Origin: Minisyncoccota bacterium | GTDB taxonomy: Bacteria > Patescibacteriota > Minisyncoccia > Moranbacterales > UBA2206 | NCBI GenBank assembly: GCA_031291955.1 | Contig: JARLIA010000001.1 | Span: forward strand, 5,300 to 69,299 | Reading direction: 5' to 3' | DNA length: 64,000 nt | The notes under the pieces: model-generated | What the model was told of the DNA's origin: nothing | Databases searched by the model: none | The model's input: only the letters and a program-made list of their open reading frames with translations | Position numbers and translations under genes: made by a program | Shown here: positions 1 to 64,000 of the stretch, in pieces | How the letters are laid out: the number at the start of each line of letters is the position of its first letter | How positions within the stretch are numbered: position 1 is the first letter of the stretch

Positions 1-2
1 GC

Positions 3-107
3 GCCAAAGCGCAAGACATCATGATGCTGGCAAGCTATATCAAAATGAAAGTGCGGGACGAGCTGGGCGTGCAATTGAAAGAGGAAATACAATACGTAGG
101 ATTTTAG
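3..107 (+). CDS. 3' end of an upstream gene (partial, unknown product)
   Basis: Frame 3 is open from the window edge to TAG at 105-107 (…AKAQDIMMLASYIKMKVRDELGVQLKEEIQYVGF*). I recognise no motif. Confidence 0.3.
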   Translation, partial: AKAQDIMMLASYIKMKVRDELGVQLKEEIQYVGF

Positions 108-134
108 CAATTTAAAAAGCTTAAATAAATCTCT

Positions 135-509
135 ATGGAAAAAGAAAAAGTGCTTAACTTGCGTCTCTTCGCGAAAAACGTGACGCTTGACGACCGGGCC
201 AAGGACTATGTTGTCAAAAGAATCCAGAAGATGGAGAAATTTTTGAAAAAGTCGCTGGAATATGAAGTGGAGGTGAGCGTGGACAAGAAAGGCCAGTTCC
301 GAATCGAAATGATGATTGAGACGCCGTATAAGCTTTATCGCACGACTGAGACGTCCAAATCCATTGAAGGATCGATTGACATGGCGGTTGATCAGATGCA
401 GCGCCAGATTGTCCGCGACATCGACCGCATTCGCGATCTCAAACAGCGCGGCGCCCGTTCTATTAAGAAAAAGTTGGTGCTGGACGGGAAATCCAGATTT
501 AGGGCTTAG
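135..509 (+). CDS. hpf: ribosome hibernation promoting factor / ribosome-associated inhibitor (HPF/RaiA family, short form)
   Basis: The 124-aa product has the HPF/YfiA sequence pattern (LNLRLFAKNVTLDD…EVEV…FRIEMMIE). An hpf gene directly upstream of secA is the synteny common in Gram-positive-type genomes. Confidence 0.8.
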   Translation: MEKEKVLNLRLFAKNVTLDDRAKDYVVKRIQKMEKFLKKSLEYEVEVSVDKKGQFRIEMMIETPYKLYRTTETSKSIEGSIDMAVDQMQRQIVRDIDRIRDLKQRGARSIKKKLVLDGKSRFRA

Positions 510-531
510 TATCTATTTTTAAAGTTTGTAT

Positions 532-1314
532 ATGATGAGTCAGCGTAACGGCATAATTTTTGCCTTGGCTTTGGTGTTTTTGATCGGCGGCTTCGCCTAT
601 TTTATGGCATCCGAAGAAAAAACAACGCTTCAGCAAAGTTCTCCGGAGAATATTTTAGCCGCCGTTCCCGTTCCGTCCGGCGCGTCCGCGACTGCCGCTA
701 CTTCTCCGATGGCCGCGAATCAGCCGGCGGCCGAAAGTCTCAGTGCGCAGCCTCAAGTCGAAGCGCAAGCCCCGGTTTCTTCTCCAATGCCGACTTCTTC
801 GACAACTCATGATTCGTCCAGTCAAAACGATCCTGCCCCCGTGAATGATTCTTCTTTGACTCCTGACACTTCTTCCTGGCAAGATTGGAAAAGCGCGCCG
901 TTTGGAGCGGAAATGAAATACCCGCCGGGTTATTCCGCCTCGGAAGATTCCCGCGATGTTACATTTACTAAAGATGCTGTCACTTGGAAAATTCGTTTCT
1001 ACAGCAACAAAGACAAAAGCAGTTTTGAAACTTGGTACACCGGATATTTTCCGGCCAAAGACAATAACGCTTGCAATTTCGCGGCGGGAACATTGAAAGT
1101 TGGGACACTTTCGATCGATAAGGTAACTCTGAATTCCGCCGCTACGATGACCGCTGGATCTTTTCCCAAATGCGACGCGGCCGGTGATTACGCGATCGGC
1201 ACGGACCTTAGCCAGGTTGCGCGAGTTTATACCGACAAGGCCTCTTCAGATATGACCACAGTCAATCAGATGCTAGGAACATTCCAATTTAACACAAGTA
1301 ACAGTGGAACATAA
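532..1314 (+). CDS. membrane-anchored protein with a Ser/Pro/Ala-rich linker, function unknown
   Basis: It has an N-terminal TM helix (IIFALALVFLIGGFAYFM), then a low-complexity S/P/A/T-rich segment, then a C-terminal globular domain. The ORF track starts at a TTG at 526; the ATG at 532 is the likelier start. Confidence 0.5.
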   Translation: MMSQRNGIIFALALVFLIGGFAYFMASEEKTTLQQSSPENILAAVPVPSGASATAATSPMAANQPAAESLSAQPQVEAQAPVSSPMPTSSTTHDSSSQNDPAPVNDSSLTPDTSSWQDWKSAPFGAEMKYPPGYSASEDSRDVTFTKDAVTWKIRFYSNKDKSSFETWYTGYFPAKDNNACNFAAGTLKVGTLSIDKVTLNSAATMTAGSFPKCDAAGDYAIGTDLSQVARVYTDKASSDMTTVNQMLGTFQFNTSNSGT

Positions 1315-1525
1315 AATATTTGACGAAGTTAATTAATTTAAGATAAGCGGGTAGTCCGTTTTTTTGTTTCATTGTGGACAAAACACTTTCAGCAGTGTAA
1401 GATATTAAGGTAAATTAAAGTATATTTATAGCAGACCGGCGGCTTGTTTAGGTGCTGGTTGTGATTAATTTTGAATTTTAAACTGCAACTTTGCATTTTG
1501 CACTTTGCATTTTGAACTGTTTTAT

Positions 1526-4201
1526 ATGTCCATACTCAAGAAAATGTTCGGTTCAAATGAACGGGAAATCGCAAAAATCCGGCCGATTGTGGAAAAAATC
1601 AATAGTTTGGAGTCGGAAATGGAAAAATTGACCGACGAGCAATTGAAGGCGAAAACAGATGAATTTAAGGAGCGGCTGAAAAAAGGCGAAACGGAAGACG
1701 ACATCTTACCGGAAGCGTATGCCGTTATGCGGGAAGCCGTGAAAAGAGCTGATGGCAAAAGGCTTTTTGATGTGCAGATGATCGGCGGAATAGTTTTGCA
1801 TCAAGGCAAGATTGCCGAGATGAAAACCGGGGAAGGTAAAACACACACAGCCTTGTTGCCGATGTACCTCAATGCTTTGTCTGGAAAAGGAGTTCATTTG
1901 GTGACTGTCAACGACTATTTGGCTAAACGTGACTGCAACTGGATGGGATCAATTCTCCATTTCTTGGGAATTTCCACGGCGTGCATTATTCACGACACTT
2001 CCTACATCTACACTCCGCAAATCATTGACAGCAACGAAGTGAGTGTTGAAATGGAAAATCTCCGGGAAGTCAGTCGGCGGGAAGCCTACGCGGCCGACAT
2101 TACCTATGGAACCAACAATGAATTCGGTTTTGACTATCTGCGCGACAACATGGTCCAGACGGTTGAGCAAATGGTTCAGCGCGATCCGCACTATGCCATC
2201 GTTGACGAAGTCGACTCAATTCTGATCGACGAAGCCCGGACGCCGCTCATTATTTCGGCGCCGGACGCGGAATCGACCAAGATGTATCAGCAGTTCGCCG
2301 CTCTCGTGCCGCGTCTCAAAAAAGACGAGGATTATGAAGTGGACGAAAAGATGAAAGCAGTTTCTATTTCCGATTCCGGCATCAACAAAATCGAGAACTG
2401 GCTGGGGATGAAAAATATCTACGAACCGGGAAAAATCAACTACGTCCATCACTTGGAACAAGCCTTGAAAGCGCAAATAATTTTTCAACGTGACCGCGAC
2501 TATGTGGTGAAGGACGATGAAGTCATCATTGTTGACGACTTCACCGGGCGCTTGATGCCGGGGCGCCGTTATTCAGAGGGTCTTCATCAGGCTATTGAAG
2601 CCAAGGAAGGCGTGCGGGTCCAGAAAGAATCGCGGACGCTGGCCACCATCACTTTTCAAAACTATTTCCGCCTCTATGATAAGCTGGCTGGCATGACCGG
2701 AACCGCTTCTACATCGGCCGAGGAATTCGCCAAGGTTTATGAAATTGACGTCATGGAAATTCCAACCAACAAACCCTTGGTCCGGAAAGATCTGTCAGAT
2801 ATCGTTTATAAAACAGAAAAAGGGAAATTTGACGCTATTGTGGAAAAAATCAAGGAAATAAACGCGACCGGTCAGCCGGTCTTGGTTGGCACGATCGCTA
2901 TTGAAAAATCGGAATATTTGAGCGCGCTCCTGACACGCTTCGGCATTGAGCATGACGTTTTGAACGCCAAACAGCATGAAAAAGAGGCCAACATCATCGT
3001 TTCTGCCGGTCAGCGCGGCGCGGTGACAATTGCCACTAACATGGCCGGCCGCGGTACCGATATCAAGCTCGGCGAAGGCGTAAAAGAAGTTGGCGGACTC
3101 TTTATTCTTGGCACCGAGCGTCACGAAGCGCGCCGGATTGACAACCAGTTGCGCGGACGGGCCGGCCGGCAAGGTGATCCGGGTGCCTCTCAGTTTTATG
3201 TCTCGCTTGAAGACGAACTGATGCGTCGGTTCGGCGGCGACAAACTGAAAAACATGATGGATACTTTGGGTCTCCCGGAAGACCAGCCGATCCAGAACGG
3301 AATCATTTCCAGAACGATTGAGAATGCTCAGCAAAAAATCGAGGGTTTCAATTTCGACACCCGAAAGCACGTTTTGGATTATGATGACGTCATGAACAAA
3401 CAGCGGGAAGTTGTCTACAAGAAACGGAAAGAGATTCTGCTTATGAAGGACGCCAAGAGTGAGATGCTAAACTACATCACCGACGAGATCGAGCGCATGG
3501 TTGGTTTTCATGGCGCCGGCGAGGAAGGCGAGTGGGACATTGATGGACTTTTCGAAGGAATAAAAAATTTCTTCCCGGTGGATAATGCCGTTAAAAACAA
3601 ACTGGAGGTGATTAAAAATGATAACGCCAGGAACCAGGCCGAAAAGAATGGAGATATGACGGAATATCTGACGGGCATCGCCAAGGAAGTTTACAACAGA
3701 AAAGAGCAGGAAATTGGGACGGATATGATGCGAAACATCGAGCGGGCCATCATTCTGCAGACGATTGACGCCAAGTGGATGGACCATTTGGATGAGATCG
3801 ACTATTTCCGGGAAGGCGTCGGGCTGCGCGGTTATGGCCAACGCGATCCTTTGATCGAATACAAACGCGAAGCTTATTTGATGTTTTCGCATCTCATGGA
3901 TAGCATTCATTCAGCCATCGTTCATACGATTTTTAGGATTTCTCCGATGCCCCAGGCGGCCATCAGCCAACACACGCCAGAAACGGTTTCGGCCAATCTG
4001 AATTATTCCGGCGGGGGAGAAGTCCAGCAATTCTCCGCCTACGCTAACGCTTCGGCGGACAAGGGCGCTCAGGAAAGAGAGATAGGAGATAAGAAAGAAG
4101 AGAAGAAGCAAGAGCCGATTCTCAATAAAAACAAAGTCGGAAGGAATGATCCCTGTCCGTGTGGAAGCGGGAAGAAATATAAGCGCTGCTGCGGCGCTTG
4201 A
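1526..4201 (+). CDS. secA: preprotein translocase ATPase SecA
   Basis: It has the SecA N-terminus ([20 protein letters not shown]), DEAD-motor motifs ([11 protein letters not shown]; [18 protein letters not shown]; [13 protein letters not shown]) and a C-terminal zinc finger ([14 protein letters not shown]). The ORF track's 1505 start is a TTG; the ATG at 1526 gives the canonical N-terminus. Confidence 0.95.
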
Positions 4202-4324
4202 AATTGCTAGCGAGCCCCGCAAGTGAAAGGTTGCTTTCATTTGGGGCGAGCGACGCAATTTCAAGAAGTGTTGTGGGAAGTAGAAAATGTTGCATTCCGG
4301 GAAAATTCGTGTAGAATACAAGTT

Positions 4325-6028
4325 ATGAATTTAAAGAAGAGATTACGATATAAATTCGCGGGGGTGATTGTGCTGGCGGTTGTGGCCGGACTGATTGCTT
4401 ATCCTAAGGCGGTCGCCAAAATCCCGCCGGTTTACAATGCCCTCAACAAACTCAAAATAAACCTGGGACTGGACCTCCAGGGCGGTTTTCGTTTGGAATA
4501 TAATGCTGATCTGTCCCAGATCGATTCTGCCAAAAGAGCCGAAGCTATGCAGTCTCTCCAGGCGGCCATCGAACGGCGGGTGAATGCCTTCGGAGTGTCT
4601 GAACCGAATGTTTCCATTGCCCGTTCCGGATCAGAAGAACATCTGATTGTGGAGCTGGCCGGCGTCCGAAATGTTGAACAGGCTAAATCGATTATCAAAA
4701 GCGCGCCGCTTTTGGAATTCAAGACGGAAAAAATCGACACTCCAAATCAGATTCCGCAGACCCAGCTGGATGCCGAGAATAAAGCCGCTCAGGCTGAGGC
4801 GGACAACGTTTTGCAACTTGCCGAAAAACCTGGTGCTGATTTCGCGGCACTCGCCAAACAGTACAGCCAAGATCCAGGCTCCAAAGACAACGGTGGCGAT
4901 CTGGGTGAAGTGACCAAGGGTGAAATGGTGCCGGAGTTTGACAACGCTCTTTTTGATTCCAATCCAAAAGATTGGAACGGGGACATTTATGGCAAAGTAG
5001 TCGAATCGCAATTTGGCTGGCACATTATCAAAAAAATTTCCGCCAACGGAAGCGGCGCGACAGAAAAAATCCACGCCGCTCATATCTTACTGGCTAAAGC
5101 GACCCAGCCACAGCCGCAGGTTTCCTATGTCTCAACGGGTCTCACCGGTAAAAATTTGCAAAACGCCAAAGTTGATTTTTCCGGGCAAGATTTAGGCGGG
5201 GTGCAGATCGCTTTGCAATTCGATTCCCAGGGCGCTCAGCTATTTGATCAGATAACCAAAAACAACATTGGGAAACCGCTGGCCATATTTCTGGACGGCC
5301 AAATGATTGAGGCGCCGAACATCAAAACGGAAATTCCGAACGGCCAGGCAGTCATTACCGGCAGTTTCACGCTCGACCAGGCTAAGCAAGTGGTTCAGAA
5401 TTTGAACGAAGGCGCTTTGCCAGTGCCAATTACCTTGGTCTCTCAGGAATCGGTCGCGGCGACACTTGGTCAAACTTCTCTCACCACGGCTCTCAAGGCT
5501 GGCATAATCGGACTCATCATCGTCTTGATTTTTATGATCGTCTATTATCGCTATTTGGGACTGATCGCTTCTTTGGGACTTTTGATTTATACGGTGCTCA
5601 TGGTTTCAATTTTCAAGCTCTCACCGCTCACGCCTTGGGGGGTCACTTTCACTCTCTCCGGTATTGCCGGTCTAATTCTTTCGATCGGAATGGCGGTGGA
5701 TGCCAATGTCCTGATTTTTGAACGGACCAAAGAAGAGCTCCGGGCTGGCCGGAAGCTAAACAGTGCGGTGAATGAAGGTTTTAAACGGGCATGGCCGTCC
5801 ATCCGGGATGGAAATTTTTCTACTCTTCTCACTTCGCTCATTTTGATCTGGGTGGGAACCGGTTTTGTCAAAGGTTTTGCCATTATTCTGATTATCGGTG
5901 TGGTGGTTTCTATGTTCACGGCCATTGTTTTGGTGAAAATTATTCTGCAATTCACGCTCGGAGCGTGGGCGGAGAAAAGGATGTGGTTGATCGCGCGAGT
6001 TAAAAATTCTAAAGAAGAAAAAGTATAA
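4325..6028 (+). CDS. secD: protein-export membrane protein SecD with an inserted parvulin-type PPIase domain in the periplasmic P1 domain
   Basis: SecD motifs are present (NLGLDLQGGFRLEY; LAIFLDGQMIEAPNIKTEIPNGQAVITGSFT; C-terminal 6-TM bundle). Residues ~150-260 are a clear PpiC/parvulin domain (GADFAALAKQYSQDPGSKDNGGDLGEVTKGEMVPEFDNALF…SQFGWHIIKK). The true start is probably the ATG at 4325 (MNLKKRL…); the track's 4223 is a GTG extension. Confidence 0.9.
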   Translation: MNLKKRLRYKFAGVIVLAVVAGLIAYPKAVAKIPPVYNALNKLKINLGLDLQGGFRLEYNADLSQIDSAKRAEAMQSLQAAIERRVNAFGVSEPNVSIARSGSEEHLIVELAGVRNVEQAKSIIKSAPLLEFKTEKIDTPNQIPQTQLDAENKAAQAEADNVLQLAEKPGADFAALAKQYSQDPGSKDNGGDLGEVTKGEMVPEFDNALFDSNPKDWNGDIYGKVVESQFGWHIIKKISANGSGATEKIHAAHILLAKATQPQPQVSYVSTGLTGKNLQNAKVDFSGQDLGGVQIALQFDSQGAQLFDQITKNNIGKPLAIFLDGQMIEAPNIKTEIPNGQAVITGSFTLDQAKQVVQNLNEGALPVPITLVSQESVAATLGQTSLTTALKAGIIGLIIVLIFMIVYYRYLGLIASLGLLIYTVLMVSIFKLSPLTPWGVTFTLSGIAGLILSIGMAVDANVLIFERTKEELRAGRKLNSAVNEGFKRAWPSIRDGNFSTLLTSLILIWVGTGFVKGFAIILIIGVVVSMFTAIVLVKIILQFTLGAWAEKRMWLIARVKNSKEEKV

Positions 6029-6106
6029 GACATATTAACATATTAACATCTTAGCATTTTAACAAAAAACGAGAATGATAATATGCTAATATGTTGAAAT
6101 GTTAAA

Positions 6107-7012
6107 ATGACCATGATGAAAATAATCAACAAACGAAAATATTTCTACGTTTTTTCCGGGACGCTGTTTGTGGCGAGTCTGGTGCTTTTAGCCGTGTGGG
6201 GTTTGCGTTTCGGCATTGATTTCACTGGCGGAACGGAAATGGATGTGGCTTTTTCCAAAACCGCACCGACTGTTGCCCAAATGAGCGGAGCGCTCAAGGA
6301 CCTGAAACTCGATGGGTTGACCATTCAGCCGGCCAGCAATAATCAAGCGATGTTGCAATATATGAGTTCCAGTGACGAGACTAACGCGCAAGTTTTCGCA
6401 GCCGTCCAAAAATTGGATCCGAACGTCAAACAATTGAGCGTGGATTTCATCGGTTCATCTGTTTCCGCCCAGCTCAAATCCAGCGCCGTCTGGGCCATCA
6501 TTTTGTCTGTTATTGGTATCGCCCTTTATATCGCCTGGGCTTTTCGGAAAGTTTCCCGCCCGGTCGCTTCCTGGAAATATGGAACGGGCGCGGTCATTGC
6601 GCTCGCGCACGATATCACAATTACCACCGGCGTCTTCGTTGTTCTCGGACATTTTTATGGCATTGAAGTCGGTGTGCCGTTCATTGCTGCTCTCCTCACT
6701 ATTTTGGGCTATTCCGTCAACGACACGATCGTGGTCTTTGACCGGACTCGCGAAAATTTGCTCCGCTCCAGCGGGAAAGAAGATTTTGAAGATGTGGTTG
6801 ACCGGTCGCTGAATCAAACCTTGGCCCGTTCCATCAACACTTCCATGACGGTGATCTTGGTCCTTTTCGCCCTCACTCTTTTCGGTGGCGCTTCCATTCA
6901 TGATTTTTCCCTGGCGCTTCTCATTGGCGTGACGTTTGGAACGTATTCGTCCATTTATGTCGCGTCGGCCTTGCTGGTGACGATATATAAGTTTCAGGTA
7001 AAGAAAGCTTAA
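6107..7012 (+). CDS. secF: protein-export membrane protein SecF
   Basis: It has the SecF N-terminus (INKRKYFYVFSGTLFVASLVLLAVWGLRFGIDFTGGTEM) and C-terminal TM bundle (VNDTIVVFDRTREN) typical of SecD/F. It directly follows secD. Confidence 0.9.
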   Translation: MTMMKIINKRKYFYVFSGTLFVASLVLLAVWGLRFGIDFTGGTEMDVAFSKTAPTVAQMSGALKDLKLDGLTIQPASNNQAMLQYMSSSDETNAQVFAAVQKLDPNVKQLSVDFIGSSVSAQLKSSAVWAIILSVIGIALYIAWAFRKVSRPVASWKYGTGAVIALAHDITITTGVFVVLGHFYGIEVGVPFIAALLTILGYSVNDTIVVFDRTRENLLRSSGKEDFEDVVDRSLNQTLARSINTSMTVILVLFALTLFGGASIHDFSLALLIGVTFGTYSSIYVASALLVTIYKFQVKKA

Positions 7013-7023
7013 TAAATTTTTTT

Positions 7024-7359
7024 ATGTTCAATCTATTTAAAAAAAATAAACTTGCTAGTGATAATACTCCATCCGATAGTAACCAACCTGTGTCAGTGTT
7101 CGCCACGCCACCCAAAAGTGATGATGGAAAATCAAGCGTCAAGGATAAGGTCATGGGCGTCGGCATGAATATGATGCAAAAAGTTGCCATGAAAAAGTTG
7201 GCCAAGATGAGTCCGCAGGAACAAGCCAAGATGATGCAGGATATGATGAAACCCGAAAATAAAGGCCAGCTCTTGTCCGCCATGGAGATGATGAGAAAAA
7301 GCGGCCAGATTACGGAACAGCAATATCAAGAAGCGAAGAAAAGACTGGGCATATTATGA
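7024..7359 (+). CDS. small Met/Gln/Lys-rich hypothetical protein
   Basis: The ORF is 111 aa with no TM segment and is Met-rich (MNMMQKVAMKKLAKMSPQEQAKMMQDMMKPENKGQ). It lies in the secDF operon position but is not YajC-like. Confidence 0.35.
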   Translation: MFNLFKKNKLASDNTPSDSNQPVSVFATPPKSDDGKSSVKDKVMGVGMNMMQKVAMKKLAKMSPQEQAKMMQDMMKPENKGQLLSAMEMMRKSGQITEQQYQEAKKRLGIL

Positions 7360-7436
7360 TAAAAATAAATAACTTGAAGATAAACGGGCCAATCACCCGT
7401 TTTGACTTTTTTGGGCTTTAAATATAGAATAAAGTT

Positions 7437-8453
7437 ATGCTGGAACATAAAATTAATGACATTAAAAAGCAAGTTCAAAGCGATGTTTTGGAAATAAAAA
7501 ACGGCGCGGAGCTTTTTGAGCTGGAAAAAAAATATCTGGGCCGGAAAAGCGAATTTACCAATATTTTAAAAAACCTGAAAGACTTGTCGCCCGAAGAGCG
7601 GAAAAAGGTTGGCGAGCTGGCCAATCGAACCAAGCGGGAAATTGAAAAAATTATTGCAACCAAAAAACAAGAGCTGGACGGCGCGGTTGATTTGGAAAAA
7701 GAAAGAATTGACGTAACGCTGCCTGGAGCGCGCCGCGGCGTGGGGCATTTGAATCCTATTTCGATAGTCAGAAACGAAATTGAAGACATTTTCACTTCGA
7801 TGGGTTTTGAAATCGCCGACGGTCCGGAAGTGGAAACGGAATTTTATAATTTCGACGCTTTAAATATTCCGGCCGATCATCCGGCCCGCGATATGCAAGA
7901 TACATTTTTTTTGAAAGATGACAAATTGGCGATGCGCAGCCAAACTTCGGCCATGCAGGCCAGGTTCATGCAGAAACACAAGCCGCCGTTTCGCATTATC
8001 GCGCCGGGAAAGGTTTTCAGAAACGAAGCCACCGACGCCACTCACGAACACACTTTCTATCAATTTGAAGCTTTGGTAGTCGGGGAGAACACCAACGTCG
8101 GCAATTTGAAACACATCGCCGAAGTTTTCTTTTCCGAATTTTTCCGGACCGATGTCAAAGTGAGACTCCGCCCCAGCTATTTTCCTTTCACGGAACCGAG
8201 TTTTGAATTCGACATCACTTGCACAATGTGCGGCGGAGTTGGTTGCAAGGGTTGTCGGGGCGGAGGGTGGCTTGAACTGGGCGGCGCCGGCATGGTCAAC
8301 CAGAATGTTTTCACGGCGGCCGGTTATCCGCGGAATAAATATCAAGGTTTCGCCTGGGGATTTGGGTTTGAGAGGCTGGCGATGATGAAATACAAAATCG
8401 ACGAAGTGCGATTGTTCCATGGCGGTGATTTACGTTTTGTAAAACAGTTTTAA
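7437..8453 (+). CDS. pheS: phenylalanine--tRNA ligase alpha subunit
   Basis: Class II aaRS motifs are present (FRNEATDATHEHTFYQFE; FGFERLAMM), along with the PheS Cys cluster (CTMCGGVGCKGCRGGGWLELGGAGMV). Confidence 0.95.
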   Translation: MLEHKINDIKKQVQSDVLEIKNGAELFELEKKYLGRKSEFTNILKNLKDLSPEERKKVGELANRTKREIEKIIATKKQELDGAVDLEKERIDVTLPGARRGVGHLNPISIVRNEIEDIFTSMGFEIADGPEVETEFYNFDALNIPADHPARDMQDTFFLKDDKLAMRSQTSAMQARFMQKHKPPFRIIAPGKVFRNEATDATHEHTFYQFEALVVGENTNVGNLKHIAEVFFSEFFRTDVKVRLRPSYFPFTEPSFEFDITCTMCGGVGCKGCRGGGWLELGGAGMVNQNVFTAAGYPRNKYQGFAWGFGFERLAMMKYKIDEVRLFHGGDLRFVKQF

Positions 8454-8458
8454 CTTAT

Positions 8459-10819
8459 ATGAAATATAGTTTCAATTGGCTGAAAGAATTATCCGGCACG
8501 AAAAATTCGCCTGAAAAAGTGGTGGAATTTTTGACGATGCGCGCGATGGAAGTGGAAGGGGTGGAAAAAATCGGCGGCATTCCGGATGGCGTGGTGGTCG
8601 GGAAAATTTTGGAAATCAAAAAACATCCGAACGCGGACAAATTGCAAATTACAAAAATTGACGTAGGGGCGAATAATTATTTGCCCATCGTTTGCGGCGC
8701 CTGGAACATTAATGTTGGCGACATGGTTCCGGTCGCCCTAGCCGGTACAAAACTGCCGAATAATATGGAAATCAAAGCGGCCGAAATCCGCGGCGAAAAA
8801 TCCCATGGCATGCTTTGCGCCGAAGATGAACTGGGACTCGGTAAAGATCACGGCGGAATATTAATTTTGTCCAAAAATGCTAAAGTGGGCGAGAAAGTTT
8901 CGAAATATCTGGGTAGTAGCGATACGGTCATTGAAATAAAAGTTCTGCCGGACCGGGCGCATGACGCGTTGAGCCATGTTGGCGTGGCCAGAGAAATTAC
9001 GGCATTGGAAAATAAAAAATTTGATTATGATTTTGACGGCTTGAAATTGCCGGGCAAAAAATCCAAGGTGTTATCTGTCAAAATTGAAGACAAAAAATTA
9101 TGTCCGCGCTATATCGGGGCGGTGATGACGGATGTCAAAATCCAATCGTCTCCACTCTGGATGCAAGAACGCTTGAAAGCCTGCGGGATAAAAGCGATCA
9201 ACAATGTCGTGGATGCGACCAATTATGTCATGCTGGAACTCGGCAGCCCATTGCATGCATTTGACGCGGATAAGTTGAAAGTGAAGAGTGAAAAGTTGAA
9301 TATCGTCGTGCGTCGGGCGAAAAATAAAGAAAAATTAACTTTATTGGATGATTCCCAAATTGAATTGAATAATTCAGATTTGTTGATAACCAATGGTGCG
9401 ACACCCTTGGCGCTGGCCGGGATCATGGGCGGGAAAGATTCTGGCATTTCGGATACGACCAAAACGATTGTCATCGAGGCGGCCAATTTCAACGCCGTCA
9501 ATATCCGCCGCACGCGAACGCGGTTGAACATAAAAACCGAATCGTCCGACCGCTTTGAAAAAGACCTCGATCCGAATCTGGCCGAAAAAGCCATGACGCG
9601 GATCATTGAAATCCTGGAACACACGGCCGACGCGAAGCTGGAGGGAATCGTGGATGTTTATCCGAACAAAATTAAACCTTGGAAAATAAATCTTGATTTG
9701 AATTATGTCAATAATCTCCTTGGCGAAAACGTGCCAACTAAAGAAATCAAAAAAATATTAGCCGCTCTGGGCATCAGTGCCACTATTCAACCATACAAGG
9801 CAGTATGCGTCATTTCGACTTTCAGAGTTGACATAAAAACGCCGGAAGAGCTGATTGAAGAAATCGGCCGGGTTTGGGGCTATGAAAAAATAAAACCGCA
9901 AGCGCTGATTGAACCAGTGGAACCGGCAAAAATTAACGAGCAAGTGTTTTTTGAACGCAAGGTTAAAAATATTCTCGTCGGTTTGGGTTTTGACGAGATG
10001 TATAATTATTCTTTCTACTCGCGCCGCGACACGGAAATTTGCGGTTTAAATGACGTAAAACATTACGAATTGGCCAATCCGATGAATCCGGAGCAGGAGC
10101 TGGTGCGGGCGAGTCTGGTGCCAAACATCTTGAAGGACGTTCGCCAGAATCTCAAATACTTTCAAAGTTTCGATATTTTTGAAATTGGCCGCGTGTATTA
10201 TCCAAACAACAACAAAGTTGAAGAAAAACGGATGTTGGTGATGACGACAGTGTTGGAAAAAGACAAATCGACTGAAACTTTCTTTCATCTCAAAGGCGCA
10301 TCGGAAGATTTGCTGGAACACTTAGGAATAAATGATGCTAATTTTAACTTAGACATTAAATGTCCAAGCGTGGCACACTCGGGGCGAACAGCCGGAATAC
10401 GAATCAATAATGAAAACATAGGAATTATTGCTGAAATCAATCCCACGGTTCTGGCGAAATATAAAATCAAAAACCGGGTGGCGATTTGCGAAATTGATCT
10501 CGAAAAACTGCTCGCGGAAACTCCTAAAACAAAAACCTACCAATCGATTGGCAAATTTCCGACGGTGACACGCGACATTTCCATGATTGTTCCAGAAGGC
10601 ATAGCTTACGCCCAAATCAAAAACCTGGTCCAAAAAACTGGCGGCGACTTGATTCATGACGTCCAACTTTTCGACTATTTCGAAGCCAAAAAAAGTTTGG
10701 CGATTAGAATTTCCCTGAGCGCCCAAGACCGGACGCTTGCGAGCGGGGAAGTGGATGAGGTGATGAGGAAAATTGTTTTAAAATTAGAAAAAGAATTAAG
10801 AGTGGAAGTAAGGAAGTAG
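8459..10819 (+). CDS. pheT: phenylalanine--tRNA ligase beta subunit
   Basis: The 786-aa product has the N-terminal tRNA-binding domain, B3/B4 and B5 domains, and the C-terminal anticodon-binding FDX-like domain pattern. It lies immediately downstream of pheS. Confidence 0.95.
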   Translation: MKYSFNWLKELSGTKNSPEKVVEFLTMRAMEVEGVEKIGGIPDGVVVGKILEIKKHPNADKLQITKIDVGANNYLPIVCGAWNINVGDMVPVALAGTKLPNNMEIKAAEIRGEKSHGMLCAEDELGLGKDHGGILILSKNAKVGEKVSKYLGSSDTVIEIKVLPDRAHDALSHVGVAREITALENKKFDYDFDGLKLPGKKSKVLSVKIEDKKLCPRYIGAVMTDVKIQSSPLWMQERLKACGIKAINNVVDATNYVMLELGSPLHAFDADKLKVKSEKLNIVVRRAKNKEKLTLLDDSQIELNNSDLLITNGATPLALAGIMGGKDSGISDTTKTIVIEAANFNAVNIRRTRTRLNIKTESSDRFEKDLDPNLAEKAMTRIIEILEHTADAKLEGIVDVYPNKIKPWKINLDLNYVNNLLGENVPTKEIKKILAALGISATIQPYKAVCVISTFRVDIKTPEELIEEIGRVWGYEKIKPQALIEPVEPAKINEQVFFERKVKNILVGLGFDEMYNYSFYSRRDTEICGLNDVKHYELANPMNPEQELVRASLVPNILKDVRQNLKYFQSFDIFEIGRVYYPNNNKVEEKRMLVMTTVLEKDKSTETFFHLKGASEDLLEHLGINDANFNLDIKCPSVAHSGRTAGIRINNENIGIIAEINPTVLAKYKIKNRVAICEIDLEKLLAETPKTKTYQSIGKFPTVTRDISMIVPEGIAYAQIKNLVQKTGGDLIHDVQLFDYFEAKKSLAIRISLSAQDRTLASGEVDEVMRKIVLKLEKELRVEVRK

Positions 10820-10821
10820 TT

Positions 10822-11391
10822 ATGAATAAAAAGCCGCTTCTTATTTTAATTTCTGGAGTTCCTGCAACAGGAAAAACAACGTTTGCGAAAAAGATATCTT
10901 CCGCGCTAAAATTGCCGTCATTCTCAGCCGACGAAATAAAAGAACTTATTTCCGATAGAATTTCCGGCAGAGAAAATGTTGAGTTGTTTAATAGAGTGGC
11001 TAGCGCTAGTTATGACATCTTGTACTGTAACTTGAAAAATATTTTAGAAGTTGGCGGTTCATGCGTTGCGGAGGCGCTTTTTATAAAAGAATATTCGGAA
11101 TCCAAAATTAAAGGCTTGCAGGATAAGTTTAGCTGCCGCGTCATTCAGATATATTTGAAAGGCGATGAAAAAATAATTTCGGAAAGATATGACAATCGGC
11201 ATCTAAGCGGAGAGCGTCATGGCAGCCACGTCCCGACGCTGGCGCTTTTATTGAAAAAATATGGCGGATATGATAGTTTAGTTGAAAAATCAAGATTGCA
11301 GGTTGGTGAAACGATAGAAATTGACACAACAGATTTTTCAAAAGTTGATTTTAGCGGGGTGTTTACTAGAATAGAAAATCTATTAAAATAA
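10822..11391 (+). CDS. P-loop NTPase / predicted small kinase (AAA_33-like)
   Basis: It has a Walker A motif (LILISGVPATGKTTFAKK) and is 189 aa. Its start overlaps the pheT stop (ATG at 10822, TAG at 10817-10819). Confidence 0.55.
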   Translation: MNKKPLLILISGVPATGKTTFAKKISSALKLPSFSADEIKELISDRISGRENVELFNRVASASYDILYCNLKNILEVGGSCVAEALFIKEYSESKIKGLQDKFSCRVIQIYLKGDEKIISERYDNRHLSGERHGSHVPTLALLLKKYGGYDSLVEKSRLQVGETIEIDTTDFSKVDFSGVFTRIENLLK

Positions 11392-11393
11392 TC

Positions 11394-11453
11394 ATGAAAG
11401 AAATTCCAAAAACATACGAACCAGGGGAATGTAAAAATAAAATTCGGGGGTAA
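11394..11453 (+). pseudogene. degenerate duplicate of the valS 5' end (19-codon remnant)
   Basis: It translates to MKEIPKTYEPGECKNKIRG*. Compare the genuine valS N-terminus MTMKQEIPRTYEPGKYEDD at 13184, about 1.8 kb downstream. DNA similarity extends over roughly 50 bp. Confidence 0.5.
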
Positions 11454-11484
11454 AATTAGTCTGTGGATAACTTAATATGACTTC

Positions 11485-11514
11485 GGTTTACTTTTTTTTG
11501 GGGGGGGGTATAAT
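11485..11514 (+). promoter_or_regulatory. candidate sigma70-type promoter with a T8G9 homopolymer spacer upstream of the repeat-protein gene
   Basis: A TTTACT-like -35 is followed by a TTTTTTTTGGGGGGGGG spacer (T8 at 11492-11499, G9 at 11500-11508) and then TATAAT at 11509-11514. Confidence 0.4.
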
Positions 11515-11545
11515 CGAAGTAGGTAAGAAAATAAACAAAAAAATC

Positions 11546-13057
11546 ATGGCAAAAAAATTTAAAAAGGCTGGCATTATAATTTCAGGAATTTTGTTTCTGT
11601 TTTTTTATTGCGGGCAAAGCGCTCTGAAAGTGAACGCGGACGATTCTTGGTCAAATGTAGGATCGGCCGGGTTTAGCAGTGATAAGGCTGATAACACACA
11701 AATGTTGTTTAATCCTTCTACCCACGAACCGTATGTTTGTTATGTTAACATTGATGCCGATGAGAATGCATCAGTAGTTGTACAAAAGTACAATGGATCA
11801 TCCTGGCAAGAGATTGGTAGTGCTATACCCATCAGCATAAACCATGATTTTTCCTGCGCTTTTAATCCGGTAACAAATGCGCCGTATGTGGCCTTCACTT
11901 CCCAAGGAACTAGTGTGCAAGTTTTTACAGTCGAAAGGTTTAGTGGTGGGTCGTGGGAACAAGTTGGTAGCACGAACCCAATCCAAATAAGCGAGGCGAG
12001 CGGAATATCACTAGCTTTTAATCCGTCTACCGGCGATCCATACGTTGCTTATGAAACTGTTATTGATGAAAATTATGTGTTAACAGTTTCAAAGTTTGAC
12101 GGAAGCGGCTGGGTGAGTGTGGGTGATCCGATAGAAGATATTGCCAGTGGTGACGCTGTCGCTAAATTAGTTTTTAATCCATCCACGGACAAACCATATG
12201 TTGCATATGTTTTATTTCCTGATTCGGATATTGACCAATTAATTGTAAAAGAATTTAACGGAACAGTTTGGCAAAATGTTGGCAACCCCGGATTAAACAG
12301 TGGGACTGTCGGGTTTGTGTCTGCAGCATTTGATTCCTCATCTGAGATGTACGTAGCCTATTCTGATTATGACTCTTCGCCAGGTGATTTGGTGGTTAAA
12401 AAATTTAACGGAACATCTTGGGCAAACGTTGGGACAGCCGGGGCTATCAGTAGCGGAAATGTTGAAAATGGGTCCATAGTTTTTAATCCCTCGGATGGTA
12501 ATCCTTATGTGGCGTTTAGTGACGATACCAACCAGAAAAAAATGACTGTCGTGAAGTTTGACGGATCAAACTGGAGCGCTGTTGGCTCGGCTGGATTCAG
12601 TGCTGGACAAGCAGATGGAACGTCTCTTGCTTTTAACCCTTCGAATAATGAACCATATGTAGTTTACTCGGATTACGCCAATAATTTAAAAGCTACTGTT
12701 ATGGGATATGACTCAACTTCTTCATCATCTTCATCTTCGCATAATTCCAGCAGTCACCACAAAAAGAAAACACCGCCACCACCGAAAAGAAAAACATACG
12801 ACTCTGCTTCAAAAATTGCCCGGGGACAAATACTGACCCAGTCTGGCAAAAGGTTTACCAAAAACTCCGACGTAGCCCTTTATTTCACCCGCCCAGACGG
12901 CACCTATTATCCGCCGATGACTGTCCATACGACTTCTTCCGGCAGCTTTTCTGTTTCGTATCATGTTACCAAGCCCGCCGGCACATATCATTGGTATGTG
13001 GTTGACTTGAAAAATCTGAATAAAAAAAGTAAAACCCTTTCCTATTCTGTCCACTAG
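11546..13057 (+). CDS. secreted protein with seven ~52-aa tandem repeats (probable beta-propeller), a poly-Ser/Pro linker and a C-terminal Ig-like domain
   Basis: It has a signal peptide (MAKKFKKAGIIISGILFLFFYCGQSALKVNA). Seven repeats share the pattern (S/N)W..VG…FNPS(T/D)..PYVA(Y/F). These are followed by SSSSSSSSHNSSSHHKKKTPPPPKRK and a beta-rich C-terminus. The track's start at 11477 would read through the poly-T/poly-G tract; the ATG at 11546 is the likely start. Confidence 0.7.
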   Translation: MAKKFKKAGIIISGILFLFFYCGQSALKVNADDSWSNVGSAGFSSDKADNTQMLFNPSTHEPYVCYVNIDADENASVVVQKYNGSSWQEIGSAIPISINHDFSCAFNPVTNAPYVAFTSQGTSVQVFTVERFSGGSWEQVGSTNPIQISEASGISLAFNPSTGDPYVAYETVIDENYVLTVSKFDGSGWVSVGDPIEDIASGDAVAKLVFNPSTDKPYVAYVLFPDSDIDQLIVKEFNGTVWQNVGNPGLNSGTVGFVSAAFDSSSEMYVAYSDYDSSPGDLVVKKFNGTSWANVGTAGAISSGNVENGSIVFNPSDGNPYVAFSDDTNQKKMTVVKFDGSNWSAVGSAGFSAGQADGTSLAFNPSNNEPYVVYSDYANNLKATVMGYDSTSSSSSSSHNSSSHHKKKTPPPPKRKTYDSASKIARGQILTQSGKRFTKNSDVALYFTRPDGTYYPPMTVHTTSSGSFSVSYHVTKPAGTYHWYVVDLKNLNKKSKTLSYSVH

Positions 13058-13183
13058 CAGATGCGTGCGAGTTTGATTTTTAGCAGGGTGTTCTTTATAA
13101 GGAGCGCCCTTTCTTTAATTATTTTTTATCTCCTTACATCCTCGCGTTTGACTTTCGCTTGTATTTCGGCTTAAATTAAGAAT

Positions 13184-15802
13184 ATGACTATGAAACAAGA
13201 AATCCCAAGAACCTACGAGCCGGGGAAATATGAGGACGACATTTATGCCCTCTGGGAAAAGTCCGGGTTTTTCAATCCGGATAATTTGAAATTGCCGAAA
13301 AACGCGAAAGCATACACCATTGTTCTGCCACCGCCCAACATCACTGACAAATTGCACTTGGGCCATGGTTCGATCATTGCCATTGAAGATCTGCTAATCC
13401 GTTTCCATCGCATGAAAGGATACAGGGCGCTCTATTTACCCGGAACCGATCACGCCGCGATTGCTACTCAGAACGTGGTGGAGAAAAAACTTCTGAAAGA
13501 AAAAGGACTGACCCGGCAAGAGCTCGGCAAGGAAAAATTCTTGGAAGAAGTTTGGAATTTTTTGCGCGTCACTCAAGCGACCATTCTCCAGCAAGCCAGG
13601 AAGATGGGCGGCTCGTTCGACTGGTCGCGCGAAGCTTTCACGCTGGATGACCAAAGGAAAAAAGCGGTCCGGAAAATGTTTGTCGATATGTACGATGCTG
13701 GAGTGATTTATCGCGGAGAAAGAATTGTCAATTGGTGTCCGCGCTGTAAGTCCACTTTGGCTGATGACGAATTGGAATATCAAGGACAAAAAACAAAATT
13801 ATATACGTTTAAATATGACAAAGACTTTCCGGTTTCGATCGCCACGACGCGTCCCGAAACAAAACTGGGCGACACGGCTGTGGCAGTCAATCCGAAAGAC
13901 GCAAGATACAAAAAACTTATTGGCCGGACTTTTTCCGCGGATTTTTTGGGCGTACCCTTGAAAATAAAGATTATCGCGGACCGCTCAGTCGAAAAAGATT
14001 TTGGGACTGGCGCACTTGGTGTCACGCCGGCCCATTCAATGGCGGATTGGAAGATGGCGGAAGACAATGGTTTGGAAGCAATCAAGGTTATCGATGAAAA
14101 CGGGAAAATTAAAAACAATTTCGGAAAATTTTCCGGTCTCGCTGTCGTGGAGGCAAGGGAAATGATTGTGGCCGAGCTGAAAAAGCACGCTCTCCTGGAA
14201 AAGGAAGAAGAGATAGAAAATAACTTGTCCGTTTGTTACCGTTGCGGCACGGCCGTGGAGCCGCTTCCGAGCAAGCAGTGGTTTGTGGCGGTGGATAAAA
14301 AATTGAAACGCTTGGGAAACAAGTCTTTGAAAGAAAAGGCGCTGGAAGCTGCCAAGAAAAAGAAAATAAAATTTATCCCATTTCGTTTTACCAAAAGATA
14401 TCTGGATTGGATGACCAATCTTCATGACTGGTGCATCTCTCGCCAGATCTGGTTCGGACACGAAATTCCCGTTTATTATAAAGGAGAAGAAATTTATGTG
14501 GGAGAAAAACCGCCGAAAGGTCCGGGTTGGGCGCAAGACCCGGATACATTGGACACCTGGTTTTCTTCCGGGATGTGGACCTTTTCAACTTTGGGCTGGC
14601 CCACCTCCGTCAAGACTTCGGCGGGCAAGCCGGATAAAATAATTAAAACCGGAGATTTGGCGAAGTTCCACCCGACCCAAGTGCTGGAAACAGGCTATGA
14701 AATCATCACGCTTTGGGTGTCGCGCATGGTTATGATGTCGCTTTTTGCGGTAGGTGAAATTCCTTTTGAGAATGTTTATTTGCACGGAATGGTTCTTGAT
14801 AGTTTCGGGAAAAAAATGTCTAAGTCAAAGGGAAACGGAATTAATCCGATCGATATGATAGACAAATTCGGCACTGACGCGGTACGACTGTCGCTTCTCA
14901 TCGGATCGACTCCCGGGAATGACATGCGGCTGTCGGAAGAAAAAATTGCTTCGTTTCGCAATTTCGTCACCAAACTTTGGAACATCTATCGCTACATGGC
15001 GACCACTTATCCGGATTTTAAATTGGTTGATAAGCTGGATAAAAAACATATCAAAACCGCGGCCGACCGTTGGATCGTTTCGCGCCTCCAGGAAACCGTC
15101 GCGGGAATGACAAAAGATCTGGATGATTACAAATTCTCAATGGCCGGCGAAAAACTCCAGCGCTTCACTTGGGACGATCTGGCCGATTGGTATCTGGAAA
15201 TTTCCAAGGTGGAAAAAAATAAGTACGTACTTGGGTACGTACTGACGTATGTACTGAAACTTTCCCATCCTTTCATGCCGTTCGTGACCGAAAAAATATT
15301 CCAAGATATATCTTTTGGCAAGAAAGTTTTGATGGTGGAGAAATGGCCGGCGGCCGACAAGAAGCTGATTGACAAAAAAGCGGAGAAGGAATTCAAGAAT
15401 CTGCAAGAAATAGTAACCCAAATCAGGAATCTTCGGGCTAGTTACAATATCGAGCCCAATAAAGTTATAACGGCTTATGCAAAAAACGAGAAGCATAAAG
15501 AAGCTGTCGAAAAACTAGCGAGGGTAAATATATTTGTTGCAAAGTCAACTGGCAAAGTAGTCGTATTGCCTGATTTCGAATTAGACATCGCTGATGTTAT
15601 TGATGTTGAGAAAGAAAAAGAAAAGATTAAAAAAAATATTACTCTTCTGGAAAATACTATAAGAAGATCGAGAGAGTTGATAAGTAACAAGCAATTTATG
15701 GATAAGTCCCCCAAAGAAGTGAGCAACAGGGCACTTGCTTCAATCGCTTATAATGAAAAAGAACTGAAAGAGCAAAAAGAATTATTGAGAAATTTGAACT
15801 AA
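13184..15802 (+). CDS. valS: valine--tRNA ligase
   Basis: Class I motifs are present (HIGH-like PPPNITDKLHLGHG; KMSKS), with a CP1 editing domain and a C-terminal coiled coil. The product is 872 aa. Confidence 0.95.
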   Translation: MTMKQEIPRTYEPGKYEDDIYALWEKSGFFNPDNLKLPKNAKAYTIVLPPPNITDKLHLGHGSIIAIEDLLIRFHRMKGYRALYLPGTDHAAIATQNVVEKKLLKEKGLTRQELGKEKFLEEVWNFLRVTQATILQQARKMGGSFDWSREAFTLDDQRKKAVRKMFVDMYDAGVIYRGERIVNWCPRCKSTLADDELEYQGQKTKLYTFKYDKDFPVSIATTRPETKLGDTAVAVNPKDARYKKLIGRTFSADFLGVPLKIKIIADRSVEKDFGTGALGVTPAHSMADWKMAEDNGLEAIKVIDENGKIKNNFGKFSGLAVVEAREMIVAELKKHALLEKEEEIENNLSVCYRCGTAVEPLPSKQWFVAVDKKLKRLGNKSLKEKALEAAKKKKIKFIPFRFTKRYLDWMTNLHDWCISRQIWFGHEIPVYYKGEEIYVGEKPPKGPGWAQDPDTLDTWFSSGMWTFSTLGWPTSVKTSAGKPDKIIKTGDLAKFHPTQVLETGYEIITLWVSRMVMMSLFAVGEIPFENVYLHGMVLDSFGKKMSKSKGNGINPIDMIDKFGTDAVRLSLLIGSTPGNDMRLSEEKIASFRNFVTKLWNIYRYMATTYPDFKLVDKLDKKHIKTAADRWIVSRLQETVAGMTKDLDDYKFSMAGEKLQRFTWDDLADWYLEISKVEKNKYVLGYVLTYVLKLSHPFMPFVTEKIFQDISFGKKVLMVEKWPAADKKLIDKKAEKEFKNLQEIVTQIRNLRASYNIEPNKVITAYAKNEKHKEAVEKLARVNIFVAKSTGKVVVLPDFELDIADVIDVEKEKEKIKKNITLLENTIRRSRELISNKQFMDKSPKEVSNRALASIAYNEKELKEQKELLRNLN

Positions 15803-15875
15803 TATTTTCAATGCAATGTTACAGTACTCTAATTAATAGCAACTTAACAATTTGCGAGCGAAGGGAGGAAGGATT

Positions 15876-16187
15876 ATGGAAAACAAAGAATCAAGGGGCG
15901 TTGTTGTTGTAATCTGTTTATTCTTTTTCTTACTCTGGACACTTGCCGTCGTCAGCTGTGTTGGAATTTCTATTGGTTCGCTCGAAACTTGGCGAGCCGC
16001 CATCAAGCAATACCCGGCATTTGTCAGCAGTTTTGTTTTCTTGCCAATTGCAATTCTTCTATATGCAGTACTCATTGTATTGGAAGGATGGTTGGTAAAA
16101 AGAGTTGTGGAATATTGCAACAATGCCGGATTAAAATGGCAGGGCGAGGAGGTGGCTGAAATAGCCGCGCGACCCGCGTCTCTATAA
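15876..16187 (+). CDS. small two-TM membrane protein, function unknown
   Basis: A strong RBS (AAGGGAGGAAGG) lies 6 nt upstream of the ATG at 15876. Two hydrophobic helices are present. The track's start at 15852 is a TTG. Confidence 0.5.
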   Translation: MENKESRGVVVVICLFFFLLWTLAVVSCVGISIGSLETWRAAIKQYPAFVSSFVFLPIAILLYAVLIVLEGWLVKRVVEYCNNAGLKWQGEEVAEIAARPASL

Positions 16188-16219
16188 TAAAGGTATACAA
16201 AATGAATCAGATGGCTTAC

Positions 16220-16260
16220 GGGGTGGTTCGGTACGAGGTATCAAACCACCCTTATTTTTT
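16220..16260 (+). terminator. rho-independent terminator after the small membrane protein gene
   Basis: A GGTGGTT…AACCACC stem with a 15-nt loop is followed by CTTATTTTTT. Confidence 0.5.
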
Positions 16261-16397
16261 GCACCAGATTAATATTGCTAAATCGTAATAATTAATGCAA
16301 TCGGTTTACAAAGCGAACAAAATATGCTAATATTATGAGTGGAAGTGGACATTTAAAATTGGCTTGAATAAAGGAATTTATTCGCCGATGAGGCGGA

Positions 16398-16768
16398 ATC
16401 CTAGGTATTTATCAAGGTGGATCGAACGATCGATCTTCGTTTTTGCGAAGGTAGGAAAGTCCGGACTCCATCCGCCATTCCGGCGGAAAACAGGTAGCGG
16501 GTAACGCCCGTCTGGAGCAATCCACGAGGTGCGAGCAGAGACGCCAAGATTAGAAATAATCTCGGCATCCTAAGCGATTAGGATGAGTTCTTATGGCAAC
16601 ATAAGAGGTGAAACGGCTAAATCCTTACTCGGGAGCAAGGTCGTGTTCTGTGTTTTTAGCTAAACACGGAAAGTGCCGCTCGAGGCCGCCAGCAATGACG
16701 GTCCCAGATAAATGATCGTTCTCGACAGAATCCGGCTTACAGATCCGCCTTGATAAATACCTATAACT
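16398..16768 (+). ncRNA. rnpB: RNase P RNA (bacterial type A)
   Basis: Universally conserved elements are present: GGAAAGUCCGGACUCC (P4 5' strand), GGGUAACGCC, AAGAGGUGAAACGG, and ACAGAAUCCGGCUUA (P4 3' strand). A long P1 helix pairs 5' AGGTATTTATCAAGGTGGATC (16403-16423) with 3' GATCCGCCTTGATAAATACCT (16742-16762). The region is about 370 nt and ORF-free. Confidence 0.85.
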
Positions 16769-16794
16769 CGCGAAAACCGAGCTAATGTAAGCGA

Positions 16795-18264
16795 ATGGTT
16801 GCGAATATTCGTTTTTCATTAGCTGGAATTCGCTCTGCTTTAGCGATTATGAAGAGATCCGAACTTTTTTTTAGTTTCATCCAGGTGCCGGTGGACTATC
16901 TGATGATAGTGCTCGCCGCCCTTTCGGCTTTCCTGATCCGAAACGTCCCGGAAGTCCTCTCGCTGAAACCAAAACTTTACACTTTTCATTTCCATATCTA
17001 TCTGGAAATAGTTTTAGCTGTCGCGCCTATTTTCATTCTGATTTACGCCATGGAAGGCCTTTATGATATCCGCGTTACCCGGAAATTCTGGAAGGAGATG
17101 GTGCGGATTTTTTCAGCCACTTCCATCGGCCTGGTTTTGATTATCGTGGCAATTTTCTTGCAACGGGAATGGTTTTCTTCCCGCTTTGTCATCTTGGCGG
17201 CTTGGGGGCTGGCCACGCTTTATGTTGTCATCGCCCGTTATCTCATTCAGCTCATTCAAAAATGGCTGCTCAGGAGTCGCGGTATCGGTGTTCACCGGGT
17301 GCTGCTTATCGGTCATAACGGCAAGATGGATTTTATCGCCAAAAGCATCCGTCGCGACAGAAGTTTGGGCTATAAGATTGTTGACCAGGTCAACTCGGCC
17401 AGTCTCAAAGTGGTGAAGTCGGTCAAGCAAGACAAGGGGATTGACGAAATTATCCTTTGCGAGCCGTCACTCACCGAAGATGAGCAGGAAAAGCTGATTG
17501 ACTATTGCGCCATCCATAATGTCAAATATAAATATATTCCGACCAGTCGGGAAACCACCCGCTATGATATCGGGGTTTTCAACGGCGAACCGCTTATCGA
17601 AGTCAAAAACACGCCACTGGACGGTTGGGGGCGGATTGCCAAGCGCTTTCTGGATGTCGTGGCAGCCACGCTTGGCATCGTTGTTACTTCACCGATCATG
17701 CTGGCGACGGCTTTGGCCATCAAGCTGGACAGCGACGGGCCGGTGATTTATCGTAATGAGCGCATCGGCGACGACGGCCGGAAATTTTTCGTCTATAAAT
17801 TCCGCTATTTCAAGAACGAATATTGTATTTCCAAGGACAATCCCGATCTCAAAAAAGCCCTGGAGCTGGAAAATAAATTGATTGAAAAACAAAGTGTCAG
17901 AAAAGGGCCGCTGTATAAAATCAAAAACGATCCGCGGAAGACCCGCGTGGGCGCGATAATCGAAAAATATTCCATCGATGAATTGCCGCAATTTTTCAAT
18001 GTTCTTTTCGGTTCGATGAGCATCGTCGGTCCGCGCCCGCACCAGAAACGGGAAGTGGAAAAATATATGGAATATCACCGGCGGCTGCTCACCATTCGTC
18101 CCGGGATAACCGGTATGGCTCAGATTTCCGGCCGTTCAGATCTGGATTTCGAGAAAGAATACCGTCTGGATTTATACTATATCGAGAACTGGAGTATCTG
18201 GCTGGATTTCCAAATACTTTTCAAAACTTTCGGGGTGTTGTTTCGGAAAAGAAGAAATTCATGA
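16795..18264 (+). CDS. polyprenyl-phosphate sugar phosphotransferase (Bac_transf/WbaP-like priming glycosyltransferase)
   Basis: It has N-terminal TM helices, a central Rossmann-like region and a C-terminal bacterial sugar transferase domain (…DELPQFFNVLFGSMSIVGPRPH…ITGMAQISGRSDLDFE). An alternative start is the ATG at 16849 (MKRSELFF). Confidence 0.8.
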   Translation: MVANIRFSLAGIRSALAIMKRSELFFSFIQVPVDYLMIVLAALSAFLIRNVPEVLSLKPKLYTFHFHIYLEIVLAVAPIFILIYAMEGLYDIRVTRKFWKEMVRIFSATSIGLVLIIVAIFLQREWFSSRFVILAAWGLATLYVVIARYLIQLIQKWLLRSRGIGVHRVLLIGHNGKMDFIAKSIRRDRSLGYKIVDQVNSASLKVVKSVKQDKGIDEIILCEPSLTEDEQEKLIDYCAIHNVKYKYIPTSRETTRYDIGVFNGEPLIEVKNTPLDGWGRIAKRFLDVVAATLGIVVTSPIMLATALAIKLDSDGPVIYRNERIGDDGRKFFVYKFRYFKNEYCISKDNPDLKKALELENKLIEKQSVRKGPLYKIKNDPRKTRVGAIIEKYSIDELPQFFNVLFGSMSIVGPRPHQKREVEKYMEYHRRLLTIRPGITGMAQISGRSDLDFEKEYRLDLYYIENWSIWLDFQILFKTFGVLFRKRRNS

Positions 18265-19364
18265 AAATCGCTCTCGTCCATGACTATCTCGTCCAGAACG
18301 GCGGCGCCGAAAAAGTGCTAGAGGCTTTTTGCGAACTTTATCCGGAAGCGCCGATATATACTTTGGTTTATAGTCCAAAATTGATGCATGGCGCGTTCGA
18401 AGGAAGAGATATCCGCACTTCATTTTTGCAAAAGTTTCCTTTGGCCGCCGGTCGCCACCGGGTTTTTCCGCAATTCATGCCCTTTGCCATTGAAGGATTC
18501 GATCTTTCCGGATACGACGTAGTGCTGTCCGATTCGTCGAGTTTTGCTAAAGGCGTCATTACCGGGCCGGAAACGCTTCATATCTGCTATATGCACACGC
18601 CGATGAGATTCGCCTGGGATGATTGTCAGAAATATACCAGCGATTTCTATTTTCCAAACCTCATCAAAAAAGCGGTGCCGTTTTTCATGAACTACATCCG
18701 TCTTTGGGATCGGGCCAGTGCCGACCGGCCGGATCGGATCATCGCCAATTCTCGCTTCGTTTCCCGCCGGATAAAAAAATATTATAAACGCGACAGCCTG
18801 GTTATCAATCCGCCGGTGAATATTGGTAATTTTCAGACTAGCCGGGAGAAAGGAAATTATTTTTTAGCTGCCGGCCGCCTCATGGCCTACAAACGCTTCG
18901 ATATTATCATTGAAGCATTTAACCGATTGGGACTGCCACTCAAGATTATCAGCCGTGGGCCGGAAATGAAACGTCTTCAAAAGATGGCCAAGTCCAACAT
19001 TGAATTTCTGGGGCGGGTGAGCGATGCCGAGCTTACCCAATATTTCTCATCTTGCCAGGCTTTCATTTTCCCTCAAGAAGAAGATTTCGGCATTATTGCG
19101 ATTGAGGCCATGGCTTCCGGCACGCCGATTATCGCTTACCGCGGCGGAGATATTCCGGAGCATACGGAGGAAGGCAAAACGGGAATATTTTTTGACGAGC
19201 AGACGCCGGAAGCTATTATGGAAGTCGTTAAAAATTTTGATTGCAAACAATTTGACCCGGAATATATCCGCCAAAGCGTTTTGAAATTTGACAAAAGCGT
19301 CTTTAAGGCTAAAATAAAAGACTACGTCGAAAGCGAGTATAACCAGTTTAAAAGCCAGTCGTAG
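18261..19364 (+). CDS. glycosyltransferase family 4
   Basis: It shows the GT-B fold pattern (MKIALVHDYLVQNGGAEKV…; C-terminal EDFGIIAIEAMASGTPIIAY). It has an ATGA start/stop overlap with the upstream gene. Confidence 0.8.
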   Translation: MKIALVHDYLVQNGGAEKVLEAFCELYPEAPIYTLVYSPKLMHGAFEGRDIRTSFLQKFPLAAGRHRVFPQFMPFAIEGFDLSGYDVVLSDSSSFAKGVITGPETLHICYMHTPMRFAWDDCQKYTSDFYFPNLIKKAVPFFMNYIRLWDRASADRPDRIIANSRFVSRRIKKYYKRDSLVINPPVNIGNFQTSREKGNYFLAAGRLMAYKRFDIIIEAFNRLGLPLKIISRGPEMKRLQKMAKSNIEFLGRVSDAELTQYFSSCQAFIFPQEEDFGIIAIEAMASGTPIIAYRGGDIPEHTEEGKTGIFFDEQTPEAIMEVVKNFDCKQFDPEYIRQSVLKFDKSVFKAKIKDYVESEYNQFKSQS

Positions 19365-19370
19365 CCATTT

Positions 19371-20534
19371 ATGAAAATTGCAATCGATGTCCGTTGTCTA
19401 ACGGATGGTCGCCGGACGGGCGTGGAAGAATACACACTTAGCCTCTTGGAAAATATTTTTGAAATAGATCGGAAGAACAAGTATGTTCTTTTTTTGAATG
19501 CTTGGAAAGAGCCGCGTTTTGATTTTTCAACTCTCGAAAAATATCCGAACGTTAAACTGAAAAGACTCCGGATTCCCAATAAGCTTCTCAATTTTTCTTT
19601 TTGGTATCAGGATTGGCCCAAAATAAACCGCTTAGTCGGAGGAGCGGACATTGTTTTTTCGCCCAACATTATTTTTGGCGCGGTCAGCAAATACGTAAAG
19701 CATGTCACAACCATTCACGACTTGTCGTTTGAAAGGTATCCGGAATATTTTTCCCAGAAACGGCGCTGGTGGCATATTTTCATCAACGCCCGAAAAATCT
19801 GCCGGCAGGCGAACAGAATTATTGCTGTTTCCGAATCAACCAAAAAAGATGTCGTCTCGCTCTACGGCATAGACCCGCAAAAAATCGCCGTCATTCCGAG
19901 CGCCGTTTCGGATAAATTTCGAATCATCAATAGGAACGACGCCAAACTGGTTAAGGTCAAGGAAAAATATAATTTGCCGTATAAGTTTATTTTGTTTTTG
20001 GGGACGATCGAACCGCGGAAAAATATCGTTGGTCTGGTGCGGGCTTTTTCGGCTTTCCAAAAATTTGCCCGGGAAAACAAGAAAGATGATCTGCAAAAAT
20101 ATAAGCTTGTCATCGCGGGCAGTTCCGGCTGGAAGAATGAGGGAATATTCCAAGAGATCAATAATTCCGAATCCAAGGATGATATCCAAGTCATCAACTT
20201 CGTGGATGATGAGGACAAGCCCTATATATATAATCTGGCGTCGCTTTTTGTTTACCCGTCTTTTTTCGAAGGCTTCGGCTTTCCGCCGTTGGAAGCGATG
20301 AAGTGCGGCGTGCCGGTGATTGCGTCGAACAATTCTTCCCTTCCGGAAATTGTCGGCAACGCGGGGATTTTGATCGACCCGGACAAACCGGAAGAAATTT
20401 TCCGCGCCATGCGGGAAGTTCTTTCGAGTCGCGAACTTCAGCTTGAGCTCATCAAAAAAGGTTTTGAAAAAGCCGATCAATTCGCCTGGAAAAAAACTGC
20501 CCAAAAAACGCTTGAAATATTTGAAACAACTTAA
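19371..20534 (+). CDS. glycosyltransferase family 4
   Basis: The GT4 signature is present (LFLGTIEPRKNI…; EGFGFPPLEAMKCGVPVIASNNSSLPEIVG). Confidence 0.85.
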   Translation: MKIAIDVRCLTDGRRTGVEEYTLSLLENIFEIDRKNKYVLFLNAWKEPRFDFSTLEKYPNVKLKRLRIPNKLLNFSFWYQDWPKINRLVGGADIVFSPNIIFGAVSKYVKHVTTIHDLSFERYPEYFSQKRRWWHIFINARKICRQANRIIAVSESTKKDVVSLYGIDPQKIAVIPSAVSDKFRIINRNDAKLVKVKEKYNLPYKFILFLGTIEPRKNIVGLVRAFSAFQKFARENKKDDLQKYKLVIAGSSGWKNEGIFQEINNSESKDDIQVINFVDDEDKPYIYNLASLFVYPSFFEGFGFPPLEAMKCGVPVIASNNSSLPEIVGNAGILIDPDKPEEIFRAMREVLSSRELQLELIKKGFEKADQFAWKKTAQKTLEIFETT

Positions 20535-20629
20535 ACACTTTTATAACTAGCTCAAAAACATGAATACGTAAAGAGCGGGGCAAAAGCCTCGCTCAATTTG
20601 AAATTATTATATAATTTTGATTAACGCTT

Positions 20630-21073
20630 TTAGAATAAAAAGTTGCCAGACCAACCGGACCAACTTTTTCCTGGTTGTTTGATCCTTACTTTTACACTAT
20701 ACAAAAAACTTTTGTTCTGAGTTATGCTATTATCGGGAATGCTGGATAAGTCTATTGCGGAACCGGCCGAGCTGCAAGCAGTATTAACGGTGCCGGATCG
20801 GTTGGCGGCTTTTGGCGGATTGTATTTTATATCAGTGTATTTTTTGCCCTTTAATATATACCTGGCTTTTATTATCTGACCATTTACTACTGGTGAAATC
20901 TGGAAATGCACGCGAACTGAACGAAGTTGATAAGGTGTGCCAGTTGAATAAGAAGTGCCTGCCGCCTCTGTAATCCTGGGCGTGGGGCTTTTGGCTGCTA
21001 CGGCCACACTGGTTTGAACTCCCAAAAAAGCAGTGATGGCCACACTGGCGACAAGAAGCGATTTTTTAATCAT
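20630..21073 (-). CDS. small secreted protein, function unknown
   Basis: It has a signal peptide (MIKKSLLVASVAITAFLGVQTSVAVAA). It is convergent with the upstream GT4 gene, and a GAGCGGGG…CCTCGCTC hairpin lies between them. Confidence 0.45.
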   Translation of the reverse strand: MIKKSLLVASVAITAFLGVQTSVAVAAKSPTPRITEAAGTSYSTGTPYQLRSVRVHFQISPVVNGQIIKARYILKGKKYTDIKYNPPKAANRSGTVNTACSSAGSAIDLSSIPDNSITQNKSFLYSVKVRIKQPGKSWSGWSGNFLF

Positions 21074-21328
21074 ATTTTATTTTAATTATTTATTAATGAT
21101 ATGTTATAATTCGCTAACTCGCATATTAATTTTACTTGAATTTTTCAAAGTGTCCACCGGGCTCTTTTGAAAAGTTATCCACAGGTCAAAACTTTGTTTA
21201 ATTTAGCCTTGTTCGAAAAACGCTTGCCGTGTTTGTGAGTTTTGTAAAAAAGTAAATCCCAGTTTTGTTCAATGGCAATTTGTGGTATGATCAAGATGTT
21301 AATATTTTAAGAATAAATCAAAAGCTTT

Positions 21329-21865
21329 ATGGAATTTTCCCTAAATAAAAATAAAAAAAGTAGCATTTTAAAATCCAGATGGTTCATTAGCATTATCGGT
21401 GTAATTATGGTTTTTGCGCTAACTAGCGGAAATATTTTCTATAGTGATTTCGCTGCATCTGATATATATTTCGCTTTATTTTTTTTGGTATGTTTTATTA
21501 TCGCGTTGCTAATATTTTTTTATAAACAGAAAGCTTTTGGTAATTTTGTTGCGGACGAGGAGGGAATAAAAGTTAATGACAAGTTATATTCTTGGGATAA
21601 GGCCATTAATTACCATTGGCTAGGTGAAGCTCAGGGAGAAAGAATAGGTGCGGTTGGCATAGGCGGCGCATTGCAATATGACCCAATGAATCCCAATGAA
21701 TTTGCTGATACAAAAGTGGCTAGAATCAAAATTAAGGAAGGTCTTTTCCGTCATTCTTATATAAATCTAGAAGTTGATAATAATAAGGCGGGTGATTTAG
21801 TGAATGTTTTTGAACAACATCAAGTAAAACATCTTTCCCAATGGCGTGAGATAGTGGGAATATAA
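21329..21865 (+). CDS. membrane protein, function unknown
   Basis: It has two N-terminal TM helices followed by a soluble domain. I see no recognisable motifs. Confidence 0.4.
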   Translation: MEFSLNKNKKSSILKSRWFISIIGVIMVFALTSGNIFYSDFAASDIYFALFFLVCFIIALLIFFYKQKAFGNFVADEEGIKVNDKLYSWDKAINYHWLGEAQGERIGAVGIGGALQYDPMNPNEFADTKVARIKIKEGLFRHSYINLEVDNNKAGDLVNVFEQHQVKHLSQWREIVGI

Positions 21866-21892
21866 AACTTGTCGGGGCAATATCAAGATAAA

Positions 21893-23029
21893 ATGAAACA
21901 AAAAGTCAAAAAAGTTTCCAAATGGATTTTAGCGGTTGTTTTGGCCTACGTGATTGTTCTCGTCGGCGGATTTTTCGGCATCAAATATGGACTGACCAAT
22001 ACGGCCGGGATAGTGGACGGGGAAAATAATTATTTCCAGAAATCCGAGAACCAAATTTCGAGGATGCAAAAGGTGGAGGGCGTTTCAACTGAAAACGCGA
22101 AAGTCGACCAGCTAAAAAATTTGAACGATTGCCAGATTGCTGCCATCGGCCAGTATTATCCGGCCAATGCACAAAAAATAATTGCCGCTTATCAAGAAAC
22201 GAATAGCGATCCACTGATTGCCAAGATGATTCTGGCGGTCGATTTGCGGATGCTGGACAATCCCGATTTTCAGAAAAAATACGCCGCCTGCCAAACGGAA
22301 AGCTACGCGGAAAACAATTCGGAAAGTCTGGACACGCTGGCTCAGAAATTTCCGGAAAATTCCAGTCAGAACGTCTTTCCCTGGATGAACCGGTCGGAAT
22401 GGCAGACGATCGCCGCCGCAACCATAAAAGACAAAGACGCTATCGACAAGGCCGGCAAGAGTGCCGGCGTGGAGCCGAGAATGATTGTGGCCTGCATGAT
22501 CGTGGAACAACTCCGGCTTTTCAACTCCGAGCGGGAAGTTTTCAAAAAAGTTTTTGAGCCTTTGAAAATCTTGGGGAACGCCGATCAGATTTCTTTGGGT
22601 GTCATGGGTGTCAAACAGCAAACGGCCGAAAAAATTGAAAACAATTTGAAAGACCAGTCTTCTCCCTATTATCTTGGCCAGCAGTACGAACACCTTTTGG
22701 ATTATCTGCCCGGGACGACCGACATCAATCAGGCGAGATTTGCCCGCCTCACCGACGAAAGCGACAATCATTATTATTCATATCTTTACGGCGCGCTATA
22801 TCTGCGCGAGATGCTGGAACAGTGGCGGCGAAGCGGATTCAATATTCAATACCGAATGGAAATCGTCGGCACGCTTTTCAACGTCGGCTTTCCCCAATCC
22901 AAACCGAACCCCGATCCCAAGGTGGGTGGCTCTTCAATCGATGTGGGCGACGGCAAATATTCCTTCGGCTCGCTGGCCTATGAGTTTTACTATTCCGGCG
23001 AACTGACGGACGAATTCCCATACAAATAG
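21893..23029 (+). CDS. membrane-anchored hypothetical protein (possibly a distant SLT-like fold)
   Basis: There is a single N-terminal TM (ILAVVLAYVIVLVGGFFGI). The segment …ISLGVMGVKQQTAEKI… faintly resembles the SLT 'GLMQ' motif. The likely ATG is at 21893; the track's start at 21869 is a TTG. Confidence 0.45.
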   Translation: MKQKVKKVSKWILAVVLAYVIVLVGGFFGIKYGLTNTAGIVDGENNYFQKSENQISRMQKVEGVSTENAKVDQLKNLNDCQIAAIGQYYPANAQKIIAAYQETNSDPLIAKMILAVDLRMLDNPDFQKKYAACQTESYAENNSESLDTLAQKFPENSSQNVFPWMNRSEWQTIAAATIKDKDAIDKAGKSAGVEPRMIVACMIVEQLRLFNSEREVFKKVFEPLKILGNADQISLGVMGVKQQTAEKIENNLKDQSSPYYLGQQYEHLLDYLPGTTDINQARFARLTDESDNHYYSYLYGALYLREMLEQWRRSGFNIQYRMEIVGTLFNVGFPQSKPNPDPKVGGSSIDVGDGKYSFGSLAYEFYYSGELTDEFPYK

Positions 23030-23080
23030 AGCAGCCTTTCACGGGTTTAATACTCGCTTTTTTTGTGCTAAGATTAAGCC

Positions 23081-24208
23081 ATGAGAATCGGCATTGACGC
23101 CCGGTTTTACGGCCCCATCGGCAAGGGGCTGGGGCGGTATACCCAAAAATTAATAGAAAATTTGGAAAAGGTTGACCAAGTCAACCAGTATTTTATTTTC
23201 CTGAAAAAGGAAAATTTCGACGAATACCAGCCCAAAAATCCCAATTTCCAAAAAGTGCTGGCCGATTACCGCTGGTACACTTTTGCCGAACAATTGAAAT
23301 TTCCGCGGCTCTTAAAAAAATACAAACTGGACCTGGTGCATTTCACTCATTTTAACGTGCCCCTTTTTTATTTCGGGAAATTCGTGGTCACCATCCACGA
23401 TCTCATCCTCCTTCATTTTCCTACCATTCGCAGCTCCACTTTGTCGCCGCTGAAATACAAATTAAAATTCTGGGCTTATAAAATCATCATTAATTCGGCC
23501 ATTCATCGGTCAAGCCGTATCATTGCGGTGTCCCGCTTTACTAAATATGACATCCTGGAAAATTATCCCCGTATTCCTCAGGAAAAAATCGCCGTTACTT
23601 ACGAAGCTTGCGATGATTATTGTCTTTTTAATCCGAAAAAAACCGAGGAAGTTTTGGCGCGCTATGGTATAATGAAGCCGTACATCCTTTATGTCGGCAA
23701 CGCCTATCCGCACAAAAATCCGGAGCGGTTGATCCGGGCTTTCAAAAAACTGGAAAATTATCCGGCCGATCTCAAACTAGTTTTTGTGGGCACGGAAGAT
23801 TATTTCTACCGGCGCTTAAAGCAGCAAGCGATTGACGAGAAAGTGGCAAATGTTATCTTCGCTGGTTTTGTGCCTGATTATGACCTGGATGGCGTTTTTC
23901 GGGGCGCTCTGGCTTACATCCGCCCATCGCTTTATGAAGGTTTTCAATTGCCGCCGCTCGAGGCCATGGCTCGCGGTGTTCCAGTGCTCTGCTCGGATCA
24001 TCCGGGCGCCGCGGAGGTTTTGGGCGAAGCCGCTTGCTACTTTAAAATGGAAGATATTGACGATATGGTGCGAGTCATAAAATTAATCGCGGAAGATGAG
24101 GCTCTGTGTCGGGAGTTGCAGGAAAAAGGTTACGAACAAGTTAAGAAATACAGCTGGAAAAAAATGGCCCGTGAAACTTTGGAGCTATATACAAAAATAA
24201 AATTATAG
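23081..24208 (+). CDS. glycosyltransferase family 4
   Basis: The GT4 pattern is present (MRIGIDARFYG…; YEGFQLPPLEAMARGVPVLCSDHPGAAEVLG). Confidence 0.85.
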   Translation: MRIGIDARFYGPIGKGLGRYTQKLIENLEKVDQVNQYFIFLKKENFDEYQPKNPNFQKVLADYRWYTFAEQLKFPRLLKKYKLDLVHFTHFNVPLFYFGKFVVTIHDLILLHFPTIRSSTLSPLKYKLKFWAYKIIINSAIHRSSRIIAVSRFTKYDILENYPRIPQEKIAVTYEACDDYCLFNPKKTEEVLARYGIMKPYILYVGNAYPHKNPERLIRAFKKLENYPADLKLVFVGTEDYFYRRLKQQAIDEKVANVIFAGFVPDYDLDGVFRGALAYIRPSLYEGFQLPPLEAMARGVPVLCSDHPGAAEVLGEAACYFKMEDIDDMVRVIKLIAEDEALCRELQEKGYEQVKKYSWKKMARETLELYTKIKL

Positions 24209-24209
24209 G

Positions 24210-26612
24210 ATGGGGGAAAGGAAAAAAATATTGCCGCAAATGTTTGATGTCCGGCCGATTGACAAGGCCGGCAATTTGGATTTGGAAAAAATAAACAAGG
24301 TTGAGAAAGTGACTCATCTGCCGGAGAAAGTCGTGGTGAAAAACAACACCCCGAGGGAGATTCGGAAGATAAATGAAGTGGCTAGGCCGAAAGTTGTCCG
24401 AAGTCCGATGCCTCGTTTCAAAAAAGAGTTTATTCCCCTGAGCAAACCGCGAGTGGAAAAAGTTCATGAGCCCCCTATAAATCAGCATCATTTTGAGAAT
24501 ATCCGGAGCAACTCGCTAGAGTTTGAAAATGGAGACGAATTTTACGAGTTTGGAAATTTGCCGGGAGGACCGAACTATGAGGCGCCTTCCAAATATGCTT
24601 ATCGTCCGATTCGACCGCGCGCCAAGAAAGATTGGCGCGGAAAATTTTATTTTTCCCTAAAAATCGTTATCGCATTTTTAGTTATTTTTTTCATTCTCAA
24701 TGGCGTTTATGTGGCCTATCAATTGAAAAACAACGCTTATCCTCAAGGAGAGGCGGCTATTTTGTCCCTAAAAACAGCCAAATCCAGCCTTGAACAGCGC
24801 AACTTTCAAGCTGCCGCCGATCAGTTCCAAAAAGCCAACGACAACTTCAGCGCTATTTCGAGCGAGTTGGGGACCGAGGGAACTATTTTGGCCGGTATGA
24901 CCAAATATGTGCCGTATCTTTCCAAGGCATCTTCCGGCACTCATTTGCTGGCAGCTGGAAAGGATCTTTCCCAATCTGGCGTTCTGGCTTCTGGTGTTTT
25001 GGAGCAGCTCAATAATCTTCGTGCCAAGACGGCTTCTGGCACGCCGGTTTCTTATTTGAAATTTTTTCAAGACAATGAAAGCAATCTGAAAACAACCGAT
25101 GCACTGCTAAAGGACGCTCAGAATAATCTGGCTTCGGTAAACGCGGATGATTTGCCCGACAAATATAAGGATGAATATATCCAAATGAATCAGTATGTGG
25201 GGAAGGCCGCTATTTTGTTGGATGATATTCTGGGTCAAAAAAATATGATTGCTGATATTCTTGGCGGAAACGGTCCGCGGAAATATCTATTTTTGTTCGA
25301 AAATAACCAGGAAATGCGCGCTACCGGCGGATTTATCGGCAGTTATGGCGAACTGGATATTTTCAATGGACGAGTAGAGAAGTTTTTTATGGATGGGATC
25401 TATGATCCAGATGGACAATTAAAAACCCGGATCGTGCCGCCCGGACCCGTTCAAAAAATCAGTGCCAACTGGAGCATGCATGACAGCAATTGGTGGCCGG
25501 ATTTTCCCACCAGCGCTCAAAAGATCGCCTGGTTCTACGAACAAGCCGGTGGGCCGACGGTAGACGGCGTGATCGCCATTACGCCAACTGTTCTCCAAGA
25601 TTTGTTGGCGATAACCGGACCGATTCCGATGCCCAGCTACGGTGTTACGGTCGATCAAAATAATTTTATCCCAGTAATTCAATACAAAGTGGAGGTGGAT
25701 TATGACAAGACCGCTAATCATCCCAAGCAGATTCTTTCCGATTTGGCGCCGAAAATTATCAATAAAATAATTAACGACGGCAATCTGGATGATGTGGCCA
25801 AGATGGCCAATTCAATTTTGGGAAACTTGAATGAAAAGCAGATTCAACTTTATTCGAGAAATCCACAGGTGGAAAATCTCATGGATCAGAATAGTTGGTC
25901 GGGCCGGATTCTGTCTACGCCAAAAGATTATGTCAGCGTCATAAACACCAACATCAATGGCTTTAAAACGGACGGAGTGATTGATCAAAGCATTTCCCAT
26001 GACGCCAAAATTCAGTCGGATGGCAGCGTTATGGACACTTTGACAATTACACGGCGCCACAATGGCGGCAACACGCCCTACGATTGGTGGAATCAGGTCA
26101 ATGATGACTATATGCGGGTCTATGTACCTGAAGGAGCCAAGCTCTTGAGCGCGACGGGCGCGACTCGCGAGACCGATGCGCCGCCGCTTGATTATAACGC
26201 GCTCGGATATCAACGCGACTCATTATTGGAAGCGGAAGAAAACGCGACAAAAATCGATCCAAATTCTGGCACTCGGATATATGACGAAGATGGTAAGACT
26301 GTTTTTGCCAATTGGGTGTACGTCAGCCCCCAGGAAAGCGTGATAGTGAAATATACTTACCTTTTGCCCTTCAAGGTTGATCCAAGCCAGGTTTCGCTTG
26401 GTACGTATTCTCTTTTGGCGCAAAAACAAGCCGGCAGTCTTGGTTCTAAATTTAAAAGCACGCTCGAATATCCGGGCGCTTGGAATCCGATTTGGGAAAA
26501 TCCGGGTGATGGTCTCGAGACCATAAATGGCTTGCCCGATGAGCAAAAGGGGGTTAAGATGAAAGCTGATTTAAAAACAGACAGGTTTATCGGCATAGCC
26601 TTTGCGAAATAG
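24210..26612 (+). CDS. large membrane-anchored extracellular protein, DUF4012-like
   Basis: It has a central TM (IVIAFLVIFFILNGVYVAY) and a large C-terminal domain with a DUF4012-type motif (FLFENNQEMRATGGFIGSYG…). Its position between a GT and murJ is typical of cell-wall glycopolymer loci. Confidence 0.55.
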   Translation: MGERKKILPQMFDVRPIDKAGNLDLEKINKVEKVTHLPEKVVVKNNTPREIRKINEVARPKVVRSPMPRFKKEFIPLSKPRVEKVHEPPINQHHFENIRSNSLEFENGDEFYEFGNLPGGPNYEAPSKYAYRPIRPRAKKDWRGKFYFSLKIVIAFLVIFFILNGVYVAYQLKNNAYPQGEAAILSLKTAKSSLEQRNFQAAADQFQKANDNFSAISSELGTEGTILAGMTKYVPYLSKASSGTHLLAAGKDLSQSGVLASGVLEQLNNLRAKTASGTPVSYLKFFQDNESNLKTTDALLKDAQNNLASVNADDLPDKYKDEYIQMNQYVGKAAILLDDILGQKNMIADILGGNGPRKYLFLFENNQEMRATGGFIGSYGELDIFNGRVEKFFMDGIYDPDGQLKTRIVPPGPVQKISANWSMHDSNWWPDFPTSAQKIAWFYEQAGGPTVDGVIAITPTVLQDLLAITGPIPMPSYGVTVDQNNFIPVIQYKVEVDYDKTANHPKQILSDLAPKIINKIINDGNLDDVAKMANSILGNLNEKQIQLYSRNPQVENLMDQNSWSGRILSTPKDYVSVINTNINGFKTDGVIDQSISHDAKIQSDGSVMDTLTITRRHNGGNTPYDWWNQVNDDYMRVYVPEGAKLLSATGATRETDAPPLDYNALGYQRDSLLEAEENATKIDPNSGTRIYDEDGKTVFANWVYVSPQESVIVKYTYLLPFKVDPSQVSLGTYSLLAQKQAGSLGSKFKSTLEYPGAWNPIWENPGDGLETINGLPDEQKGVKMKADLKTDRFIGIAFAK

Positions 26613-28268
26613 TTGAATATGAACATGATAAAGAAATTATTTAACAAAAATATCTTAAATACCAAGCCGTCGTCATCTATTGCTAGTGCGGCTTTTATTA
26701 TTACCACGGCGGGTCTAGCCAGTCGGGCCCTTGGACTTTTGCGGGATCGTTTTTTGGCTGGCGCTTTCGGAGCGGGAAACACTTTGGATGTCTATTATGC
26801 TGCTTTCCGCGTTCCTGATTTGGTTTACAATCTTTTGATTTTCGGCGCTTTGTCAGCCGCTTTTATTCCAGTTTTTGCCGGTCTTATCAGTCAAAAAAAG
26901 GATGATGAAGCCTGGGAGGTGGCCAACGGTGTTATGAATCTGGCTGTCATGGTGATCATAATTCTGGCTGTCGTTTTAGGTATATTCGCGCCGGAGCTAA
27001 TGAAAATAATCACGCCCGGTTTTCCGCCGGAAAAAATAACCGAGACGGTTCTTTTCACGCGTATTATGTTTTTGAGTCCTTTGCTTTTAGGCGTGAGCGG
27101 AATTTTCGGCGGAATCTTGACATCTTTTCGGCGCTTTTTGATCTATTCCATCGCGCCGCTTTTTTATAACCTGGGTATCATTATCGGCATTCTTGTTTTC
27201 GTGAGATTTATGGGTCCGGTTGGTCTGGCTTGGGGGGTGGTTTTGGGCGCCGCTATGCACTTGACTGTCCAATATTTTGCTGTCAAGAATCTCGGCTATC
27301 GCCACGTTTGGCTTTCCCGGGGACATTTAATAAACAAAGACGTCAGAAAAGTCATCAAACTTATGATTCCCCAAACAATGGGAATTGCCATTATCCAGTT
27401 TAATCTTTTCATCATCACTATTTTTGCTTCGACGCTGGCGGCCGGAAGTCTGTCTATTATCAATTTCGCCCAAAATCTCCAAAGTGTGCCGGTCGGACTG
27501 TTTGGCGCGTCATTCGCCATCGCCGTTTTCCCAACTCTCTCGGCCTCTTTTGCCAAAAATGATCACAGCGATTTCATAAGATATTTCTCGGAAACTTTCC
27601 GACAGATTCTCTTCTTTATCATTCCGTCGACCGTTTTCGTCATTCTCTTGAAAGCCCAGTTGGTCCGAGTGGTGCTCGGAACCGGAAAGTTTGACTGGAC
27701 GGATACGGTTCTGACTTTTCAGGTGCTCCAGATTTTCGCCCTCAGTCTTTTCGCCCAGTGTCTGACGCCGCTTCTGGCTCGGGCGTTTTATTCCATGCAC
27801 GACACTAAGACGCCTTTTTATATGGCGGCTTTTTCCGAGCTGATAAATATCATCTGTATCCTAAACTTTATCCATCCTTTCGGAATTATGGGACTAGCCT
27901 GGGCCTTTTCCATTTCTACTATGGTCGAGACTCTAGCTTTACTTTTCTTCATACGGATGCGCTTGGAAAATTTGGATGATAAAGAGATTCTCCGGTCTCT
28001 GGCAAAAATCGCGCTGGCCTCGATTTTGGCCGGCATCGGCATTCAAATTACTAAATACGCCGTAAACGAAGTGGTTAATATTGACACTTTTTTGGGAATA
28101 TTTTCCCAATTGGCGGTTTCCTCTGGTGTGGGAATTGCGATTTTCCTTCTGGCTTGCCAAGTTTTTCAAATCGAAGAGTTTATGAGTTTCAAAAATTCTT
28201 TGACCAAGAGACTTTTCCGCAGCCGAAAAAACATCATCGAAGATTTGGGCGATGTCAGCGGGATGTAA
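26613..28268 (+). CDS. murJ: lipid II flippase MurJ (MviN)
   Basis: The MurJ N-terminus is present (LASRALGLLRDRFLAGAFGAGNTLDVYYAAFRVPDLVYNLLIFGALSAAFIPVF), with 14 predicted TM helices. Confidence 0.9.
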   Translation: MNMNMIKKLFNKNILNTKPSSSIASAAFIITTAGLASRALGLLRDRFLAGAFGAGNTLDVYYAAFRVPDLVYNLLIFGALSAAFIPVFAGLISQKKDDEAWEVANGVMNLAVMVIIILAVVLGIFAPELMKIITPGFPPEKITETVLFTRIMFLSPLLLGVSGIFGGILTSFRRFLIYSIAPLFYNLGIIIGILVFVRFMGPVGLAWGVVLGAAMHLTVQYFAVKNLGYRHVWLSRGHLINKDVRKVIKLMIPQTMGIAIIQFNLFIITIFASTLAAGSLSIINFAQNLQSVPVGLFGASFAIAVFPTLSASFAKNDHSDFIRYFSETFRQILFFIIPSTVFVILLKAQLVRVVLGTGKFDWTDTVLTFQVLQIFALSLFAQCLTPLLARAFYSMHDTKTPFYMAAFSELINIICILNFIHPFGIMGLAWAFSISTMVETLALLFFIRMRLENLDDKEILRSLAKIALASILAGIGIQITKYAVNEVVNIDTFLGIFSQLAVSSGVGIAIFLLACQVFQIEEFMSFKNSLTKRLFRSRKNIIEDLGDVSGM

Positions 28269-28312
28269 ATTTAGGTAAAAGGTAAAAAGTAAAATTCAAA
28301 AGTATAATACGG

Positions 28313-28340
28313 CAGATTTTTTTGGAAATCTGTTTTTTTA
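28313..28340. terminator. bidirectional rho-independent terminator between murJ (+) and the TauE-like gene (-)
   Basis: A CAGATTT…AAATCTG stem (7 bp) is flanked by T7/A-runs on both sides. Confidence 0.5.
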
Positions 28341-28700
28341 TTTCTTGATAATCATGTAAAGGCCGATGGCGATGATTCCTGCGCCGAAGATTTTTTGTAA
28401 GATCCCGTCGGGAAGATCAATGGCGATTTTTGAGCCGAAATAGCCGCCAATCACAAATCCGATACAAATAAGGATGGCCACTCGCCAATCGACAAAACCA
28501 TTTTTCCAATATTCATAAGCCGCCAAAATGCCGATCGGCGGAACCATGAGCGCCAAGGTCGTTCCCTGGGCCAAGTGTTCCGAAAAACCGAAAAAGAAAA
28601 TCAGCGCGGGCACGATGATAACGCCGCTACCAATACCGATCAGTCCACTAGTTGTTCCGGCTAGAAGGCCGAGTAGAAGAAAAATGAAAATATTGGACAT
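28338..28700 (-). CDS. TauE/SafE (DUF81) family membrane protein, half-size (single-repeat) form
   Basis: The 120-aa product has 4 TM helices and the TauE-type G-rich pattern (LLGLLAGTTSGLIGIGSGVIIVPALIFF). Confidence 0.55.
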   Translation of the reverse strand: MSNIFIFLLLGLLAGTTSGLIGIGSGVIIVPALIFFFGFSEHLAQGTTLALMVPPIGILAAYEYWKNGFVDWRVAILICIGFVIGGYFGSKIAIDLPDGILQKIFGAGIIAIGLYMIIKK

Positions 28701-28798
28701 AGTTTTATTTTTTGCTTTAAATATTGATTATTTGTTTGTATTGAGCTAAGATACTTGTATGTCGATTATAGCATAAAACACCACCAAAAACTATTTTT

Positions 28799-30598
28799 AT
28801 GGAGAACATCCGCAATTTTTGCATCATCGCGCACATTGATCACGGCAAGTCGACGCTGTCCGACCGGCTTTTGGAAATGACCGGAACGATCGAGATGCGG
28901 AAAATGAAAGAGCAACTGCTGGACACGATGGATCTGGAACGAGAGCGGGGGATAACCATCAAGATGCAGCCGGTCCGGATGAACTATAAAAATTATATCT
29001 TAAATTTAATTGATACGCCCGGGCATGTGGATTTCGGTTATGAAGTATCGCGCAGTTTGGCGGCAGTGGAAGGGGCGGTACTCTTGGTTGACGCGACCAA
29101 AGGCGTGCAGGCGCAGACTTTGGCTAATCTCTATCAGGCCATCGACCATAATCTGGCAATTATTCCGGTGGTCAACAAAATCGATCTGCCCAACGCCGAC
29201 CCGGAAAAAACCAAAAAAGAAATCATTCACATTCTTGGTTGCGACGAAGAAGATATTTTGGAAGTCTCCGGAAAAACTGGGCAAGGCGTGGACAAACTCC
29301 TAGAAAAAATAGTCCAAGTTATTCCGCCGCCCAAAGGTGAACCAGGCAGTTCGCTCCGGGCGCTCATTTTCGATTCGAAGTATGATACCTACAAGGGCGT
29401 CTTGGCGTACGTTCGAATTGTGGATGGGGAAGTCAAGGCCGAAGACGATATTTTCATGCTGGTGAAACGCTCGGAAAGCAATGTCATTGAAGTCGGTTAT
29501 TTCAAACCAGCCTTGGAAAAGACGGCCAAATTGAAAACGGGAGAAATCGGCTATATCGCGACCGGCTTCAAGAGCGTTGAGGAATGCCGGGTGGGTGACA
29601 CGATAACTCACGAAAGCCGAGCGAAGGAAAAGCGAATGGGAACGAATAAAATTGAGCCGCTTCCTGGGTATAAGGAAGTGAGTCCGATGGTGTATGCCAG
29701 TTTTTATCCGATCGAAGGCGATGATTACAATTTGATGCGGGACGCGCTTGGGAAATTGAAACTCAACGACGCCGCTTTTGCGTTTGAGCCGGAATCCAAT
29801 CTAGCGCTGGGACGGGGTTTTCGTTGCGGCTTTTTGGGGCTGCTTCATTTAGAGATCATTCAATCGCGCTTGGAACGTGAGTTTGACATCAGCCCGACCA
29901 TCACCACTCCCAGCGTGGTTTATGAAATAACGCTCAAGGGCAATGCTGAAAAATTTAAAATATATTCGCCGTCCGAATATCCCGATCCGTCAACCTTGGA
30001 AGAAATTTCCGAACCGTACGTCCAGCTGGAAATCGTCTCGCCTTCCAACTACTTGGGCGCCATAATGGAAGTGATGAAAAATACCCGAGCTGAATATCAA
30101 AACACTGAATATCTCGATTCCGAGCGGATGATTTTGAAATTCGATTGTCCTTTGACCGACGTCATCACCAATCTCCATGATGATCTTAAGAGTGCGTCGT
30201 CCGGATACGCTTCAATGAATTATGAAATCAAAGACTATCGCGCGTCTGATTTGATTAAGCTTGACATTATGGTGGGCGGGGAAGCGGTGGATGCTTTTTC
30301 GCGGATCGTGCCCAGGGATAAGGCTTTCCCGGAGGGCAAACGAGTCGTCTCCAAGTTGAAAGAACTGATTCCGCGCCAGAATTTCCAGGTGGCTATCCAG
30401 GCGGCTGTCGGCGGAAAAATCATTTCCCGGGAAACAATCACCGCTTTTCGAAAGGATGTGATCGCCAAACTCTATGGCGGCGATATCACTCGAAAAAGAA
30501 AACTCTTGGAAAAGCAAAAGAAGGGCAAGAAAAAAATGAAAAACATCGGCCGCGTCAGCATCCCACCGGAAGCGTTCTTAGAAGTGCTGAAGAAATAA
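28799..30598 (+). CDS. lepA: elongation factor 4 (LepA)
   Basis: GTPase G1-G4 motifs are present (AHIDHGKSTL; DTPGHVDF; NKID) and a LepA-specific C-terminal domain. The product is 599 aa. Confidence 0.95.
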   Translation: MENIRNFCIIAHIDHGKSTLSDRLLEMTGTIEMRKMKEQLLDTMDLERERGITIKMQPVRMNYKNYILNLIDTPGHVDFGYEVSRSLAAVEGAVLLVDATKGVQAQTLANLYQAIDHNLAIIPVVNKIDLPNADPEKTKKEIIHILGCDEEDILEVSGKTGQGVDKLLEKIVQVIPPPKGEPGSSLRALIFDSKYDTYKGVLAYVRIVDGEVKAEDDIFMLVKRSESNVIEVGYFKPALEKTAKLKTGEIGYIATGFKSVEECRVGDTITHESRAKEKRMGTNKIEPLPGYKEVSPMVYASFYPIEGDDYNLMRDALGKLKLNDAAFAFEPESNLALGRGFRCGFLGLLHLEIIQSRLEREFDISPTITTPSVVYEITLKGNAEKFKIYSPSEYPDPSTLEEISEPYVQLEIVSPSNYLGAIMEVMKNTRAEYQNTEYLDSERMILKFDCPLTDVITNLHDDLKSASSGYASMNYEIKDYRASDLIKLDIMVGGEAVDAFSRIVPRDKAFPEGKRVVSKLKELIPRQNFQVAIQAAVGGKIISRETITAFRKDVIAKLYGGDITRKRKLLEKQKKGKKKMKNIGRVSIPPEAFLEVLKK

Positions 30599-30648
30599 AC
30601 CGCGTCAGTCGACTTTGCATAAAGTTGAATTTTTGTTAAAATAATGTT

Positions 30649-30768
30649 ATGAGTATTCAAAAGCGCAATAAGCGGATGTACCGCATTTGGGTAGTTATTT
30701 CCATTATCGGCGTTTTGGCGATGCTGGCTTTTACGCTGGCGCCGCTTATGACGCTGATGAGGTAACTC
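30649..30768 (+). CDS. possible small single-TM protein (39 aa)
   Basis: The ATG at 30649 gives MSIQKRNKRMYRIWVVISIIGVLAMLAFTLAPLMTLMR*. It lies in the lepA-ftsB intergenic space and is below the ORF-track cutoff. Confidence 0.25.
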
Positions 30769-30783
30769 CGCCGCCGGGATTTT

Positions 30784-31185
30784 ATGCGAAACAACAATGA
30801 AAGTTCGAACAAATGGCTCCTGTGGTCAATAGCGTTTTTGGTCTTGGTGATATTGGGCATTTTTGGTTATTTCCTTTCCAAAGAAATGAAACAAAAGGCT
30901 GAAGTCGACCAGCAGATCCAAGCTTTGGAGAACCAGGCCGACCAAATCAAGAAAGAGAATATGCAGCTTCAGGAAAGAATTAGCTATCTTGGTAGTCAGA
31001 ATTACCAAAAACTCGAAGCCAAAACCAATCTGGATCTCCAGGATCCCGGCGAAAAAGTGGTTGTAATTACCCCTGGTCCGGCGCAATCTGGAGATGCGGC
31101 TGGAAATGTTTCGCCCTCTTCCGTTTCGTCTCCGGTTGTCGAGCAGATCCCTAATTGGCGGAAGTGGTGGAATTATTTTTTCTAA
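30784..31185 (+). CDS. septum formation initiator family protein (FtsB/DivIC-like)
   Basis: It has a single TM (WLLWSIAFLVLVILGIFGYFL), then a coiled coil (VDQQIQALENQADQIKKENMQLQERISYL) and a short C-terminal tail. Confidence 0.55.
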   Translation: MRNNNESSNKWLLWSIAFLVLVILGIFGYFLSKEMKQKAEVDQQIQALENQADQIKKENMQLQERISYLGSQNYQKLEAKTNLDLQDPGEKVVVITPGPAQSGDAAGNVSPSSVSSPVVEQIPNWRKWWNYFF

Positions 31186-31189
31186 ATAA

Positions 31190-32275
31190 ATGAATTTTAA
31201 CAAACACACAACAGAAGAAAATATTCCGCCGGAGCGTACGGAGAAGAAAGTGAAGATGATCACCGTCATTTTAGCTTTCGCAATAATTGCCATGATTTAT
31301 ATCATTACCATTGGCGTTTTGATCTGGTTTTTCGGTTTTTCCAAAAGCGACGTAGTCAGAAAGACTGCCGCGATTGTTCCATATCCGGCCGCGATTGTCG
31401 GAACAAATGTCATAACTTTCAACAAGTTGATGACCGAATTGGACGCGGCCCGACAATTTTACCAAGGTCAGAATTTTTCCGCCTTGGGTCTGCAAGTGGA
31501 TTTTTCCACGCCTGACGGGCAGAAAAAAATTGAAATTAAAAAAAGAGAAATCCTGGAAAAACTTATTGAGAATGCCGTTATTGAAAACGAGGCCAAAAAA
31601 AGAGGAATAACGCTCTCTAGCGCGGATGTCAACCAAGAAGTCAACACCGAGCTTCAAAAATATGGAAGTGAAGACAATTTGAAAAATACCATGCAAAAGT
31701 TATACGGATGGAACATTTCCCAGTTCGAAGAAAATATCGTAAAACCCGATCTTTATGCTCAAAAATTATTTGCCGATATAGAGGCGTCCGATCCGAGTTA
31801 CGCAGCAGCTAAGGCCAAGATAACCCAAGCCCAGGATCAATTGAACAACAACGCTGATTTTTCCACAGTTGCCGACCAGTTTTCAGACGGCGCGACAGCT
31901 AAGAATGGCGGGGAATTGGGATGGTTTGGCGCCGATCAAATGCTTCCCGAAGTGTCCGCCGTAATAACAAAGATGAAGGTTGGCAGTCAAAGTGAAATAA
32001 TCCAGAGTTCAATCGGGTACCATATCGTGAGACTTGAAGACGAAAAAACCGAAAACAATGTTTCGATGTACAAAGTCAGCCAGATTTTTGTTCGGACTAA
32101 ATCTTTTTCCGATTGGATAGCCGATCTTGAAAAACAGGATAAAATTTGGATACCTATCCGAGAATTTGAATGGAGCAACCAAACTGATCAGGTGGAATTT
32201 CGCGATCCGGCTATGCAAGATTTAGAAAATAATCTCATCAAAAATTCGCCGGATGATCCGTCAGTTATATTCTAG
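31190..32275 (+). CDS. membrane-anchored parvulin-type peptidyl-prolyl isomerase (PrsA/PpiC-like)
   Basis: It has an N-terminal TM and a C-terminal parvulin motif (ATAKNGGELGWFGADQMLPEVSAV…SIGYHIVRL). Confidence 0.8.
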   Translation: MNFNKHTTEENIPPERTEKKVKMITVILAFAIIAMIYIITIGVLIWFFGFSKSDVVRKTAAIVPYPAAIVGTNVITFNKLMTELDAARQFYQGQNFSALGLQVDFSTPDGQKKIEIKKREILEKLIENAVIENEAKKRGITLSSADVNQEVNTELQKYGSEDNLKNTMQKLYGWNISQFEENIVKPDLYAQKLFADIEASDPSYAAAKAKITQAQDQLNNNADFSTVADQFSDGATAKNGGELGWFGADQMLPEVSAVITKMKVGSQSEIIQSSIGYHIVRLEDEKTENNVSMYKVSQIFVRTKSFSDWIADLEKQDKIWIPIREFEWSNQTDQVEFRDPAMQDLENNLIKNSPDDPSVIF

Positions 32276-32348
32276 TCGATGCGGATTTACGAATAAAAAT
32301 TCGAATCGGTTTAGAAATATAATATTTAATCATTAATATCAAACAGCT

Positions 32349-32528
32349 ATGCCAAAGCCAAAAGTGAACCAAGACCTCTGCATCGGATGCGGAACCTGCG
32401 AGTCGCTTTGCCCGAATGTGTTCAAGATCGAGGACGGCAAGTCGCATGTTGTCGCCGAAGAATGTGGCGACTGCAATTGTCAGGAGACGATTGATTCCTG
32501 TCCCGTGAGCGCTATTTCTATGGAATAA
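32349..32528 (+). CDS. small ferredoxin (4Fe-4S, 59 aa)
   Basis: The product is MPKPKVNQDLCIGCGTCESLCPNVFKIEDGKSHVVAEECGDCNCQETIDSCPVSAISME, with a CxxCxxC…CP cluster motif. It is below the ORF-track cutoff and lies antisense to a spurious minus-strand ORF at 32265-32627. Confidence 0.75.
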   Translation: MPKPKVNQDLCIGCGTCESLCPNVFKIEDGKSHVVAEECGDCNCQETIDSCPVSAISME

Positions 32529-32695
32529 AGCGTCCGGTTTTTTTGTATTAAGGTTTATATCAAAGCCTTTTTTGTGAACTCCAAATGAATCGGAAAACGT
32601 GTTTTTCCGGTTCGCCTCGTGTCGCAAATGATCAAGAGACCCGTTTGAGACATGGAGCCAACTTACAATTTATTTTATTGCGCTCGTTCATAATT

Positions 32696-34207
32696 ATGAA
32701 AAACCAAAATACTATGGAAAACATCCCAAACAATCTTCCTGATGACACGGAGAAAGTCGAGGAAAACACTCAGGCTGTTCCGATGGAAACGGCCGATAAT
32801 TTCGTTACTAGTCCACTTGCGGACAAAAAGCCAGGACATTCATTTGCTTTCCTGGCGGTTGTACTGATTGTCATCACTATTTTTCTTTCTGCTACTTTCG
32901 GCGCGTTTTTCGGCTTTCTGGCTTCCCGGAGCGGATCGCCGCTTCTGGCTAATATTGGCGGTGGAAAATTATCCACCTTGTTTTCCGGAAATGATTCCAG
33001 TCAATCTTCAAAAGTAACCAAACAAAATATCGTCCAGGAAGATTCGGCGGTTATTGACGTAGTCAAGAAAACTTCACCGGCCGTCGTAAGCATTGTGATT
33101 TCCAAGGATATTTCCAATGATCAGAATTTAGGCGATCTGCCAAATTTATTCGGAGACCCTTTTAATCTTTTCTTCGGGCAAGGCCAGCAGGGTCAAGGCG
33201 GTGGTAGTGCGAACAATGGGAATGGCAATAATGGCAGTGTCAATGGCAATAATAATTCCGGCGGAAGCCAACAGCAAACTATCGGCGGCGGCACCGGATT
33301 CTTCATTACTAGCGACGGATTGATCGTGACCAATCGCCATGTCGTGGATGATTCCACGGCCAGCTACACGGTTGTGACAAATGATAGCAAGAAATATCCA
33401 GCCAAAGTATTAGCTGTTGATCCAGTTAATGACATTGCTGTTATCAAAATTAATGGCGCCGGCTTTCCGACGCTTAACCTTGGGAATTCCAATCAAGTTC
33501 AGGTCGGAGAGACAGTTATCGCCATTGGAAATTCACTTGGACAATTTTCCAATACGGTCAGCCGCGGCATTATTTCCGGTCTTCAACGGAATGTTACTGC
33601 TGGCGGCGATACCGGCCAAAGCGAACGATTGACTAATATTATTCAAACTGATGCCGCCATCAACCCAGGCAACTCCGGCGGTCCGCTTTTGGATATCGAC
33701 GGCAACGTGATTGGCATTAACGTGGCAATTGCTCAAGACGCTCAAAACATCGGTTTTGCCATCCCGTCCGACCAGATAAAAAAGGTTGTGAATGAAGTGA
33801 AAACGACCGGCAAAATCTCAACGCCCTATCTCGGCATCCGCTATATCCCGGTTGACAGCAGCTTGCAGCAGCAAAATAATTTGCCTTACGCCTATGGTGA
33901 CTTGGTAACCCGCGGCCAAACTATGGGAGATCTGGCGGTTATTCCTGGCTCGCCTGCTGACAAGGCTGGCATTGTGGAAAATGACATCATTCTGGAGGTG
34001 AATGGCACCAAGATTGACGACGGCAACGGCGGATCGGGACTTTCCGATCTGATCGCCCAACACAATGTTGGTGATACAGTCACTCTCAAAGTGTGGCACA
34101 AAGGCCAAACTAAAGATGTCCAAGTAACACTCATGGAACGGACGACTAACGTCAGTGATATCCAGAACAATCAAAATGGGAATAGTAATTCCAGCAACGG
34201 ACAATAA
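32696..34207 (+). CDS. htrA: HtrA/DegP-family serine protease with a PDZ domain (catalytically competent)
   Basis: The catalytic triad is present in context: His (LIVTNRHVV), Asp (VNDIAVIKI) and Ser (GNSGGPLLD). It has a C-terminal PDZ domain and a Gly/Asn/Gln-rich low-complexity insert. The likely start is the ATG at 32696 (MKNQNTMENIP); the track's start at 32585 adds an unlikely N-terminal extension. Confidence 0.85.
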   Translation: MKNQNTMENIPNNLPDDTEKVEENTQAVPMETADNFVTSPLADKKPGHSFAFLAVVLIVITIFLSATFGAFFGFLASRSGSPLLANIGGGKLSTLFSGNDSSQSSKVTKQNIVQEDSAVIDVVKKTSPAVVSIVISKDISNDQNLGDLPNLFGDPFNLFFGQGQQGQGGGSANNGNGNNGSVNGNNNSGGSQQQTIGGGTGFFITSDGLIVTNRHVVDDSTASYTVVTNDSKKYPAKVLAVDPVNDIAVIKINGAGFPTLNLGNSNQVQVGETVIAIGNSLGQFSNTVSRGIISGLQRNVTAGGDTGQSERLTNIIQTDAAINPGNSGGPLLDIDGNVIGINVAIAQDAQNIGFAIPSDQIKKVVNEVKTTGKISTPYLGIRYIPVDSSLQQQNNLPYAYGDLVTRGQTMGDLAVIPGSPADKAGIVENDIILEVNGTKIDDGNGGSGLSDLIAQHNVGDTVTLKVWHKGQTKDVQVTLMERTTNVSDIQNNQNGNSNSSNGQ

Positions 34208-34280
34208 ATCAGAACCACTGATTATCACATGATTTCACTGAATTTATTCTTCATGTGCAATCAAGTGATTCAGACAATAC

Positions 34281-36896
34281 ATGGATCTTAACAAACTCAC
34301 CACCAAATCCCAAGAGGCTCTTAGGAATTCCCAAGAGTTAGCCATTACTCGAAACCAGCAGCAGGTGGATGTTTTTCATTTGCTCTATTCTCTGATTATT
34401 CAAGAAAATTCGGTGGTGCCGCTCATTTTGAAAAAGTTAGAAGCCAATCTCGATGCCATCCGGGCCGCTCTTTTGGCGGAAATAGAACGCTATCCCAAAG
34501 TCACACAGCTTGCGGCCGCCCAGATTTTCATCACTCCGGAAATGGTCATGGTTTTGAGCAATGCTGAGCAGGAAGCTAAAAAAATCGGCGATGAATATAT
34601 CTCGACCGAACACCTTCTCCTTTCCCTTCTGACTTCCAAGACCCGGGCTAAGGATTTTCTGGCCATAAACGGCGTGAATTATGACAATGTTTTGAAAATC
34701 ATGTCCGAGATCAGGGGTTCACAGCGGGTCGACACGCCGGAACCGGAAACCAAATTCCAAGTGATGGAAAAATACACTTTGAATCTGACGGATTTTGCCC
34801 GAAGCAAGAAACTTGACCCGGTCATTGGCCGGGATGATGAGATTCGCCGCCTAATGCAGGTGCTTTCCCGCCGCACTAAAAATAATCCGGTCTTGATTGG
34901 TGAGGCCGGTACGGGGAAAACGGCCATCGTGGAGGGTTTGGCGCAAAGGATCGCGGACGGCGATGTGCCGGAAACTTTGAAAGACAAAATTCTGGTTTCT
35001 CTCGACTTGGGATCTTTATTGGCTGGCACAAAATTCCGCGGCGAATTCGAAGAGCGCTTGAAGGCGATTATGAACGAAATTGAACGGGCGGCTGGAAAAT
35101 ATATCCTTTTTATCGACGAACTGCATACATTGGTCGGTGCGGGCGCCATTGAGGGCGCGCTCGACGCTTCCAATATGTTGAAACCCGCGCTCGCCCGGGG
35201 AAAAATAAAAATGATCGGTGCTACCACCACCAAAGAATATCAAAAATATATCGAGAAGGACGCCGCTCTCGAACGGCGCCTTCAGCCGATTATGGTTGGC
35301 GAACCGTCGATTGAAGATACTGTTGCCATTCTCCGCGGTCTCAAGGAGAAATACGAAGTGCATCACGGAGTAAAAATCACCGATGGTGCTATTCAAGAAG
35401 CTGTGCGTCTTTCCGATCGCTACATCACCGATCGTTATCTGCCGGACAAGGCCGTTGATCTGATTGACGAAGCTACCAGCGCGCTTCGCATGGAAATTGA
35501 TTCCATGCCGGCCGAAATTGATTCATCCGAGCGTCTTATTCGGCGTCTTGAAATCGAAAAGAAGGCTTTCGAGCGGGAAAGCGGTGATTCGGATGCTAAA
35601 AAAAGGATCCGGGAGCTGAATAAAAAACTGGCCGAAGTCCGGGAACAATCGCAAAAAATGCTGCTCCAGTGGAAAGCGGAAAAGGAGCTTATCACAAATA
35701 TAAGAAAGCACTCGGCTGATATTGAAAAGTTGAAATCAGAAGCGGAAATTGCCGAACGTCTGATGGAGCTTGATCGGGTGGCGGAAATTCGTTATGGAAA
35801 AATTCCAGAGCTGGAAAAAAAGATTAAAATTGAAAAGAAAAAACTGGATACGATTCAAAGCAAGACGCCTATTTTGAAAGAAGAGGTGACAGAAGAAGAC
35901 ATTGCCAAGGTCGTTTCACGCTGGACCGGTGTTCCAGTGTTCAAGATGCTGGAAGACGAATCGATAAAACTGGCAACCATGGAAAAAGAACTGGCTAGTC
36001 GGGTAGTCGGACAGAAAGAAGCTATTCATTCCGTTTCCAATGCTATCCGGCGTTCCCGGGCTGGCATTTCGGAAGTTCAGCGTCCAATCGGTTCGTTTAT
36101 ATTTTTAGGGCCGACCGGAGTTGGAAAGACGGAATTGGCCAAGGCTCTCGCCGAATTTTTATTCAACGATGAAGCCTCGATGCTCCGAGTGGATATGAGT
36201 GAATACATGGAATCGCATAGTGTGTCCAAGATTATCGGCTCGCCCCCGGGCTATGTCGGCCACGAAGATGGTGGGCAATTGACGGAACTCGTCCGACGAA
36301 AGCCATACAGCGTCATCTTATTCGACGAAATTGAAAAAGCCCATCCTCAGGTTTTCAATATCATGCTTCAAATCATGGATGAAGGCCATCTGACCGATGC
36401 CAAGGGCCGGCGGGTGAATTTCAAAAACACTGTCATTATCATGACGTCAAACATCGGTTCGGACATTATCTATAAAAGCGGACTGGGTTTCCGGGATGAA
36501 GGCGCGGAGGAAACTTTGGGCGAAGAAGAAATGCGTCAGAAAGTCCTAGCTTCGCTTCGGGAAAATTTCAAACCGGAATTTTTGAACCGACTGGATGAAA
36601 TAATAATTTTCCATCCGATCGACCAAAAAATGCTCCGCCTTATCATTGATTTGCAACTCAAGGAACTTCAGAAGCGGTTGGACGGAAAAAACATCAAAGT
36701 AAATCTGACAGCTGCCGCTAAAAAATATCTGACCGAAAAGGGCTTCGATCCGGCCTATGGCGCCCGGCCCTTGAAACGCGTCATTCAAAATGATATCATG
36801 GATGAACTGGCACTGGAGATAATCGAAGGAAGAATAGCTGAAGGGGATAAGGTCAAAGCTGACATTGAAAAGGATAAAATTGTATTTACGAAATAG
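34281..36896 (+). CDS. clpB: ATP-dependent chaperone ClpB
   Basis: The Clp N-domain is present, two AAA+ modules ([17 protein letters not shown]…; [19 protein letters not shown]…), a long middle coiled coil, and the NTE sensor motif. The product is 871 aa. Confidence 0.95.
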
Positions 36897-36922
36897 ATTG
36901 TAAAATTTCTAATTTTTTTACC

Positions 36923-37663
36923 GTGTTTCTCAAGATTCGTCCATTTATCTATAGTCTCGTCTATTTCCTGGGGCTTGAACTGATTGTTTTCTCACATCGG
37001 CATGTCCTGGGAATTCTTTTTGTATTGCTTCTGATCTCGGTTTATCAAGGGAAAAAAACTGGCGGACAATGGAAATTTTCTGTTCTGCCGGTTTTTTTCA
37101 CAATCTCTTCCGCTGCCCTGCTTTATCTGGTGGGACTTATCTATGAGCAGCAAATTTTCATCGTGCTGGCCTCAGTTATGTATTACCTAGCTCTTTTTGG
37201 TGCCTATCGCCTCAATCAATATGCGGGTGACCAGACGGCCCGCGGCATGAATATGGCCGCCACCATCTCAACCATCTTTTTCACCTACGCCGGCGCTTAC
37301 GGACTTTATCTCAATTTTTTTGTGCCGCTTTGGTGGCTGATTCTGGTCTATCTAGTTGTTACGCTCTTGGTCAGCTATCAGCATTTTTCTCTTATAAAAT
37401 ACGATGACAAAAAAATTGTTTGGGTTTACAGTTTTCTTTTGGCCCTTTCCATGTCTGAGTTGATTTGGACCATGAATTTTTGGCCGTTCGGTTATTTGAC
37501 GACGGGCGTAATCGCGCTTATACTCTATTATGTGCTGTGGGATCTTATCCAAAGCCATTTTTTGAACCTTTTGAGCCGGCGAAGAGTGGTGGCCAATATG
37601 ATCTTTTTTTCGGTTATTATTGGATTGATTTTATTAAGTTCAAAATGGCTGCCGAGCGTATAA
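36923..37663 (+). CDS. polytopic membrane protein, function unknown
   Basis: About 7 TM helices are predicted. It has a GTG start and no recognisable motifs. Confidence 0.4.
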   Translation: MFLKIRPFIYSLVYFLGLELIVFSHRHVLGILFVLLLISVYQGKKTGGQWKFSVLPVFFTISSAALLYLVGLIYEQQIFIVLASVMYYLALFGAYRLNQYAGDQTARGMNMAATISTIFFTYAGAYGLYLNFFVPLWWLILVYLVVTLLVSYQHFSLIKYDDKKIVWVYSFLLALSMSELIWTMNFWPFGYLTTGVIALILYYVLWDLIQSHFLNLLSRRRVVANMIFFSVIIGLILLSSKWLPSV

Positions 37664-37695
37664 AAAATTTTTAATTTTCAATTTTGAATGTTTAT

Positions 37696-38907
37696 ATGTT
37701 AAAAAAAATATTTTTCATTATCTTAATTATCATTGTTTCCGGCATTAGCGGCATCACGGCCGACCATTATCTTTTTCCGTACCTGGCCTCGACGGATTTT
37801 TTCCAAGAGCATCAGTGGCTCAAAAAATCGGCCGAAAATACGACTATTATAAATAAAACAGAACAGGTTTACGTCAAAGAAGATTCATCCGTCGCCAAAC
37901 TCATGAGTCCAGTCACTTCGTCGATCGTGAATGTCATAAGTTATCCCAATCCGGACGCCAAGGTTAAAAATAAAACCGCATCGGATTTGGAAACCCAAGT
38001 CAAAAACGGTACCGGCGAAATCGTCACTAGTGACGGTTTGATTATGACTTATGCTGCCGCTATCAACTATGATCAGGTTAAAGATAATTCAAGCAGTCAG
38101 AGCGTGAACAATGCCGGGAGCGCGCTGGCGCCGACTTATAAATATAAAATACTGACCGGCGATGGCAATGCCTATGATGCGACTCTTCAAGGCGTTGATT
38201 CTTGGAGTGACTTGGCTTTTTTGAAAATTAACGCCAGCAATCTTCCAGTCGTTTCTTTTGGTAATTTCAGTGACTACCAAGCAGGGGAAAAAGTTATCGC
38301 TATCGGTAATAATTTTCCCGATTACGAAAATCGCTTTGACTCCGGCATCTTGAGCAGTTTTGATCCGACAGAAAACATTTCCGGCCAAACCTTAAGCGTG
38401 CCGGAAAAATTAGAAGGAGTTTTTAGGACTGATTTTTCCGCTGAGAACCCGCCGGTCGGCGGACCGGTTGTAGATTATTCCGGCCAAATTGTCGGCATTA
38501 TCGGTTCCGTTGAGAGTAATGGACAAACGGAATATTTTGAAATACCTACCGATAAAGTCCAATCCGTGTTGAATAAGGAAATCCAGAAGGGGTTTTCCGC
38601 TAATCCGATTCTGGGCATTTATTATTTGCCGATTACAAAGACCCTGTCTCTCACTGATAATTTAAATGTTGATCACGGCGCGCTGATTTATTCTTCTCTT
38701 GGCCAGCAGGGCTTGGCAGTGATTTCCGGCAGTCCGGCGCAAAAGGCCGGGCTTGAACTCGGGGACATCATTACCCAGGTTGACGGCAATGACGTTACGC
38801 TTTCAGACAATCTCTCTACTCAGCTTTATCAACACAAAACCGGCGACCAACTGAAGCTGACTGTTTGGCGCGCCGGGAAAACAATAGCGCTTGATGTACA
38901 GCTCTGA
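37696..38907 (+). CDS. HtrA-like trypsin-fold protein with a PDZ domain, predicted catalytically inactive (pseudo-protease)
   Basis: It aligns with the htrA at 32696. The His position is replaced (GLIMTYAAAIN vs GLIVTNRHVVD). The Asp is retained (SDLAFLKIN). The nucleophile Ser motif is replaced (PPVGGPVVD vs GNSGGPLLD). The PDZ-like C-terminus is retained (GSPAQKAGLELGDIITQVDGNDV). Confidence 0.6.
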   Translation: MLKKIFFIILIIIVSGISGITADHYLFPYLASTDFFQEHQWLKKSAENTTIINKTEQVYVKEDSSVAKLMSPVTSSIVNVISYPNPDAKVKNKTASDLETQVKNGTGEIVTSDGLIMTYAAAINYDQVKDNSSSQSVNNAGSALAPTYKYKILTGDGNAYDATLQGVDSWSDLAFLKINASNLPVVSFGNFSDYQAGEKVIAIGNNFPDYENRFDSGILSSFDPTENISGQTLSVPEKLEGVFRTDFSAENPPVGGPVVDYSGQIVGIIGSVESNGQTEYFEIPTDKVQSVLNKEIQKGFSANPILGIYYLPITKTLSLTDNLNVDHGALIYSSLGQQGLAVISGSPAQKAGLELGDIITQVDGNDVTLSDNLSTQLYQHKTGDQLKLTVWRAGKTIALDVQL

Positions 38908-38952
38908 TCTTTATTTGAAAAATCCCTTGTTTCATAGTAGAATTATAATACT

Positions 38953-39567
38953 ATGAGCATTTTCCATTTGACTTCTTTTTCGGCGGCTTTCGTCTGGGTA
39001 ATCGCCCACGGCTATTTTTTGATGTTCCTCGCCATGCTGGTTGAGGGGCCGATTGTCACAGCCGCGGCGGCTTTTGCCACGGCTTTTGGATATTTCGACA
39101 TTTGGATCGTTTTTCTTCTTTCCATCTTTGGCGACATTGTGGCGGATGTTATCTATTACGTTATTGGTTATTACAGCCGCATCACTGTTATCGAAAAATT
39201 CGGGCATCACTTCGGTCTCACCACGGAGCGCATGAAAAAAATTGAAGCGACTCTCAACAATCATCCTGTCCGGACGCTTCTGGCTCTAAAAATGACCCCT
39301 GTCCTGCCAACGCCCGGGCTCATGATGGTCGGCGCCACCCGGATGCGGCTCAAAAAATTCATCACCATATGCATTGCTTTCATTATCCCCAAGAGTATAT
39401 TTTTTATTGTCGTTGGTTATTATTTTGGCGCCGCCTATGAGTTGATTCTGAAACGCTTTGAAAGAGGGGGTATTATTTTAGGCCTGGTAGCGGTCGTCAT
39501 CATCTTTATCTACTACGCTTTCGGAAAGTTTAGTGCTCGCTTAGGAGAACGGGTTGAAAAACTTTGA
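38953..39567 (+). CDS. DedA/SNARE-associated (TVP38/TMEM64) family membrane protein
   Basis: The DedA pattern is present (…FGDIVADVIYYVIGYY…; LLALKMTPVLPTPGLMMVGATRM). Confidence 0.7.
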   Translation: MSIFHLTSFSAAFVWVIAHGYFLMFLAMLVEGPIVTAAAAFATAFGYFDIWIVFLLSIFGDIVADVIYYVIGYYSRITVIEKFGHHFGLTTERMKKIEATLNNHPVRTLLALKMTPVLPTPGLMMVGATRMRLKKFITICIAFIIPKSIFFIVVGYYFGAAYELILKRFERGGIILGLVAVVIIFIYYAFGKFSARLGERVEKL

Positions 39568-39590
39568 ATTGTGGTATAAAATACAAAGCA

Positions 39591-40793
39591 ATGAAGATAG
39601 CCATGTTTTCCGACAATTTTTATCCGGAAATGAGCGGGATATCAGATTCAATTGTTGCGACCGCCAAAGGACTGGCCAGTCATGGGCACAAGGTGAATTT
39701 TTACGTTCCCAGTCATCCGAAAAAGAATTTTTTAATTTCCAAACTGGAACCGAAAGAACTTGATCTTGGATCTAATATAGAAATTTTTCGTATTCCATCC
39801 CTCTTGTTTCCCGGAGCCCCGACCAAAGCGGGGAGGGCGGTGTTGCCTTTTCTTTTCACTTACCGCCACATTAAGAAATTCAAGCCTGATTTTATCCATG
39901 TTCACCATAATTTCGGCGCCGGGTTCGAGGCTTTGATGGTATCTCGACTTCTAGGCATTCCACTTATCGGCACCAATCACACGCCGATGAGCGAGTTTAT
40001 GAAATACAGTCCGATCAAAAATAAATGGGCTGAGAAGGCCATGCTTAAATATGTTAGCTGGTTTTATAATAAATGCCTTTGGGTTTCCTCGCCGAGTCAG
40101 GCCATACTCTCGGAAATGAGACATTACGGATTCCATCAGTCGGGATTTGCGGTATCCAATCCGGTCAATGTTTCCGATTTTAATCCGGTGAATGAAATTA
40201 AGAAGTTGGAATTAAAAAATAAATTCCGTTTGACATCAAAAACGGTTCTCTATACCGGAAGATTGGCCGAGGAAAAAAAAATCAGCGACATCATCCGGGC
40301 CATCGCCATTGTCCAGAAAAAATATTCCGATATTTCTTTCGCGATTACTGGCCATGGCAACGCCGAAGAAAAACTTAAGAAACTAGTGATTGACTTAAAA
40401 CTGGAGGATAACGTGAAATTTTTCGGATACGTAGATTGGAATGAATTCCCCAAACTTTATCAGGCTTGTGATATTTTCGCAGTTATGAGCACGGCCGAAA
40501 CCCAATGTATCAGCATGATGCAGGCCATGGCGACCGGTATTCCGGTGATTGGCGCCAATGCTTGGGGAATCCCGGAATATATCTCACCCGAATGCGGATA
40601 TGTTGTCGAGCCGGGGGATTATAAGGCGTTAGCCGATAAAATAATTTATCTCTTCGACCACTCCAAAGAAATGAAAAAAATGGGCCAAGGCGGAATCGAA
40701 CATGTCAAGAATTTTTCCGAAGAAAATATTATGCTAAAATGGGAAAAGATATATCAGGAACAATTGGAAAAAATAAAATCTGAAGTTAAATAA
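39591..40793 (+). CDS. glycosyltransferase family 4
   Basis: The GT4 pattern is present (MKIAMFSDNFYPEMSGISD…; C-terminal MSTAETQCISMMQAMATGIPVIGANAWGIPEYI). Confidence 0.8.
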   Translation: MKIAMFSDNFYPEMSGISDSIVATAKGLASHGHKVNFYVPSHPKKNFLISKLEPKELDLGSNIEIFRIPSLLFPGAPTKAGRAVLPFLFTYRHIKKFKPDFIHVHHNFGAGFEALMVSRLLGIPLIGTNHTPMSEFMKYSPIKNKWAEKAMLKYVSWFYNKCLWVSSPSQAILSEMRHYGFHQSGFAVSNPVNVSDFNPVNEIKKLELKNKFRLTSKTVLYTGRLAEEKKISDIIRAIAIVQKKYSDISFAITGHGNAEEKLKKLVIDLKLEDNVKFFGYVDWNEFPKLYQACDIFAVMSTAETQCISMMQAMATGIPVIGANAWGIPEYISPECGYVVEPGDYKALADKIIYLFDHSKEMKKMGQGGIEHVKNFSEENIMLKWEKIYQEQLEKIKSEVK

Positions 40794-40798
40794 TCAAT

Positions 40799-41548
40799 AT
40801 GAAACTCTCATTTGTCATTCCAGCTTGGAATGAAGAAAAATATATCGCCCGGACACTGGACTCTGTCATTCGCCAGGTGAAAAAGAGCGGACGCGACATT
40901 GAGATAATTGTCGTCAACAATGCCAGTCGTGACCGGACTGGTGAAATTGCTCGACAGTATCCGGACGTCATTGTAGTGGATGAACCGCGGAAGGGCTTGC
41001 CGCAAGCCCGCCAGGCCGGATTTTTGGCCGCGAGCGGCGATTTGATTGCCAATATGGACGCGGATTCCATCCTGCCGGAAGGCTGGATCGAGAAAACATA
41101 TGAACATTTTTCCAATGACCCCAAATTGGCTTCTTTAAGTGGACCATATCAATATTATGAATATTCTGCTCCCCAGAATTTTATTGTCAGTCTCTATTAT
41201 GTGCCAGCCTTCATGGCTCATTCCATTGGCCGTCGACTCTTTGGAAAAGGCGGGATTATCCAGGGTGGCAATTTTGTTCTGAAGCGCTCGGCGCTGGAGC
41301 GGGTTGGTGGGTTCAATACTGATATCAAATTTTACGGCGAAGACACGGATATTGCCCGCCGCATCCAGGCGGCCGGCAAGGTGAAATTCGATTTTAGCTT
41401 CAAGATGACTACTTCCGCCCGCCGTCTCCAGAAAGACGGATTCTGGAAAACAGCCTGGCGATATTCCATTAATCACTTTTGGATACTTCTCTTCAAAAAA
41501 CCGTTCACTCAAAGCTACACTTGCGTTGGAAATGATGATGTGAAATAA
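40799..41548 (+). CDS. glycosyltransferase family 2
   Basis: It has the GT-A fold pattern (LSFVIPAWNEEKYIARTLDSV…VVNNASRDRT…DADS DxD-type motif). Confidence 0.8.
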   Translation: MKLSFVIPAWNEEKYIARTLDSVIRQVKKSGRDIEIIVVNNASRDRTGEIARQYPDVIVVDEPRKGLPQARQAGFLAASGDLIANMDADSILPEGWIEKTYEHFSNDPKLASLSGPYQYYEYSAPQNFIVSLYYVPAFMAHSIGRRLFGKGGIIQGGNFVLKRSALERVGGFNTDIKFYGEDTDIARRIQAAGKVKFDFSFKMTTSARRLQKDGFWKTAWRYSINHFWILLFKKPFTQSYTCVGNDDVK

Positions 41549-41590
41549 ACTACGGGCGCCAAAAAAATAAAAACGAAGCCCGTTTTTTAA

Positions 41591-42073
41591 ATGTTTAATT
41601 TTTTTTCTATGGTTAGCAAAATAAAAAAAATAAAACCTCTCTTTGACATTAGGAAGCAGAACAAGCGAAAAATGTTTATCGTGTTGGTTTCTTTTCTCGC
41701 TGCCTTTGCCGTGGCTCATCTTTATGCCCTTCATTTTACCCATTACGTCTACATCAAGGGCTATCACATCCATCACTTTTATTTCGGCACAGTCGCTTTG
41801 GCGCTGGGCGGAATTTTGGGCATTTTGAATGACAGCCACCACAAACGGCGCATTGAGTTTGCCAGCGCGCTGATCGGAATCGGAATGGGATTGTTTGCCG
41901 ACGAAATCGGTCTGCTTCTCAATTGTACCAGCCAGAACCATCTTTGCGCTTATGCTTTCCCAGATACCGGTGACATCATTATGACCATCGCCATCATAAT
42001 CATTTTTCTAATTGCTTTAGCCGATTCGGACATTGAGGCCCTGAAGAAGAAATATTTCAAAAATAAAAGTTAA
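41591..42073 (+). CDS. His-rich membrane protein, function unknown
   Basis: It has 4 TM helices and a His-rich motif (HFTHYVYIKGYHIHHFYFG). Confidence 0.4.
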   Translation: MFNFFSMVSKIKKIKPLFDIRKQNKRKMFIVLVSFLAAFAVAHLYALHFTHYVYIKGYHIHHFYFGTVALALGGILGILNDSHHKRRIEFASALIGIGMGLFADEIGLLLNCTSQNHLCAYAFPDTGDIIMTIAIIIIFLIALADSDIEALKKKYFKNKS

Positions 42074-43608
42074 TCCAGTTCACTTACGACCGGCTTTTCA
42101 CGTTTCGCCATTTTAAGGAGGATATTCAAATCTTCCTTTTTTAATTCCCGCAGAAAATAAAGAATGGAAAGGTAGAGTGCGAACAGGATGGCCGACCAGA
42201 GAATAAAGAAATAGCTGTTGCGGGAAAAAGCGAAAGCGGCGACCGTCATGACCAGCGCGGCCATGATCATCTTCCAAAAACTTTTTGATTTGAATATATA
42301 TCCAAACTCATGGTAAGTATAGACAAGCGTAAAGAGCATGATCGCGAGAGCCATAAGAGCTGTCCCGGAAGCAGCACCGATGAGCCCGTATATTTTAATG
42401 AGAAAATAGGTGACAATTGTGTTGAGGAAAAGTCCGATGAGGGCGGCGTACATCGGAATCTTGACTTTGCCGGCACCATTAAGAATGAAAGTCAGGACGT
42501 AAAAAACAGTCAAAAATCCTTCGGCAAAAACATAAATCGACATCACCGGCGCCGAAAGTGCGAAGCGCTTAGAAAAGAAAACCACCATGAGAGGGAAAGA
42601 GAAATAAGACATCAGGATGCAAACGGGAATCAAAAGCATCACCAAAAAACGCAGAGATTGACTAACAATCTTTTTCGTTTCGGTGTCCTGTCCGGCTGAG
42701 GTCGTTTTGGAAACAGCCGGCAAAAGGACGATTGTGAGGGCGTAGAAAAGATTGTAGGGGATGGTGCCGACGGTGTAAGCCGCGTTATATAGTCCAGTTT
42801 GGATATCCGAACGGAGAATGCCCTTGACCAGATAAAGGTCGATGGTGTTTAAGAATTGGTAAGCGATCAAAAAAATCGTGACCGGCCAAGCGAAGGCGGC
42901 CAGTTTTTTCCAGTCAAATGAAGATTGTGAATTTTCCTGCGTAGAGACGCGATTAATCGCGTCTCTACCCGGCGCGACCTGGAATTCTTTCTTAATTTTA
43001 AATTTATCAATGGCTAATCCTAATAAAAATAATACGAACGGCGCGGCGGCATAACCCAAAATCGCTCCCTGAACGGCCAGTCCGCGCGGCCGGAGAAGCA
43101 GGGTCAGGCCAATGATGAAAACCATCCGCAAGACGCCCCGACTGGTTTTGAGCCAAGCTTGGATTTTAAATTTATGAAGGCCGGTGTAATAGTAGAAATA
43201 AAAAGAGGCTGCCGCAAAAGCCGGGATCACCAAAGTTGAAAGTCGAAATAGATTTGTCAGACTCGGATCATGAAGGATGCGCGCGATGACCGGCGAAAGA
43301 AAATAGAACGCGATCGTCACTACTCCGATCAGAATAATTTGGATTTTGATCGTTTGTTTTTTGATGGCAGCCACCATTCCTTTGTCTGTTTCGAAAATCT
43401 CGCTTAAATATTTGGACATGGCTGTGGGCACGCTCTGTCCGATCAGCACCACTGTCATAGTGGTCAGTGTTACGATGATTCCGAAAACGCCATATTCAGC
43501 CGGCCCCAAGACCCGCCCCATCGTCACCTGGATAACATAAGACGAGAGATTGAAAATAATCTCCGAGATAGTAACGATCAGCGTTGATTTGGCGAGAAAA
43601 TTAGGCAT
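42070..43608 (-). CDS. oligosaccharide flippase (Wzx-like, MOP/polysaccharide biosynthesis protein family)
   Basis: The product is 512 aa with about 14 TM helices and the polysaccharide-biosynthesis-protein architecture. It contains an internal 28-bp perfect palindrome at 42941-42968. Confidence 0.75.
   Translation of the reverse strand: MPNFLAKSTLIVTISEIIFNLSSYVIQVTMGRVLGPAEYGVFGIIVTLTTMTVVLIGQSVPTAMSKYLSEIFETDKGMVAAIKKQTIKIQIILIGVVTIAFYFLSPVIARILHDPSLTNLFRLSTLVIPAFAAASFYFYYYTGLHKFKIQAWLKTSRGVLRMVFIIGLTLLLRPRGLAVQGAILGYAAAPFVLFLLGLAIDKFKIKKEFQVAPGRDAINRVSTQENSQSSFDWKKLAAFAWPVTIFLIAYQFLNTIDLYLVKGILRSDIQTGLYNAAYTVGTIPYNLFYALTIVLLPAVSKTTSAGQDTETKKIVSQSLRFLVMLLIPVCILMSYFSFPLMVVFFSKRFALSAPVMSIYVFAEGFLTVFYVLTFILNGAGKVKIPMYAALIGLFLNTIVTYFLIKIYGLIGAASGTALMALAIMLFTLVYTYHEFGYIFKSKSFWKMIMAALVMTVAAFAFSRNSYFFILWSAILFALYLSILYFLRELKKEDLNILLKMAKREKPVVSELD
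42941..42968. repeat. 28-bp perfect palindrome inside the flippase CDS (GTAGAGACGCGATTAATCGCGTCTCTAC)
   Basis: Verified base by base. It encodes …PGRDAINRVST… in a predicted cytoplasmic loop of the Wzx-like protein. Confidence 0.9.
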
Positions 43609-43611
43609 TAT

Positions 43612-44199
43612 CTATATTGATAAATTTTTTATTTCTTCAAAAATTTCTTCTTTTCCGCGGCTACCATCAATAACTTTCAAATTCCACTCGGAAATTTTGG
43701 CGTCATATAATTCTTTTTTCTTTGCCAGATATTCCAAACCCTGGTCCGGTTTTCTTTCACGAGACATGATGAGAGCAGGGGAGAGTTGGAGATAAATGGC
43801 CACATCAGGCGTGAGAATGCTGTCCGTAGTGGGAAAAAATTTTTGCCCACTACGCGATTCATCCAGATATTCGATATTCACCAGTGAATCATAAAAATAC
43901 CGATCGCTTAAAATATAATCATAACCGGATTTACGTAGTTGATTACGTAAACACCCAAAACGCCAAATGTCGATCCGCAAAAATATTTTCCGGAGCCAAA
44001 TCTGCAGCGGCGACGCTTTGGTCACGCTCTTGCTCTCGCCAGGGTTTTCGTTTTTACCTGACAATTTATTGGCCAGGGAGAAAGTTATCGCGTGGAAATA
44101 AAAAACTTTGGAACCATGCGATTCCAAATATTTTTGCAACAATTTTATCTGGGTTGATTTCCCGGATCCGTCCAGGCCGGAAATAGTAACAATCTTCAT
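43612..44199 (-). CDS. thymidylate kinase-family P-loop kinase (divergent)
   Basis: It has the Tmk-type P-loop (MKIVTISGLDGSGKSTQ), a DRY motif (ILSDRYFYDSLVN) and a lid-like segment (PDVAIYLQLSPALIMSRERKPDQG). It lacks the canonical REPGG motif. The start is taken at the internal ATG at 44199. Confidence 0.55.
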   Translation of the reverse strand: MKIVTISGLDGSGKSTQIKLLQKYLESHGSKVFYFHAITFSLANKLSGKNENPGESKSVTKASPLQIWLRKIFLRIDIWRFGCLRNQLRKSGYDYILSDRYFYDSLVNIEYLDESRSGQKFFPTTDSILTPDVAIYLQLSPALIMSRERKPDQGLEYLAKKKELYDAKISEWNLKVIDGSRGKEEIFEEIKNLSI

Positions 44200-44209
44200 A
44201 ACTTTAAAT

Positions 44210-45715
44210 CTAATACATAATGACTGCCACTGGTTGCATCTTGGCCACGACATGGGCGATGCCGTTGACTTCGACGCCTTCAATCACGCGGTTGATATCT
44301 TTGTAACGAGCGGAGTCTTGTTTAATAACGGTCGAGGATTGGGCATTGTAGAGTTTGACACCCTTAGCTGCCATCTTGGCGAATAATTCACTTTTATTCG
44401 CGATTGATTTTTCGTTCTTGTTCTGGCCTTTGCCGGTGCCGTGCGGGGCGGAAAAGAAACTTTCCTCGTTCCGGTCGGTGCCGACGCAAATGTAGGCATC
44501 AGTCGCCATAGAAGAGGGGATGAAGGCCGGTTCGCCGGTTTTTTTGTATACCGGATGCTTAGTCTTGGCTGGACCGAAAGCGCGGGAAGTGTTACTGCGG
44601 TGGACCCAGACATCTTGTCCAAAATGATTTTCTTTGGAAATCGAGATATGCGGCATGTCATAGACCAGATCCAGTTCTGGATCACGTCCGAACATATTTT
44701 TAATCGTCTCCGAAATGTTGTGGGTGATGACCGCCCGGTTAGCGGTGCCGAAGTTCGATGCGGCCGCCCGAGCTTGCATATAGAGCTTGCCGTCCGGTCC
44801 GTCGCCGTCATATTTCAAAAGCGATTCGTCTCCGGCCATATGATTTTTGATTTTTTCCTGCATTTTGCGGTAGGCCTCTTTTTTCCGGGTGCTGAAAGTC
44901 AACTTTCCCAAAGTCACCATCGCGGCCTGCGAAAAGTGTTCGCGTTTTTTGGCGGTGTGGGTATACATCGTATATTGCCCCAAAATTCCCGAGCCGGTGT
45001 GGATCATAAAAAGATACTGGCCTTTCTTGAGACCCATGATTTTAGCCGTCTCTGGATCAATGACGTCGCCGACTTTCATGAGATCCAAAAAGTGGTTGCC
45101 GGCCGCTCCCAGGACGCCGAGGCGAAATTTGGCAAAAAACAAGTAGAGTTTGGGAATGACGTCAAAAATATCCTGGCGCATTATCTCGCCTGTGAAAAAA
45201 TTTCCGCCGTTCTGGGTGTTTTCCAGTTCATTTTTGGTTTTGATTTTTAAATAATCAATGATAGCCGAAGTGCCTTTCCGGCAAACGTCCACCACGACAT
45301 TAAATGGCACCTTCGTACCCATAAATCTTTTGGTTGGCACGGACTCGACCAGTTCTTTGAATAATTTATCAACATTTTCTGGCGAAAAATTTTCCTCAGT
45401 CAGACTGGTTTTTATGAGGCGCATCCCACAGTTTGGATCGGAATCATTGACCTGGGGAAGGATATATTTTTCCGAAACAATCACCGTTCCGGAAGCATTC
45501 TTCCGGCCGGGCTTCGAACAGACATCTGGCATGGCGACCGTCTGGCGAAATAGAGTATTCTTGTTTGAAGCAACGTCTTCCGCTTTGGCAAAAGTTTCTT
45601 CGTCTGGCAAAAGATCCCGGCTCATGAAAAACCGGCTGGGAACAGACATCTTTTCCGTTTTGAAATCATATTGATGCGGAGTGATTTCCTTGAGATTTTT
45701 TTCTTTATAGCCCAT
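44210..45715 (-). CDS. rtcB: RtcB-family RNA 3'-phosphate/5'-OH ligase
   Basis: RtcB hallmarks are present: metal/GMP-site motifs (AMPDVCSKPG…; DPNCGMRL; HTGSGILG) and a C-terminal …SAPHGTGKG…KMQPVAVIMY resembling the conserved RtcB C-terminus. The 501-aa product is of archaeal/eukaryotic-type length. Confidence 0.75.
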   Translation of the reverse strand: MGYKEKNLKEITPHQYDFKTEKMSVPSRFFMSRDLLPDEETFAKAEDVASNKNTLFRQTVAMPDVCSKPGRKNASGTVIVSEKYILPQVNDSDPNCGMRLIKTSLTEENFSPENVDKLFKELVESVPTKRFMGTKVPFNVVVDVCRKGTSAIIDYLKIKTKNELENTQNGGNFFTGEIMRQDIFDVIPKLYLFFAKFRLGVLGAAGNHFLDLMKVGDVIDPETAKIMGLKKGQYLFMIHTGSGILGQYTMYTHTAKKREHFSQAAMVTLGKLTFSTRKKEAYRKMQEKIKNHMAGDESLLKYDGDGPDGKLYMQARAAASNFGTANRAVITHNISETIKNMFGRDPELDLVYDMPHISISKENHFGQDVWVHRSNTSRAFGPAKTKHPVYKKTGEPAFIPSSMATDAYICVGTDRNEESFFSAPHGTGKGQNKNEKSIANKSELFAKMAAKGVKLYNAQSSTVIKQDSARYKDINRVIEGVEVNGIAHVVAKMQPVAVIMY

Positions 45716-45720
45716 AATGG

Positions 45721-46836
45721 TTACATTTTTTCGTATGTTTGCTTATAAATCTCCGCGATTTTTTTAATGTCAAATCTTTCTTCGACAAATTTCCTCGCTT
45801 CCTGGCCGATGTTCGCGCGTTTTTCCGGTGACTTATATAAATCCAAAACCGCCGCGACCAATTGCGCTTGATTGCCTTTTTCTATTATAACAGAATTTTG
45901 TCCATTCGACAGCTCGGAAAGAATCGGCAAATCGGAAAGAATGACCGGTTTTTCGCAGGCCATGGCCTCCACGACTGCCAGGGGAATGTCAAATTTTCCT
46001 TTCATGTCGCTGACAGGAAATAAGCTCACGTCACATAGATTATAAACATCCGCCATTTTGTAGCTACCGTCGTCAAAAAAAGAAACTTTTTCGAGCAGAT
46101 TATTTTCTTCCAATTTTTTAACCACCTCGGTTTTTTTGCGGGCATCTTTCTCGTTCTTTATCCGGGCTGCCATAGACAATTTGGCGGCAGGGATTTTTTT
46201 GGCTACTTCGATAAAGCTATCAACAACAATATCGATTGCCCCCAGGCGCGTGTACTCGCCGGTAAAATTAATCACAAAATCTTTCTCGCCGATATTTTTC
46301 TTTTGCATCAAGGCGCTGTCCTTTTCCGCCTTCTTGTATTCTACAATGTCTATTCCCGGGTAGACGCGCTTGACGTTGCCAAATCCCAATGAGTTCAATT
46401 TGTTTTTGGCGTAATCGGAATAAGTAATGATGATATCTCCAAACATCAGCTTTTTTATTTCTTCATCAGAATATAAATCTTGGCGCAAAGTGGCGACCGT
46501 TTGGATGGTTCTGGTTTTTTTGGATTTAAGAAAATTTTTCAGGAAAAAAGAATTAAGCTTGGTCGGAGTGAAAAAGTGATGGGCGACGTCAAAAGCATTC
46601 TTATTCTTGAATTGAAAAAACAGCGATCTCAGTTTTTGGGAAAAGGTAAAATCGTTTTGCGAGGAAGTGTAGATCGGATGCTGAACGATATTTTTCCCCA
46701 ATTCCGGCAAAATTCCTTTGGTCAGAAGATGCATTTCGAGCGTATCCAAATTTCTGGCCAGATAATAGGCAAAATTTTTGGACGCCTCGTCCCACGGCGG
46801 CGCAATCGGCCGGGTAATGAGCAATATTTTTTTCAT
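45721..46836 (-). CDS. glycosyltransferase (GT-B fold, GT4-like)
   Basis: It has a C-terminal GT4 motif (EAMACEKPVILSDLPILSEL) and is the first gene of the minus-strand operon. Confidence 0.7.
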   Translation of the reverse strand: MKKILLITRPIAPPWDEASKNFAYYLARNLDTLEMHLLTKGILPELGKNIVQHPIYTSSQNDFTFSQKLRSLFFQFKNKNAFDVAHHFFTPTKLNSFFLKNFLKSKKTRTIQTVATLRQDLYSDEEIKKLMFGDIIITYSDYAKNKLNSLGFGNVKRVYPGIDIVEYKKAEKDSALMQKKNIGEKDFVINFTGEYTRLGAIDIVVDSFIEVAKKIPAAKLSMAARIKNEKDARKKTEVVKKLEENNLLEKVSFFDDGSYKMADVYNLCDVSLFPVSDMKGKFDIPLAVVEAMACEKPVILSDLPILSELSNGQNSVIIEKGNQAQLVAAVLDLYKSPEKRANIGQEARKFVEERFDIKKIAEIYKQTYEKM

Positions 46837-47056
46837 GTGAAATAAATTTCAGTTATATTCGTACTAAACTTTAGAACCTTTAATTTCAGCCCAAATGACG
46901 AATTTTGAGGTTTGCATCGCAAATCTCGGGAATCGTCTGGCAATTCGGCTCGGCAGTGAATTTGGTTCGGATGGTTTTTGTATAAAACCATCCATGAGTA
47001 TAGCTATGCTATATTCTCCACATCCAACCAATTCACTTCCGAGTCTTTTTCTTTTG

Positions 47057-47413
47057 TCAAAAATTCTTATAAATATCTTCTTTGCCATTTCCGCTGTTCA
47101 CTTGGATATCCACTCTTCCCGAAACTGACGCTTCCGGTGCCACTACTTCCGCATTAGCGCCTTTTTTTATTTCCACGTCACCCTGCTTTACCGTCTCGCC
47201 ATTTTCCATCTCTTGCCAATGGAAACTGGTTTGGTCGCTATGGTTGGTGATTGTAAAATTGAGATTACTTGATTTCGGTTCAGTAAAAGCCAATGTCCAC
47301 CAGTCTTGGCCAAGATCGGGATTAGTCTGTTGGTTTGATTGGTAAAACAACCAGAAAGAACTGGCCATAAGAAGAACGATAATGAAAATTATTATATTTT
47401 TTTGTTGTTGCAT
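47057..47413 (-). CDS. small secreted/membrane-anchored protein, function unknown
   Basis: It has an N-terminal signal/anchor (IIIFIIVLLMASSFWLF) and lies directly downstream of the large membrane protein gene. Confidence 0.4.
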   Translation of the reverse strand: MQQQKNIIIFIIVLLMASSFWLFYQSNQQTNPDLGQDWWTLAFTEPKSSNLNFTITNHSDQTSFHWQEMENGETVKQGDVEIKKGANAEVVAPEASVSGRVDIQVNSGNGKEDIYKNF

Positions 47414-47414
47414 A

Positions 47415-49361
47415 TTATTTTCGATAATAAACCGCTACGCCATCGGTGACGTAAATTTCGTTAAAATTATCCAATTTTACGAATTGGGAAGAATCATAAG
47501 ACGGATTGATCATTATAAAATCGGTCTTAGTACTGGCAAAACATTGATTGGCGTCGTCGGCGCCGGGATTTGAAATCATAACAAGCGTACAGAGTTTGCT
47601 CGGATCAGTAATGCCGTCATAGCGTTTGAAATAGCTGCGCGAAAGGGGATAATCATAACCGCGCATGAAGAATGATTTTATCCAGGTGTCGCCGGTCAGA
47701 TAATTATGGTCTTTCAAGATGACATCATTGTCGGTGCTATTTTTGTCCAAATACTGCGCTGCGGCAAAGACTTCGTTAAGCGGGGTGAAATTAGGCGCTT
47801 TCTTGAAAGCTTGAGCCGAGTCTGATAGTCCCTCAATAAGTACAAAAGCTAATATAATGATGAAAGCGCTTTTCAGAAGCGTCAATGGCACAAGGTTTTC
47901 TGCCACGGTTTTAGAATAATATTTCCATTCTACCTTACTTGGTTTAAACATAGCCCAAAAACCGTAGGCGGCTAGAATTGCCAACGGGTAAGACAAATAA
48001 TTGCCGATTCGATCGCTCGGTAAATTAACCAAGAGAAAATGCGGCTCAGTGGACATGATAAAAAGCATTACTGTCCAAGAAACCACAATGGCAATTCCCA
48101 AGTCTTTCCGCCGATAGGCTAAGACCAGGATAATAAGACCGATAATTCCCATCGCCGCCCGGGCTTCACCCATGGTGTTTTTGAGATTAGTGAGTGTGAG
48201 ACCAACCCGCGTGCCTTTGGTGGACACTCCGACAGCCGTATTTACCGCGCCTCCTTTGATGTAGCTTGGTGTGAAAATAACGAAAAAGAAAAACAGGCCG
48301 ACAAAAAAAGTGGCCATAACGCTCGGCGACCAGATGACCTGCCAGGCACTCAAAAATATTTTTTTGATATTTCCAAAATTGATCAGCAGATAAAAAACAA
48401 AAAGAAAGGCAAAAATGAAAAGGAAAATGAAAGCGGTCAGGTGGTGGGTATAAAACAGTCCGAAAGTGGTGAAAACTGCGAGCGCCAAAAACGACTTGGC
48501 TTCTTTTGACTGCGTTTCGACGCTATAGTTTCCTTCGCGCAAAAATTCGAAGGCCCGATAATAAAAATAAAACATCAGCGGCATGAGATAGTCGCCAATG
48601 ATGTTTCCTATGACGCCGCCGCTGATATATTTGGCCTGTGGAGATGTGACGGCATAAAGAACGCCCAAAAATAAAATGCTTAAAATCGCCACGGTCTTAT
48701 TTTTGAAAATGCGGATGGTCAGGATAAAAGCAGTCATGATTCCCAGAATGTTGACGAGAAAAAGAAACATCACCGGAAAAGCTGAAAAAACACTAAGACC
48801 GGTAATCATATATATCTCAGCCAGCGCCACGTGTTCGCCAATGATGAAAGTTGGGGAGCCGCCGTAATTGGTGACGGCGTGGGTTTCAGCAATCACTTTG
48901 GCCCAATAGGTGTGGTGGCCCATATCGGTGGCCGTCGGCGCTACCGTGCCGGTGAGATAGACTGTCCGAATAAAAATCGTCAGAAAAATAAAAAGCAGAA
49001 GCAGGATTAACTGGTTTTTGGAAAAAGAAAATAATTTTTTCGTTTCAGTCGACGCTTCGGAGGAAGAATCGAAAGCCGCTTTATTTTGCCTATGTTTGTA
49101 AATCCCGTAGCAGACCGCCGAGAATATCAGTGATCCCAAAATGGACGTCTCGGCTGTCAGGGGAATATGCGGGCGATAGTAAGCAAAGGCAATAAAATCC
49201 ATCACGACCAATCCCAGGGCGAAGGAAATGACAAATCTTTCCAAGGTGCTTAAAATTTTGCTTTTCCCAAAAATGGCCAAAAGCAAAAACCAGCCCGGCA
49301 AAAACATCACCAGAAAAATAGCGAGGTAAAATATTATTTGGTTATAGATAAAATCAATCAT
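47415..49361 (-). CDS. large polytopic membrane protein with a C-terminal extracytoplasmic domain, putative GT-C-type glycosyltransferase
   Basis: The product is 648 aa with about 13 TM helices and a soluble C-terminal domain of roughly 150 aa. The architecture resembles ArnT/PMT/YfhO-type membrane glycosyltransferases. I can see no decisive motif. Confidence 0.45.
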   Translation of the reverse strand: MIDFIYNQIIFYLAIFLVMFLPGWFLLLAIFGKSKILSTLERFVISFALGLVVMDFIAFAYYRPHIPLTAETSILGSLIFSAVCYGIYKHRQNKAAFDSSSEASTETKKLFSFSKNQLILLLLFIFLTIFIRTVYLTGTVAPTATDMGHHTYWAKVIAETHAVTNYGGSPTFIIGEHVALAEIYMITGLSVFSAFPVMFLFLVNILGIMTAFILTIRIFKNKTVAILSILFLGVLYAVTSPQAKYISGGVIGNIIGDYLMPLMFYFYYRAFEFLREGNYSVETQSKEAKSFLALAVFTTFGLFYTHHLTAFIFLFIFAFLFVFYLLINFGNIKKIFLSAWQVIWSPSVMATFFVGLFFFFVIFTPSYIKGGAVNTAVGVSTKGTRVGLTLTNLKNTMGEARAAMGIIGLIILVLAYRRKDLGIAIVVSWTVMLFIMSTEPHFLLVNLPSDRIGNYLSYPLAILAAYGFWAMFKPSKVEWKYYSKTVAENLVPLTLLKSAFIIILAFVLIEGLSDSAQAFKKAPNFTPLNEVFAAAQYLDKNSTDNDVILKDHNYLTGDTWIKSFFMRGYDYPLSRSYFKRYDGITDPSKLCTLVMISNPGADDANQCFASTKTDFIMINPSYDSSQFVKLDNFNEIYVTDGVAVYYRK

Positions 49362-50009
49362 TTATTTTTTCCCTTCCCATTCATCAAAAAATTGTTTGAG
49401 ATATTTTTTCATAAATTCGTGCCTGTTTTTAGCTATTCGCTTGGCTGTTTTGGTATTCATTCTGTTTTTCAAGAGAAGTAATTTTTCGTAAAAATGATTA
49501 ATAGACGTGCTTTTGGCATTTTTATATTTCTCCGGGCTGGTGTGTGAAACGGGTTTTATTTTTGGATCATAAAATGGTCTGTCGGCATGAGCGCCATAGG
49601 AAAACACTCTAGCGATGCCAATAGCACCAATCGCATCAAGTCGATCAGCATCTTGCGCTATTTTACCCTCCAATGTGCTTATTTTGTTTTTAACTTTTGC
49701 GCCTTTGAATGAAATGTTAGCAACAATGCTTTCTATGTGACTTTCAATATTCTTGTCCAATTTGAATTGTTCAAGAAATTCCTTGATTTTTTCTTGAGCT
49801 AATTTTTCGTCAAAAAATTTATGGTCGAACACATCGTGCAAAAGAGCGGACATTTCCACTACGAACATATCAGCCGTTTCTTCTTTGGCCAATTTGAGGG
49901 CCATTTTCTGAACGCGTTCCGTATGTTGCCAATCATGACCGCTTTCGCCATTCTCCAATTTCTTTCTGGCAAATGAAATAGTTTTTTTGATGATTTCTTT
50001 TTTATTCAT
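49362..50009 (-). CDS. HD-domain phosphohydrolase
   Basis: HD motifs are present (GHDWQHTERV…; SALLHDVFDHK). Confidence 0.8.
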   Translation of the reverse strand: MNKKEIIKKTISFARKKLENGESGHDWQHTERVQKMALKLAKEETADMFVVEMSALLHDVFDHKFFDEKLAQEKIKEFLEQFKLDKNIESHIESIVANISFKGAKVKNKISTLEGKIAQDADRLDAIGAIGIARVFSYGAHADRPFYDPKIKPVSHTSPEKYKNAKSTSINHFYEKLLLLKNRMNTKTAKRIAKNRHEFMKKYLKQFFDEWEGKK

Positions 50010-50022
50010 CTTTTCATTTTAA

Positions 50023-51156
50023 TCAGTGAGTACCAGCGGTTCTGATAATTTCTTCCAAGTATCTTCTTGAAATTTTTTCCCAGGTGTAATTCTCTTCAAC
50101 AAATTTCCGCGCCTTTTTCCCGAAGGTTTTTTCAAATTCCGATCCGGCTTCAAATATTGTCTCGATTTTTTTTACCCATTGCTCGGCGTTGCCGGGTTCA
50201 ACCAAAAAACCGTTCTGGCCGTCTTTTACAGCATCTTTCAAGCCTTCCATCTCAGAAGCCATCACCATTCGCCCGCAGGCCGCGCCTTCAATTGCGGTGA
50301 TGCCAAATCCCTCCATCGATCCGGACACTTTGATGTTCGGAGAAATGTAAAGATCGCAAGCGTTAAAAAGCACTTTCATATCCGCACGGGGCATATTTAT
50401 GAATAATTTCACCCTCTCGGATAATTTTAATTCTTTTACAGCGTTAACGCAACGCGGATAATCATTCTCGTCGCCGGCCGTATTCTTAGCAACTCCGCCA
50501 CCGGCCGCTATCAAGATGTACTCAGCGGGAAGCTGTGGCATTACATTCCTAATAAACCACTCCAGTCCCTTGTGTTTAACGTATCGTCCGCCGCGAAAGA
50601 TCACTTTCTTCCCAGCCAGATCCATGCCGACAACTTTTTCCAGATCTTCCCAGGTGGCCGTTTGGCGGATTTCTTCCATCTGTACGCCATTGGGAATAAA
50701 GACGCATTTCTCCCTCGGAATACCACTCTTGACCGCCTGCTCAATCGTTTCGTTTCCGACCATGATCAGTTTGTCAGAATTTTGGAGAGCGGGGATATTG
50801 ACTGTCCGGTATATTTTTCCTAAAAGCGATTTTTTATAAGCGAAAGTAATATCCAGACCATGGACAATCGAAATATATTTTTTCTTCGGATAAAATATTT
50901 TCCAAAATATCCCCAAAGGCGCCAGCACCCCGTCGCCGAAAAGAACGACGTCAAAACGAGGAACAACGAAAAGACCCCGGACAAGAATCCAAGGCAAAAA
51001 AATCGGCAGGCGTTTTTTTCCGCCTTTATTGGCGATGATTTTGGTCGGCGTAATCTTGGCCAGGGCGTTGGCGATACCGTAGTTCTGATTTTCAATCCCA
51101 CCCAGAATCGGCGGATAAGCCCGAGATATAAAAAGAATTTTTGGACGATCCTTCAT
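50023..51156 (-). CDS. glycosyltransferase family 4
   Basis: The GT4 pattern is present (MKDRPKILFISRAYPPILGGIENQ…; EGFGITAIEGAACGRMVMASE). Confidence 0.8.
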   Translation of the reverse strand: MKDRPKILFISRAYPPILGGIENQNYGIANALAKITPTKIIANKGGKKRLPIFLPWILVRGLFVVPRFDVVLFGDGVLAPLGIFWKIFYPKKKYISIVHGLDITFAYKKSLLGKIYRTVNIPALQNSDKLIMVGNETIEQAVKSGIPREKCVFIPNGVQMEEIRQTATWEDLEKVVGMDLAGKKVIFRGGRYVKHKGLEWFIRNVMPQLPAEYILIAAGGGVAKNTAGDENDYPRCVNAVKELKLSERVKLFINMPRADMKVLFNACDLYISPNIKVSGSMEGFGITAIEGAACGRMVMASEMEGLKDAVKDGQNGFLVEPGNAEQWVKKIETIFEAGSEFEKTFGKKARKFVEENYTWEKISRRYLEEIIRTAGTH

Positions 51157-51159
51157 AAA

Positions 51160-52146
51160 TTATTCCTTTCCGTATTTGTCTTTCTTCCATTGATACATCA
51201 ATTCTTCCGTCAATTGGCGGCTGGATTTGATCATGTCGGCAATAAAGGCAAAGATGAGCAATTGGATCCCCAAGAAAAGTGCGATGGATGAAAAAGTGAT
51301 GGTGTGAAGATAAGGAGAAATTTTGAAAGTCTGTAAATAGCGATACAAAAAATCAATAAAACCCAAAATGCCCACCGCCATAAAAAAGAGACCCGGCCAG
51401 CCGAAAAATTTCATCGGCCGGACATCACGGATAGCTTTTAACATTACTTTTGCCGAATTGGAAACAAAGCCTCGGACGGATCTGACAATTTTGGATTTCC
51501 GGTCGGAAAAATAGATCGTTTTTACCGGCACCCATTCCAATTTCAGATTTTTTCCAATGGCGTCGATGATGGTTTCTTGAGTGTAGGTAAAATGCACATT
51601 GGTCAAATTTAACCGCAAAAGCGCTTCGCGGCTGTGCGCCCGAAAGCCGCAAGTCAGATCGGAAATATGGTAGCCAAGGAAAAACCCGGTGATAGATGAA
51701 GCGAAACGATTCAGAAAATCCTTTATCCAAGGAATGTTTTTCGATTCTTCATCGCCGAAACGGTTGGCAATGACCATGTCGGATTTTCCGGCCAAGATAG
51801 GAGAGAGGAGTTTTGGGATATCTTCCGGATCGAACTGGCCGTCCGCGTCGATGTTGACAAAAAGGTCGGCGCTGTTTTCCAAGGCGCTTTCGGCGGCGCG
51901 CTTGAAAGCATAGGCCAGGCGGCGATTGGGCTTATAGGATATGACAATGTCCACGCCAGCTTCCCGAGCCTTTTCCACCGTTTTGTCGCTTGAGCCGTCG
52001 TCCACCAGTTGGATCAACTTCTCGGTAATAATTTTTCCCGCGCCGGAAACATAAAAAGCCGCCCCAAAACTTTTCTTGATGCGCTGGATCGTTTCACTGA
52101 TCTTCTTTTCTTCGTTATAGGCGGGGATGTTGACGATCAATTTCAT
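51160..52146 (-). CDS. glycosyltransferase family 2 with C-terminal TM helices (GtrB/polyprenyl-phosphate sugar synthase-like)
   Basis: The GT-A motifs are present (MKLIVNIPAYNEEKKI…VDDGSSDKT…DADG) plus two C-terminal TM helices. The start is taken at the internal ATG at 52146. Confidence 0.8.
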   Translation of the reverse strand: MKLIVNIPAYNEEKKISETIQRIKKSFGAAFYVSGAGKIITEKLIQLVDDGSSDKTVEKAREAGVDIVISYKPNRRLAYAFKRAAESALENSADLFVNIDADGQFDPEDIPKLLSPILAGKSDMVIANRFGDEESKNIPWIKDFLNRFASSITGFFLGYHISDLTCGFRAHSREALLRLNLTNVHFTYTQETIIDAIGKNLKLEWVPVKTIYFSDRKSKIVRSVRGFVSNSAKVMLKAIRDVRPMKFFGWPGLFFMAVGILGFIDFLYRYLQTFKISPYLHTITFSSIALFLGIQLLIFAFIADMIKSSRQLTEELMYQWKKDKYGKE

Positions 52147-52151
52147 AATTT

Positions 52152-52394
52152 TTATTTTTTCTTGATTATTAATTTCGGATCGACACAATTAAAATTACAT
52201 TTGGCGTTGTCGATGCCCTGATGGACAATGTTGTCCGTGCAAGATGCCAGCTTAGCCTGACATTGGTCTTTGCTATAGGTAAAATATTGTTTGTTGATCT
52301 CGTAGCCCATGAGTCCCATAACCCAATAGGCAAGGGCGACAATCACAACGATCCAAATGATTGATTTAATCATATCTAAAATTATGCTTTTCAT
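52152..52394 (-). CDS. small membrane protein with a 4-Cys C-terminal tail
   Basis: There is one TM (IIWIVVIVALAYWVMGLMG) and a Cys pattern C-x5-C…C-x3-C at the C-terminus. Confidence 0.4.
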   Translation of the reverse strand: MKSIILDMIKSIIWIVVIVALAYWVMGLMGYEINKQYFTYSKDQCQAKLASCTDNIVHQGIDNAKCNFNCVDPKLIIKKK

Positions 52395-52461
52395 AGAATA
52401 ATCGGGCAGGCTGGGCTGGTTTAATTGTAGCTTATTTCGATATCTTGGTAAAGCCTGTTTT

Positions 52462-53751
52462 TTATCTCCCGATGCCCCGATAAATTATTCCCAATTTCTC
52501 AATCGCCACTTTGTCCAAACAGTTCTTGCCATCAATAATGACTTCGATGCCATATTTTTTAAATGTTTCCGGCTTGATTTCTTTGAACTCGCGGTGGTCG
52601 GTGACTAAAATTATGGCTTTGGATTTTTTGAGCAGGTCGGTCAAATTTTTAACGGTCGATTTTTCCGGAATATATGGATCATAAACTGTGAGGTTGCTTT
52701 TTTGTTTTTTGACCAGTTCCATGATTTTTATTGACGGCGATTCGCGAACATCGTCCACATCGGCCTTGTAGGCCACACCCAAAATGCCGATCGATGTGCC
52801 GTTCATGGGCAATTTTATCCCATTGAGCGCTTCGACCAAGAGATCGACAGCATATTCTGGCATGGAATTGTTGATTTCTCGCGCGGTGCGCAGGAATTTA
52901 TGATCAAATCCAGTCTTCTTGGCCCGTTCAATGAGATAATACGGATCGACCGGAATGCAATGGCCGCCTACCCCGCAAGAGGGGAAGTGGGCCATGAAAG
53001 CAAAGGGCTTGGTAGCGGCGCCCAAGATCACGTCTTTCACGTCAATATCCATCCGAGCAAAAGATTTGGCCAGCTCATTCACAAAAGCGATGTTGATGTC
53101 GCGAAAGGAATTTTCCACGATTTTGACCGCTTCGGCTTCGCGGATGGATTTCATCGGGCGGATCGGCGCATCGACGATCGATTCGTAAAATTTTTGCGCT
53201 TTTTCCAGACCGGTTTTAGAGAAAGAACCGACTACCCGGGGAATATTAGTCACATTCCATTTCGGATCACCCGGGTTGATGCGCTCTGGGCAATGGGCCA
53301 AGAAATAGTCGCGCCCAACTTTCATTCCGGCCGCGGCAAAGATCGGCTCAACCACTTCTTCCGAAACACCCGGATTGACGGTTGATTCCAAAACAATCAG
53401 TGCGCCCTTTTTCAAATTCCGCGCCACGAGTTCTGTCGCGCTTCGGACTGGTCCAAGATCGGGATAATAATTCTTGTCGACCGGCGTCGGAACGCAGATA
53501 AGCACGATGTCGGCTTTTTTGATTTCACGCTCGTCAGTCGTTGCCCGGACGTGGAATTTCGGCAGATTGTCTTCAATGTACTTTTCTTTGATCGGACTTT
53601 TTTTCTTGTTGATCAGCTCGATTTTCTTCTTGTCTAGATCATATCCCAGCGCTTCGTAGCCCCGTTCGCTGGCCCGGATGAGAAGCGGCAGCCCGACGTA
53701 ACCCAAACCCACGACACAAACCGTTTGTTTTTTCATTTGGATGTTTTTCAA
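52462..53751 (-). CDS. nucleotide-sugar dehydrogenase (UDP-glucose/UDP-N-acetyl-mannosamine dehydrogenase family)
   Basis: It has an N-terminal Rossmann motif (VCVVGLGYVGLPL) and the catalytic Cys region (FPSCGVGGHCIPVDP). The product is 429 aa. Confidence 0.9.
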   Translation of the reverse strand: MKNIQMKKQTVCVVGLGYVGLPLLIRASERGYEALGYDLDKKKIELINKKKSPIKEKYIEDNLPKFHVRATTDEREIKKADIVLICVPTPVDKNYYPDLGPVRSATELVARNLKKGALIVLESTVNPGVSEEVVEPIFAAAGMKVGRDYFLAHCPERINPGDPKWNVTNIPRVVGSFSKTGLEKAQKFYESIVDAPIRPMKSIREAEAVKIVENSFRDINIAFVNELAKSFARMDIDVKDVILGAATKPFAFMAHFPSCGVGGHCIPVDPYYLIERAKKTGFDHKFLRTAREINNSMPEYAVDLLVEALNGIKLPMNGTSIGILGVAYKADVDDVRESPSIKIMELVKKQKSNLTVYDPYIPEKSTVKNLTDLLKKSKAIILVTDHREFKEIKPETFKKYGIEVIIDGKNCLDKVAIEKLGIIYRGIGR

Positions 53752-53871
53752 TAGTTACCCACCTATTCTAAATAGGTTGGCGCCGGATGGCAAGTTTAAT
53801 ACGAAAAAGTCCGAAAGCGGGGCGCAAATTTGAAAGGTGACATAATTCGGATTAAAATATATAATGTAACC

Positions 53872-55035
53872 ATGAAGAAAAACAAAAACATCGTCATTGG
53901 CATCAATGCAAGTTTCATCAGAAAGCCCAACAATGGCATCGGGCAAGTGACTGCCAATTTCCTAAAAACTTTGGCACGAATCACGAATCACGAATCACGA
54001 ATCATTTTGTATCTAGAAGAAGATCTGCCGCGTGATTTCAAGTTGCCGAAAAATTTTGAAAAAAGGATTTTTTTGCCGCCTTGGAAACGCGATGATTTGA
54101 TCCGCAAAATCTGGTGGGAAAAATATTCTCTGCCGAAAAAAATCAAAAAAGACAAGTGTGATGTTTTTCTCAGTCTCTACCAGTGCCCGACGATTTTAGA
54201 GGGTGACACAAAACACATAATGCTCGTTCATGATATTGTTCCTAAATTATTTCCCGAATATCTGGATAATTCGCGCAAGAAACATTATTGGCAGCTGACC
54301 GAATATGCGATCGCAAGGACCGACAAAGTTCTCACTGTTTCGCGCCACACGGAAAAAGATCTGATCAACTATCTGAATATTCCCGCCGGAAAAATCACAC
54401 CCAACTATATCGATGTTGACGAGATTTACAAAAAAAGCGTTTCTCAAAAAGAATCCGCCCGGGTACTGAAAAAATATAAACTGAAACCAGGCTACATCCT
54501 GGCCGGCGGGGGAATGGAGATTCGGAAAAACGTCGAAGGAGTTTTTCATGCCTACAAATTCATGCTGGAGAGAGGGCTGGCGGAAGATCTGCCGCCGCTG
54601 GTCGTCTTCGGAAAAATCCTGCCCAATCTTTCCCTGGCTTTCGACGCGGAAAATTTCTTGAAAGTCCTGAATATGACTAAGAAAGTGAGGCTTCTGGATA
54701 TGGTGCCGCAAAAAGATATGCCGGCTCTTTACAAAAACTCGTCCTTTTTCGTCTACCCATCGTATTATGAAGGATTTGGCATGCCGCCGCTCGAAGCTAT
54801 GAACCAAGGGAAGTCCGTCATTGTTTCTAAAAACTCATCTCTCCCCGAAGTGGGCGGCGACGGCGTCCTCTATTGCCAAGCCGACGACATTTATGATATC
54901 GCTATGGTCATGAAAAACGTCCTCTCCAACCCGCAACTCCGCGAAGATTTGTCTCGCCGGGCCAAACTCCAGGCTGAAAAATTCTCGTGGGAAAGGTTTG
55001 TGAAGAAAGTTCTGAATATAGTCAATGAGATCTGA
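53872..55035 (+). CDS. glycosyltransferase family 4
   Basis: The GT4 pattern is present (MKKNKNIVIGINA…; YEGFGMPPLEAMNQGKSVIVSKNSSLPEVGG). A (CACGAAT)4 heptamer repeat sits near the 5' end. TATAAT lies just upstream of the ATG at 53872. Confidence 0.8.
   Translation: MKKNKNIVIGINASFIRKPNNGIGQVTANFLKTLARITNHESRIILYLEEDLPRDFKLPKNFEKRIFLPPWKRDDLIRKIWWEKYSLPKKIKKDKCDVFLSLYQCPTILEGDTKHIMLVHDIVPKLFPEYLDNSRKKHYWQLTEYAIARTDKVLTVSRHTEKDLINYLNIPAGKITPNYIDVDEIYKKSVSQKESARVLKKYKLKPGYILAGGGMEIRKNVEGVFHAYKFMLERGLAEDLPPLVVFGKILPNLSLAFDAENFLKVLNMTKKVRLLDMVPQKDMPALYKNSSFFVYPSYYEGFGMPPLEAMNQGKSVIVSKNSSLPEVGGDGVLYCQADDIYDIAMVMKNVLSNPQLREDLSRRAKLQAEKFSWERFVKKVLNIVNEI
53975..54004 (+). repeat. perfect heptanucleotide tandem repeat (CACGAAT)x4 inside the GT4 CDS
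   Basis: Counted directly as cacgaat cacgaat cacgaat cacgaat ca. It encodes ARITNHESRII. The unit length is not a multiple of 3. Confidence 0.85.
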
Positions 55036-55552
55036 AAATAGAAAATCAAATCGTTTGGTGGGATATGATTATTCGCAAGAGGGAATGTACTTCGTCACTT
55101 TTTGCACGAAGGAAAGGATTGAATGGTTTGGTGAAGTAAAAAATGGCGAAATGCTCTTAAACAAATATGGCGAGATCACTGAACAACAATTAAGCTGGCT
55201 GGCGAAACAATATAAATACATCAATATTGATTGCAAAATTGTAATGCCAAATCACGTACATACCATTTTGGAAATTCTCCCAGACGTTGAAATCGTAGGG
55301 ACAGGTCGCGACCTGTCCCTACGATTTCAACAATCGAAAATAAAACCGCTGCCCGAATTAATCGGCGCCCTGAAAACCACATCATCAAAATTGATTCACA
55401 GAAATGGATTTAATGATTTCGCCTGGCAAAGATCCTATTGGGATCGCATTATCCGCGACGAAGCAGAACTGAACCGTATCCGCGAATATATTTTCAATAA
55501 CCCGCAAAATTGGGAGCAAGATCGAAACAACTCGGAAAATATTTTTATGTAA
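55025..55552 (+). CDS. Y1 HuH transposase-family protein (IS200/RAYT-like, probably single-copy or domesticated)
   Basis: It has the RAYT-type N-terminus (GYDYSQEGMYFVTFCTKERIEWFG), the HuH motif (VMPNHVHTILEI), and a Tyr motif (FAWQRSYWDRIIRDEAELNRIREYIFNNPQNW). It overlaps the upstream GT4 stop by 11 nt. Confidence 0.7.
   Translation: MRSENRKSNRLVGYDYSQEGMYFVTFCTKERIEWFGEVKNGEMLLNKYGEITEQQLSWLAKQYKYINIDCKIVMPNHVHTILEILPDVEIVGTGRDLSLRFQQSKIKPLPELIGALKTTSSKLIHRNGFNDFAWQRSYWDRIIRDEAELNRIREYIFNNPQNWEQDRNNSENIFM
55286..55331. repeat. 46-bp perfect palindrome inside the HuH-transposase-like CDS
   Basis: The sequence is GTTGAAATCGTAGGGACAGGTCG|CGACCTGTCCCTACGATTTCAAC, and I checked both halves base by base. 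It lies between the HuH and Tyr motifs and encodes …VEIVGTGRDLSLRFQQ…. Confidence 0.9.
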
Positions 55553-55580
55553 TTTTAAAATAAAAAAAGACCCCGACACT

Positions 55581-57158
55581 ATGTTAAATGTCAATCATTT
55601 AAATAGACCAAAAACTTATTTGCTGATCGCCAATGTCCTTTTGGTTTTCTTTTTGATATTGCTCGGAAATTTTAAGGTCGTTCCTTTGGACACAGGCGAT
55701 TTTGTTTTTTTCGCTCTTTTGGTTTTTATGCTGGCCATCTACCGGTCAGGCTGGGCGTTTTTGATTTTTGTCGGACTCATTCCCTTGGAAAATATCAACC
55801 TCGCACCGGCCGAGCTGGAAATGACAATCCGGCCGTACCAATTTCTGGGCACCTTTATCATCGCAGCGCTTTTGGTGAGATTTTTCACCAAAAGATTAAA
55901 TTTTATCCCGGCCAAATTGAAATTGCCGGACTATTTGGTGATTGTTATGACGCTCGCCGGATTTCTGAGTGTGGTCACCGCGCCGAACAAATTAGCCTCC
56001 CTAAAACTGGCCGTAATATTTGCCAGCTTCGCTTTTTTATATTTCCTGGTCCGGAATTTTATCCAAAACACCGACGATCTCAAAAAAATAATCCCATTCT
56101 TTTTGAGTTCGTCAGCCGTCGTTATTTTTTACGGCATCTGGCAGAACTGGGCATACCTCCATGGCCGCAATTTTTTCGAAGCCATGCCCGGCCGCCCGAA
56201 CGGAACTTTCACTGAAGCGGATTGGCTGGGAATGTTCATCGTATTAGTTATTTCTGCTACGTATTGCATAATTCAATATTTATCGCAAAATATTTTTTCT
56301 AATAAAGCTAGTCAAATTTTCAATTTTCAATTTTCAATTTCTAAATTTTTAAATTATCTTCTGCTCGTTATTTCATTCATTCTCCTCATCCTCACCGTGT
56401 CGCGCAGTGCCTGGCTGGCGGCGCTTTTCGCGACATTGATGTTTTTGTTTATTTTTTTAACCGATCTGCGCTTTCGGAATTGGCAATGGAGAAACACGGC
56501 ATTTTCCGGCTTGAAAATACTGGCGTCACTAGTCATCGCTCTCGGCGCAATTTATATTTTTCATCTGACCAACTTCCAACTAGGAAGTCGCGCGACGAGC
56601 GCCGGCACCGGACTCCAGCAGATTACCATCGCTTGCGAAAAAAATGTCAATTTACCGGAAAAAATAAACGATAATTCCGAACTGGAAAAATATGATTGCC
56701 AACAGATCAATTTGCAAGACATCGCGGCCGATAAAGTCCAGGGGAAATATGTCACTACGATTTATCGCAACGACCCGAACATCGCCACCCGCAGCGTCAT
56801 TTATCAAAAGTCTTGGCAACAGATAAAAAATAATCCCATCTTGGGAATTGGGTGGGGGAATATCAGCCAAATTTTGGGCACGGACGCCCGCGGCGTACCC
56901 TTAAATTCGTCTAATATTTTTTTGGAAACCTGGCTCGGCGCCGGCCTTGCAGGATTTCTGGCGTTGGTGATTCTTTTGGGCTATATTTTATTCACTGCTG
57001 TCAAAAATTATTTTTATACTCAAGATGATTTACAAAAAACGACGAGTCTTTTCATAATAATCAGCTGGTTCGGATTGATTATTGCCAACCTTTTTAACGC
57101 CGGAATATTCCTAGGGATATTTTGGGTCTGGCTGGCCATTGCGCAGGTAAGTAATTAA
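55581..57158 (+). CDS. O-antigen ligase/polymerase family membrane protein (Wzy_C domain)
   Basis: It has about 12 TM helices and a Wzy_C-type periplasmic loop (NPILGIGWGNISQILG…NIFLETWLGAGLAGFLALV). Confidence 0.7.
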   Translation: MLNVNHLNRPKTYLLIANVLLVFFLILLGNFKVVPLDTGDFVFFALLVFMLAIYRSGWAFLIFVGLIPLENINLAPAELEMTIRPYQFLGTFIIAALLVRFFTKRLNFIPAKLKLPDYLVIVMTLAGFLSVVTAPNKLASLKLAVIFASFAFLYFLVRNFIQNTDDLKKIIPFFLSSSAVVIFYGIWQNWAYLHGRNFFEAMPGRPNGTFTEADWLGMFIVLVISATYCIIQYLSQNIFSNKASQIFNFQFSISKFLNYLLLVISFILLILTVSRSAWLAALFATLMFLFIFLTDLRFRNWQWRNTAFSGLKILASLVIALGAIYIFHLTNFQLGSRATSAGTGLQQITIACEKNVNLPEKINDNSELEKYDCQQINLQDIAADKVQGKYVTTIYRNDPNIATRSVIYQKSWQQIKNNPILGIGWGNISQILGTDARGVPLNSSNIFLETWLGAGLAGFLALVILLGYILFTAVKNYFYTQDDLQKTTSLFIIISWFGLIIANLFNAGIFLGIFWVWLAIAQVSN

Positions 57159-57174
57159 TTACGTAATTAATTAC
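57151..57174. repeat. tandem self-complementary 12-mer (GTAATTAATTAC)x2 overlapping the ligase stop codon
   Basis: Read directly as gtaattaattac gtaattaattac. It lies in the 39-nt gap before the next GT4 gene. Confidence 0.7.
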
Positions 57175-57197
57175 GTACATCGTCACATGATAAAAAT

Positions 57198-58343
57198 ATG
57201 ATTATCGGCATCGACATTAGAAATATCGGAAAAAAACGGACCGGCGACGAAGCGGTGTTTTTCAACCTGGTCAAAAACCTGGCCGCCATTGACGATAAAA
57301 ATGAATATCATCTATTCACCGACATCGCCAACACTCCAATATTACATAATATTGGAGTGGAGTTGGGCCTGACCGAAAAAGATAATTTCAAAATCATCAC
57401 GCTCCCAACCGCCAACAAATTCAGTTGGAATTTCTGGACTCTGCCGAAATATTTAAGAAAGAATCCAGTCGATATTTATCTGACCCAATACATCACGCCG
57501 TGGTTCGTGCCGAAAAAAATAAAAATAGTGACCATAATTCACGACGTTTCTTTCAAGGTTTACAAGCAATTCATCAAAAAGTCGGATCTTTTTTTCCTGA
57601 ATTGCCTGATTCCGCGCTCAATCAAACGCGCGGACAAAGTTGTCGGGGTTTCGAAATTTACAAGAAATGAAATCATCAAATATTATAAAACCGATCCGGC
57701 CAAAGTGGATTTTATTTACAATGCCGTTGCGGATGATTTTTCGGCTGAAGATACGTCGGAAGAAAAAATAAAATCTGTCAAAGAAAAATATCATCTCCCG
57801 GAAAAATACATCCTCTACATCGGCACGCTCCAGCCGCGAAAAAACATCTCGACTCTCGTCGAAGCCTTCGCGCTTTTGAAAATGGGCGGGAAATTCGATT
57901 CTTTGAAGTTGGTGATTGCGGGCGGCAAGGGTCACAATTATGACAAAAAAATCGACACGGCCGTTGCAAATAATAAATTGGAGCAGGACGTAATTTTCCC
58001 GGGTTTTGTCGCTGAAGAAGACAAGGCGGCGTTGATGGCGGCAGCGGATATTTTCTGTTTCCCGTCGTTCTATGAAGGATTCGGCATTCCGATCCTGGAA
58101 GCTATGAGCGTCGGCACGCCGGTTGCGGCGTCCGACATCGCCCCGCACCGGGAAATCGCCGACGAAGCGGCTCTCTTTTTCAATCCGGACGTGGCCGGTG
58201 AAATAACTCAAAAACTGACAGAGATCTTAAAAAACAACACTCTTCACAACAACCTCACAATAAAAGGCCACGCCCAAGTCCCAAAATTCTCCTGGCGGCA
58301 AACCGCCGAAAAAATGTTGAATATTTTTGAAAGTTTAAAATAG
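57198..58343 (+). CDS. glycosyltransferase family 4
   Basis: The GT4 pattern is present (MIIGIDIRNIG…; YEGFGIPILEAMSVGTPVAASDIAPHREI). Confidence 0.85.
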   Translation: MIIGIDIRNIGKKRTGDEAVFFNLVKNLAAIDDKNEYHLFTDIANTPILHNIGVELGLTEKDNFKIITLPTANKFSWNFWTLPKYLRKNPVDIYLTQYITPWFVPKKIKIVTIIHDVSFKVYKQFIKKSDLFFLNCLIPRSIKRADKVVGVSKFTRNEIIKYYKTDPAKVDFIYNAVADDFSAEDTSEEKIKSVKEKYHLPEKYILYIGTLQPRKNISTLVEAFALLKMGGKFDSLKLVIAGGKGHNYDKKIDTAVANNKLEQDVIFPGFVAEEDKAALMAAADIFCFPSFYEGFGIPILEAMSVGTPVAASDIAPHREIADEAALFFNPDVAGEITQKLTEILKNNTLHNNLTIKGHAQVPKFSWRQTAEKMLNIFESLK

Positions 58344-58451
58344 ATTGACAATCCACGACCGGAAGTATAAAATTTTTTCCTTGCAACCTTTTCTCCTGAC
58401 GCGTCGTATATAAGTTATGCCTAAATTCGACCGACATGGCGACATAAGCGA

Positions 58452-58479
58452 TTGACAATAAGCAGCCTTCGGCTACAAT
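58452..58479 (+). promoter_or_regulatory. candidate sigma70 promoter for the LCP-ctpA-rplI unit
   Basis: TTGACA (58452-58457) is followed by a 16-bp spacer and TACAAT (58474-58479). A second ATTGACAAT copy lies about 75 bp upstream. Confidence 0.35.
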
Positions 58480-58586
58480 ACAACTATTGCCAAATCATTC
58501 TATTTATATTATCATTAATCAATCTAAAATTTAATCAAACTTAAAAATTAAAAAAGAGAGCCTTCTTAAGACTCTCACTATTTTTT

Positions 58587-59948
58587 ATGTCGTACTTAGG
58601 AAAAGGGTCGCGCAGTAATTCTTTCGAAAGAAGTTCGAGCACTCAGAAAAAATTCTGGAAAAAACGCTGGTTCAAAATCGCGGCTCCGATTATTTTGCTA
58701 ATTCTTATCGTTGGTACAGCCTTTGCCTGGAAAACCAACTCATTTTTGAACAAAATCTCCAGTGGCGGTCTTCTGGCGGCCGTGGTCCACAGTTTGCCGG
58801 GTGCTGACAATAATCTAAAAGGTCAAAAAGAAGGCCGTATCAATATCGTAGTCATGGGCATGCGCGGAGCCAGTGATCCAAACGGCGGAACATTGGCTGA
58901 TTCTATCGAAGTGGTCAGCGTTGATCCGCAAGCCAACAAAGTTTCAATGATCTCTTTGCCGCGTGATCTTTATGTCGACAACCCGGCCACCGGCAACCAG
59001 ACCAAGTTGAATGCTGTTTATGCCTACGGAGAACAAAAGGGCAAAGGCCAAGGAATTAAATATATGGAACAGGAAGTCCAAACCATCACTAGTCAGCCGA
59101 TCCAATACGGCGTAGTCGTAAATTACACTGCTTTCCAAAAAATCATCGATACCATCGGCGGCGTTCAAATCATCCTGGACAAACCTTTTGAAGAAGCTGT
59201 TCAGTTTGATCAGCCGCATCCCTGTGATTCTTTCTTTTCCGTCCCGACCGGCCAAACCCAGATCAAGACCAAAAAATATTTCAGCAAAGAAACCAACATG
59301 TATAAAACCCGGGCGGTAGCCAGTTATCCGATGTGCACGGCGCCAAAAGACACCCTGGAATGCGGCGGCGATTTCAAGCTGCCGGCCGGCACCCAAACCT
59401 TAAACACCCAGCAAACTCTTTGTTATGTCCGCGCGCGGGAAACTTCCAATGATTTTGCTCGAGCGGGCCGCCAGCAACAAGTGATCCAAGGAATAAAGAA
59501 CAAACTCTTGACCCTGGGAACACTTACTGATTTTTCCAAAGTTAATGGCATCATCGATGGCCTGGGTGACAATATCCAGACCGATATGCAATCCTGGGAA
59601 ATCCAAAGTTTCTTCAACCTCTATTCCCAAATGAAAGGCTACACTTTGTATGCTCGTGTCGTCGACGCCAGTAATGATCCGAACATCGGATTGGTAGTGG
59701 GAAAGAGTGGTACACCAGCTGGTGACATTCTGCTGCCCAAAACCGGGAACTACGATCAATTCAAAACGCTTTTCTCCAACATCTTTACAATGAGTCCGCA
59801 GGAAAAAGAAAATCCGGGTGACGCAAGTTCATCCGGCGCCAATATGCCAGCTTCGCCGCAAACAGCGTCTCCCGCTTCCTCCACAGTAACCCCAGGCGCA
59901 ACGTCTTCAACTTCAACAACCCCCGCCTCAGCGACAACTTCAAATTAA
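58587..59948 (+). CDS. LytR-CpsA-Psr (LCP) family cell-wall glycopolymer ligase
   Basis: It has an N-terminal TM and the LCP core (RINIVVMGMRGASDPNGGTLADSIEVVSVDP…VSMISLPRDLYV). The C-terminal tail is Ser/Thr/Pro/Ala-rich. Confidence 0.85.
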   Translation: MSYLGKGSRSNSFERSSSTQKKFWKKRWFKIAAPIILLILIVGTAFAWKTNSFLNKISSGGLLAAVVHSLPGADNNLKGQKEGRINIVVMGMRGASDPNGGTLADSIEVVSVDPQANKVSMISLPRDLYVDNPATGNQTKLNAVYAYGEQKGKGQGIKYMEQEVQTITSQPIQYGVVVNYTAFQKIIDTIGGVQIILDKPFEEAVQFDQPHPCDSFFSVPTGQTQIKTKKYFSKETNMYKTRAVASYPMCTAPKDTLECGGDFKLPAGTQTLNTQQTLCYVRARETSNDFARAGRQQQVIQGIKNKLLTLGTLTDFSKVNGIIDGLGDNIQTDMQSWEIQSFFNLYSQMKGYTLYARVVDASNDPNIGLVVGKSGTPAGDILLPKTGNYDQFKTLFSNIFTMSPQEKENPGDASSSGANMPASPQTASPASSTVTPGATSSTSTTPASATTSN

Positions 59949-59998
59949 GCCCGGTTTTGAGTGTCTGATGCAGGAGAATAAAAAAACATTCTTGATCT

Positions 59999-61333
59999 AT
60001 GACAGAAGAAAATTTTTCTAACAACCAGGAAGAAAAAAATAAGGAGACTGAAAACAGGAAGCCTGATTTAAGCGACATCGAACAGGAAAATTTGGAAAAA
60101 AACCGGAAACTCTTCAAGAAGTACGTGATATTTTTTGCGGTTATTATTTTGGTAGTCAGTAGTTTCTATTTCGGCTATAATCGGGGACGCGGAAGCGTCA
60201 CTCCGCCATCTTCAAACATCCCGCTTGACCAATCGGTGCTAACCAATAAAAACTCGCCCACTAACGACCAGGTGGATTTTTCGTTGTTTTGGAAAGTTTG
60301 GGACCTACTAAAAGAAAAACACGTCGACAAAGACAAGCTCAATGCCCAACAATTAGTTTACGGCGCCATCAATGGCATGTTGGCCGCCACCAATGATCCT
60401 TACACAGAATTTTTCGACCCGGAGCAGAACAAGGAATTTTCCCAGGACATCGGCGGCAGTTTTGAGGGTATCGGCGCCGAGCTTGGCGTAAAAGACAAAA
60501 TCCTGACCGTCATCGCTCCCTTGGACGGTTCGCCAGCCCAAAAGGCCGGCCTTCGCTCTGGAGACAAGATTTTGAAAGTCAATGGTCAGTCAATCTCCAA
60601 TATGTCGATCGACCAGGCTGTGAATCTCATTCGCGGTCCGAAAGGGTCAAAAGTGACGTTGACTATTTTCCGCGAAGGCGACCAAAACACCCAGGATATT
60701 GCCATCACCCGCGATACAATCGAAGTCAAAAGCGTTAATTTAAGTTTCAAGGACAACGGCATTGCTTATTTGCAAATAACACAATTTTCCAGCAACACTT
60801 CCCAGGAATTCGACGATGCTATGAATCAAATCATTGCTCATCAGTCCAAGGGCATTATTTTAGACTTGCGCGATGATCCGGGTGGATTGCTCGACCAAGC
60901 GGTTGATGTAGCTGATCGTTTGATTTCCAAAGGCCAAATTGTTGTCACTGAAAAAGACAGCGCCGGCAAAGAGGACAGCACTTACACCACTGGCGGTGAC
61001 AAGTTAAGTTCCTTGCCGCTGGTTGTCCTCATCAACCAAGGCAGTGCCAGTGCCTCGGAAATCCTCTCGGGAGCCTTGAAAGACGATCGGAACATTACTC
61101 TCGTGGGGCAAACCTCTTTCGGCAAAGGTTGCGTCCAGGAATTTCTTGATCTGCCCGGCGGATCAAGCGTGAAAATAACGGTCGCCAATTGGCTAACTCC
61201 GCACGGCGATTACATCATGAATAAAGGCATCACCCCGACCATCAAGGTGGATATGACGGCCGACGATACCAAGAATAACAAAGACCCACAATTAGACAAA
61301 GCAATGCAAGTATTGGAAAGCCAAATTAAGTAA
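59999..61333 (+). CDS. ctpA: carboxyl-terminal processing protease (S41 family, CtpA/Prc-like) with a PDZ domain
   Basis: A PDZ domain is present (AGLRSGDKILKVNGQSI), along with S41 catalytic-region motifs (LVVLINQGSASASEILSGALKD; VGQTSFGKG). Confidence 0.85.
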   Translation: MTEENFSNNQEEKNKETENRKPDLSDIEQENLEKNRKLFKKYVIFFAVIILVVSSFYFGYNRGRGSVTPPSSNIPLDQSVLTNKNSPTNDQVDFSLFWKVWDLLKEKHVDKDKLNAQQLVYGAINGMLAATNDPYTEFFDPEQNKEFSQDIGGSFEGIGAELGVKDKILTVIAPLDGSPAQKAGLRSGDKILKVNGQSISNMSIDQAVNLIRGPKGSKVTLTIFREGDQNTQDIAITRDTIEVKSVNLSFKDNGIAYLQITQFSSNTSQEFDDAMNQIIAHQSKGIILDLRDDPGGLLDQAVDVADRLISKGQIVVTEKDSAGKEDSTYTTGGDKLSSLPLVVLINQGSASASEILSGALKDDRNITLVGQTSFGKGCVQEFLDLPGGSSVKITVANWLTPHGDYIMNKGITPTIKVDMTADDTKNNKDPQLDKAMQVLESQIK

Positions 61334-61354
61334 CTTAAGAAACTTGAGAATTTT

Positions 61355-61798
61355 ATGAAAGTAATCTTACTTCAAGACATAAAAAGTTTGGGAAAGAAAA
61401 ATGACATCAAAGACGTCTCCGATGGTTATGCTCGGAATTTTTTGCTGGCCAAGAAGCTTGCCGCGATTGCCACTGAAACGGCCATAGCCGAAGCGGAAGC
61501 GAAAAAAGCCGAGGAGAAAAAAGCCGACGAAGCCAATCTTCAAAATCTCCGCGAACTCGCCGGAAAGCTTAAAGACAAAAAAATAACCTTGAAATCCAAG
61601 GCAAAGGGCGGCAAATTGTTCGGATCGATTTCAGCCAAGGATGTCGCCGCGGAACTGCAAAAAGAAAATTTGGCAGTTCCCGAGAAAAGTATTATACTGA
61701 ATGAGGCAATCAAGAAAATCGGTAACTACCAAATCAAGATCAAGTTGACTGAACAGGTCGAAACGAATATAAAATTAGAAATCGTCGGAGATAAATAA
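61355..61798 (+). CDS. rplI: 50S ribosomal protein L9
   Basis: The product is [30 protein letters not shown]… (147 aa), matching the L9 N- and C-domain pattern. Confidence 0.9.
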
Positions 61799-61822
61799 TT
61801 GATCTTATACATATAATTTTTT

Positions 61823-61853
61823 AAAAAGTCGCGGGGGAAGCGGCTTTTTATCT
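61823..61853 (+). terminator. possible rho-independent terminator after rplI
   Basis: An AAAAAGTCGCGGGGGAAGCGGCTTTTTT imperfect GC stem is followed by a T-run. Confidence 0.3.
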
Positions 61854-61861
61854 ATAAAAAT

Positions 61862-63502
61862 ATGAAAAACAACCGAAAGTACATCTTTGTAGTCGGAGGA
61901 GTGATGAGCGGAGTAGGAAAAGGAATAACTACTTCTTCCATCGGAGCCATTCTGCAAGCGCGCGGATATAACATCACAGCACTCAAGATCGACCCTTACA
62001 TCAATGTCGACGCCGGCACAATGAACCCGACCGAACACGGAGAAACTTTCGTGCTTGATTCGGGACTGGAAACTGATCAAGATATGGGCAACTACGAGCG
62101 TTTCATGAACATCACCTTGCCTTCGGAAAACTATATGACGACCGGTTCCGTCTATGAAACGGTCATTCACAAGGAAAGAAATCTGGAGTATGGCGGCCGT
62201 TGCGTGGAGGTGGTGCCGCATATTCCCATGGAAGTGATTGAACGGATCGAAAAAGCTTCTGCGAAAGCCAAGTCGGACATTACTTTGATTGAAATCGGCG
62301 GCACAGTAGGGGAATACCAAAACATCCTTTTTCTGGAAGCGGCCCGGATGATGAAGATAAAACACCCGGAAGACGTGCTGTTTGTAATGGTGAGCTATCT
62401 TCCCATTCCATCGAAAGTTGGCGAGATGAAAACCAAGCCGACGCAATATGCCGTCCGCACTTTGAATAGTGCCGGGATCCTGCCGGACGTTATCGTCGCT
62501 CGCAGCGAAACTTTCATCGACAAAAAACGGAAAGAGAAAATTGCCATGTTTTGCAATATTCCGGAGCGCTATGTCATTTCCGCTCCGGATGTGGACAGCA
62601 TTTATGAAGTGCTGATCAACTTCGAGCGCGATGATTTGAGCCGCTTGATCTTGAAAAAACTGGGCCTGCCTTATGGAAAAACCGATCTCAAAAAGTGGTA
62701 CGACTTGGTGGAAAAAATCAAACATCCGAAAAGTAAAGTGAAAATCGGCGTGGTCGGAAAATATTTCGGCACCGGCGATTTCGTTCTCTCCGATGCCTAC
62801 ATTTCAGTGCTCGAAGCCATCAAGCACGCGGCTTACAAGCTCAACTTGAAACCGGAAATCAGCTGGATCAACAGCGAGGTGTTTGAGAAAGAACCGGAAA
62901 AACTCGAGGGTCTAAAAAATTTCGACGGCGTCATCATCCCGGGCGGTTTCGGTTCACGCGGCATCGAAGGCAAGATCAAAGCCATCCAGTTTTTGCGGGA
63001 GAATAAAATTCCGTTCTTGGGTTTGTGTTACGGCATGCAGTTGGCCGTTATTGAATATGCCCGGCATATTTTAGGCTACGCCGACGCCAACACGACCGAA
63101 ATCGACCGCGACACCGCGCATCCGGTCATCGACATTATGCCGGAACAGAAGAAGAATCTGGAGGATTCCAATTATGGCGCTACGATGCGGCTGGGCGCTT
63201 ATCCAGCCATTTTGAAAAAAGGCACCGTCGCTTTCGGCGCTTACAAAAAAGCCAAGATTTCCGAACGCCATCGTCACCGCTGGGAAGTCAACCCGGAATA
63301 TATTGATCAACTGGAAAAAGCTGGTTTAGTTTTCTCCGGCGTTTCGCCCGACAGCAAGCTAATGGAAATTACCGAACTGCCGAAAGCCATCCACCCGTTC
63401 TTCCTCGGCACCCAATTCCACCCCGAACTCAAATCCAGCCCGCTCGATTCCCAGCCGTTGTTTTTGGAATTTGTGAAGACGGCGGCGGGAAATAAAAAAT
63501 AA
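61862..63502 (+). CDS. pyrG: CTP synthase
   Basis: It has the N-terminal synthetase domain (KYIFVVGGVMSGVGKGITTSSIG) and a C-terminal GATase with the catalytic GLCYGMQ motif. The product is 546 aa. Confidence 0.95.
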   Translation: MKNNRKYIFVVGGVMSGVGKGITTSSIGAILQARGYNITALKIDPYINVDAGTMNPTEHGETFVLDSGLETDQDMGNYERFMNITLPSENYMTTGSVYETVIHKERNLEYGGRCVEVVPHIPMEVIERIEKASAKAKSDITLIEIGGTVGEYQNILFLEAARMMKIKHPEDVLFVMVSYLPIPSKVGEMKTKPTQYAVRTLNSAGILPDVIVARSETFIDKKRKEKIAMFCNIPERYVISAPDVDSIYEVLINFERDDLSRLILKKLGLPYGKTDLKKWYDLVEKIKHPKSKVKIGVVGKYFGTGDFVLSDAYISVLEAIKHAAYKLNLKPEISWINSEVFEKEPEKLEGLKNFDGVIIPGGFGSRGIEGKIKAIQFLRENKIPFLGLCYGMQLAVIEYARHILGYADANTTEIDRDTAHPVIDIMPEQKKNLEDSNYGATMRLGAYPAILKKGTVAFGAYKKAKISERHRHRWEVNPEYIDQLEKAGLVFSGVSPDSKLMEITELPKAIHPFFLGTQFHPELKSSPLDSQPLFLEFVKTAAGNKK

Positions 63503-63520
63503 ACTTTCTTAATAGAAACA

Positions 63521-63553
63521 AAAAAGCGACCTGATTAAGGATCGCTTTTTTAT
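63521..63553. terminator. bidirectional terminator between pyrG (+) and the convergent minus-strand gene
   Basis: An AAAAAGCGACC…GGATCGCTTTTTT hairpin is flanked by an A-run and a T-run. Confidence 0.45.
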
Positions 63554-63574
63554 TATTCTAAAGCATTTCTTTTT

Positions 63575-64000
63575 TTATAAAAAAGGCTTGAACACTCCGT
63601 CTTTATAATTCAGCGCCGCTACGGCTGCCTGGTTGTTGCAGCGGGTCATGAAACCGGTCACTGTCACTTCGATCGGATTTTTTTCGGAAGAAGCTGTCAG
63701 TTTATTTTGGAGGTCAGGAGTTATGTCTGCCAACTGAAACTCGGTATTTTTGTCAGTCGGCAATTTCGCAAGATCCGCCGGCGCCACTTCAATTATATTA
63801 TCGCCGTCTTTTTGAGTCTGCCAAACATGAACATCCGCCTCGCCTTGGTAAGTGTGCGCTGAACAAGGGCTGAAATTTTGATTTTTCGCCACCGCAATAT
63901 TGGCTGTCGGGTAATCCTCGCTTTGGACCGAGTTTCCTTGGATCCAAACGTAAGCACCCAATGCCATCGCCACAACCAAAACGATTGCTATCGCCAGGTT
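63575..64000 (-). CDS. secreted/membrane-anchored hypothetical protein (the N-terminus probably runs off the window edge)
   Basis: The ORF is open to the window end. The upstream residues are hydrophobic (…AIAIVLVVAMALGAYVWI), consistent with a signal anchor. Confidence 0.4.
   Translation of the reverse strand, partial: NLAIAIVLVVAMALGAYVWIQGNSVQSEDYPTANIAVAKNQNFSPCSAHTYQGEADVHVWQTQKDGDNIIEVAPADLAKLPTDKNTEFQLADITPDLQNKLTASSEKNPIEVTVTGFMTRCNNQAAVAALNYKDGVFKPFL

Follow-up and report, generated by a model that had tools for sequence, protein, structure and literature searches.

Tn5253 is a conjugative element of about 65 kb. SXT is said, following work by Hochhut and Waldor in 1999, to supply a new promoter and 5′ coding sequence, with prfC staying functional. 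During natural transformation, homology-facilitated illegitimate recombination combines one homologous anchor with one illegitimate join, and in Neisseria a poly-G tract between the −35 and −10 elements characterizes phase-variable surface-protein promoters. Tn5253 integrates after nucleotide 20 of the essential gene rbgA, duplicates 17–84 nt and restores the coding sequence; in E. faecalis it adds one codon to rbgA, and it makes circular forms containing attTn (PMC8571831). SXT sits in the 5′ end of prfC, a conserved translation gene (PMC2791158). Here we compare with these systems a locus at which the start of valS, the gene for valyl-tRNA synthetase, is present twice.

The locus lies within a 64,000-nt stretch of DNA from an uncultured Patescibacteria genome that was analysed as a whole (the window), and its features are collected in Table 1. 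Behind the kinase stop codon TAA (11389–11391) come the two nucleotides TC and then the ATG of a mini-ORF (the stub) at 11394. Over the stub, the repeat-protein gene and the valS start, three Logan assemblies match the window at 100% identity. A second NCBI MAG covers the flanks only, with contigs that end at 11341 and start at 12719 (the latter 99.9% identical), and it also has the 3′ end of the repeat-protein gene directly upstream of valS. The arrangement is no assembly artefact, and the insert-bearing form was the only one seen across this organism's assemblies.

Table 1. Features from pheT to valS, in window coordinates
Feature	Position	Strand	Basis and remarks
pheT (phenylalanyl-tRNA synthetase beta subunit), left core gene	8459..10819	+	ORF; Pfam domains of L001 counterpart
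P-loop kinase (AAA_33 / zeta-toxin-like), 189 aa	10822..11391	+	Pfam AAA_33, E = 4.8e-8
valS 5′-end relic	11394..11453	+	19-codon ORF, MKEIPKTYEPGECKNKIRG, then stop; TAA ends at 11453
Promoter-like site of repeat gene	11487..11514	+	TTTACT-16 nt (T7G9)-TATAAT; best sigma-70-like match in 10700–13400, 10/12
Repeat-protein gene, 503 aa	11546..13057	+	ATG 11546; in-frame ATG 11477 would give 526 aa
Terminator-like hairpin with T-rich tail	13085..13120	+	28 nt past repeat-gene stop; 11-pair stem AGGGTGTTCTTTATAAGGAGCGCCCT, then TTCTTTAATT
Promoter-like site before valS	13148..13177	+	TTGACT-18 nt-TAAATT; 9/12 positions, pattern match only
valS (valyl-tRNA synthetase), intact, 870–872 aa	13184..15802	+	Pfam tRNA-synt_1, E = 1.3e-117, plus Anticodon_1
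Working copy of duplicated segment, first 18 valS codons (MKQEIPRTYEPGKYEDDI)	13190..13243	+	extra CAA codon; Lys-to-Arg

For the identity of the stub we scanned all six frames of the window with a position-specific matrix built from 42 distinct valS N-termini of other organisms. The real valS scored 36.7 bits and the stub 29.8 bits, with the next best of the 82,701 six-frame positions at 3.2 bits, so that the agreement of the stub with [ME]-x-E-[IL]-P-K-x-Y-[ED]-P, the signature of valS N-termini, stands far out from the background. Homology to valS starts covers 11394–11444 (about 17 codons) and is strongest in the first 36–37 nt. The canonical MKEIPKTYEP is retained by the stub, and it is the working valS start that is the altered copy, with an extra Gln and with an Arg where 42 of 42 reference N-termini have Lys. 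The stub has lost the valS continuation YED.IY..W and reads CKNKIRG followed by a stop codon instead.

At the nucleotide level (blastn), the stub was identical to the valS start of L114 at 35 of 37 nt and to that of L088 at 42 of 51 nt. The latter is the closest relative, with pheS 92% and valS 81% identical to the window. The stub DNA is nearer to the valS starts of these relatives than to the window's own valS. Its mismatches to L088 are uneven (none in 20 nt, then 9 in 31 nt), which leaves the end of the homology uncertain, at about nt 36 or about nt 51. Against the working valS copy, aligned with one 3-nt gap (the CAA codon), a hand count gave 30 of 36 nt (83%) and 38 of 51 nt (75%), in keeping with the roughly 80% over about 45 bp reported in the initial annotation, which had also placed a 19-codon valS-like ORF directly after the kinase stop at the right coordinates. 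Judged by DNA only, the match was marginal against the whole 64 kb (local score 37 versus 27.3 ± 2.4 for shuffles, reached by 1 of 200) and clear within the 2,370-nt gap between pheT and valS (37 versus 20.1 ± 2.3; 0 of 300 shuffles). The resemblance survived nucleotide alignment, and it is highly significant as a valS N-terminal signature.

Together the stub and the valS start form an imperfect direct repeat of about 51 nt (11394–11444 and 13190–13243), and the valS coding sequence is intact. The two copies proposed initially are real, but 13 of 51 positions and one codon separate them, and several of the differences are synonymous; a simple recent duplication would not predict these, and a fresh duplication is excluded. 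The site of the stub agrees with syntenic genomes, since the kinase directly precedes valS in L083 (ATGA overlap) and L087 (4-nt spacer) and valS starts there 0–4 nt past the kinase stop. From these matches, the mini-ORF is evidently a dead copy of the first ∼17 codons of valS.

The gene valS itself is intact and native. It opens at 13184 (MTMKQEIPRTYEPGKYEDD), and the NCBI start is the second in-frame ATG, at 13190. A run of 26 nt of its start (ACCTACGAGCCGGGGAAATATGAGGA) is identical in L088, and residues 1–600 are 86–98% identical to this relative, with no 5′ mosaic in a sliding window. Likewise, pheT (72% identical to L088 pheT) has no foreign 3′ segment by sliding window. The promoter-like site ahead of valS would allow its transcription independently of the upstream operon after the insertion. 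No T-box or other RNA element was found upstream of valS, and the window has no tRNA genes that could have served as integration targets.

Between the two copies lie, as annotated at the outset, a homopolymer-bearing promoter-like site and a repeat-protein gene. The homopolymers at the spacer are T8 (11492–11499) and G9 (11500–11508), the latter being the sole G or C run of at least 7 in the 64 kb. The tract is T8G9 in the window, L001, L002 and L122 alike; these four assemblies covering the tract showed no length variation, although they are consensus assemblies in which read-level variation could be hidden. The spacer is a candidate slipped-strand switch, and a start at ATG 11477 would put the tract within the repeat-gene ORF. 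The insert appears equipped for expression on its own: it has a promoter-like and a terminator-like site, and a further promoter-like site would serve valS.

The repeat protein has a predicted layout of an N-terminal signal or transmembrane helix, a seven-bladed beta-propeller (approximately residues 35–388), a Ser/Lys/Pro-rich linker and a small C-terminal beta domain. Its AlphaFold model, with seven repeats, has a mean pLDDT of 80.8, and the propeller blocks are mostly above 90. The fold matches BT3686-type glycosidases, sialidases and PLL/PHL/RSL lectins in the PDB (Foldseek probability 1.0), at a sequence identity of only 9–14% to all PDB matches. The best homologue anywhere is 46% identical, and the family is common in Bacteroidota T9SS proteins; IMG/VR holds no relatives, and the protein does not occur on viral contigs. 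The gene has internal repeats of ∼150 nt and a GC3 of 0.377–0.38, the fourth lowest of 51 ORFs (window 0.503±0.068), and it is absent from all of the ∼20 related loci examined. On composition and distribution it is apparently accessory cargo of atypical composition. Its description as recently acquired agrees with its absence from L088, but ‘recent' can be meant only relatively.

The kinase has only 8 homologues among 5.8 billion proteins and was not found in the close relatives L088, L003, L089, L090, L097, L099, L126 and L034. In IMG/VR a single contig gave a 40-residue match at 41% identity. At 0.347, its GC3 is the second lowest of the 51 ORFs. The insertion had been placed in a housekeeping operon pheST-kinase-valS; this operon is not conserved, given the absence of the kinase from close relatives and its low GC3. 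Distribution and composition mark the kinase, too, as accessory; it sits between pheT and the old start of valS. A longer duplication was not apparent, as the kinase 3′ end showed no homology to the region just upstream of valS (370 of 500 shuffles reached the score).

In most close relatives the pheT stop abuts valS. Empty sites are found in L088, where 82 nt separate pheT from valS, and in L003, L097 and L099, where the junction reads TAA(T)ATG. The cargo of the junction differs among L089, L090, L100, L106, L114 and L126. The synteny comparison suggested in the initial annotation supported its reading: as predicted there, it recovered pheT-kinase-valS with no repeat gene, in L083 and L087, two distant relatives within the Patescibacteria whose valS is about 48% and whose kinase is 55–59% identical to that of the window; among close relatives this order was not found, which counts against the origin that we favour below.

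One of the relatives, L034, shows the mirror image of the scar: here the 3′ end of pheT is duplicated as a 79-nt direct repeat (91% identity) with a Bro-N gene between the copies, and the junction of the relic copy with valS still reads TAATATG. As far as the repeat structure tells, this is an independent parallel of gene-end duplication at the pheT–valS junction. A screen of 1.7 Mb of loci for direct repeats of 35–250 nt around inserts singled out L034 alone at this junction. No general pattern was apparent, with L034 as the one repeat pair compared with gene ends and 26 others in the list. A possible pheT 3′ relic in L100 (27 versus 17.4±2.8) falls within the ORF of an 82-aa membrane protein and is probably due to chance. 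The cargo of L088, L089, L090 and L106 contained no gene-end relics, the 82-nt spacer of L088 had no significant similarity to the window's intergenic regions (scores equalled in 36 of 500 and in 128 of 500 shuffles), and no pheT-like flanks were found beside Bro-N homologues on two viral contigs. Comparison of these loci indicates that the junction accepts small genes repeatedly in this clade, and the locus described here is an ordinary gene-insertion scar where relatives carry other small genes.

We consider it likely that a segment with the repeat gene was inserted between an old valS start, placed after the kinase, and the body of valS, leaving the dead stub. In the ancestor or a close donor lineage valS would have begun 2 nt past the kinase stop, much as it does now in L083 and L087. 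A segment of about 1.75 kb would then have come between the old start and the valS body, bringing the promoter with the T8G9 spacer, the gene for the secreted or anchored beta-propeller protein, the terminator-like hairpin, the second promoter-like site and a fresh valS start. As valS is essential, only events leaving a complete reading frame would survive. At its right end the insert repeats the first ∼54 nt of valS, slightly remodelled (extra Gln, Lys to Arg), and the old start, severed from valS after ∼51 nt, would run into a stop and decay. The likeliest mechanism would be a recombinase-independent, duplication-generating insertion from which selection keeps only valS-preserving products. 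It could have taken the form of an illegitimate left join inside valS plus a right join upstream of valS, or of a single-crossover integration of circularized foreign DNA via a short valS-like stretch. We infer both the order of events and the mechanism, the latter because the search for a recombinase, terminal repeats, a free element or a mosaic in valS was negative. A mosaic of the kind expected from one-sided homologous recombination was not seen: compared with five relatives in sliding windows, valS and pheT had no foreign segment beside the insert.

No close relative has the kinase, and valS may therefore never have followed it directly in the resident lineage; stub and kinase could have come in together. 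A fragment carrying the kinase and ∼50 nt of a donor valS start would then have been inserted after pheT in an L088-like resident (pheT-valS), possibly with the repeat gene already upstream of valS, and the resident valS would never have been interrupted, nor would the repeat gene have gone into valS. The kinase's distribution and very low GC3 speak for this course of events, and its better conservation towards L083 and L087 (55–59%, against ∼48–50% for valS and the pheT C-terminus) suggests lateral movement of the kinase. The third positions of the stub are A/T-rich (ACA, GAA, CCA) like those of the kinase, whereas the working valS has ACC, GAG and CCG like L088, and the tight kinase–stub spacing equals the kinase–valS spacing in L083 and L087. 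However, codon 11 of the stub is Gly (EPG), as is common to the closest relatives L088, L114 and L089, whereas L087 has EAN and L083 DFS, and its best DNA match, L114, is also a close relative. Since pheT has no foreign 3′ segment, both ends of the fragment would need illegitimate yet codon-tight joins, and the repeat gene would still have had to enter the same junction in a second, unexplained event. We regard an arrival of the stub with the kinase as unlikely.

It is very unlikely that the insert is the remnant of a site-specific integrative element, with stub and valS start as attL and attR, a valS-start mimic restoring the frame, and a recombinase since lost or acting in trans. The architecture is that of Tn5253 in rbgA (PMC8571831): an essential gene has ∼51 nt of its 5′ end duplicated, its coding sequence is restored and it has one extra codon. 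L034, with a phage-type Bro-N gene as cargo, mirrors this at the 3′ end of pheT. Furthermore, nt 1–20 of the stub equal L088 and the remainder diverges, whereas the first ∼24 nt of valS diverge and are followed by 26 identical nucleotides; a crossover near nt 20–25 would predict such opposite differences. Yet nt 1–20 of the stub are a DNA motif kept in the valS of very distant bacteria. In a metagenome scan for GAAATTCCAAAAAC.TACGA.CC, every one of the 28 matches was a true valS start, with no stub among them, and this conservation of the DNA itself makes the opposite pattern weak evidence, so that we downgraded it as a sign of a single crossover. The 1.75-kb insert contains no recombinase, nor does a Pfam listing of ∼10 kb around it, and its boundaries have no terminal inverted repeats. 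The predicted attP junction, composed of the 5′ part of the right copy and the 3′ part of the left copy, was not found in metagenome contigs, IMG/VR contained no valS-start-like sequence, the repeat gene was absent from viral contigs, and no other genome had the same cargo at valS. A transposon or insertion sequence was not indicated either: there is no transposase, and the sole inverted repeat near both ends (25 nt, 76% complementary) is off the boundaries. The 51-nt duplication also far exceeds usual target-site duplications.

It would be a long shot that the pheT–valS junction of this Paceibacteria clade is a dedicated landing site for very small, recombinase-less single-gene cassettes, which carry mimics of neighbouring gene ends and integrate by single crossover. 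The mimic would be the valS 5′ end here and the pheT 3′ end in L034, a crossover inside the gene would rebuild it, and the cassettes may be mobilized in trans or by host recombination. If true, they would constitute a gene-capture system of ultra-small bacteria distinct from integrons and integrative conjugative elements. A chance resemblance, or a real small gene without relation to valS, can be dismissed: although the region is A-rich and 1 of 200 shuffles reached the whole-window DNA score, the stub's 29.8 bits, on an independent matrix whose background reaches at most 3.2, and the 35 of 37 nt shared with the L114 valS start rule it out, and the stub sits exactly where valS begins in kinase-bearing relatives.

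An insertion of the repeat-gene segment behind the old valS start leaves a clean scar that can be dated and that records the entry of an accessory surface-protein gene into a tightly packed essential translation operon of a reduced Patescibacteria genome, with the cell surviving. To our knowledge, mechanisms of gene flux in Patescibacteria are little described. In this clade small genes have entered repeatedly at the pheT–valS boundary, and two independent gene-end duplications at one junction make this boundary a concrete place to seek a mechanism. The modelled propeller protein behind a T8G9 promoter-like spacer would be a candidate for a variable surface factor in attachment to a host. Being a single case, the scar is useful for annotation and not surprising.

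The locus resembles the known systems in different respects. Similar to phase-variable promoters, G9 (plus T8) fills a spacer upstream of a gene for a predicted secreted or anchored protein; unlike them, it showed no tract variation in four assemblies, the promoter is predicted, and the tract possibly lies inside a longer ORF from 11477. SXT is defined by the Int tyrosine recombinase and nearly identical attP and attB, whereas no recombinase was found in the insert. Homology-facilitated illegitimate recombination would attach foreign DNA through a conserved gene at one end and illegitimately at the other, and it can likewise leave a truncated duplicate of the end of the anchor gene; here no mosaic is detectable in valS, which is 86–96% identical to L088 from the first sliding window on, or in pheT, and a very short anchor or a very close donor would escape detection. 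In common with Tn5253, the insertion is just inside the 5′ end of an essential gene, a direct duplication (∼51 nt) is present, the downstream copy restores the coding sequence and the restored N-terminus gains one codon. In contrast to Tn5253, the insert is 1.75 kb long with one cargo gene and no recombinase, the copies are only ∼75–83% identical, and no circular form or second integration was found in metagenome contigs or IMG/VR. Finally, as in integration hotspots (genomic islets), the same core-gene junction is either empty or filled with differing small genes across relatives. In contrast to such islets, the cargoes are single small genes within a tightly packed tRNA synthetase operon, and in two lineages the insertion enters the flanking gene and duplicates its end.

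The 19-codon mini-ORF opens 2 nt past the stop of the P-loop kinase gene, as the initial annotation had stated. Counted on the sequences, it shares 30 of 36 and 38 of 51 nt with the valS start of the window, with one 3-nt gap. Scored against all 64 kb, the match in DNA was only marginal (score 37; shuffles 27.3 ± 2.4, reached in 1 of 200), and within the 2,370-nt pheT–valS gap it was clear (37 versus 20.1 ± 2.3, reached in 0 of 300). The question was settled by an independent test with a position matrix, for which other organisms supplied 42 distinct valS N-termini. When all six frames were scanned (82,701 positions), the real valS scored 36.7 bits, the mini-ORF 29.8 and the next best position 3.2, confirming the claimed resemblance. 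By blastn, the valS starts of relatives were better matches than the genome's own (35/37 nt to locus L114, 42/51 to L088 and 31/35 to L003). Homology is strong over the first ∼36 nt and can be traced as far as about nt 51 (11444). From the mini-ORF through the repeat-protein gene to the valS start, the window is 100% identical to three Logan assemblies, and a second NCBI MAG, which covers the flanks only, agrees; one of its contigs stops at 11341, and another, 99.9% identical, begins at 12719. The arrangement is thus no assembly artefact.

The initial annotation proposed that a recent insertion or recombination had duplicated the valS 5′ end, and predicted that related genomes would show the kinase stop followed directly by valS. 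This was the arrangement found in two kinase-bearing relatives with the order pheT–kinase–valS. In L083 (kinase 55% identical) kinase and valS overlap by ATGA and valS starts MKEISKQYDF; in L087 (58%) the junction is TAA-AATA-GTG and valS starts VNEIPKTYEANKYEDEIYK. The repeat-protein gene was found in none of the related loci searched, and its product's best homologue among 5.8 billion proteins is 46% identical. The synteny supports the proposed insertion and duplication, which may have been recent.

The insert carries the region's best σ70-like match (TTTACT, 16 nt, TATAAT), lying between the mini-ORF and the repeat-protein gene, with the T8G9 tract as its spacer. G9 is the sole G/C run of at least 7 in the 64 kb. 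Four assemblies have the tract in identical form, and it is also in frame within the longer ORF from the alternative ATG. A terminator-like hairpin follows the gene, and then a second promoter-like site before valS. In the protein model (mean pLDDT 80.8) an N-terminal helix (signal or anchor) is followed by a seven-bladed β-propeller, which a disordered Ser/Lys/Pro linker connects to a small β domain at the C terminus. In the PDB its fold is matched by propeller glycosidases/sialidases and by propeller lectins of bacteria, at 9–14% sequence identity. Given the predicted helix, the propeller and these matches, 'surface-protein cassette' is a fair description.

Features of the region in the window, from a Candidatus Pacebacteria/Paceibacterota MAG (Patescibacteria)
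Feature	Position	Strand	Remarks
secF	6107-7012	+	
111-aa ORF	7024-7359	+	
pheS	7437-8453	+	
pheT	8459-10819	+	
P-loop kinase	10822-11391	+	Pfam AAA_33
19-codon ORF	11394-11453	+	reads MKEIPKTYEPGECKNKIRG, then stop
Promoter-like site	11487-11514		
T8G9 tract	11492-11508		
Repeat-protein gene	11546-13057	+	alternative ATG 11477; MDR3582744.1, locus tag P4L62_00065
Terminator-like hairpin	13085-13110		
Promoter-like site	13148-13177		
valS	13184/13190-15802	+	
RNase P RNA, bacterial class A	16414-16755	+	140 bits, model matched full-length; in ∼600-nt gap between small membrane ORF (3′ of valS) and Bac_transf gene

The kinase had been placed in a housekeeping operon. Its adjacency to valS holds in L083 and L087, but it is itself an accessory gene, missing from L088, L003, L034, L089, L090, L097, L099 and L126. 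Only eight homologues were detectable. At 0.347 and 0.38, the GC3 of the kinase and repeat-protein genes is second and fourth lowest among 51 ORFs (mean 0.503, s.d. 0.068). ORFs 21329-21865 and 49362-50009 also have unusually low GC3 (0.279 and 0.361) and may be further acquisitions; one lies within the glycosyltransferase cluster. A 47-nt direct repeat (54756-54802 and 58061-58107; 81% identity, 3.3 kb apart) is probably shared by paralogous glycosyltransferase-like genes.

The pheT|valS junction is a recurrent hotspot for small genes. The two genes abut directly, as TAA(T)ATG, in L003/L111/L115, L097/L127/L128 and L099/L116. The closest relative, L088 (JGI Ga0502070_00384; secF 91%, pheS 92%, pheT 72%, valS 81% and Bac_transf 89% identical), has an 82-nt spacer without an ORF, and neither kinase nor repeat-protein gene. 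Elsewhere the interval holds a 23S-IVP/bAvd-like ORF (L089, 119 aa), ORFs of 94 (L090) and 101 aa (L126), a membrane ORF (L100, 82 aa), a Cys-rich ORF (L106, 79 aa) or a Bro-N protein (L034, 283 aa). In L114 (1-670) a tandem repeat of the GTAAGTAACAAG type comes before a HIT-family-like gene, which lies directly upstream of valS (79% identical) and overlaps it by ATGA; the ∼650 nt of contig 5′ of valS contain no pheT match. L088 also carries a 38-nt repeat (97% identity) at 9654-9691, inside the valS 3′ region, and 2.7 kb downstream at 12405-12442, in the intergenic region 3′ of Bac_transf.

L034 (JAJYBE010000011) is the mirror image of the window, with the pheT 3′ end duplicated instead of the valS start. 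A 79-nt direct repeat (4848-4926 and 5877-5955; 72/79 identical, 91%) flanks the Bro-N gene. It is the last 79 nt of pheT, stop included, and the downstream relic still joins valS as TAATATG. Relatives of the Bro-N protein (61–65% identical) occur on two IMG/VR contigs. L034 valS (5957-8569) is only 49% identical to that of the window, with pheS, pheT and Bac_transf at 61–72% and the first ∼30 residues still clade-like, which suggests that valS was replaced in this lineage.

In the window, the mini-ORF keeps the canonical MKEIPKTYEP, and the altered copy is the working valS start, with an extra CAA (Gln) and Arg for a Lys present in 42 of 42 reference N-termini. This fits a rebuilt valS 5′ end. 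The valS gene is native; through residues 1–600 it is 86–98% identical to L088, without a foreign 5′ block. Comparison with relatives revealed no aberrant pheT 3′ end, and valS and pheT identities gave no sign of a long homologous anchor. The two starts diverge from L088 in opposite ways: the mini-ORF is identical over nt 1–20 and then differs at 9 of 31, and the working valS is diverged over its first ∼24 nt and identical over the next 26. A single crossover near nt 20–25 with a valS-start mimic would produce this pattern. The argument is weak, because the first 20 nt are conserved in DNA even in the valS of very distant bacteria, and because the insert contains neither recombinase nor terminal repeats and the searches turned up neither the attP junction that was predicted nor any viral copy or second integration.

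For these reasons we favour a recombinase-independent insertion that would generate a duplication, its products being filtered by selection for intact valS; as a general model this is probably correct. It is unlikely that the mini-ORF came attached to the kinase: the kinase looks foreign and the third positions of the mini-ORF are A/T-rich, but the mini-ORF carries the EPG signature and its best match is a close relative, L114. Less probable still is a degraded site-specific element, which matches the Tn5253/rbgA architecture and would explain the opposite divergence, but is opposed by the same conservation and negative searches.

The locus adds a further case to a known kind of event, the gene-insertion scar in which the essential gene is restored. 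With low probability, a cassette-capture mechanism peculiar to these bacteria lies behind it. Tn5253 integrates into rbgA after nt 20, duplicating 17–84 nt and restoring the CDS, in E. faecalis with one added codon (PMC8571831); the window likewise has a duplicated gene start, a restored valS CDS and one extra codon. The architecture of SXT in prfC is similar (PMC2791158).

Follow-up and report, generated by a model that had tools for sequence, protein, structure and literature searches.

Does a T8G9 homopolymer tract upstream of a gene for a secreted repeat protein in a Minisyncoccota genome act as a phase-variation switch? This possibility was raised by an earlier note on a 64-kb stretch of DNA (64,000 nucleotides of contig JARLIA010000001.1, assembly GCA_031291955.1; hereafter the window, with all features on the + strand unless indicated otherwise), which had described the tract as abutting a perfect TATAAT and lying downstream of a TTTACT-like −35. 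Direct reading confirmed this description base for base. The candidate −35 hexamer TTTACT (11487–11492), which was also picked up by the consensus scan and the strict promoter scan, is followed by a run of eight T residues (11492–11499), the first of which is the last base of the hexamer while the other seven belong to the spacer, by a directly abutting, pure run of nine G residues (11500–11508) and by the candidate −10 hexamer, a perfect TATAAT (11509–11514) located 31 nt upstream of the ATG at 11546. The two homopolymers fill the whole of the 16-nt spacer (T7G9), and G9, its slippage-prone part, is uninterrupted and falls within the range in which G/C homopolymers are hypermutable (about 7–8 or more).

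No G/C run in the window other than G9 exceeds six nt. G/C runs of 4, 5, 6, 7, 8 and 9 nt were observed 118, 20, 2, 0, 0 and 1 times, respectively, against Markov expectations of about 245, 61, 15, 3.7, 0.9 and 0.2, and in 24 related Moranbacteria loci (456 kb) the corresponding counts were 816, 161, 9, 7, 0 and 0. G/C runs are strongly depleted both in the window and in its relatives, particularly those of seven or more, and G9 is a clear outlier against the empirical decay of run lengths, departing from this general avoidance. By composition alone such a run is not improbable, since 24% of the 64-kb sequences simulated with a first-order Markov model had a G/C run of at least nine and a G8 was common among dinucleotide shuffles of the window. 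The T8 run is unremarkable in this A+T-rich genome, with six T8 and five A8 runs present in the window.

The arrangement TTTACT-16-TATAAT was the best σ70-type site between 10.5 and 13.5 kb, matching the consensus at 10 of 12 positions (consensus scan), and it is correctly oriented towards the repeat-protein gene. The strict promoter scan returned 19 sites in the window versus 10.9 ± 3.3 expected, and the T8G9 site was among the five of these located in intergenic DNA, which makes up 6.6% of the sequence. A reference for promoter layout in this clade was provided by the region upstream of pheS, read in loci L004–L038 and with its counterpart in the window at 7402–7436: about 15 Moranbacteria loci have in common the promoter TTTTGACTTTTTT, with a total spacer of 17 nt, the −10 hexamer TAgAAT and 6 nt between this hexamer and the ATG. 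The combination of a TTGACT −35, a T-run and a short distance from −10 to ATG implies that the predicted transcripts are leaderless. Within the window, several genes that come first in their operons (pheS, valS and those with starts at 23081 and 38953) have the same layout, and a −10-to-ATG distance of 5–9 nt was found at these genes as well as at the gene starting at 53872. Relative to the clade layout, the T8G9 site has one mismatch in the −35 hexamer (TTTACT matches TTGACT at 5 of 6 positions and is followed by a T-run, as in the pheS promoters of the clade), a perfect −10 and a spacer one base short of 17, and it would give rise to a leader of ~25 nt, unlike typical promoters of the clade. 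The pheS promoter of the same genome reads TTGACT-TTTTTGGGC, its spacer beginning with TTTTTGGG. The earlier note's placement of the tract in a promoter spacer fits this picture well, the site being the best candidate upstream of the gene and in keeping with the layout conserved in relatives, and we consider it likely that it functions as a promoter. The 9-mer TTGACTTTT was rejected as a diagnostic motif, as it is too common when one mismatch is allowed (62 matches versus 41 expected). Shine-Dalgarno-like motifs are nearly absent from the window, with about 4 of 52 predicted genes carrying one within ≤20 nt of the start, and most start codons are preceded by A/T-rich sequence; the genome appears to be rich in leaderless starts. 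The conserved leaderless promoter layout is a practical guide to start-site annotation in the clade.

The gene downstream of the tract (11546–13057; NCBI MDR3582744.1, P4L62_00065, hypothetical protein) codes for a 503-aa secreted protein with a canonical Sec signal peptide (MAKKFKKAGIIISGILFLFFYCGQSALKVNA) and seven FNPS..PYVAY repeats. An AlphaFold model built from 52 sequences (mean pLDDT 83, about 95 over residues 35–388) comprised a signal helix, seven four-stranded blades (residues 35–388), a disordered Ser/Pro/Lys linker (395–435) and a C-terminal beta-sandwich. Foldseek matched the model to beta-propellers, including the seven-bladed Photorhabdus PLL lectins and the LGI1 EPTP domain, with target-normalised TM-scores of 0.62–0.73, so that the original description of a secreted, seven-repeat and probably beta-propeller protein was borne out by signal peptide, repeat number and predicted fold. 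No convincing Pfam or NCBIfam family was found for the repeat protein. Its 482 homologues (E ≤1e-5) include many from Bacteroidota that carry T9SS sorting domains as well as some encoded by CPR genomes, the best non-self homologue being 46% identical. The signal peptide together with the lectin-like propeller fold predicts a product of the secreted or surface type, a trait that is typical of phase-variable genes without defining them, and the modelled fold would be compatible with a lectin or adhesin role. The comparison with pathogen surface antigens that had accompanied the original proposal is not directly applicable, the organism being an environmental CPR bacterium. Its source MAG is labelled Candidatus Pacebacteria at NCBI; by similarity of pheS, pheT and valS, the nearest species representatives belong to Moranbacteria/Moraniibacteriota, with a pheT identity of at most 69% (GTDB representatives).

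The genes of the locus are arranged in the order pheS, pheT, an AAA_33 kinase-like gene, the repeat-protein gene and valS. In the closest relatives valS directly follows pheT, and the repeat-protein gene is absent between them. Alignment to the valS start of relatives revealed a remnant of a valS 5' end at 11396–11455, upstream of the tract, consisting of 19 codons (MKEIPKTYEPGECKNKIRG*) and sharing 33 of 37 nt with the valS start of one relative (L018). The intervening DNA is flanked by an imperfect direct repeat (about 50 bp), with its left copy at 11382–11430 and its right copy at the 5' end of the working valS (13175–13228); alignments of the remnant and the direct repeat scored 52–67, whereas shuffled sequences averaged about 30 (sd about 5). 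The terminator scan identified a terminator-like hairpin with a T-rich tail at 13085–13110. The order of valS after pheT in relatives, together with the valS remnant and direct repeat, shows that a cassette specific to this lineage has entered the locus at the valS 5' end; it comprises the repeat-protein gene, the region upstream of this gene and the hairpin, which marks the 3' end. The present valS is preceded by a promoter-like site, TTGACT-18-TAAATT (13148–13177), which ends 6 nt before its ATG at 13184 and the −10 of which extends into the right-hand copy of the direct repeat. Inside the cassette, the T8G9 tract is roughly 10–60 nt away from the left boundary, and the G+C content of the cassette does not stand out. 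A 25-nt inverted repeat (11474–11498/13022–13046) was considered as a pair of terminal inverted repeats and judged to be due to chance, being 76% complementary, of low complexity (T7/A7) and one of 18 such pairs. Relatives of the kinase-like gene in JGI metagenomes reached 37% identity at best, and a 188-aa ORF located between pheT and valS in locus L003, considered as a homologue of this gene, proved not to be homologous. Perfect DnaA-box 9-mers (TTATCCACA) occur at only two places in the window, 11462–11470 (− strand) and 21175–21183 (+ strand), both of them intergenic; identity between the two sites extends over 13 nt (CTGTGGATAACTT), and the window showed no dnaA gene. The box at 11462–11470 probably derives from valS codons that have decayed (NPDNL region).

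A second promoter-like site, TTTACT-16-TAAAAT (11362–11389, strict promoter scan), is situated upstream of the tract inside the 3' end of the kinase-like gene. It ends 6 nt before the ATG of the valS remnant at 11396, a spacing that corresponds to the leaderless layout of the clade, and it is probably the ancestral leaderless valS promoter. As the terminator scan detected no terminator-like site between 11391 and 11546, transcription from 11362–11389 could read through into the cassette independently of tract length, and the tract would consequently tune expression of the repeat-protein gene rather than switch it. The simple ON/OFF switch suggested by the earlier note is unlikely for this reason and because the present 16-nt spacing corresponds to an intermediate state.

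The reading that we favour, with a probability of roughly 40%, is that T8G9 is the slippage-prone spacer of a σ70-type promoter and gives rise to graded, reversible variation in the expression of the propeller protein. According to this model, a cassette that was inserted recently would have a promoter at its left end with the tract as 16-nt spacer, and the pure G9 run would be prone to slipped-strand mispairing during replication, generating cells with G8 or G10 at an elevated rate and, less often, with T7 or T9. The gain of one base (G10 or T9) would restore the 17-nt spacing typical of the clade and strengthen the promoter, whereas the loss of one base (G8 or T7) would reduce the spacer to 15 nt and weaken it. 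The outcome would be a dial similar to that of porA, that is, reversible and graded expression on top of any read-through from 11362–11389. Among the points that count against this mechanism is that the window contains no other long G/C tract, organisms with contingency loci usually carrying many of them.

The closest known counterpart is porA of Neisseria meningitidis, in which a poly-G tract separates the −35 from the −10 and in which surface expression obtained with 11G is reduced 2-fold with 10G and 13-fold with 9G (PMC3639595). As in porA (and also in opc and fetA, the tracts of this group being poly-G or poly-C), the promoter spacer, a predicted one in the present case, upstream of an exported-protein gene holds a G/C homopolymer (9–11 in porA, G9 here), and single-base slips are predicted to shift the hexamer spacing around the 17-nt optimum, with graded expression as the result (PMC3639595). 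In porA, variation and its effect on expression are experimental findings and the tract varies among strains, whereas for the present tract both are predictions. Moreover, it differs from porA in being composite (T7 + G9), in filling the whole spacer, in having an upstream promoter-like site that may bypass it, and in belonging to an uncultivated environmental CPR bacterium, with no other G/C-tract locus evident in 64 kb, instead of a mucosal pathogen. Spacer repeats of other types are known from Mycoplasma hyorhinis vlp genes (a poly-A tract) and from Haemophilus influenzae hifA/hifB (TA repeats in overlapping promoters), where the length of the spacer decides promoter activity and where the genes code for surface proteins of small-genome, host-associated bacteria. 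T8G9 resembles these systems in that a simple-sequence repeat occupies the region between −35 and −10, here candidate hexamers; it differs from them in repeat type and in that vlp and hif are multi-gene families that switch combinatorially, while here a single acquired gene is concerned. The hif reference is among those cited in PMC5084427. Within the CPR, a hypervariable array of coding 9-mer repeats (PTD repeats) subject to slipped-strand variation has been described in a Gracilibacterium (Sieber et al. 2019, PMC6851277). The two cases have in common a CPR genome and a presumed cell-surface or host-interaction protein, and they differ in that the Gracilibacterium array alters the protein sequence, while a promoter homopolymer such as T8G9 would alter the level of expression. 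A literature search for promoter-homopolymer phase variation in CPR/Patescibacteria found no report, the Gracilibacterium coding array being the nearest case and the only mention of slipped-strand variation at repeats encountered for a CPR genome. On the basis of these comparisons T8G9 is a credible candidate for phase variation of the Neisseria porA type and, the mechanism itself being well known, the first candidate of this type found for CPR bacteria.

The available sequences were searched for variation in tract length. All four consensus assemblies that contain the locus, namely the source MAG and three Logan runs (SRR23300977, SRR23300978 and SRR23300979), have the identical 30-mer with T8G9 and show no length variant, which is weak negative evidence given that all four probably go back to a single population sampled in one study and that minority variants do not show in a consensus. 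A search of the literature for the three runs and the locus-tag prefix yielded nothing relevant. No 503-aa gene call, as would be expected from +1 or −1 variants, is on record in the contig collection, and a scan of JGI metagenomes with the exact flanks and a variable spacer of 10–24 nt gave 0 matches. The three nearest propeller homologues have no homopolymer tract in their upstream regions. In the collections searched there was no related strain carrying the cassette, the next propeller homologue and the next pheT being the distant ones given above (46% and at most 69% identity). A second assembly, GCA_031291895.1, is very fragmented, with contigs that break at low-complexity repeats, and no contig spanning the tract was recovered from it.

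These data also bear on the possibility that the promoter is real and the tract incidental, that is, an unused, neutral by-product of the recent insertion or of the chance expansion of a T-run and a short G-run, in which length variants may occasionally arise without any biological role. We regard this as a serious possibility, though at less than even odds. The identical consensus in four assemblies, the presence of a single such tract in 64 kb and the lack of one upstream of homologues are all in line with it. The same is true of the position of the tract: roughly 10–60 nt from the left insertion junction, next to a valS remnant that is still recognisable, it must be considered young. In addition, the start of the pheS spacer in the same genome (TTTTTGGG) is a plausible seed for an expansion, and the Markov model leaves a G9 run not very improbable. 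On the other hand, the strong avoidance of G/C runs of seven or more in this genome and in related ones makes it a notable coincidence that G9 sits precisely where a single base alters promoter geometry, and a G9 run would slip whether it is selected or not.

The promoter hexamers and the tract are also part of an imperfect palindrome (11480–11520), the outer arms of which, a perfect 6-bp inverted repeat (ACTTCG at 11480–11485 and CGAAGT at 11515–11520), bracket the −35/tract/−10 unit exactly, while the inner arms contain the two hexamers and the homopolymers form the centre. Folding energies were lower than those of shuffled sequences both for DNA (−4.6 kcal/mol, z = −3.5, equalled by 1 of 200 shuffles) and for RNA (−14.2 kcal/mol, z = −3.9, equalled by 0 of 200 shuffles), raising the question of whether a DNA or RNA hairpin, and not the promoter, is the operative element. 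Transcripts starting at about 11396, which the upstream promoter-like site could supply in view of the missing terminator, would carry the stem-loop in a 150-nt leader; with U8 and G9 engaged in wobble pairing, the structure might affect mRNA stability or processing, or else the palindrome might be a protein-binding site. We consider such a role improbable, despite the folding scores and the exact bracketing, as a helix under selection would hardly be built from eight G.U pairs in a row and the start codon lies outside the hairpin. An intrinsic (Rho-independent) terminator was rejected because the hairpin is followed by AGGTAAGAAAATAAAC and not by a T-run, and a search of Rfam gave no match.

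An even less probable alternative, which we rate as very unlikely, is that the tract is coding. Translation from an ATG at 11477 would yield a 526-aa protein in which the tract is read as FFLGGG, and slips of +1 or −1 would result in translational ON/OFF switching. The ORF from 11477 is indeed uninterrupted and, with T8G9, reads through the tract in the frame of the main ORF, the Logan gene caller chose this start and the 526-aa form, and all +1 and −1 variants terminate after 11–16 codons. The ATG at 11546 is nevertheless the preferred start, because it places the signal peptide at the N-terminus, agrees with the NCBI annotation and is preceded by an A/T-rich leader lacking a Shine-Dalgarno motif, as is typical of this genome. 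With the signal peptide beginning at this Met, a start at 11477 would add an atypical extension of 23 residues in front of it; moreover, no promoter-like site was found for 11477, an open frame over 23 codons is not significant in itself, and after a frameshift translation could still begin at 11546 in a genome largely devoid of Shine-Dalgarno motifs. Finally, a sequencing or assembly artefact, such as the poly-G stretches known from two-colour Illumina chemistry, is effectively refuted by the concordance of independent assemblies, the tract being only 9 nt long (G9), embedded in long contigs and the same in four assemblies from three runs, with the surrounding 6.5 kb identical as well (locus L001 agrees with the window at each of 6,570 positions).

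Returning to the slippage-prone promoter spacer, a further question is what variation of this kind could mean for the organism. A life attached to host cells is assumed for CPR/Patescibacteria, and the examples of surface variation known from them comprise diversity-generating retroelements and a single coding repeat array. Were the tract to vary in length, environmental ultra-small bacteria would join the animal pathogens from which such a mechanism is mainly known, and the propeller protein would deserve study as a factor in interactions with a host or substrate; if the tract is invariant, the locus would represent nothing more than an unusual spacer in the promoter of a gene acquired recently. 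That T8G9 is part of a true CPR contingency locus, in which slippage in the T/G tract stochastically tunes an acquired lectin-like propeller for attachment to host cells or substrates, is a more demanding proposal, and we think it unlikely. Should it be true, then in conjunction with a heptamer repeat located 42 kb away in a glycosyltransferase gene it would show that ultra-small episymbionts diversify their surface by simple-sequence-repeat phase variation.

This second repeat, a perfect (CACGAAT)x4.3 at 53975–54004, is found towards the 5' end of a gene for a GT4-family glycosyltransferase (53872–55035, + strand) within a polysaccharide cluster, with a UDP-glucose dehydrogenase gene and a Wzy-like gene as neighbours. 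As the heptamer unit is not a multiple of three, the gain or loss of a copy would shift the reading frame, and the repeat is a second candidate simple-sequence switch with the layout of classic translational phase variation. A contig of GCA_031291895.1 (L137) is 100% identical to the window over 53988–55898 and starts inside the repeat, a break that is uninformative because this assembly is so fragmented. The 3' end of the glycosyltransferase gene is overlapped by 11 nt by a gene (55025–55552, + strand) with a weak match to IS200-like Y1 transposases (PF01797), which contains a 46-nt perfect palindrome (55286–55331). Downstream of the T8G9 locus, a class A RNase P RNA was identified at 16414–16755 (+ strand; Rfam RF00010, 140 bits, E = 4.7e-43). 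It occupies a gap of 607 nt without ORFs, with valS and a small ORF on one side and a sugar-transferase gene on the other, and gaps of similar length are present in two related loci (L004 and L018). The neighbourhood of T8G9 is rich in cell-envelope functions: a surface-polysaccharide cluster located a few kb downstream of the tract (16795–26612) includes genes for a bacterial sugar transferase, three GT4 glycosyltransferases and a DUF4012 protein.

Follow-up and report, generated by a model that had tools for sequence, protein, structure and literature searches.

A divergent RtcB-family protein and a Tmk-fold kinase hold conserved places in a putative envelope glycan gene block of Moranbacteria

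In a 64-kb stretch of DNA, referred to here as the window, from a member of the Moranbacteria, an order of tiny-genome Patescibacteria (CPR), four minus-strand genes follow one another head to tail. They encode a GT4 glycosyltransferase (GT4a), an RtcB-family protein, a Tmk-like kinase, and a Wzx-type flippase, and the gaps between them are 5, 10, and 3 nt. Direct reading of the junctions places the TAA of the GT4a gene 5 nt before the ATG of rtcB, the TAG of rtcB (C-terminus ...VIMY) 10 nt before the ATG of the kinase, and the kinase TAG 3 nt before the ATG of the flippase, confirming the gene calls, domains, and tight packing described in the original prediction. The kinase reading frame was taken as 43612-44199, with its start at the ATG at 44199, because the frame that opens at the TTG at 44283 overlaps rtcB and all homologues begin at an MKI/MKL methionine. 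The four genes close, on its 3' side, a block of eight or nine genes that is probably concerned with envelope glycans and is conserved across Moranbacteria; its order is polyprenyl-phosphate GT2, GT4b, GT-C-like DUF6541 protein, small protein, GT4a, RtcB, Tmk-like kinase, and Wzx flippase. The corresponding genes of the window are:

51160..52188, minus strand: GT2 of the polyprenyl-phosphate glycosyltransferase type (AglJ/PpgS/ArnC-like), with a membrane region at its C-terminus; PF00535, 74.5 bits
50023..51156, minus strand: GT4b glycosyltransferase, a block member in relatives; PF00534, 93.4 bits
49362..50009, minus strand: HD-domain phosphohydrolase; PF01966, 41.2 bits; PRK10119-like, 89.9 bits, below the cut-off
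47415..49361, minus strand: polytopic membrane protein DUF6541/DUF1616, presumed GT-C-like glycosyltransferase, conserved in the block; PF20176, 36.6 bits
47057..47413, minus strand: small protein of 118 aa with a hydrophobic N-terminal segment; no Pfam or NCBIfam match
45721..46836, minus strand: GT4a glycosyltransferase with the N-terminal motif RPIAPPWDEASKN; PF00534, 62.4 bits
44210..45715, minus strand: RtcB-family protein (501 aa) assigned to 'class A' within a clade specific to Moranbacteria; PF01139, 250.7 bits
43612..44199, minus strand: Tmk-fold P-loop kinase of 195 aa, non-REPGG clade; PF02223, 41.3 bits
42070..43608, minus strand: Wzx-type MOP flippase; PF01943 (Polysacc_synt), 86.5 bits

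The GT2 gene opens the conserved block and keeps this position in most Moranbacteria loci; its best NCBIfam matches (AglJ, PpgS, and ArnC-like) all fall below their cut-offs. A homologue of the 118-aa protein sits between the DUF6541 protein and GT4a in most loci. The HD-domain gene is a lineage-specific insertion: of the loci compared, L001 alone has it, on a contig whose proteins are 100% identical. A promoter and terminator scan of 41.5-53.9 kb gave counts close to the shuffled expectation, and no convincing internal terminator was found there.

The wider neighbourhood is rich in genes for glycopolymer synthesis, including a Wzy_C protein (55581-57158), an LCP protein (58587-59948), a UDP-glucose dehydrogenase, and many GT4 and GT2 glycosyltransferases. 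A genuine MurJ, the lipid II flippase, is encoded at 26613-28268 (307 bits). The presence of this separate MurJ, along with the nearby Wzy_C, LCP, and UDP-glucose dehydrogenase genes, therefore points to a role for the block flippase in a secondary glycopolymer. The idea that the flippase is itself the lineage's MurJ, in a tmk-murJ housekeeping pair, is excluded by the true MurJ.

Gene order was surveyed in 81 Moranbacteria loci. The gene most tightly linked to RtcB is GT4a, found no more than 1.5 kb upstream of it in 57 of 59 loci; the kinase directly follows RtcB in 54 of 70, with another 8 in which 0.8-6 kb intervenes. The tightest partner of the kinase is not RtcB but the flippase, which lies within 1.5 kb downstream of it in 73 of 74 loci, and the kinase-flippase pair keeps together when translocated to unrelated contexts that lack RtcB. 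The four-gene order is repeated in many independent genomes and is therefore far beyond chance: the arrangement is conserved, and chance adjacency is excluded. A coincidental meeting of genes that are unlinked in orthologous genomes, considered in the original prediction, is thus not what the related genomes contain. The region 3' of the flippase is unconserved, and therefore the conserved block itself stands out. Within it, class-A RtcB is the most conserved protein, with a mean identity of ∼78% compared with ∼56% for its neighbours.

The kinase has a P-loop (SGLDGSGKST), an SDRY motif, and a lid with Arg residues, as first described, and the missing REPGG segment is replaced by FHAIT, which aligns with K-R-E-P-G of T. 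maritima Tmk. It matches PF02223 (Thymidylate_kin) over the full profile and above the cut-off of 27 bits. An AF2 model (pLDDT 87.7) retrieved only thymidylate kinases among its top 50 PDB matches in Foldseek (TM 0.6-0.73). These results would suit a divergent dTMP kinase, the only one of its lineage and perhaps of relaxed specificity, that came to lie beside rtcB and wzx by neutral accident. Every cell needs dTDP, and matches in 152 GTDB species make the family near-universal among Moranbacteria. Furthermore, a tblastn search with E. coli Tmk (an approximate query) and T. maritima Tmk revealed no further Tmk-like gene. It covered the window, ∼1.3 Mb from 80 Moranbacteria loci, and the remaining loci, with related loci amounting to ∼2 Mb, and its power was low, with ∼2 chance hits expected at best. 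In any case, canonical tmk is reported to be poorly represented and often missing in Parcubacteria (PMC4508563), so that a sole tmk would not tell the readings apart; a literature search on tmk in Moranbacteria gave nothing relevant.

Other features of the protein speak against such a housekeeping role. The match to the TIGR00041 equivalog (35.4 bits) fails the cut-off of 83.25 and is confined to residues 3-34, the P-loop. The family has the invariant residues F35, H36, I67, R70, D104, N108, and I109, with FHA invariant at the REPGG position. D104, N108, and I109 align with the S..YQ positions of bacterial Tmks, which we take to be dTMP contacts, in a register that is ambiguous around helix 64-90. 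Although its fold is that of Tmk, the kinase is unlikely to be an ordinary dTMP kinase. It belongs to a separate Tmk-fold clade, probably neither canonical housekeeping dTMP kinase nor RNA kinase, that has kept the phosphoryl-transfer machinery (P-loop, DRY, and lid Arg) and seems to have rebuilt the acceptor site.

The distribution of this clade suggests that it may be dedicated to glycan and glycolipid clusters. It forms a graded series of 31-45% identity with the common motifs DG.GK[ST]T, DRYFYD, and P.PD, in which RtcB-linked loci score 144-166 bits with the A3 profile, and its wider members are located in glycan/GT-C clusters of Chloroflexi and further CPR lineages. Outside Moranbacteria it is accompanied by a Pol-beta-type nucleotidyltransferase (PF14907), by an orthologue of GT4a, and by a membrane protein that resembles a flippase. 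For example, three Chloroflexi loci (L087, L088, and L090) contain a GT4a-like gene, PF14907, the kinase, and LPG_synthase_TM, and L097 contains the same set in the order PF14907, kinase, GT4a-like, LPG_synthase_TM. In the CPR loci L089, L170, and L171, GT2s, PF14907, the kinase, and GT-C genes form a single cluster; PF14907 and the kinase are adjacent in L170 and L171, and in L089 a UbiA gene and a PHP-methyltransferase gene lie between them. The kinase-Polysacc_synt pair occurs alone in L172. Fusions of the Tmk-like domain are also found, to PF14907 (P0261) and to APH (P0234). In a family of phosphonate gene clusters, PEP mutase has been reported to be 'unusually' flanked by a Tmk/PF14907 pair (bioRxiv 10.1101/2021.04.07.438883).

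The occurrence of the clade in glycan/GT-C clusters beside PF14907 argues against both functions that the original prediction had offered for the kinase, that of an ordinary housekeeping Tmk and that of a polynucleotide kinase working with RtcB. That relatives in large-genome Chloroflexi are found in such clusters and are fused to nucleotidyltransferase or APH domains, and that the kinase-flippase pair survives translocation, are difficult to reconcile with a sole dTMP kinase placed by accident, and we regard that explanation as improbable.

Comparison of these modules with the Moranbacteria block reveals a substitution at one position. The window GT4a is 28-34% identical to the GT4 proteins of L087, L088, and L097 (E 1e-50 to 1e-61), and among the GT4s of the window it is the best match to those of the PF14907-kinase loci, so that the orthology is specific. 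PF14907 was found by tblastn in 8 of the loci searched, with L170 and L171 added by a later look-up, and RtcB in 10 metagenome loci and ∼75 Moranbacteria loci. No co-occurrence of the two was found among the loci searched, and neither the window nor L001-L086 yielded a PF14907 homologue by tblastn. RtcB in Moranbacteria occupies the slot of the PF14907 nucleotidyltransferase in homologous modules.

The RtcB-family protein itself is full length, matching profile positions 10-424 of 426 in PF01139 (cut-off 27 bits), and its PDB matches are the RtcB proteins of T. thermophilus and P. horikoshii (E 1e-47 to 1e-46). A homologue search returned class-A Moranbacteria proteins as the sole matches. In characterized RtcB, metal site M1 is formed by Cys98, His234, and His329, and M2 by Asp95, Cys98, and His203, with His404 as the nucleophile and Glu206 and Lys480 reading guanine (PMC9745838); the 5'-OH strand is clamped by R238 (Arg189 in E. 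coli), R190, and H242 (PMC8051266). Residues were mapped by sequence alignment to PhoRtcB, with no superposed structure. On this basis the window protein retains all metal ligands and the His nucleophile (D93, C96, H208, H239, H356, and H425), and also N207. The His404 nucleophile is kept across the clade, and both metal sites are kept in class A. Its substrate contacts are altered: the guanine contacts are changed from E206 to D211 and from K480 to M500, and the 5'-OH-strand contacts from R238 to G243, from H242 to Q247, and from Arg190 to Phe, together with a further change of Asn330 to Ile. Of 120 close homologues, 115-120 share the changes at E206, K480, R238, R190, H242, and N330, and loss of the guanine contacts and the Arg238 clamp extends throughout the Moranbacteria RtcB clade. 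Among class-A homologues (n = 120), HTGSGILGQ, with Gly for Arg238 and Gln for His242, is present in 120/120, and the altered guanine-contact positions are seen as GNHFLD in 117/120 and a C-terminal V[LI]MY in 115/120. As a separate observation, R198 of the window protein, which aligns to Q194, might make up for the missing Arg238.

One explanation for such a protein is that it is a genuine tRNA or rRNA ligase, with a housekeeping or repair function, that the ancestor of Moranbacteria caught up in a syntenic block; the kinase and flippase alone would then serve glycan synthesis, and co-transcription with them would be functionally meaningless. The complete RtcB domain, with class-A metal ligands and His nucleophile intact, and very strong purifying selection on class A are in keeping with this, as is the looser linkage of RtcB to the kinase than of the kinase to the flippase. 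CPR genomes are compact and have mixed operons. Conserved gene positions have also been noted in Parcubacteria (PMC4508563). Set against these points are the nearly constant GT4a-RtcB adjacency, the location of RtcB exactly at the PF14907 position of homologous modules and never together with PF14907, and the clade-wide loss of the guanine contacts and of the Arg238 clamp on the 5'-OH strand.

The genes that partner RtcB, and its variation at the slot, also bear on an RNA ligase. A Pfam scan of ORFs across the 64-kb window found no RtcA, RtcR, or archease; the neighbours of RtcB in the 81 loci are GT4a and the kinase. A literature search on RtcB in CPR/Patescibacteria found nothing relevant, and the pairing noticed at the outset is indeed unusual. 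In addition to class A, two other classes occupy the same slot: class B and class C have Ala in place of the M2 ligand Asp95, and the motifs of class C are degenerate. Two divergent RtcB alleles exchange in the one slot between close relatives, as in L069 and L071, where RtcB is 51.6% identical compared with 88.8% for the flanks, and in L007 and L008, where the values are 55% and 81%. We would expect such swapping in surface-glycan loci more than in RNA enzymes of the housekeeping kind. A chimeric origin of the L069 RtcB had been suspected from a long blastn HSP and was rejected, as its block-wise protein identity is uniformly divergent. Taking both sides together, we consider a captured RNA ligase to be rather unlikely.

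A third proposal, raised in part in the original prediction, makes RtcB and the kinase a module for RNA repair or for anti-toxin (counter-defence) action, in which the kinase acts as a polynucleotide kinase or supplies RtcB with nucleotide. Their tight adjacency, conserved in most loci, is in line with this; the divergent RtcB alleles could mirror an arms race, and a Tmk-like NMP kinase could in principle recycle NMP released by RtcB. The kinase, however, has no PNK, Clp1, AAA_33, or Zeta-type match in Pfam or NCBIfam, where Tmk and weak P-loop matches are all that was returned. PADLOC likewise gave weak P-loop matches for the kinase, and no match for RtcB, GT4a, the flippase, or the HD protein; a defence or counter-defence role is therefore unsupported. 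Moreover, 5'-phosphorylation would destroy the 5'-OH substrate of RtcB (PMC8051266), leaving ends that it could not join. When the block is broken the kinase goes with the flippase rather than with RtcB, and in other phyla its clade is tied to glycan genes without RtcB. We consider such a module highly improbable.

The presence of an altered RtcB and a kinase at fixed places in a glycan operon suggests that RtcB chemistry may have been borrowed for glycan synthesis. Our tentatively favoured reading, held with a little less than even confidence, is that the kinase and the divergent RtcB act in a lipid-linked glycan pathway, with RtcB replacing the PF14907 nucleotidyltransferase in the Moranbacteria block. 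In such a pathway the kinase would make or recycle a phosphorylated intermediate. RtcB, through its His-NMP chemistry, might then transfer a nucleotidyl group to a phosphomonoester, link that phosphomonoester to a hydroxyl, or do both, so that a lipid-linked glycan would gain a nucleotide-activated or phosphodiester-linked substituent, and Wzx would flip the product to the outer face. The gene order, its conservation, the family memberships, the residue changes, the slot equivalence, and the allele switching are observed, and from these we infer the substrates and chemistry of the two enzymes. The more specific proposal is correspondingly more speculative, a possibility that we hold with some doubt: that RtcB was recruited from RNA ligation to envelope glycan or glycolipid synthesis, where it would apply its His-NMP and phosphomonoester-activating chemistry with a nucleotide other than, or beyond, GTP, and with the Tmk-fold kinase make a nucleotide-activated or phosphodiester-linked glycan substituent in place of PF14907.

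Several observations count against the glycan reading. Class-A RtcB has every catalytic residue known to be essential for guanylylation chemistry, and its conservation, the highest in the block, also fits a core RNA enzyme. In ∼23% of loci RtcB and the kinase are no longer neighbours, and the kinase-flippase pair can occur with no RtcB nearby. Small CPR genomes also mix unrelated genes in tight operons.

If correct, a glycan-acting RtcB would be the first RtcB role outside nucleic acids. A remodelled RtcB clade fixed in a surface-glycan operon provides a testable candidate for new RtcB chemistry, and it sits in the slot where related operons have a nucleotidyltransferase. The analysis also defines a widespread Tmk-fold clade that is auto-annotated as 'thymidylate kinase' and keeps company with PF14907 proteins, flippases, and GT-C enzymes. 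The clade bears on metabolic reconstructions of CPR, in which dependence on a host for nucleotides is deduced from whether tmk is present, and the block as a whole bears on how CPR episymbionts construct their surfaces.

Comparison with known systems places the block between several of them. We know of no RtcB that acts outside nucleic acids, where the family is known solely as an end-joining enzyme. The window protein shares with the RtcB ligases of P. horikoshii and E. coli, and with human RTCB, full-length PF01139, the binuclear-metal ligands (Cys, three His, and Asp), and the nucleophile motif H-G-x-G. It differs from them in its substitutions (Glu206 to Asp, Lys480 to Met, Arg238 to Gly, Arg190 to Phe, His242 to Gln, and Asn330 to Ile), in having sister alleles at the same slot without Asp95, and in its partners, which are glycosyltransferases and a flippase rather than RtcA, RtcR, archease, PrfH, or Rsr. 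The kinase shares with Tmk (PF02223/TIGR00041) the fold, a P-loop with the Tmk-type Asp, the DRY motif, and an Arg-bearing lid, whereas it lacks REPGG, has other invariant residues where the dTMP site aligns, scores below the equivalog cut-off, and is strictly paired with a lipid flippase, with relatives fused to PF14907 or APH domains.

A similar logic of phosphorylation followed by nucleotidyl transfer is known from the lasso peptide pseudomycoidin, in which the kinase PsmK adds a phosphate and PsmN, an uncharacterized nucleotidyltransferase-fold enzyme, builds on the resulting phospho-serine (PMC6993621). This is an analogy only, as the substrate there is a peptide and the kinase is of the HPrK type rather than the Tmk type. 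The window shares a Wzx-type flippase, Wzy_C, LCP, UDP-glucose dehydrogenase, and GT4/GT2 genes with Wzx/Wzy cell-wall glycopolymer loci that have an LCP ligase. To our knowledge, no such locus has RtcB or a Tmk-fold kinase as a conserved member. Nor do we know of a product for any of the Tmk-like/PF14907 modules. The block resembles them in the clade of its kinase, in an orthologue of GT4a, in a membrane partner of flippase-like character, and in its GT2/GT-C neighbours, and it differs from them in having RtcB for PF14907 and, relative to Chloroflexi, Wzx for LPG_synthase_TM.

The four minus-strand genes at the centre of this analysis are packed as the original prediction described, with gaps of 5, 10 and 3 nt; the junctions were read directly from the sequence, and the Pfam assignments agree.

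42070-43608, minus strand: MOP flippase (Pfam Polysacc_synt/MurJ/MatE)
43612-44199, minus strand: P-loop kinase, 195 aa (Pfam Thymidylate_kin, 41.3 bits, whole profile)
44210-45715, minus strand: RtcB, 501 aa (Pfam RtcB, 250.7 bits, whole profile)
45721-46836, minus strand: GT4 glycosyltransferase, here GT4a (Pfam Glycos_transf_1)

The GT4a stop codon is separated by 5 nt from the rtcB ATG, rtcB ends in ...VIMY-TAG 10 nt before the kinase ATG, and the kinase TAG is followed after 3 nt by the flippase ATG. A mechanical ORF list started the kinase at a TTG at 44283, which would overlap rtcB; its homologues all begin at an MKI/MKL methionine, and the real start is therefore 44199. A protein of the 'Candidatus Pacebacteria' MAG GCA_031291895.1 matches the kinase at 100% identity, and the kinase's relatives are nearly all labelled Moranbacteria, Moraniibacteriota or Parcubacteria.

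A Pfam scan of ORFs identified about 20 kb around the unit as an envelope-glycan region. Upstream on the same strand are genes for a small protein, DUF6541 (GT-C-like), an HD hydrolase, GT4, a GT2 similar to polyprenyl-phosphate glycosyltransferases of the AglJ/PpgS/ArnC types, and UDP-glucose dehydrogenase, and beyond these GT4, Wzy_C, GT4 and an LCP ligase; the other flank carries GT2, GT4 and a VTT/DedA protein. A partial Pfam match marks an IS200-like Y1 transposase remnant (55025-55552, plus strand) between the GT4 and Wzy_C genes. A role for the unit's flippase as the lipid II flippase is ruled out by a true MurJ at 26613-28268 (307 bits), and it is therefore a second, Wzx-type flippase. 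The genuine MurJ comes after a second glycan cluster (16795-28268 with MurJ, plus strand) made up of a Bac_transf initiating transferase, three GT4s, two family-less ORFs and a DUF4012 protein. Elsewhere in the 64 kb there is a class-A bacterial RNase P RNA (16414-16755, plus strand, 140 bits), and no tRNA genes were found. A SecD homologue (4223-6028, plus strand) has an unusual architecture, with a PPIC-type peptidyl-prolyl isomerase (Rotamase) domain fused between its SecD_1st and P1-head subdomains. Directly downstream of pheS/pheT is a separate 189-aa AAA_33 P-loop kinase-like protein (10822-11391, plus strand), which has no relationship to the Tmk-like kinase; polynucleotide-kinase-type domains belong to the AAA_33 family.

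Conservation of gene order was assessed by scanning one genome per GTDB species with the kinase alignment, which matched 152 species and returned 80 loci; window proteins were placed on these by tblastn, and counts were made over 81 distinct loci. The full block (GT2, a second GT4 termed GT4b, DUF6541, small protein, GT4a, RtcB, kinase, flippase) is intact in most of them, and the genes after the flippase vary from locus to locus. The original prediction had singled out the rtcB-kinase pairing, which would be coincidental if the two genes were unlinked in related genomes. In 54 of 70 loci RtcB precedes the kinase by no more than 0.7 kb; in 8 others, inserted genes spanning 0.8-6 kb separate the two, and in the remaining 8 the sampled flank has no RtcB. 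The adjacency is thus conserved, but the closest partner of each protein is another gene: the flippase follows the kinase within 1.5 kb in 73 of the 74 loci with enough sequence (at 1.7 kb in the other), and GT4a is immediately upstream of RtcB in 57 of 59. Where the block breaks, it does so between RtcB and the kinase, and the kinase stays with the flippase, beside unrelated genes such as iscS/nifU-like, cysS-like or murC/murG-like ones. It is very improbable that RtcB and the kinase form an RNA-repair or counter-defence pair, an explanation that fits the data less well than either a shared role in glycan synthesis or an RtcB that is still an RNA ligase. Two further observations concern the loci themselves. 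An HD-domain phosphohydrolase (49362-50009, minus strand) is inserted in the window's block between GT4b and DUF6541, and among the compared loci it recurs only in L001, a contig with 100% identical proteins. Many 'uncultured Bdellovibrionales bacterium' records (binchicken assemblies; loci L014, L015, L025, L027, L033 and others) hold the Moranbacteria-type block, with kinase identity of 50-62%, and this organism label looks wrong.

The kinase has a Tmk fold: its AlphaFold model (pLDDT 87.7) has only thymidylate kinases as top Foldseek PDB matches (TM 0.6-0.73). The phosphoryl-transfer apparatus is kept: the P-loop reads SGLDGSGKST and includes the Tmk-type Asp, SDRY is present, and the lid bears Arg147/Arg149. 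Because the DR motif is conserved across the clade, the acceptor may be phosphate-bearing, as in NMP kinases. Alignment to T. maritima Tmk places the family-invariant F35-H36-A37 where canonical enzymes have the R-E-P of their REPGG nucleotide-binding segment. I67, R70, D77, D104 and N108 are also invariant, and presumably align with positions lining the dTMP site, where canonical Tmks have other residues. Searched exhaustively with HMMER, 1.84 billion cluster representatives yielded graded relatives, from 56% down to about 30% identity, that share the non-REPGG architecture; some are fused to PF14907, an 'uncharacterised nucleotidyltransferase' (P0261), or to an APH phosphotransferase domain (P0234). 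A profile of the distant members gathers about 2,800 proteins from Chloroflexi, Daviesbacteria, other Patescibacteria and others. Some Moranbacteria kinases (for example P0010, P0034, P0077, P0092) carry a Cys-rich insertion, DFRNKYCLICKLLGKC, directly after the FHA motif (alignment A1, columns ~58-75), possibly a small knuckle that binds metal; the window kinase is without it.

That the kinase is a plain housekeeping Tmk is improbable, and this explanation too fits less well than the glycan and RNA-ligase readings: it falls short of the cut-off of the NCBI dTMP-kinase equivalog model (35.4 vs 83.25 bits, matching the P-loop only), and members of its wider clade occur in glycan clusters or are fused to nucleotidyltransferase or APH domains. 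A tblastn search of the window and related loci found no second Tmk, a result of little power with an approximate E. coli query, and tmk, cmk and gmk are reported to be poorly represented in Parcubacteria (Nelson & Stegen, PMC4508563).

Outside Moranbacteria, the kinase clade keeps similar company. Ardenticatenaceae and a related metagenome contig have the order (GT4), GT4a-like, PF14907, kinase and LPG_synthase_TM, a flippase-like domain, with GT2 and PMT_2 (GT-C) genes nearby; locus L097 has PF14907, kinase, GT4a-like, LPG_synthase_TM. The GT4 beside PF14907-kinase pairs finds its best match among the window's several GT4s in GT4a (28-34% identity, E 1e-50 to 1e-61), and is its specific orthologue. 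Another Patescibacteria contig has the kinase followed by a Polysacc_synt flippase alone. Three CPR loci (L089, L170, L171) group GT2 genes, PF14907 and the kinase with a UbiA prenyltransferase, a PHP-methyltransferase fusion, and genes for GT-C/AftD-like and other large membrane proteins. PF14907 directly neighbours the kinase in L170 and L171, whereas two genes lie between them in L089. We conclude that the clade takes part in pathways that decorate glycans or glycolipids; its automatic 'thymidylate kinase' annotations are probably wrong, and in Chloroflexi with large genomes, at the least, it has to be, we infer, a paralogue of the housekeeping enzyme. A third non-REPGG Tmk-like subgroup (about 220-270 aa; L119, L123, L140, L145, L152, L155, L158 and other soil-metagenome loci) has a different set of conserved upstream genes, encoding proteins of ~350 aa and ~135 aa, the latter STAS-like to the eye, and a small secreted one. 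GT2 and GT4 are often downstream, and in four loci there are nearby long ORFs that resemble MOP flippases on sequence inspection.

The main alternative to a glycan role is that this RtcB remains an RNA ligase and simply hitch-hikes in a block of stable synteny. The very strong conservation of the protein and its intact catalytic core are consistent with this reading, which we regard as rather unlikely. Residues were mapped by phmmer sequence alignment to P. horikoshii RtcB (whose numbering is used) and published site roles. The window protein keeps the M1 ligands Cys98, His234 and His329, the M2 ligands Asp95 and His203, Asn202 and the His404 nucleophile. Guanine-reading residues are altered (Glu206→Asp211, penultimate Lys480→Met500), as are contacts to the 5'-OH strand (Arg238→Gly243, Arg190→Phe194, His242→Gln247), along with Asn330→Ile; changing the E. 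coli counterpart of Arg238, Arg189, to Ala slows sealing 200-fold (PMC8051266). The changes are fixed among the closest homologues, all of them class-A proteins in the search that gathered them, with 'HTGSGILGQ' in 120/120, 'GNHFLD' in 117/120 and C-terminal V[LI]MY in 115/120. The alignments thus show a clade with phosphoryl/nucleotidyl chemistry predicted to be intact and nucleotide and acceptor sites altered.

Three RtcB classes occupy the one slot. Class A, that of the window, is 72-88% identical to the window RtcB; class B (45-52%) shares the derived changes of class A and, in addition, carries Ala in place of the M2 ligand Asp95; class C (35-39%, about 440 aa) has motifs eroded further, with SHF for NHF and HEIG for HGTG. 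A truncated 355-aa copy without NHF and HTGS motifs (L081:8603-9670) and a copy split into two ORFs (L085:8516-9839) may be pseudogenes. Classes A and B do not track the phylogeny of neighbouring genes: mean identity of the kinase, flippase and GT4a is about 55-58%, equal within and between classes, and that of RtcB is 78% within A, 61-62% within B and 50% for A vs B. For example, L069 (B) and L071 (A) have flanks 88.8% identical in protein sequence and RtcBs at 51.6%, and L007 (B) and L008 (A) have 81% and 55%. At the DNA level, flanks in close A/B pairs are 77-80% identical and rtcB about 64%, with the divergence distributed over the entire gene. This looks like an old RtcB allele swapped for another through conserved flanks. 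In our judgement, replacement of this kind occurs often in surface-polysaccharide loci but seldom among housekeeping RNA enzymes.

Taken together, the data show a conserved glycan block with a Tmk-fold kinase of a glycan-associated clade. Tentatively, and at somewhat less than even likelihood, the kinase and RtcB would have as their substrate a glycan, lipid or sugar intermediate that carries phosphate. The kinase could install or extend a phosphate that RtcB would nucleotidylate or ligate into a phosphodiester; or it could be an NMP kinase, recycling NMP set free by RtcB or PF14907. PF14907 homologues were present in 8 of the loci searched and in L170 and L171, found later, all non-Moranbacteria; RtcB is in Moranbacteria-type loci, 10 of which come from the metagenome scan, and no locus searched had both. 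The order GT4a, [PF14907], kinase, [LPG_synthase_TM] elsewhere corresponds to GT4a, [RtcB], kinase, [Wzx] here, showing that the two slots are equivalent. The layout of L089, L170 and L171 resembles that of pathways supplying GT-C enzymes with polyprenyl-phospho-pentose donors. PF14907 proteins and RtcB are alike in being nucleotidyl-transfer enzymes: in RtcB, a His-NMP adduct gives NMP to a phosphomonoester before hydroxyl attack (PMC9745838, PMC8051266). As an analogy, in one characterised pathway the uncharacterised NTase PsmN, which may or may not be a PF14907 protein, follows a kinase and works on the phosphorylated product (PMC6993621).

Follow-up and report, generated by a model that had tools for sequence, protein, structure and literature searches.

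A RAYT-type HuH/Y1 gene of Patescibacteria with an internal palindrome, probably an in-frame copy of its cognate REP

The stretch of DNA that we analysed (64 kb, hereinafter the window) belongs to a representative of Patescibacteria and contains, in a glycan operon, a RAYT-type gene with a perfect 46-bp palindrome inside its coding sequence (Table 1). The gene overlaps the upstream GT4 gene (53830..55035) by 11 nt, as the initial annotation of the locus had it, and its stop codon is separated from the Wzy_C/O-antigen-ligase gene (start 55581) by 28 nt, not by the 29 nt given there. A scan revealed no terminator between the RAYT and ligase genes, and so the two are probably co-transcribed. Here, as well as in the orthologues, the RAYT gene is packed tightly in same-strand gene arrays. 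The neighbourhoods of the orthologues represent unrelated housekeeping contexts, with differing downstream genes and with the hairpin retained, which indicates that the position in the glycan operon is incidental; the connection with the glycan genes and the downstream ligase, proposed initially, is therefore not supported.

Table 1. Coordinates (window positions) of the RAYT gene, its motifs, its internal palindrome and other double-foot palindromes
Feature	Position	Strand	Remarks
RAYT / TnpA_REP-type HuH Y1 gene	55025..55552	+	175 aa; sole copy in the window
HuH codons H77-V78-H79	55253-55261	+	H77 and H79 invariant in 45 aligned homologues
Codon of catalytic Tyr, Y155, in REYIFNNP	55487-55489	+	Invariant; aligns with YIYINP of 4ER8
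W134-Q135-x3-W139-D140-R141-x2-R144	55424..55456	+	From 4ER8 alignment; putative counterpart of the GTAG-guide cluster of E. coli TnpA_REP
Perfect palindrome, 46 bp	55286-55331		28-nt REP core plus 9-nt extensions GTTGAAATC / GATTTCAAC
28-nt double-foot REP core, GTAG-GGACAGGTCGCGACCTGTCC-CTAC	55295..55322		Encodes VGTGRDLSL
Second perfect 28-nt double-foot palindrome, GTAGAGACGCGATTAATCGCGTCTCTAC	42941..42968		In frame in Wzx/MOP-flippase gene (42070..43608, -)
Third 28-nt double-foot palindrome, GTAGTGGGAAAAAATTTTTGCCCACTAC	43826..43853		13/14 pairs; in dTMP-kinase-like ORF (43612..44283, -)

The HuH and tyrosine motifs reported for this gene were confirmed; H77, H79, W134 and Y155 are all invariant in the alignment of 45 homologues. 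The best profile match of the protein is NCBIfam NF047646, REP_Tyr_transpos (67.7 bits, E 1e-18), which is under the curated cut-off of 80, and the sequence search of the PDB retrieved 4ER8 (TnpA_REP) as the sole match, with the W..Q and Y motifs aligned. The AF2 model (pLDDT 89.8) matches TnpA of IS608 and ISDra2 as well as 4ER8 with E ~4e-7. The C-terminus is located 20 residues past Y155, without a conserved C-terminal extension domain. In the E. coli TnpA_REP, the GTAG guide is contacted by W94, Q95, W99, E100, H101 and R104 (Fig. S11 legend, PMC6006769); in the alignment these correspond to W134, Q135, W139, D140, R141 and R144, with conservative substitutions at two positions, and the latter residues are thus putative readers of the GTAG guide.

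The profile, PDB and fold matches support the assignment of the product to HuH/Y1 enzymes of the RAYT type rather than to an active IS200, in line with the initial proposal of a domesticated or single-copy HuH enzyme. It is in our opinion very improbable that an active IS200/IS605-type element has inserted into the glycan operon and that the gene encodes its transposase. Its Pfam match is to Y1_Tnp (E 2e-7), and the fold fits TnpA of IS608/ISDra2 no worse than it fits 4ER8; however, the NCBIfam IS200 profile (NF033573) gave only 21.3 bits against the cut-off of 55, no tnpB was found in the window, where the gene is present in a single copy, and the tight same-strand arrays also argue against such an insertion. 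As the initial annotation had noted, IS ends are absent: no flanking inverted repeats or subterminal hairpins were found in 54500-56100, save for the internal palindrome itself and an AT-rich stretch at the stop codon.

The palindrome stands as it was first described: it is perfect over 46 bp, with 23-nt arms and zero spacer, and is placed in frame after the HuH and before the Tyr motif, coding for V88-Q102 and the initial base of Q103. No longer hairpin exists in the 64 kb, and the maximum arms reached in ten shuffles were of only 9-14 nt, in accordance with the earlier view that a chance origin is unlikely; the folding energy of the 46-mer as ssDNA is -25.2 kcal/mol (z = -8.2). Its REP core is built of the GTAG foot, a 10-bp stem, in which the first three pairs are G-C, and the mirror-image CTAC. 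In the AF2 model, the encoded surface loop is disordered (pLDDT ~52 at residues 91-100). An identical 1.9-kb stretch is present in a second assembly, GCA_031291895.1, and hence the palindrome is no assembly artefact here. In other assemblies (L039, L044, L045), fold-back contigs centred on the same REP element were observed.

While the 46-mer occurs once within the window, its 28-nt core belongs to a dispersed family, whose members are mostly extragenic and sometimes lie in frame within genes. Our scan of GTDB representative genomes for GTAGGGNNNGGTCGCGACCNNNCCCTAC yielded at least 123 sites in at least 118 stretches (8 kb each). Among the matches listed, 107 of the 123 sites lie outside and away from any RAYT ORF, about two thirds of the sites sit in short ORFs, and the variable triplet is perfectly complementary at 113 of the 123 sites, being represented by 13 variants. 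The same 28-mer and its compensatory variants span, among these matches, about 20 phylum-level groups; two copies from the same genome carry the same variant in 29 of 30 pairs among the matches listed, against 0.245 expected. In-frame copies of the 28-mer occur also in kinase, nSTAND1, Pyr_redox_2, Kdo-transferase and IF-2B genes; in unrelated genes the REP is found on either strand, and orthologous RAYT genes often have the same REP in their flanks. Viral contigs with the REP numbered only 6, and RAYT was absent from all of them. The literature searches matched neither the exact 28-mer nor the peptide VGTGRDLSL, and those combining RAYT with Patescibacteria returned irrelevant papers only.

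As to the 9+9 bp by which the palindrome extends beyond the core, this extension is specific to this locus. The corresponding columns are unconserved in the orthologues, where 38.6% of them are paired, which equals the background. Pairing for at least 4 nt past the feet was nevertheless found in 14 of 120 dispersed copies (i.e., ~12% of REP copies elsewhere, among the matches listed) and in 6 of 47 intragenic copies, versus 0.4% expected, and the extension sequences vary from locus to locus. The most likely cause of the extension is hairpin-templated template switching (quasipalindrome correction); alternatively, the REP could have landed in an inverted repeat that was already there. The perfection of a palindrome could also be maintained, in the absence of any function, by arm-to-arm template switching alone, but the conservation of the exact sequence is not explained thereby.

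The recurrent intragenic copy is a feature of this RAYT family. In 70 of 80 metagenomic orthologues (~88%), at protein identity of 45-65%, a palindrome of 12 or more pairs out of 14 was found on the stretch that joins the HuH strand to helix αC; the peptide G.GR[DG]..[LP] was found in 82 of 105 evaluable homologues. About 10 of the 80 orthologues have decayed copies, and in one orthologue (L184) the whole segment is absent. The latter was considered as an 'empty site' and rejected, as its nearest relatives are just ~58-60% identical and exact insertion boundaries are not definable. Half-REP tandem duplications were also found, which indicates that the site is mutable. The reading frame of the intragenic copies is biased (50:2), with no clear difference from the copies in unrelated genes (12:3; Fisher p = 0.07); as the bias is similar in unrelated genes, constancy of the frame is no proof of a single ancestral insertion.

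Within the RAYT genes, the REP is constrained at the nucleotide, not the amino-acid, level. Double-sided changes were observed at 12 of the 14 pairs of the core helix, with G-U pairs nearly nil: the pairs are strictly Watson-Crick, only 2 G-U cells being found versus 83 double changes. The overall tally of pairing (97% paired) is partly a matter of construction, the sequences having been preselected for 12 or more of the 14 pairs. In the 13 orthologues possessing the peptide VGTGRDLSL, the codons of the first eight residues are identical and that of the ninth differs in one orthologue, while the synonymous entropy at conserved codons of the catalytic core is ~1.5 bits. Where the peptide changes, the amino acids covary as the palindrome demands (T-LS, N-RS, N-HS, A-LP, S-LT). 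The peptide VG.GRD..L is among the best-conserved parts of the protein alignment, and this might favour a codon-level coincidence produced by a conserved peptide; in a similar way, the fold-back contigs that REP palindromes make in some assemblies (L039, L044, L045) might favour an artefact. We consider the probability of either as practically negligible. The coincidence is refuted by the identical codons, used while other conserved residues vary synonymously, by the covariation, and by the presence of the same DNA in non-coding positions; orthologues do not keep the peptide without palindromic DNA, but keep the palindrome with compensatory changes. An artefact is contradicted by the in-frame position of the palindrome, within a long contig, and by the recurrence of the locus in the second assembly.

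The same data bear on the supposition that the hairpin acts mainly at the level of RNA or expression, by throttling translation of a potentially toxic nuclease, by serving as an RNase or autoregulatory site, or by acting on the downstream ligase. The stem would be very stable as RNA too, the ligase gene is probably co-transcribed in view of the lacking terminator, and the hairpin is kept also at loci with no other copy nearby. Such a role is, however, improbable: the near absence of G-U pairs is expected of a DNA palindrome, not of an RNA stem, most copies of the identical element are extragenic and those in unrelated genes lie on either strand, the downstream genes vary among the orthologues, and the Rfam search of the whole window revealed RNase P RNA only, the palindrome being unmatched. 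Among the roles that the initial annotation had offered for the hairpin, our data favour that of a self-recognised substrate, or dispersed REP-like element, and give no support to that of an RNA regulator of the ligase.

Two more double-foot palindromes are present in the window. The one in the flippase gene falls in the central loop of the protein and encodes GRDAINRVST, which stands opposite gaps in 14 of 15 flippase homologues; a near-identical element, with compensatory changes, is located in L180, 73 nt downstream of an orthologous RAYT gene. The one in the dTMP-kinase-like ORF has the AAAAATTTTT-centred architecture, the same as in L176 and in the Caldilinea REP of subclass 2.4. No second copy of the RAYT gene's own REP variant was found in the 64-kb window or in the 20-kb flanks of two CPR orthologues; in other words, at three CPR (Patescibacteria) loci the variant is represented by the intragenic REP alone over 20-64 kb. 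As there are no same-variant copies nearby, the evidence of activity in this genome consists of the two other double-foot palindromes, which have different stems.

Based on the above, we suppose, with a probability of about 0.85, that the gene is a RAYT gene of the subclass 2.4 type and that the palindrome is an in-frame copy of its cognate REP. We assigned the gene to subclass 2.4 of Quentin, Siguier, Chandler & Fichant (2018, PMC6006769), or RAYT group 4 in the scheme of Bertels et al. (2017, PMC5581495), by its features rather than with the HMMs or tree of the former authors. The arrangement is a known one: in-frame REPs between HuH and Y of subclass 2.4 genes were published in 2018 (PMC6006769), and the RAYT gene with its internal REP is a clean new example of this arrangement.

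By analogy with the E. coli TnpA_REP and with IS608/ISDra2, the following mechanism may be proposed. The palindrome would be extruded as a hairpin when the DNA is single-stranded, e.g., on the lagging-strand template; the RAYT dimer would grip the stem and read the 5' GTAG foot via W134, Q135, W139, D140, R141 and R144; and Y155, together with the HuH-bound metal, would cut and rejoin the adjacent ssDNA, so that REP copies might spread or rearrange. Least certain is the reason for the persistence of the intragenic copy: it would be tolerated owing to the one loop accepting ~10-15 extra residues, and the enzyme and its substrate, being inseparably linked inside the gene, would be inherited and transferred together.

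Two interpretations of the intragenic copy were considered. It may be a cis element selected at the nucleotide level, in which case the gene would hold the master, or seed, copy of the element on which its product acts; we put this forward tentatively. Such a copy would explain the exact 28-mer in about 20 phylum-level groups at ~50% protein divergence, and also the zero synonymous drift, the near-universality in the clade and the sole local copy in small CPR genomes. If so, a REP family might be founded anew by the compact RAYT-REP unit following its horizontal transfer, or the enzyme could sense or regulate its own gene via the internal REP. Possibly, though we have doubts here as well, the intragenic REP is instead a neutral passenger, a survivor of insertions into a tolerant loop, kept perfect by arm-to-arm template switching or repeated re-insertion, in which the RAYT-REP pair would play no part. 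This agrees with the opinion of Quentin et al. that the insertions are peripheral and probably without effect on activity (PMC6006769), with the disorder of the loop, the decayed copies and the lack of the segment in L184, the in-frame occurrence of the same REP in many unrelated proteins, and the half-REP tandem duplications as a mark of a mutable site. A passenger is, on the other hand, hardly expected to be retained by ~88% of orthologues so divergent in protein sequence, with synonymous variation essentially nil (identical codons at eight of nine residues) and with the exact sequence conserved across phyla; self-correction keeps symmetry, not sequence, and the CPR loci lack donor copies within 20-64 kb. 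The comparative data make the choice between a functional and a merely tolerated intragenic copy testable.

In general, a striking perfect palindrome in a coding sequence has here a known explanation, i.e., a RAYT gene with its cognate REP, and both the peptide VG.GRD..L and fold-back contigs can be recognised by annotators as REP-derived. Patescibacteria are added to the known hosts of double-foot REPs and of RAYTs of the subclass 2.4 type; in their tiny, gene-dense genomes the elements end up in protein loops (of RAYT, of the flippase and possibly of the kinase-like gene). The identity of the 28-mer across phyla, the covariation, the near-zero synonymous variation and the recurrent extension of the palindrome into the flanks go somewhat beyond the published description.

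Among the known systems, subclass 2.4 is the closest in its features. Its genes contain in-frame REPs between HuH and Y, the REPs having three G-C pairs at the stem base and/or a 'double foot', with 5' GT[AG]G and 3' C[TC]AC, and a 28-nt double-foot REP is listed for Caldilinea (PMC6006769). In common with our gene, the subclass has the HuH/Y1 core with no C-terminal extension and a variable β3-αC insertion with short DNA repeats; the REPs share the 5' GTAG foot, three G-C pairs at the stem base and 28-nt double-foot forms, and both the subclass and the clade studied here are patchily distributed across many phyla, with a low REP copy number. The differences are the host, a Candidatus Pacebacteria MAG, Patescibacteria being unmentioned in the text of PMC6006769, the GGTCGCGACC-centred 28-mer, absent from the accessible part of its Table S1, and the strictly internal REP, with none in the flanks, whose palindrome is extended to 46 bp.

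The E. coli TnpA_REP/RAYT (YafM; 4ER8) resembles our enzyme in the aligned W-Q...W-[ED]-[HR]..R and Tyr motifs and in being a single-copy domesticated gene, but belongs to subclass 2.2 and shares only ~19% protein identity; its REPs, of which there are hundreds, are imperfect, bulged and single-foot hairpins on the flanks of the gene, with none in the coding sequence. TnpA of IS200/IS605 (IS608, ISDra2) has the same fold and, presumably, the same chemistry on hairpin-bearing ssDNA as predicted for our enzyme, whereas IS200/IS605 are mobile insertion sequences with subterminal left- and right-end hairpins, often with tnpB and in multiple copies, none of which was found here. Finally, intragenic REPs and Rickettsia palindromic elements are known to lie in frame in protein loops, and REPs to lie within larger palindromic flanks (Di Nocera et al., 2013, PMC3733652), to which the flippase, kinase and nSTAND1 inserts and the flank extensions described here correspond; those elements, however, reside in host genes in general, while in our case the host gene is that of the presumed mobilising enzyme itself.

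The perfect palindrome in the RAYT (REP-associated tyrosine transposase, TnpA_REP) gene occurs once within the window and is by far the longest hairpin of the 64 kb; shuffled sequence gives maximal arms of 9-14 nt, so the initial annotation was right to regard the structure as real and far beyond chance. Folded as ssDNA, it yields -25.2 kcal/mol (z = -8.2). An assembly artefact is ruled out as its source, since the same 1.9-kb stretch recurs unchanged in an independent assembly. The central 28 nt, GTAG-GGACAGGTCGCGACCTGTCC-CTAC, are composed of a GTAG foot, a stem opening with three G-C pairs and a mirror-image CTAC. The palindrome encodes V88-Q102 in frame, and residues 85-108 around this segment form in the AlphaFold model an unstructured loop (pLDDT about 52) between the HuH strand and helix αC. 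The segment is dispensable for the fold, as one orthologue (locus L184) lacks it entirely.

Hairpins and related features of the window
Feature	Position	Strand or host ORF	Remarks
RAYT gene	55025..55552	+	ORF, 175 aa
Perfect palindrome	55286-55331	RAYT gene	46 bp, 23-nt arms, spacer 0
Perfect 28-nt double-foot palindrome GTAGAGACGCGATTAATCGCGTCTCTAC	42941-42968	in frame in ORF 42070..43608 (-)	Wzx/MOP flippase, central loop
28-nt GTAG...CTAC palindrome GTAGTGGGAAAAAATTTTTGCCCACTAC	43826-43853	within ORF 43612..44283 (-)	13/14 pairs; dTMP-kinase-like
Perfect AT-rich palindrome GTAATTAATTACGTAATTAATTAC	57151-57174	across Wzy_C stop codon into intergenic region	24 bp; without GTAG foot
Hairpin CACTCCAATATTACATAATATTGGAGTG	57332-57359	glycosyltransferase gene after Wzy_C	13-bp arms; without GTAG foot
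Bacterial RNase P RNA class A	16414-16755	+	Rfam, 140 bits

As to the enzyme, it carries the motifs NHVH (H77, H79) and WQRSYWD...REYIFNNP (W134, Y155), matches Pfam Y1_Tnp and is also present, with an identical sequence, as a hypothetical protein in a Candidatus Pacebacteria MAG. Its top NCBIfam model is the REP-associated tyrosine transposase (67.7 bits, below the cut-off of 80), far above the IS200 model (21.3 bits). The only solved structure found by sequence, with a profile of 45 homologues, was E. coli TnpA_REP (4ER8), which has counterparts of the W-Q...R cluster and of the catalytic Tyr motif at the aligned positions; Foldseek with the confident AlphaFold model (pLDDT 89.8) matched both ISDra2/IS608 TnpA and 4ER8 (E about 4e-7). 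Neither inverted repeats nor subterminal hairpins were found in the gene flanks, in agreement with the earlier remark that obvious IS ends are missing. On these grounds an IS200/IS605 transposase identity is rejected, and the protein is apparently a domesticated HuH/Y1 enzyme of the RAYT type, largely as initially proposed. The gene overlaps an upstream GT4 glycosyltransferase ORF by 11 nt, and a Wzy_C/O-antigen-ligase-like ORF starts 28 nt past its stop codon.

The 28-nt core behaves like a REP family, judging from its dispersal, its complementary variants and the sharing of variants within genomes. A scan for GTAGGGNNNGGTCGCGACCNNNCCCTAC across GTDB, with each species represented by one genome, gave matches in at least 118 stretches; those listed fall, by record title, into about 20 phylum-level groups, including Bacteroidota, Patescibacteria, Calditrichia, Nitrospinota, Omnitrophota, Elusimicrobia, Planctomycetales, Gemmatimonadales, Smithellaceae, Leptospiraceae, Gammaproteobacteria and Orenia. 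Among the matches listed, the variable triplet is perfectly complementary at 113 of 123 sites, in 13 variants; 12 sites lie within a RAYT-like ORF, 4 adjoin one and 107 are elsewhere, about two thirds of all sites being extragenic (that is, in short ORFs), and the same variant is found in 29 of 30 within-genome copy pairs (expected fraction 0.245). In-frame copies occur in unrelated genes for a Ser/Thr kinase domain, an nSTAND1 NTPase, a Pyr_redox_2 enzyme, a Kdo transferase and an IF-2B family protein. The option of a self-recognised substrate, raised in the initial annotation, thus proved largely correct.

Several further observations concern this family. The 28-nt REP, in its ACA or AAC variant, is also present on six IMG/VR viral contigs (L199-L204), none of which has a RAYT-like ORF. 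Three genome contigs or their ends (L039, L044, L045) are perfect fold-backs centred on a REP, with palindromic extensions of 26, 57 and 1798 nt up to the contig edge, most likely palindrome-induced assembler artefacts. Tandem half-REP arrays, such as repeated GTAGGGAACGGTCGCG or VGTGRDAAS x3, stand beside full REPs both extragenically and within RAYT genes (L009:5489, L041:4453, L047:2391, L070:290, L073:70, L088:7457; proteins P0005, P0059, P0062, P0120), a pattern that points to slippage at the hairpin or to its cleavage and rejoining. Another short motif, ccggaatgacgaa / ttcgtcattccgg, is found repeatedly in REP flanks of several Nitrospinota and uncultured genomes (L017, L042, L053, L095, L105, L106) and may be another repeat family tied to REP sites. 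Metagenome loci L131, L156, L176, L135 and L152 have other 28-nt double-foot palindromes, with a common arm start GTAGGGAAC and differing centres (GCATATATGC, AGGCATGCCT, AAAAATTTTT); that the length stays fixed while the stems differ suggests that the distance between the two feet is constrained.

Within the RAYT clade, the intragenic copy is a common property. Among 120 homologues, 82 of the 105 evaluable proteins have G.GR[DG]..[LP] between HuH and helix αC, the motif being duplicated, split or decayed in the remaining evaluable ones, and in 70 of 80 metagenomic orthologous loci the gene itself contains a 28-nt palindrome in which 12 or more of the 14 pairs form. An alignment of 64 copies reveals compensatory changes on both sides for 12 of the 14 pairs in the 14-bp core helix, with G-U nearly absent; these copies were picked for palindromy, so that the figure of 97% paired is partly due to construction, whereas the covariation is not. 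Amino acids covary exactly as DNA pairing requires (T-LS, N-RS, N-HS, A-LP, S-LT), and in 13 orthologues with the peptide VGTGRDLSL codons 1-8 of the nine are identical and the ninth differs in one orthologue, while the synonymous entropy is about 1.5 bits at residues of helix αC and the W motif that are conserved to the same degree. It is thus the nucleotides that are constrained, and the palindromic DNA of orthologues speaks against a codon-level coincidence. RAYT orthologues of other Patescibacteria occupy unrelated housekeeping gene arrays, where the internal REP is the only copy within 20 kb; the position in the glycan operon is therefore incidental, and neither the link to surface-glycan genes nor the regulation through RNA structure, both suggested initially, was borne out.

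By analogy with TnpA_REP and IS608 biochemistry, the REP on ssDNA would extrude as a hairpin, its GTAG foot would be read by the W134-R144 cluster, and cleavage and joining would be performed by Y155 and HuH. The reason for the persistence of the intragenic copy is uncertain. A neutral passenger is a plausible, though less likely, reading: self-correction accounts for the symmetry but leaves the sequence identity across phyla unexplained, and for this reason we favour over pure neutrality a linkage of enzyme and substrate, with the internal REP kept as a seed copy. Intragenic copies in RAYT genes prefer one reading frame (50:2), but copies in unrelated genes show a bias that does not clearly differ (12:3; Fisher p = 0.07), so the frame gives no clear sign of a single ancient insertion.

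The 9+9 bp flanks (GTTGAAATC / GATTTCAAC), which bring the palindrome to 46 bp, are an unusually long, locus-specific extension. They are unconserved among orthologues, the ten flanking column pairs of the alignment being 38.6% paired, as in background, and, read off the sequences directly, the REP nonapeptide of the window protein is flanked by about three more residues per side than in the closest homologues. Palindromy reaching at least 4 nt past the feet was observed in 14 of 120 dispersed copies among the matches listed and in 6 of 47 intragenic ones (expected 0.4%), with a different sequence in each case and arms of up to 24 nt. The most economical candidate for the origin of the flanks is hairpin-templated template switching, that is, quasipalindrome correction, a process known from genetic work in E. 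coli. Alternatively, the REP may have been inserted into a pre-existing inverted repeat, as in Di Nocera et al.

Besides the RAYT copy, the window contains two more GTAG...CTAC palindromes, both of 28 nt, and none of any other length was found there. The flippase one represents an intragenic REP insertion, since 14 of 15 homologues are gapped opposite the encoded GRDAINRVST; an element nearly identical to it, differing by compensatory changes, follows an orthologous RAYT at a distance of 73 nt on the downstream side (L180:6592). The dTMP-kinase-like ORF palindrome shares the AAAAATTTTT-centred design with the Caldilinea REP of subclass 2.4. So, this gene-dense genome harbours several double-foot elements, apparently all within protein loops. 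The Rfam search of the window gave no match other than RNase P RNA.

TnpA_REP subclass 2.4, described by Quentin et al. 2018 (PMC6006769), is equivalent to the RAYT group 4 that Bertels et al. report from 17 classes, with flanking 16-mers of low abundance. The subclass is characterized by a β3-αC insertion of highly variable length with short DNA repeats, by long REPs with three G-C pairs at the stem start, including 'double-foot' forms, and, as 'a unique feature', by frame-preserving REPs inside tnpA_REP genes, between HuH and Y (PMC6006769). Table S1 of that work includes a 28-nt double-foot REP of Caldilinea, GTAGGGGCGAAAAATTTTTCGCCCCTAC; the GGTCGCGACC-centred 28-mer was not found in the version of this table consulted, and the literature search revealed no paper with this 28-mer or its peptide. 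Intragenic REPs and REPs within larger palindromes were reported by Di Nocera et al. 2013 (PMC3733652). The window RAYT gene shares all the examined features of subclass 2.4 and is, by these features, a probable member of it. The REP-in-RAYT arrangement is thus already described for this subclass, and the new member presented here comes from Patescibacteria and has a palindrome whose extension is unusually long and specific to this locus.
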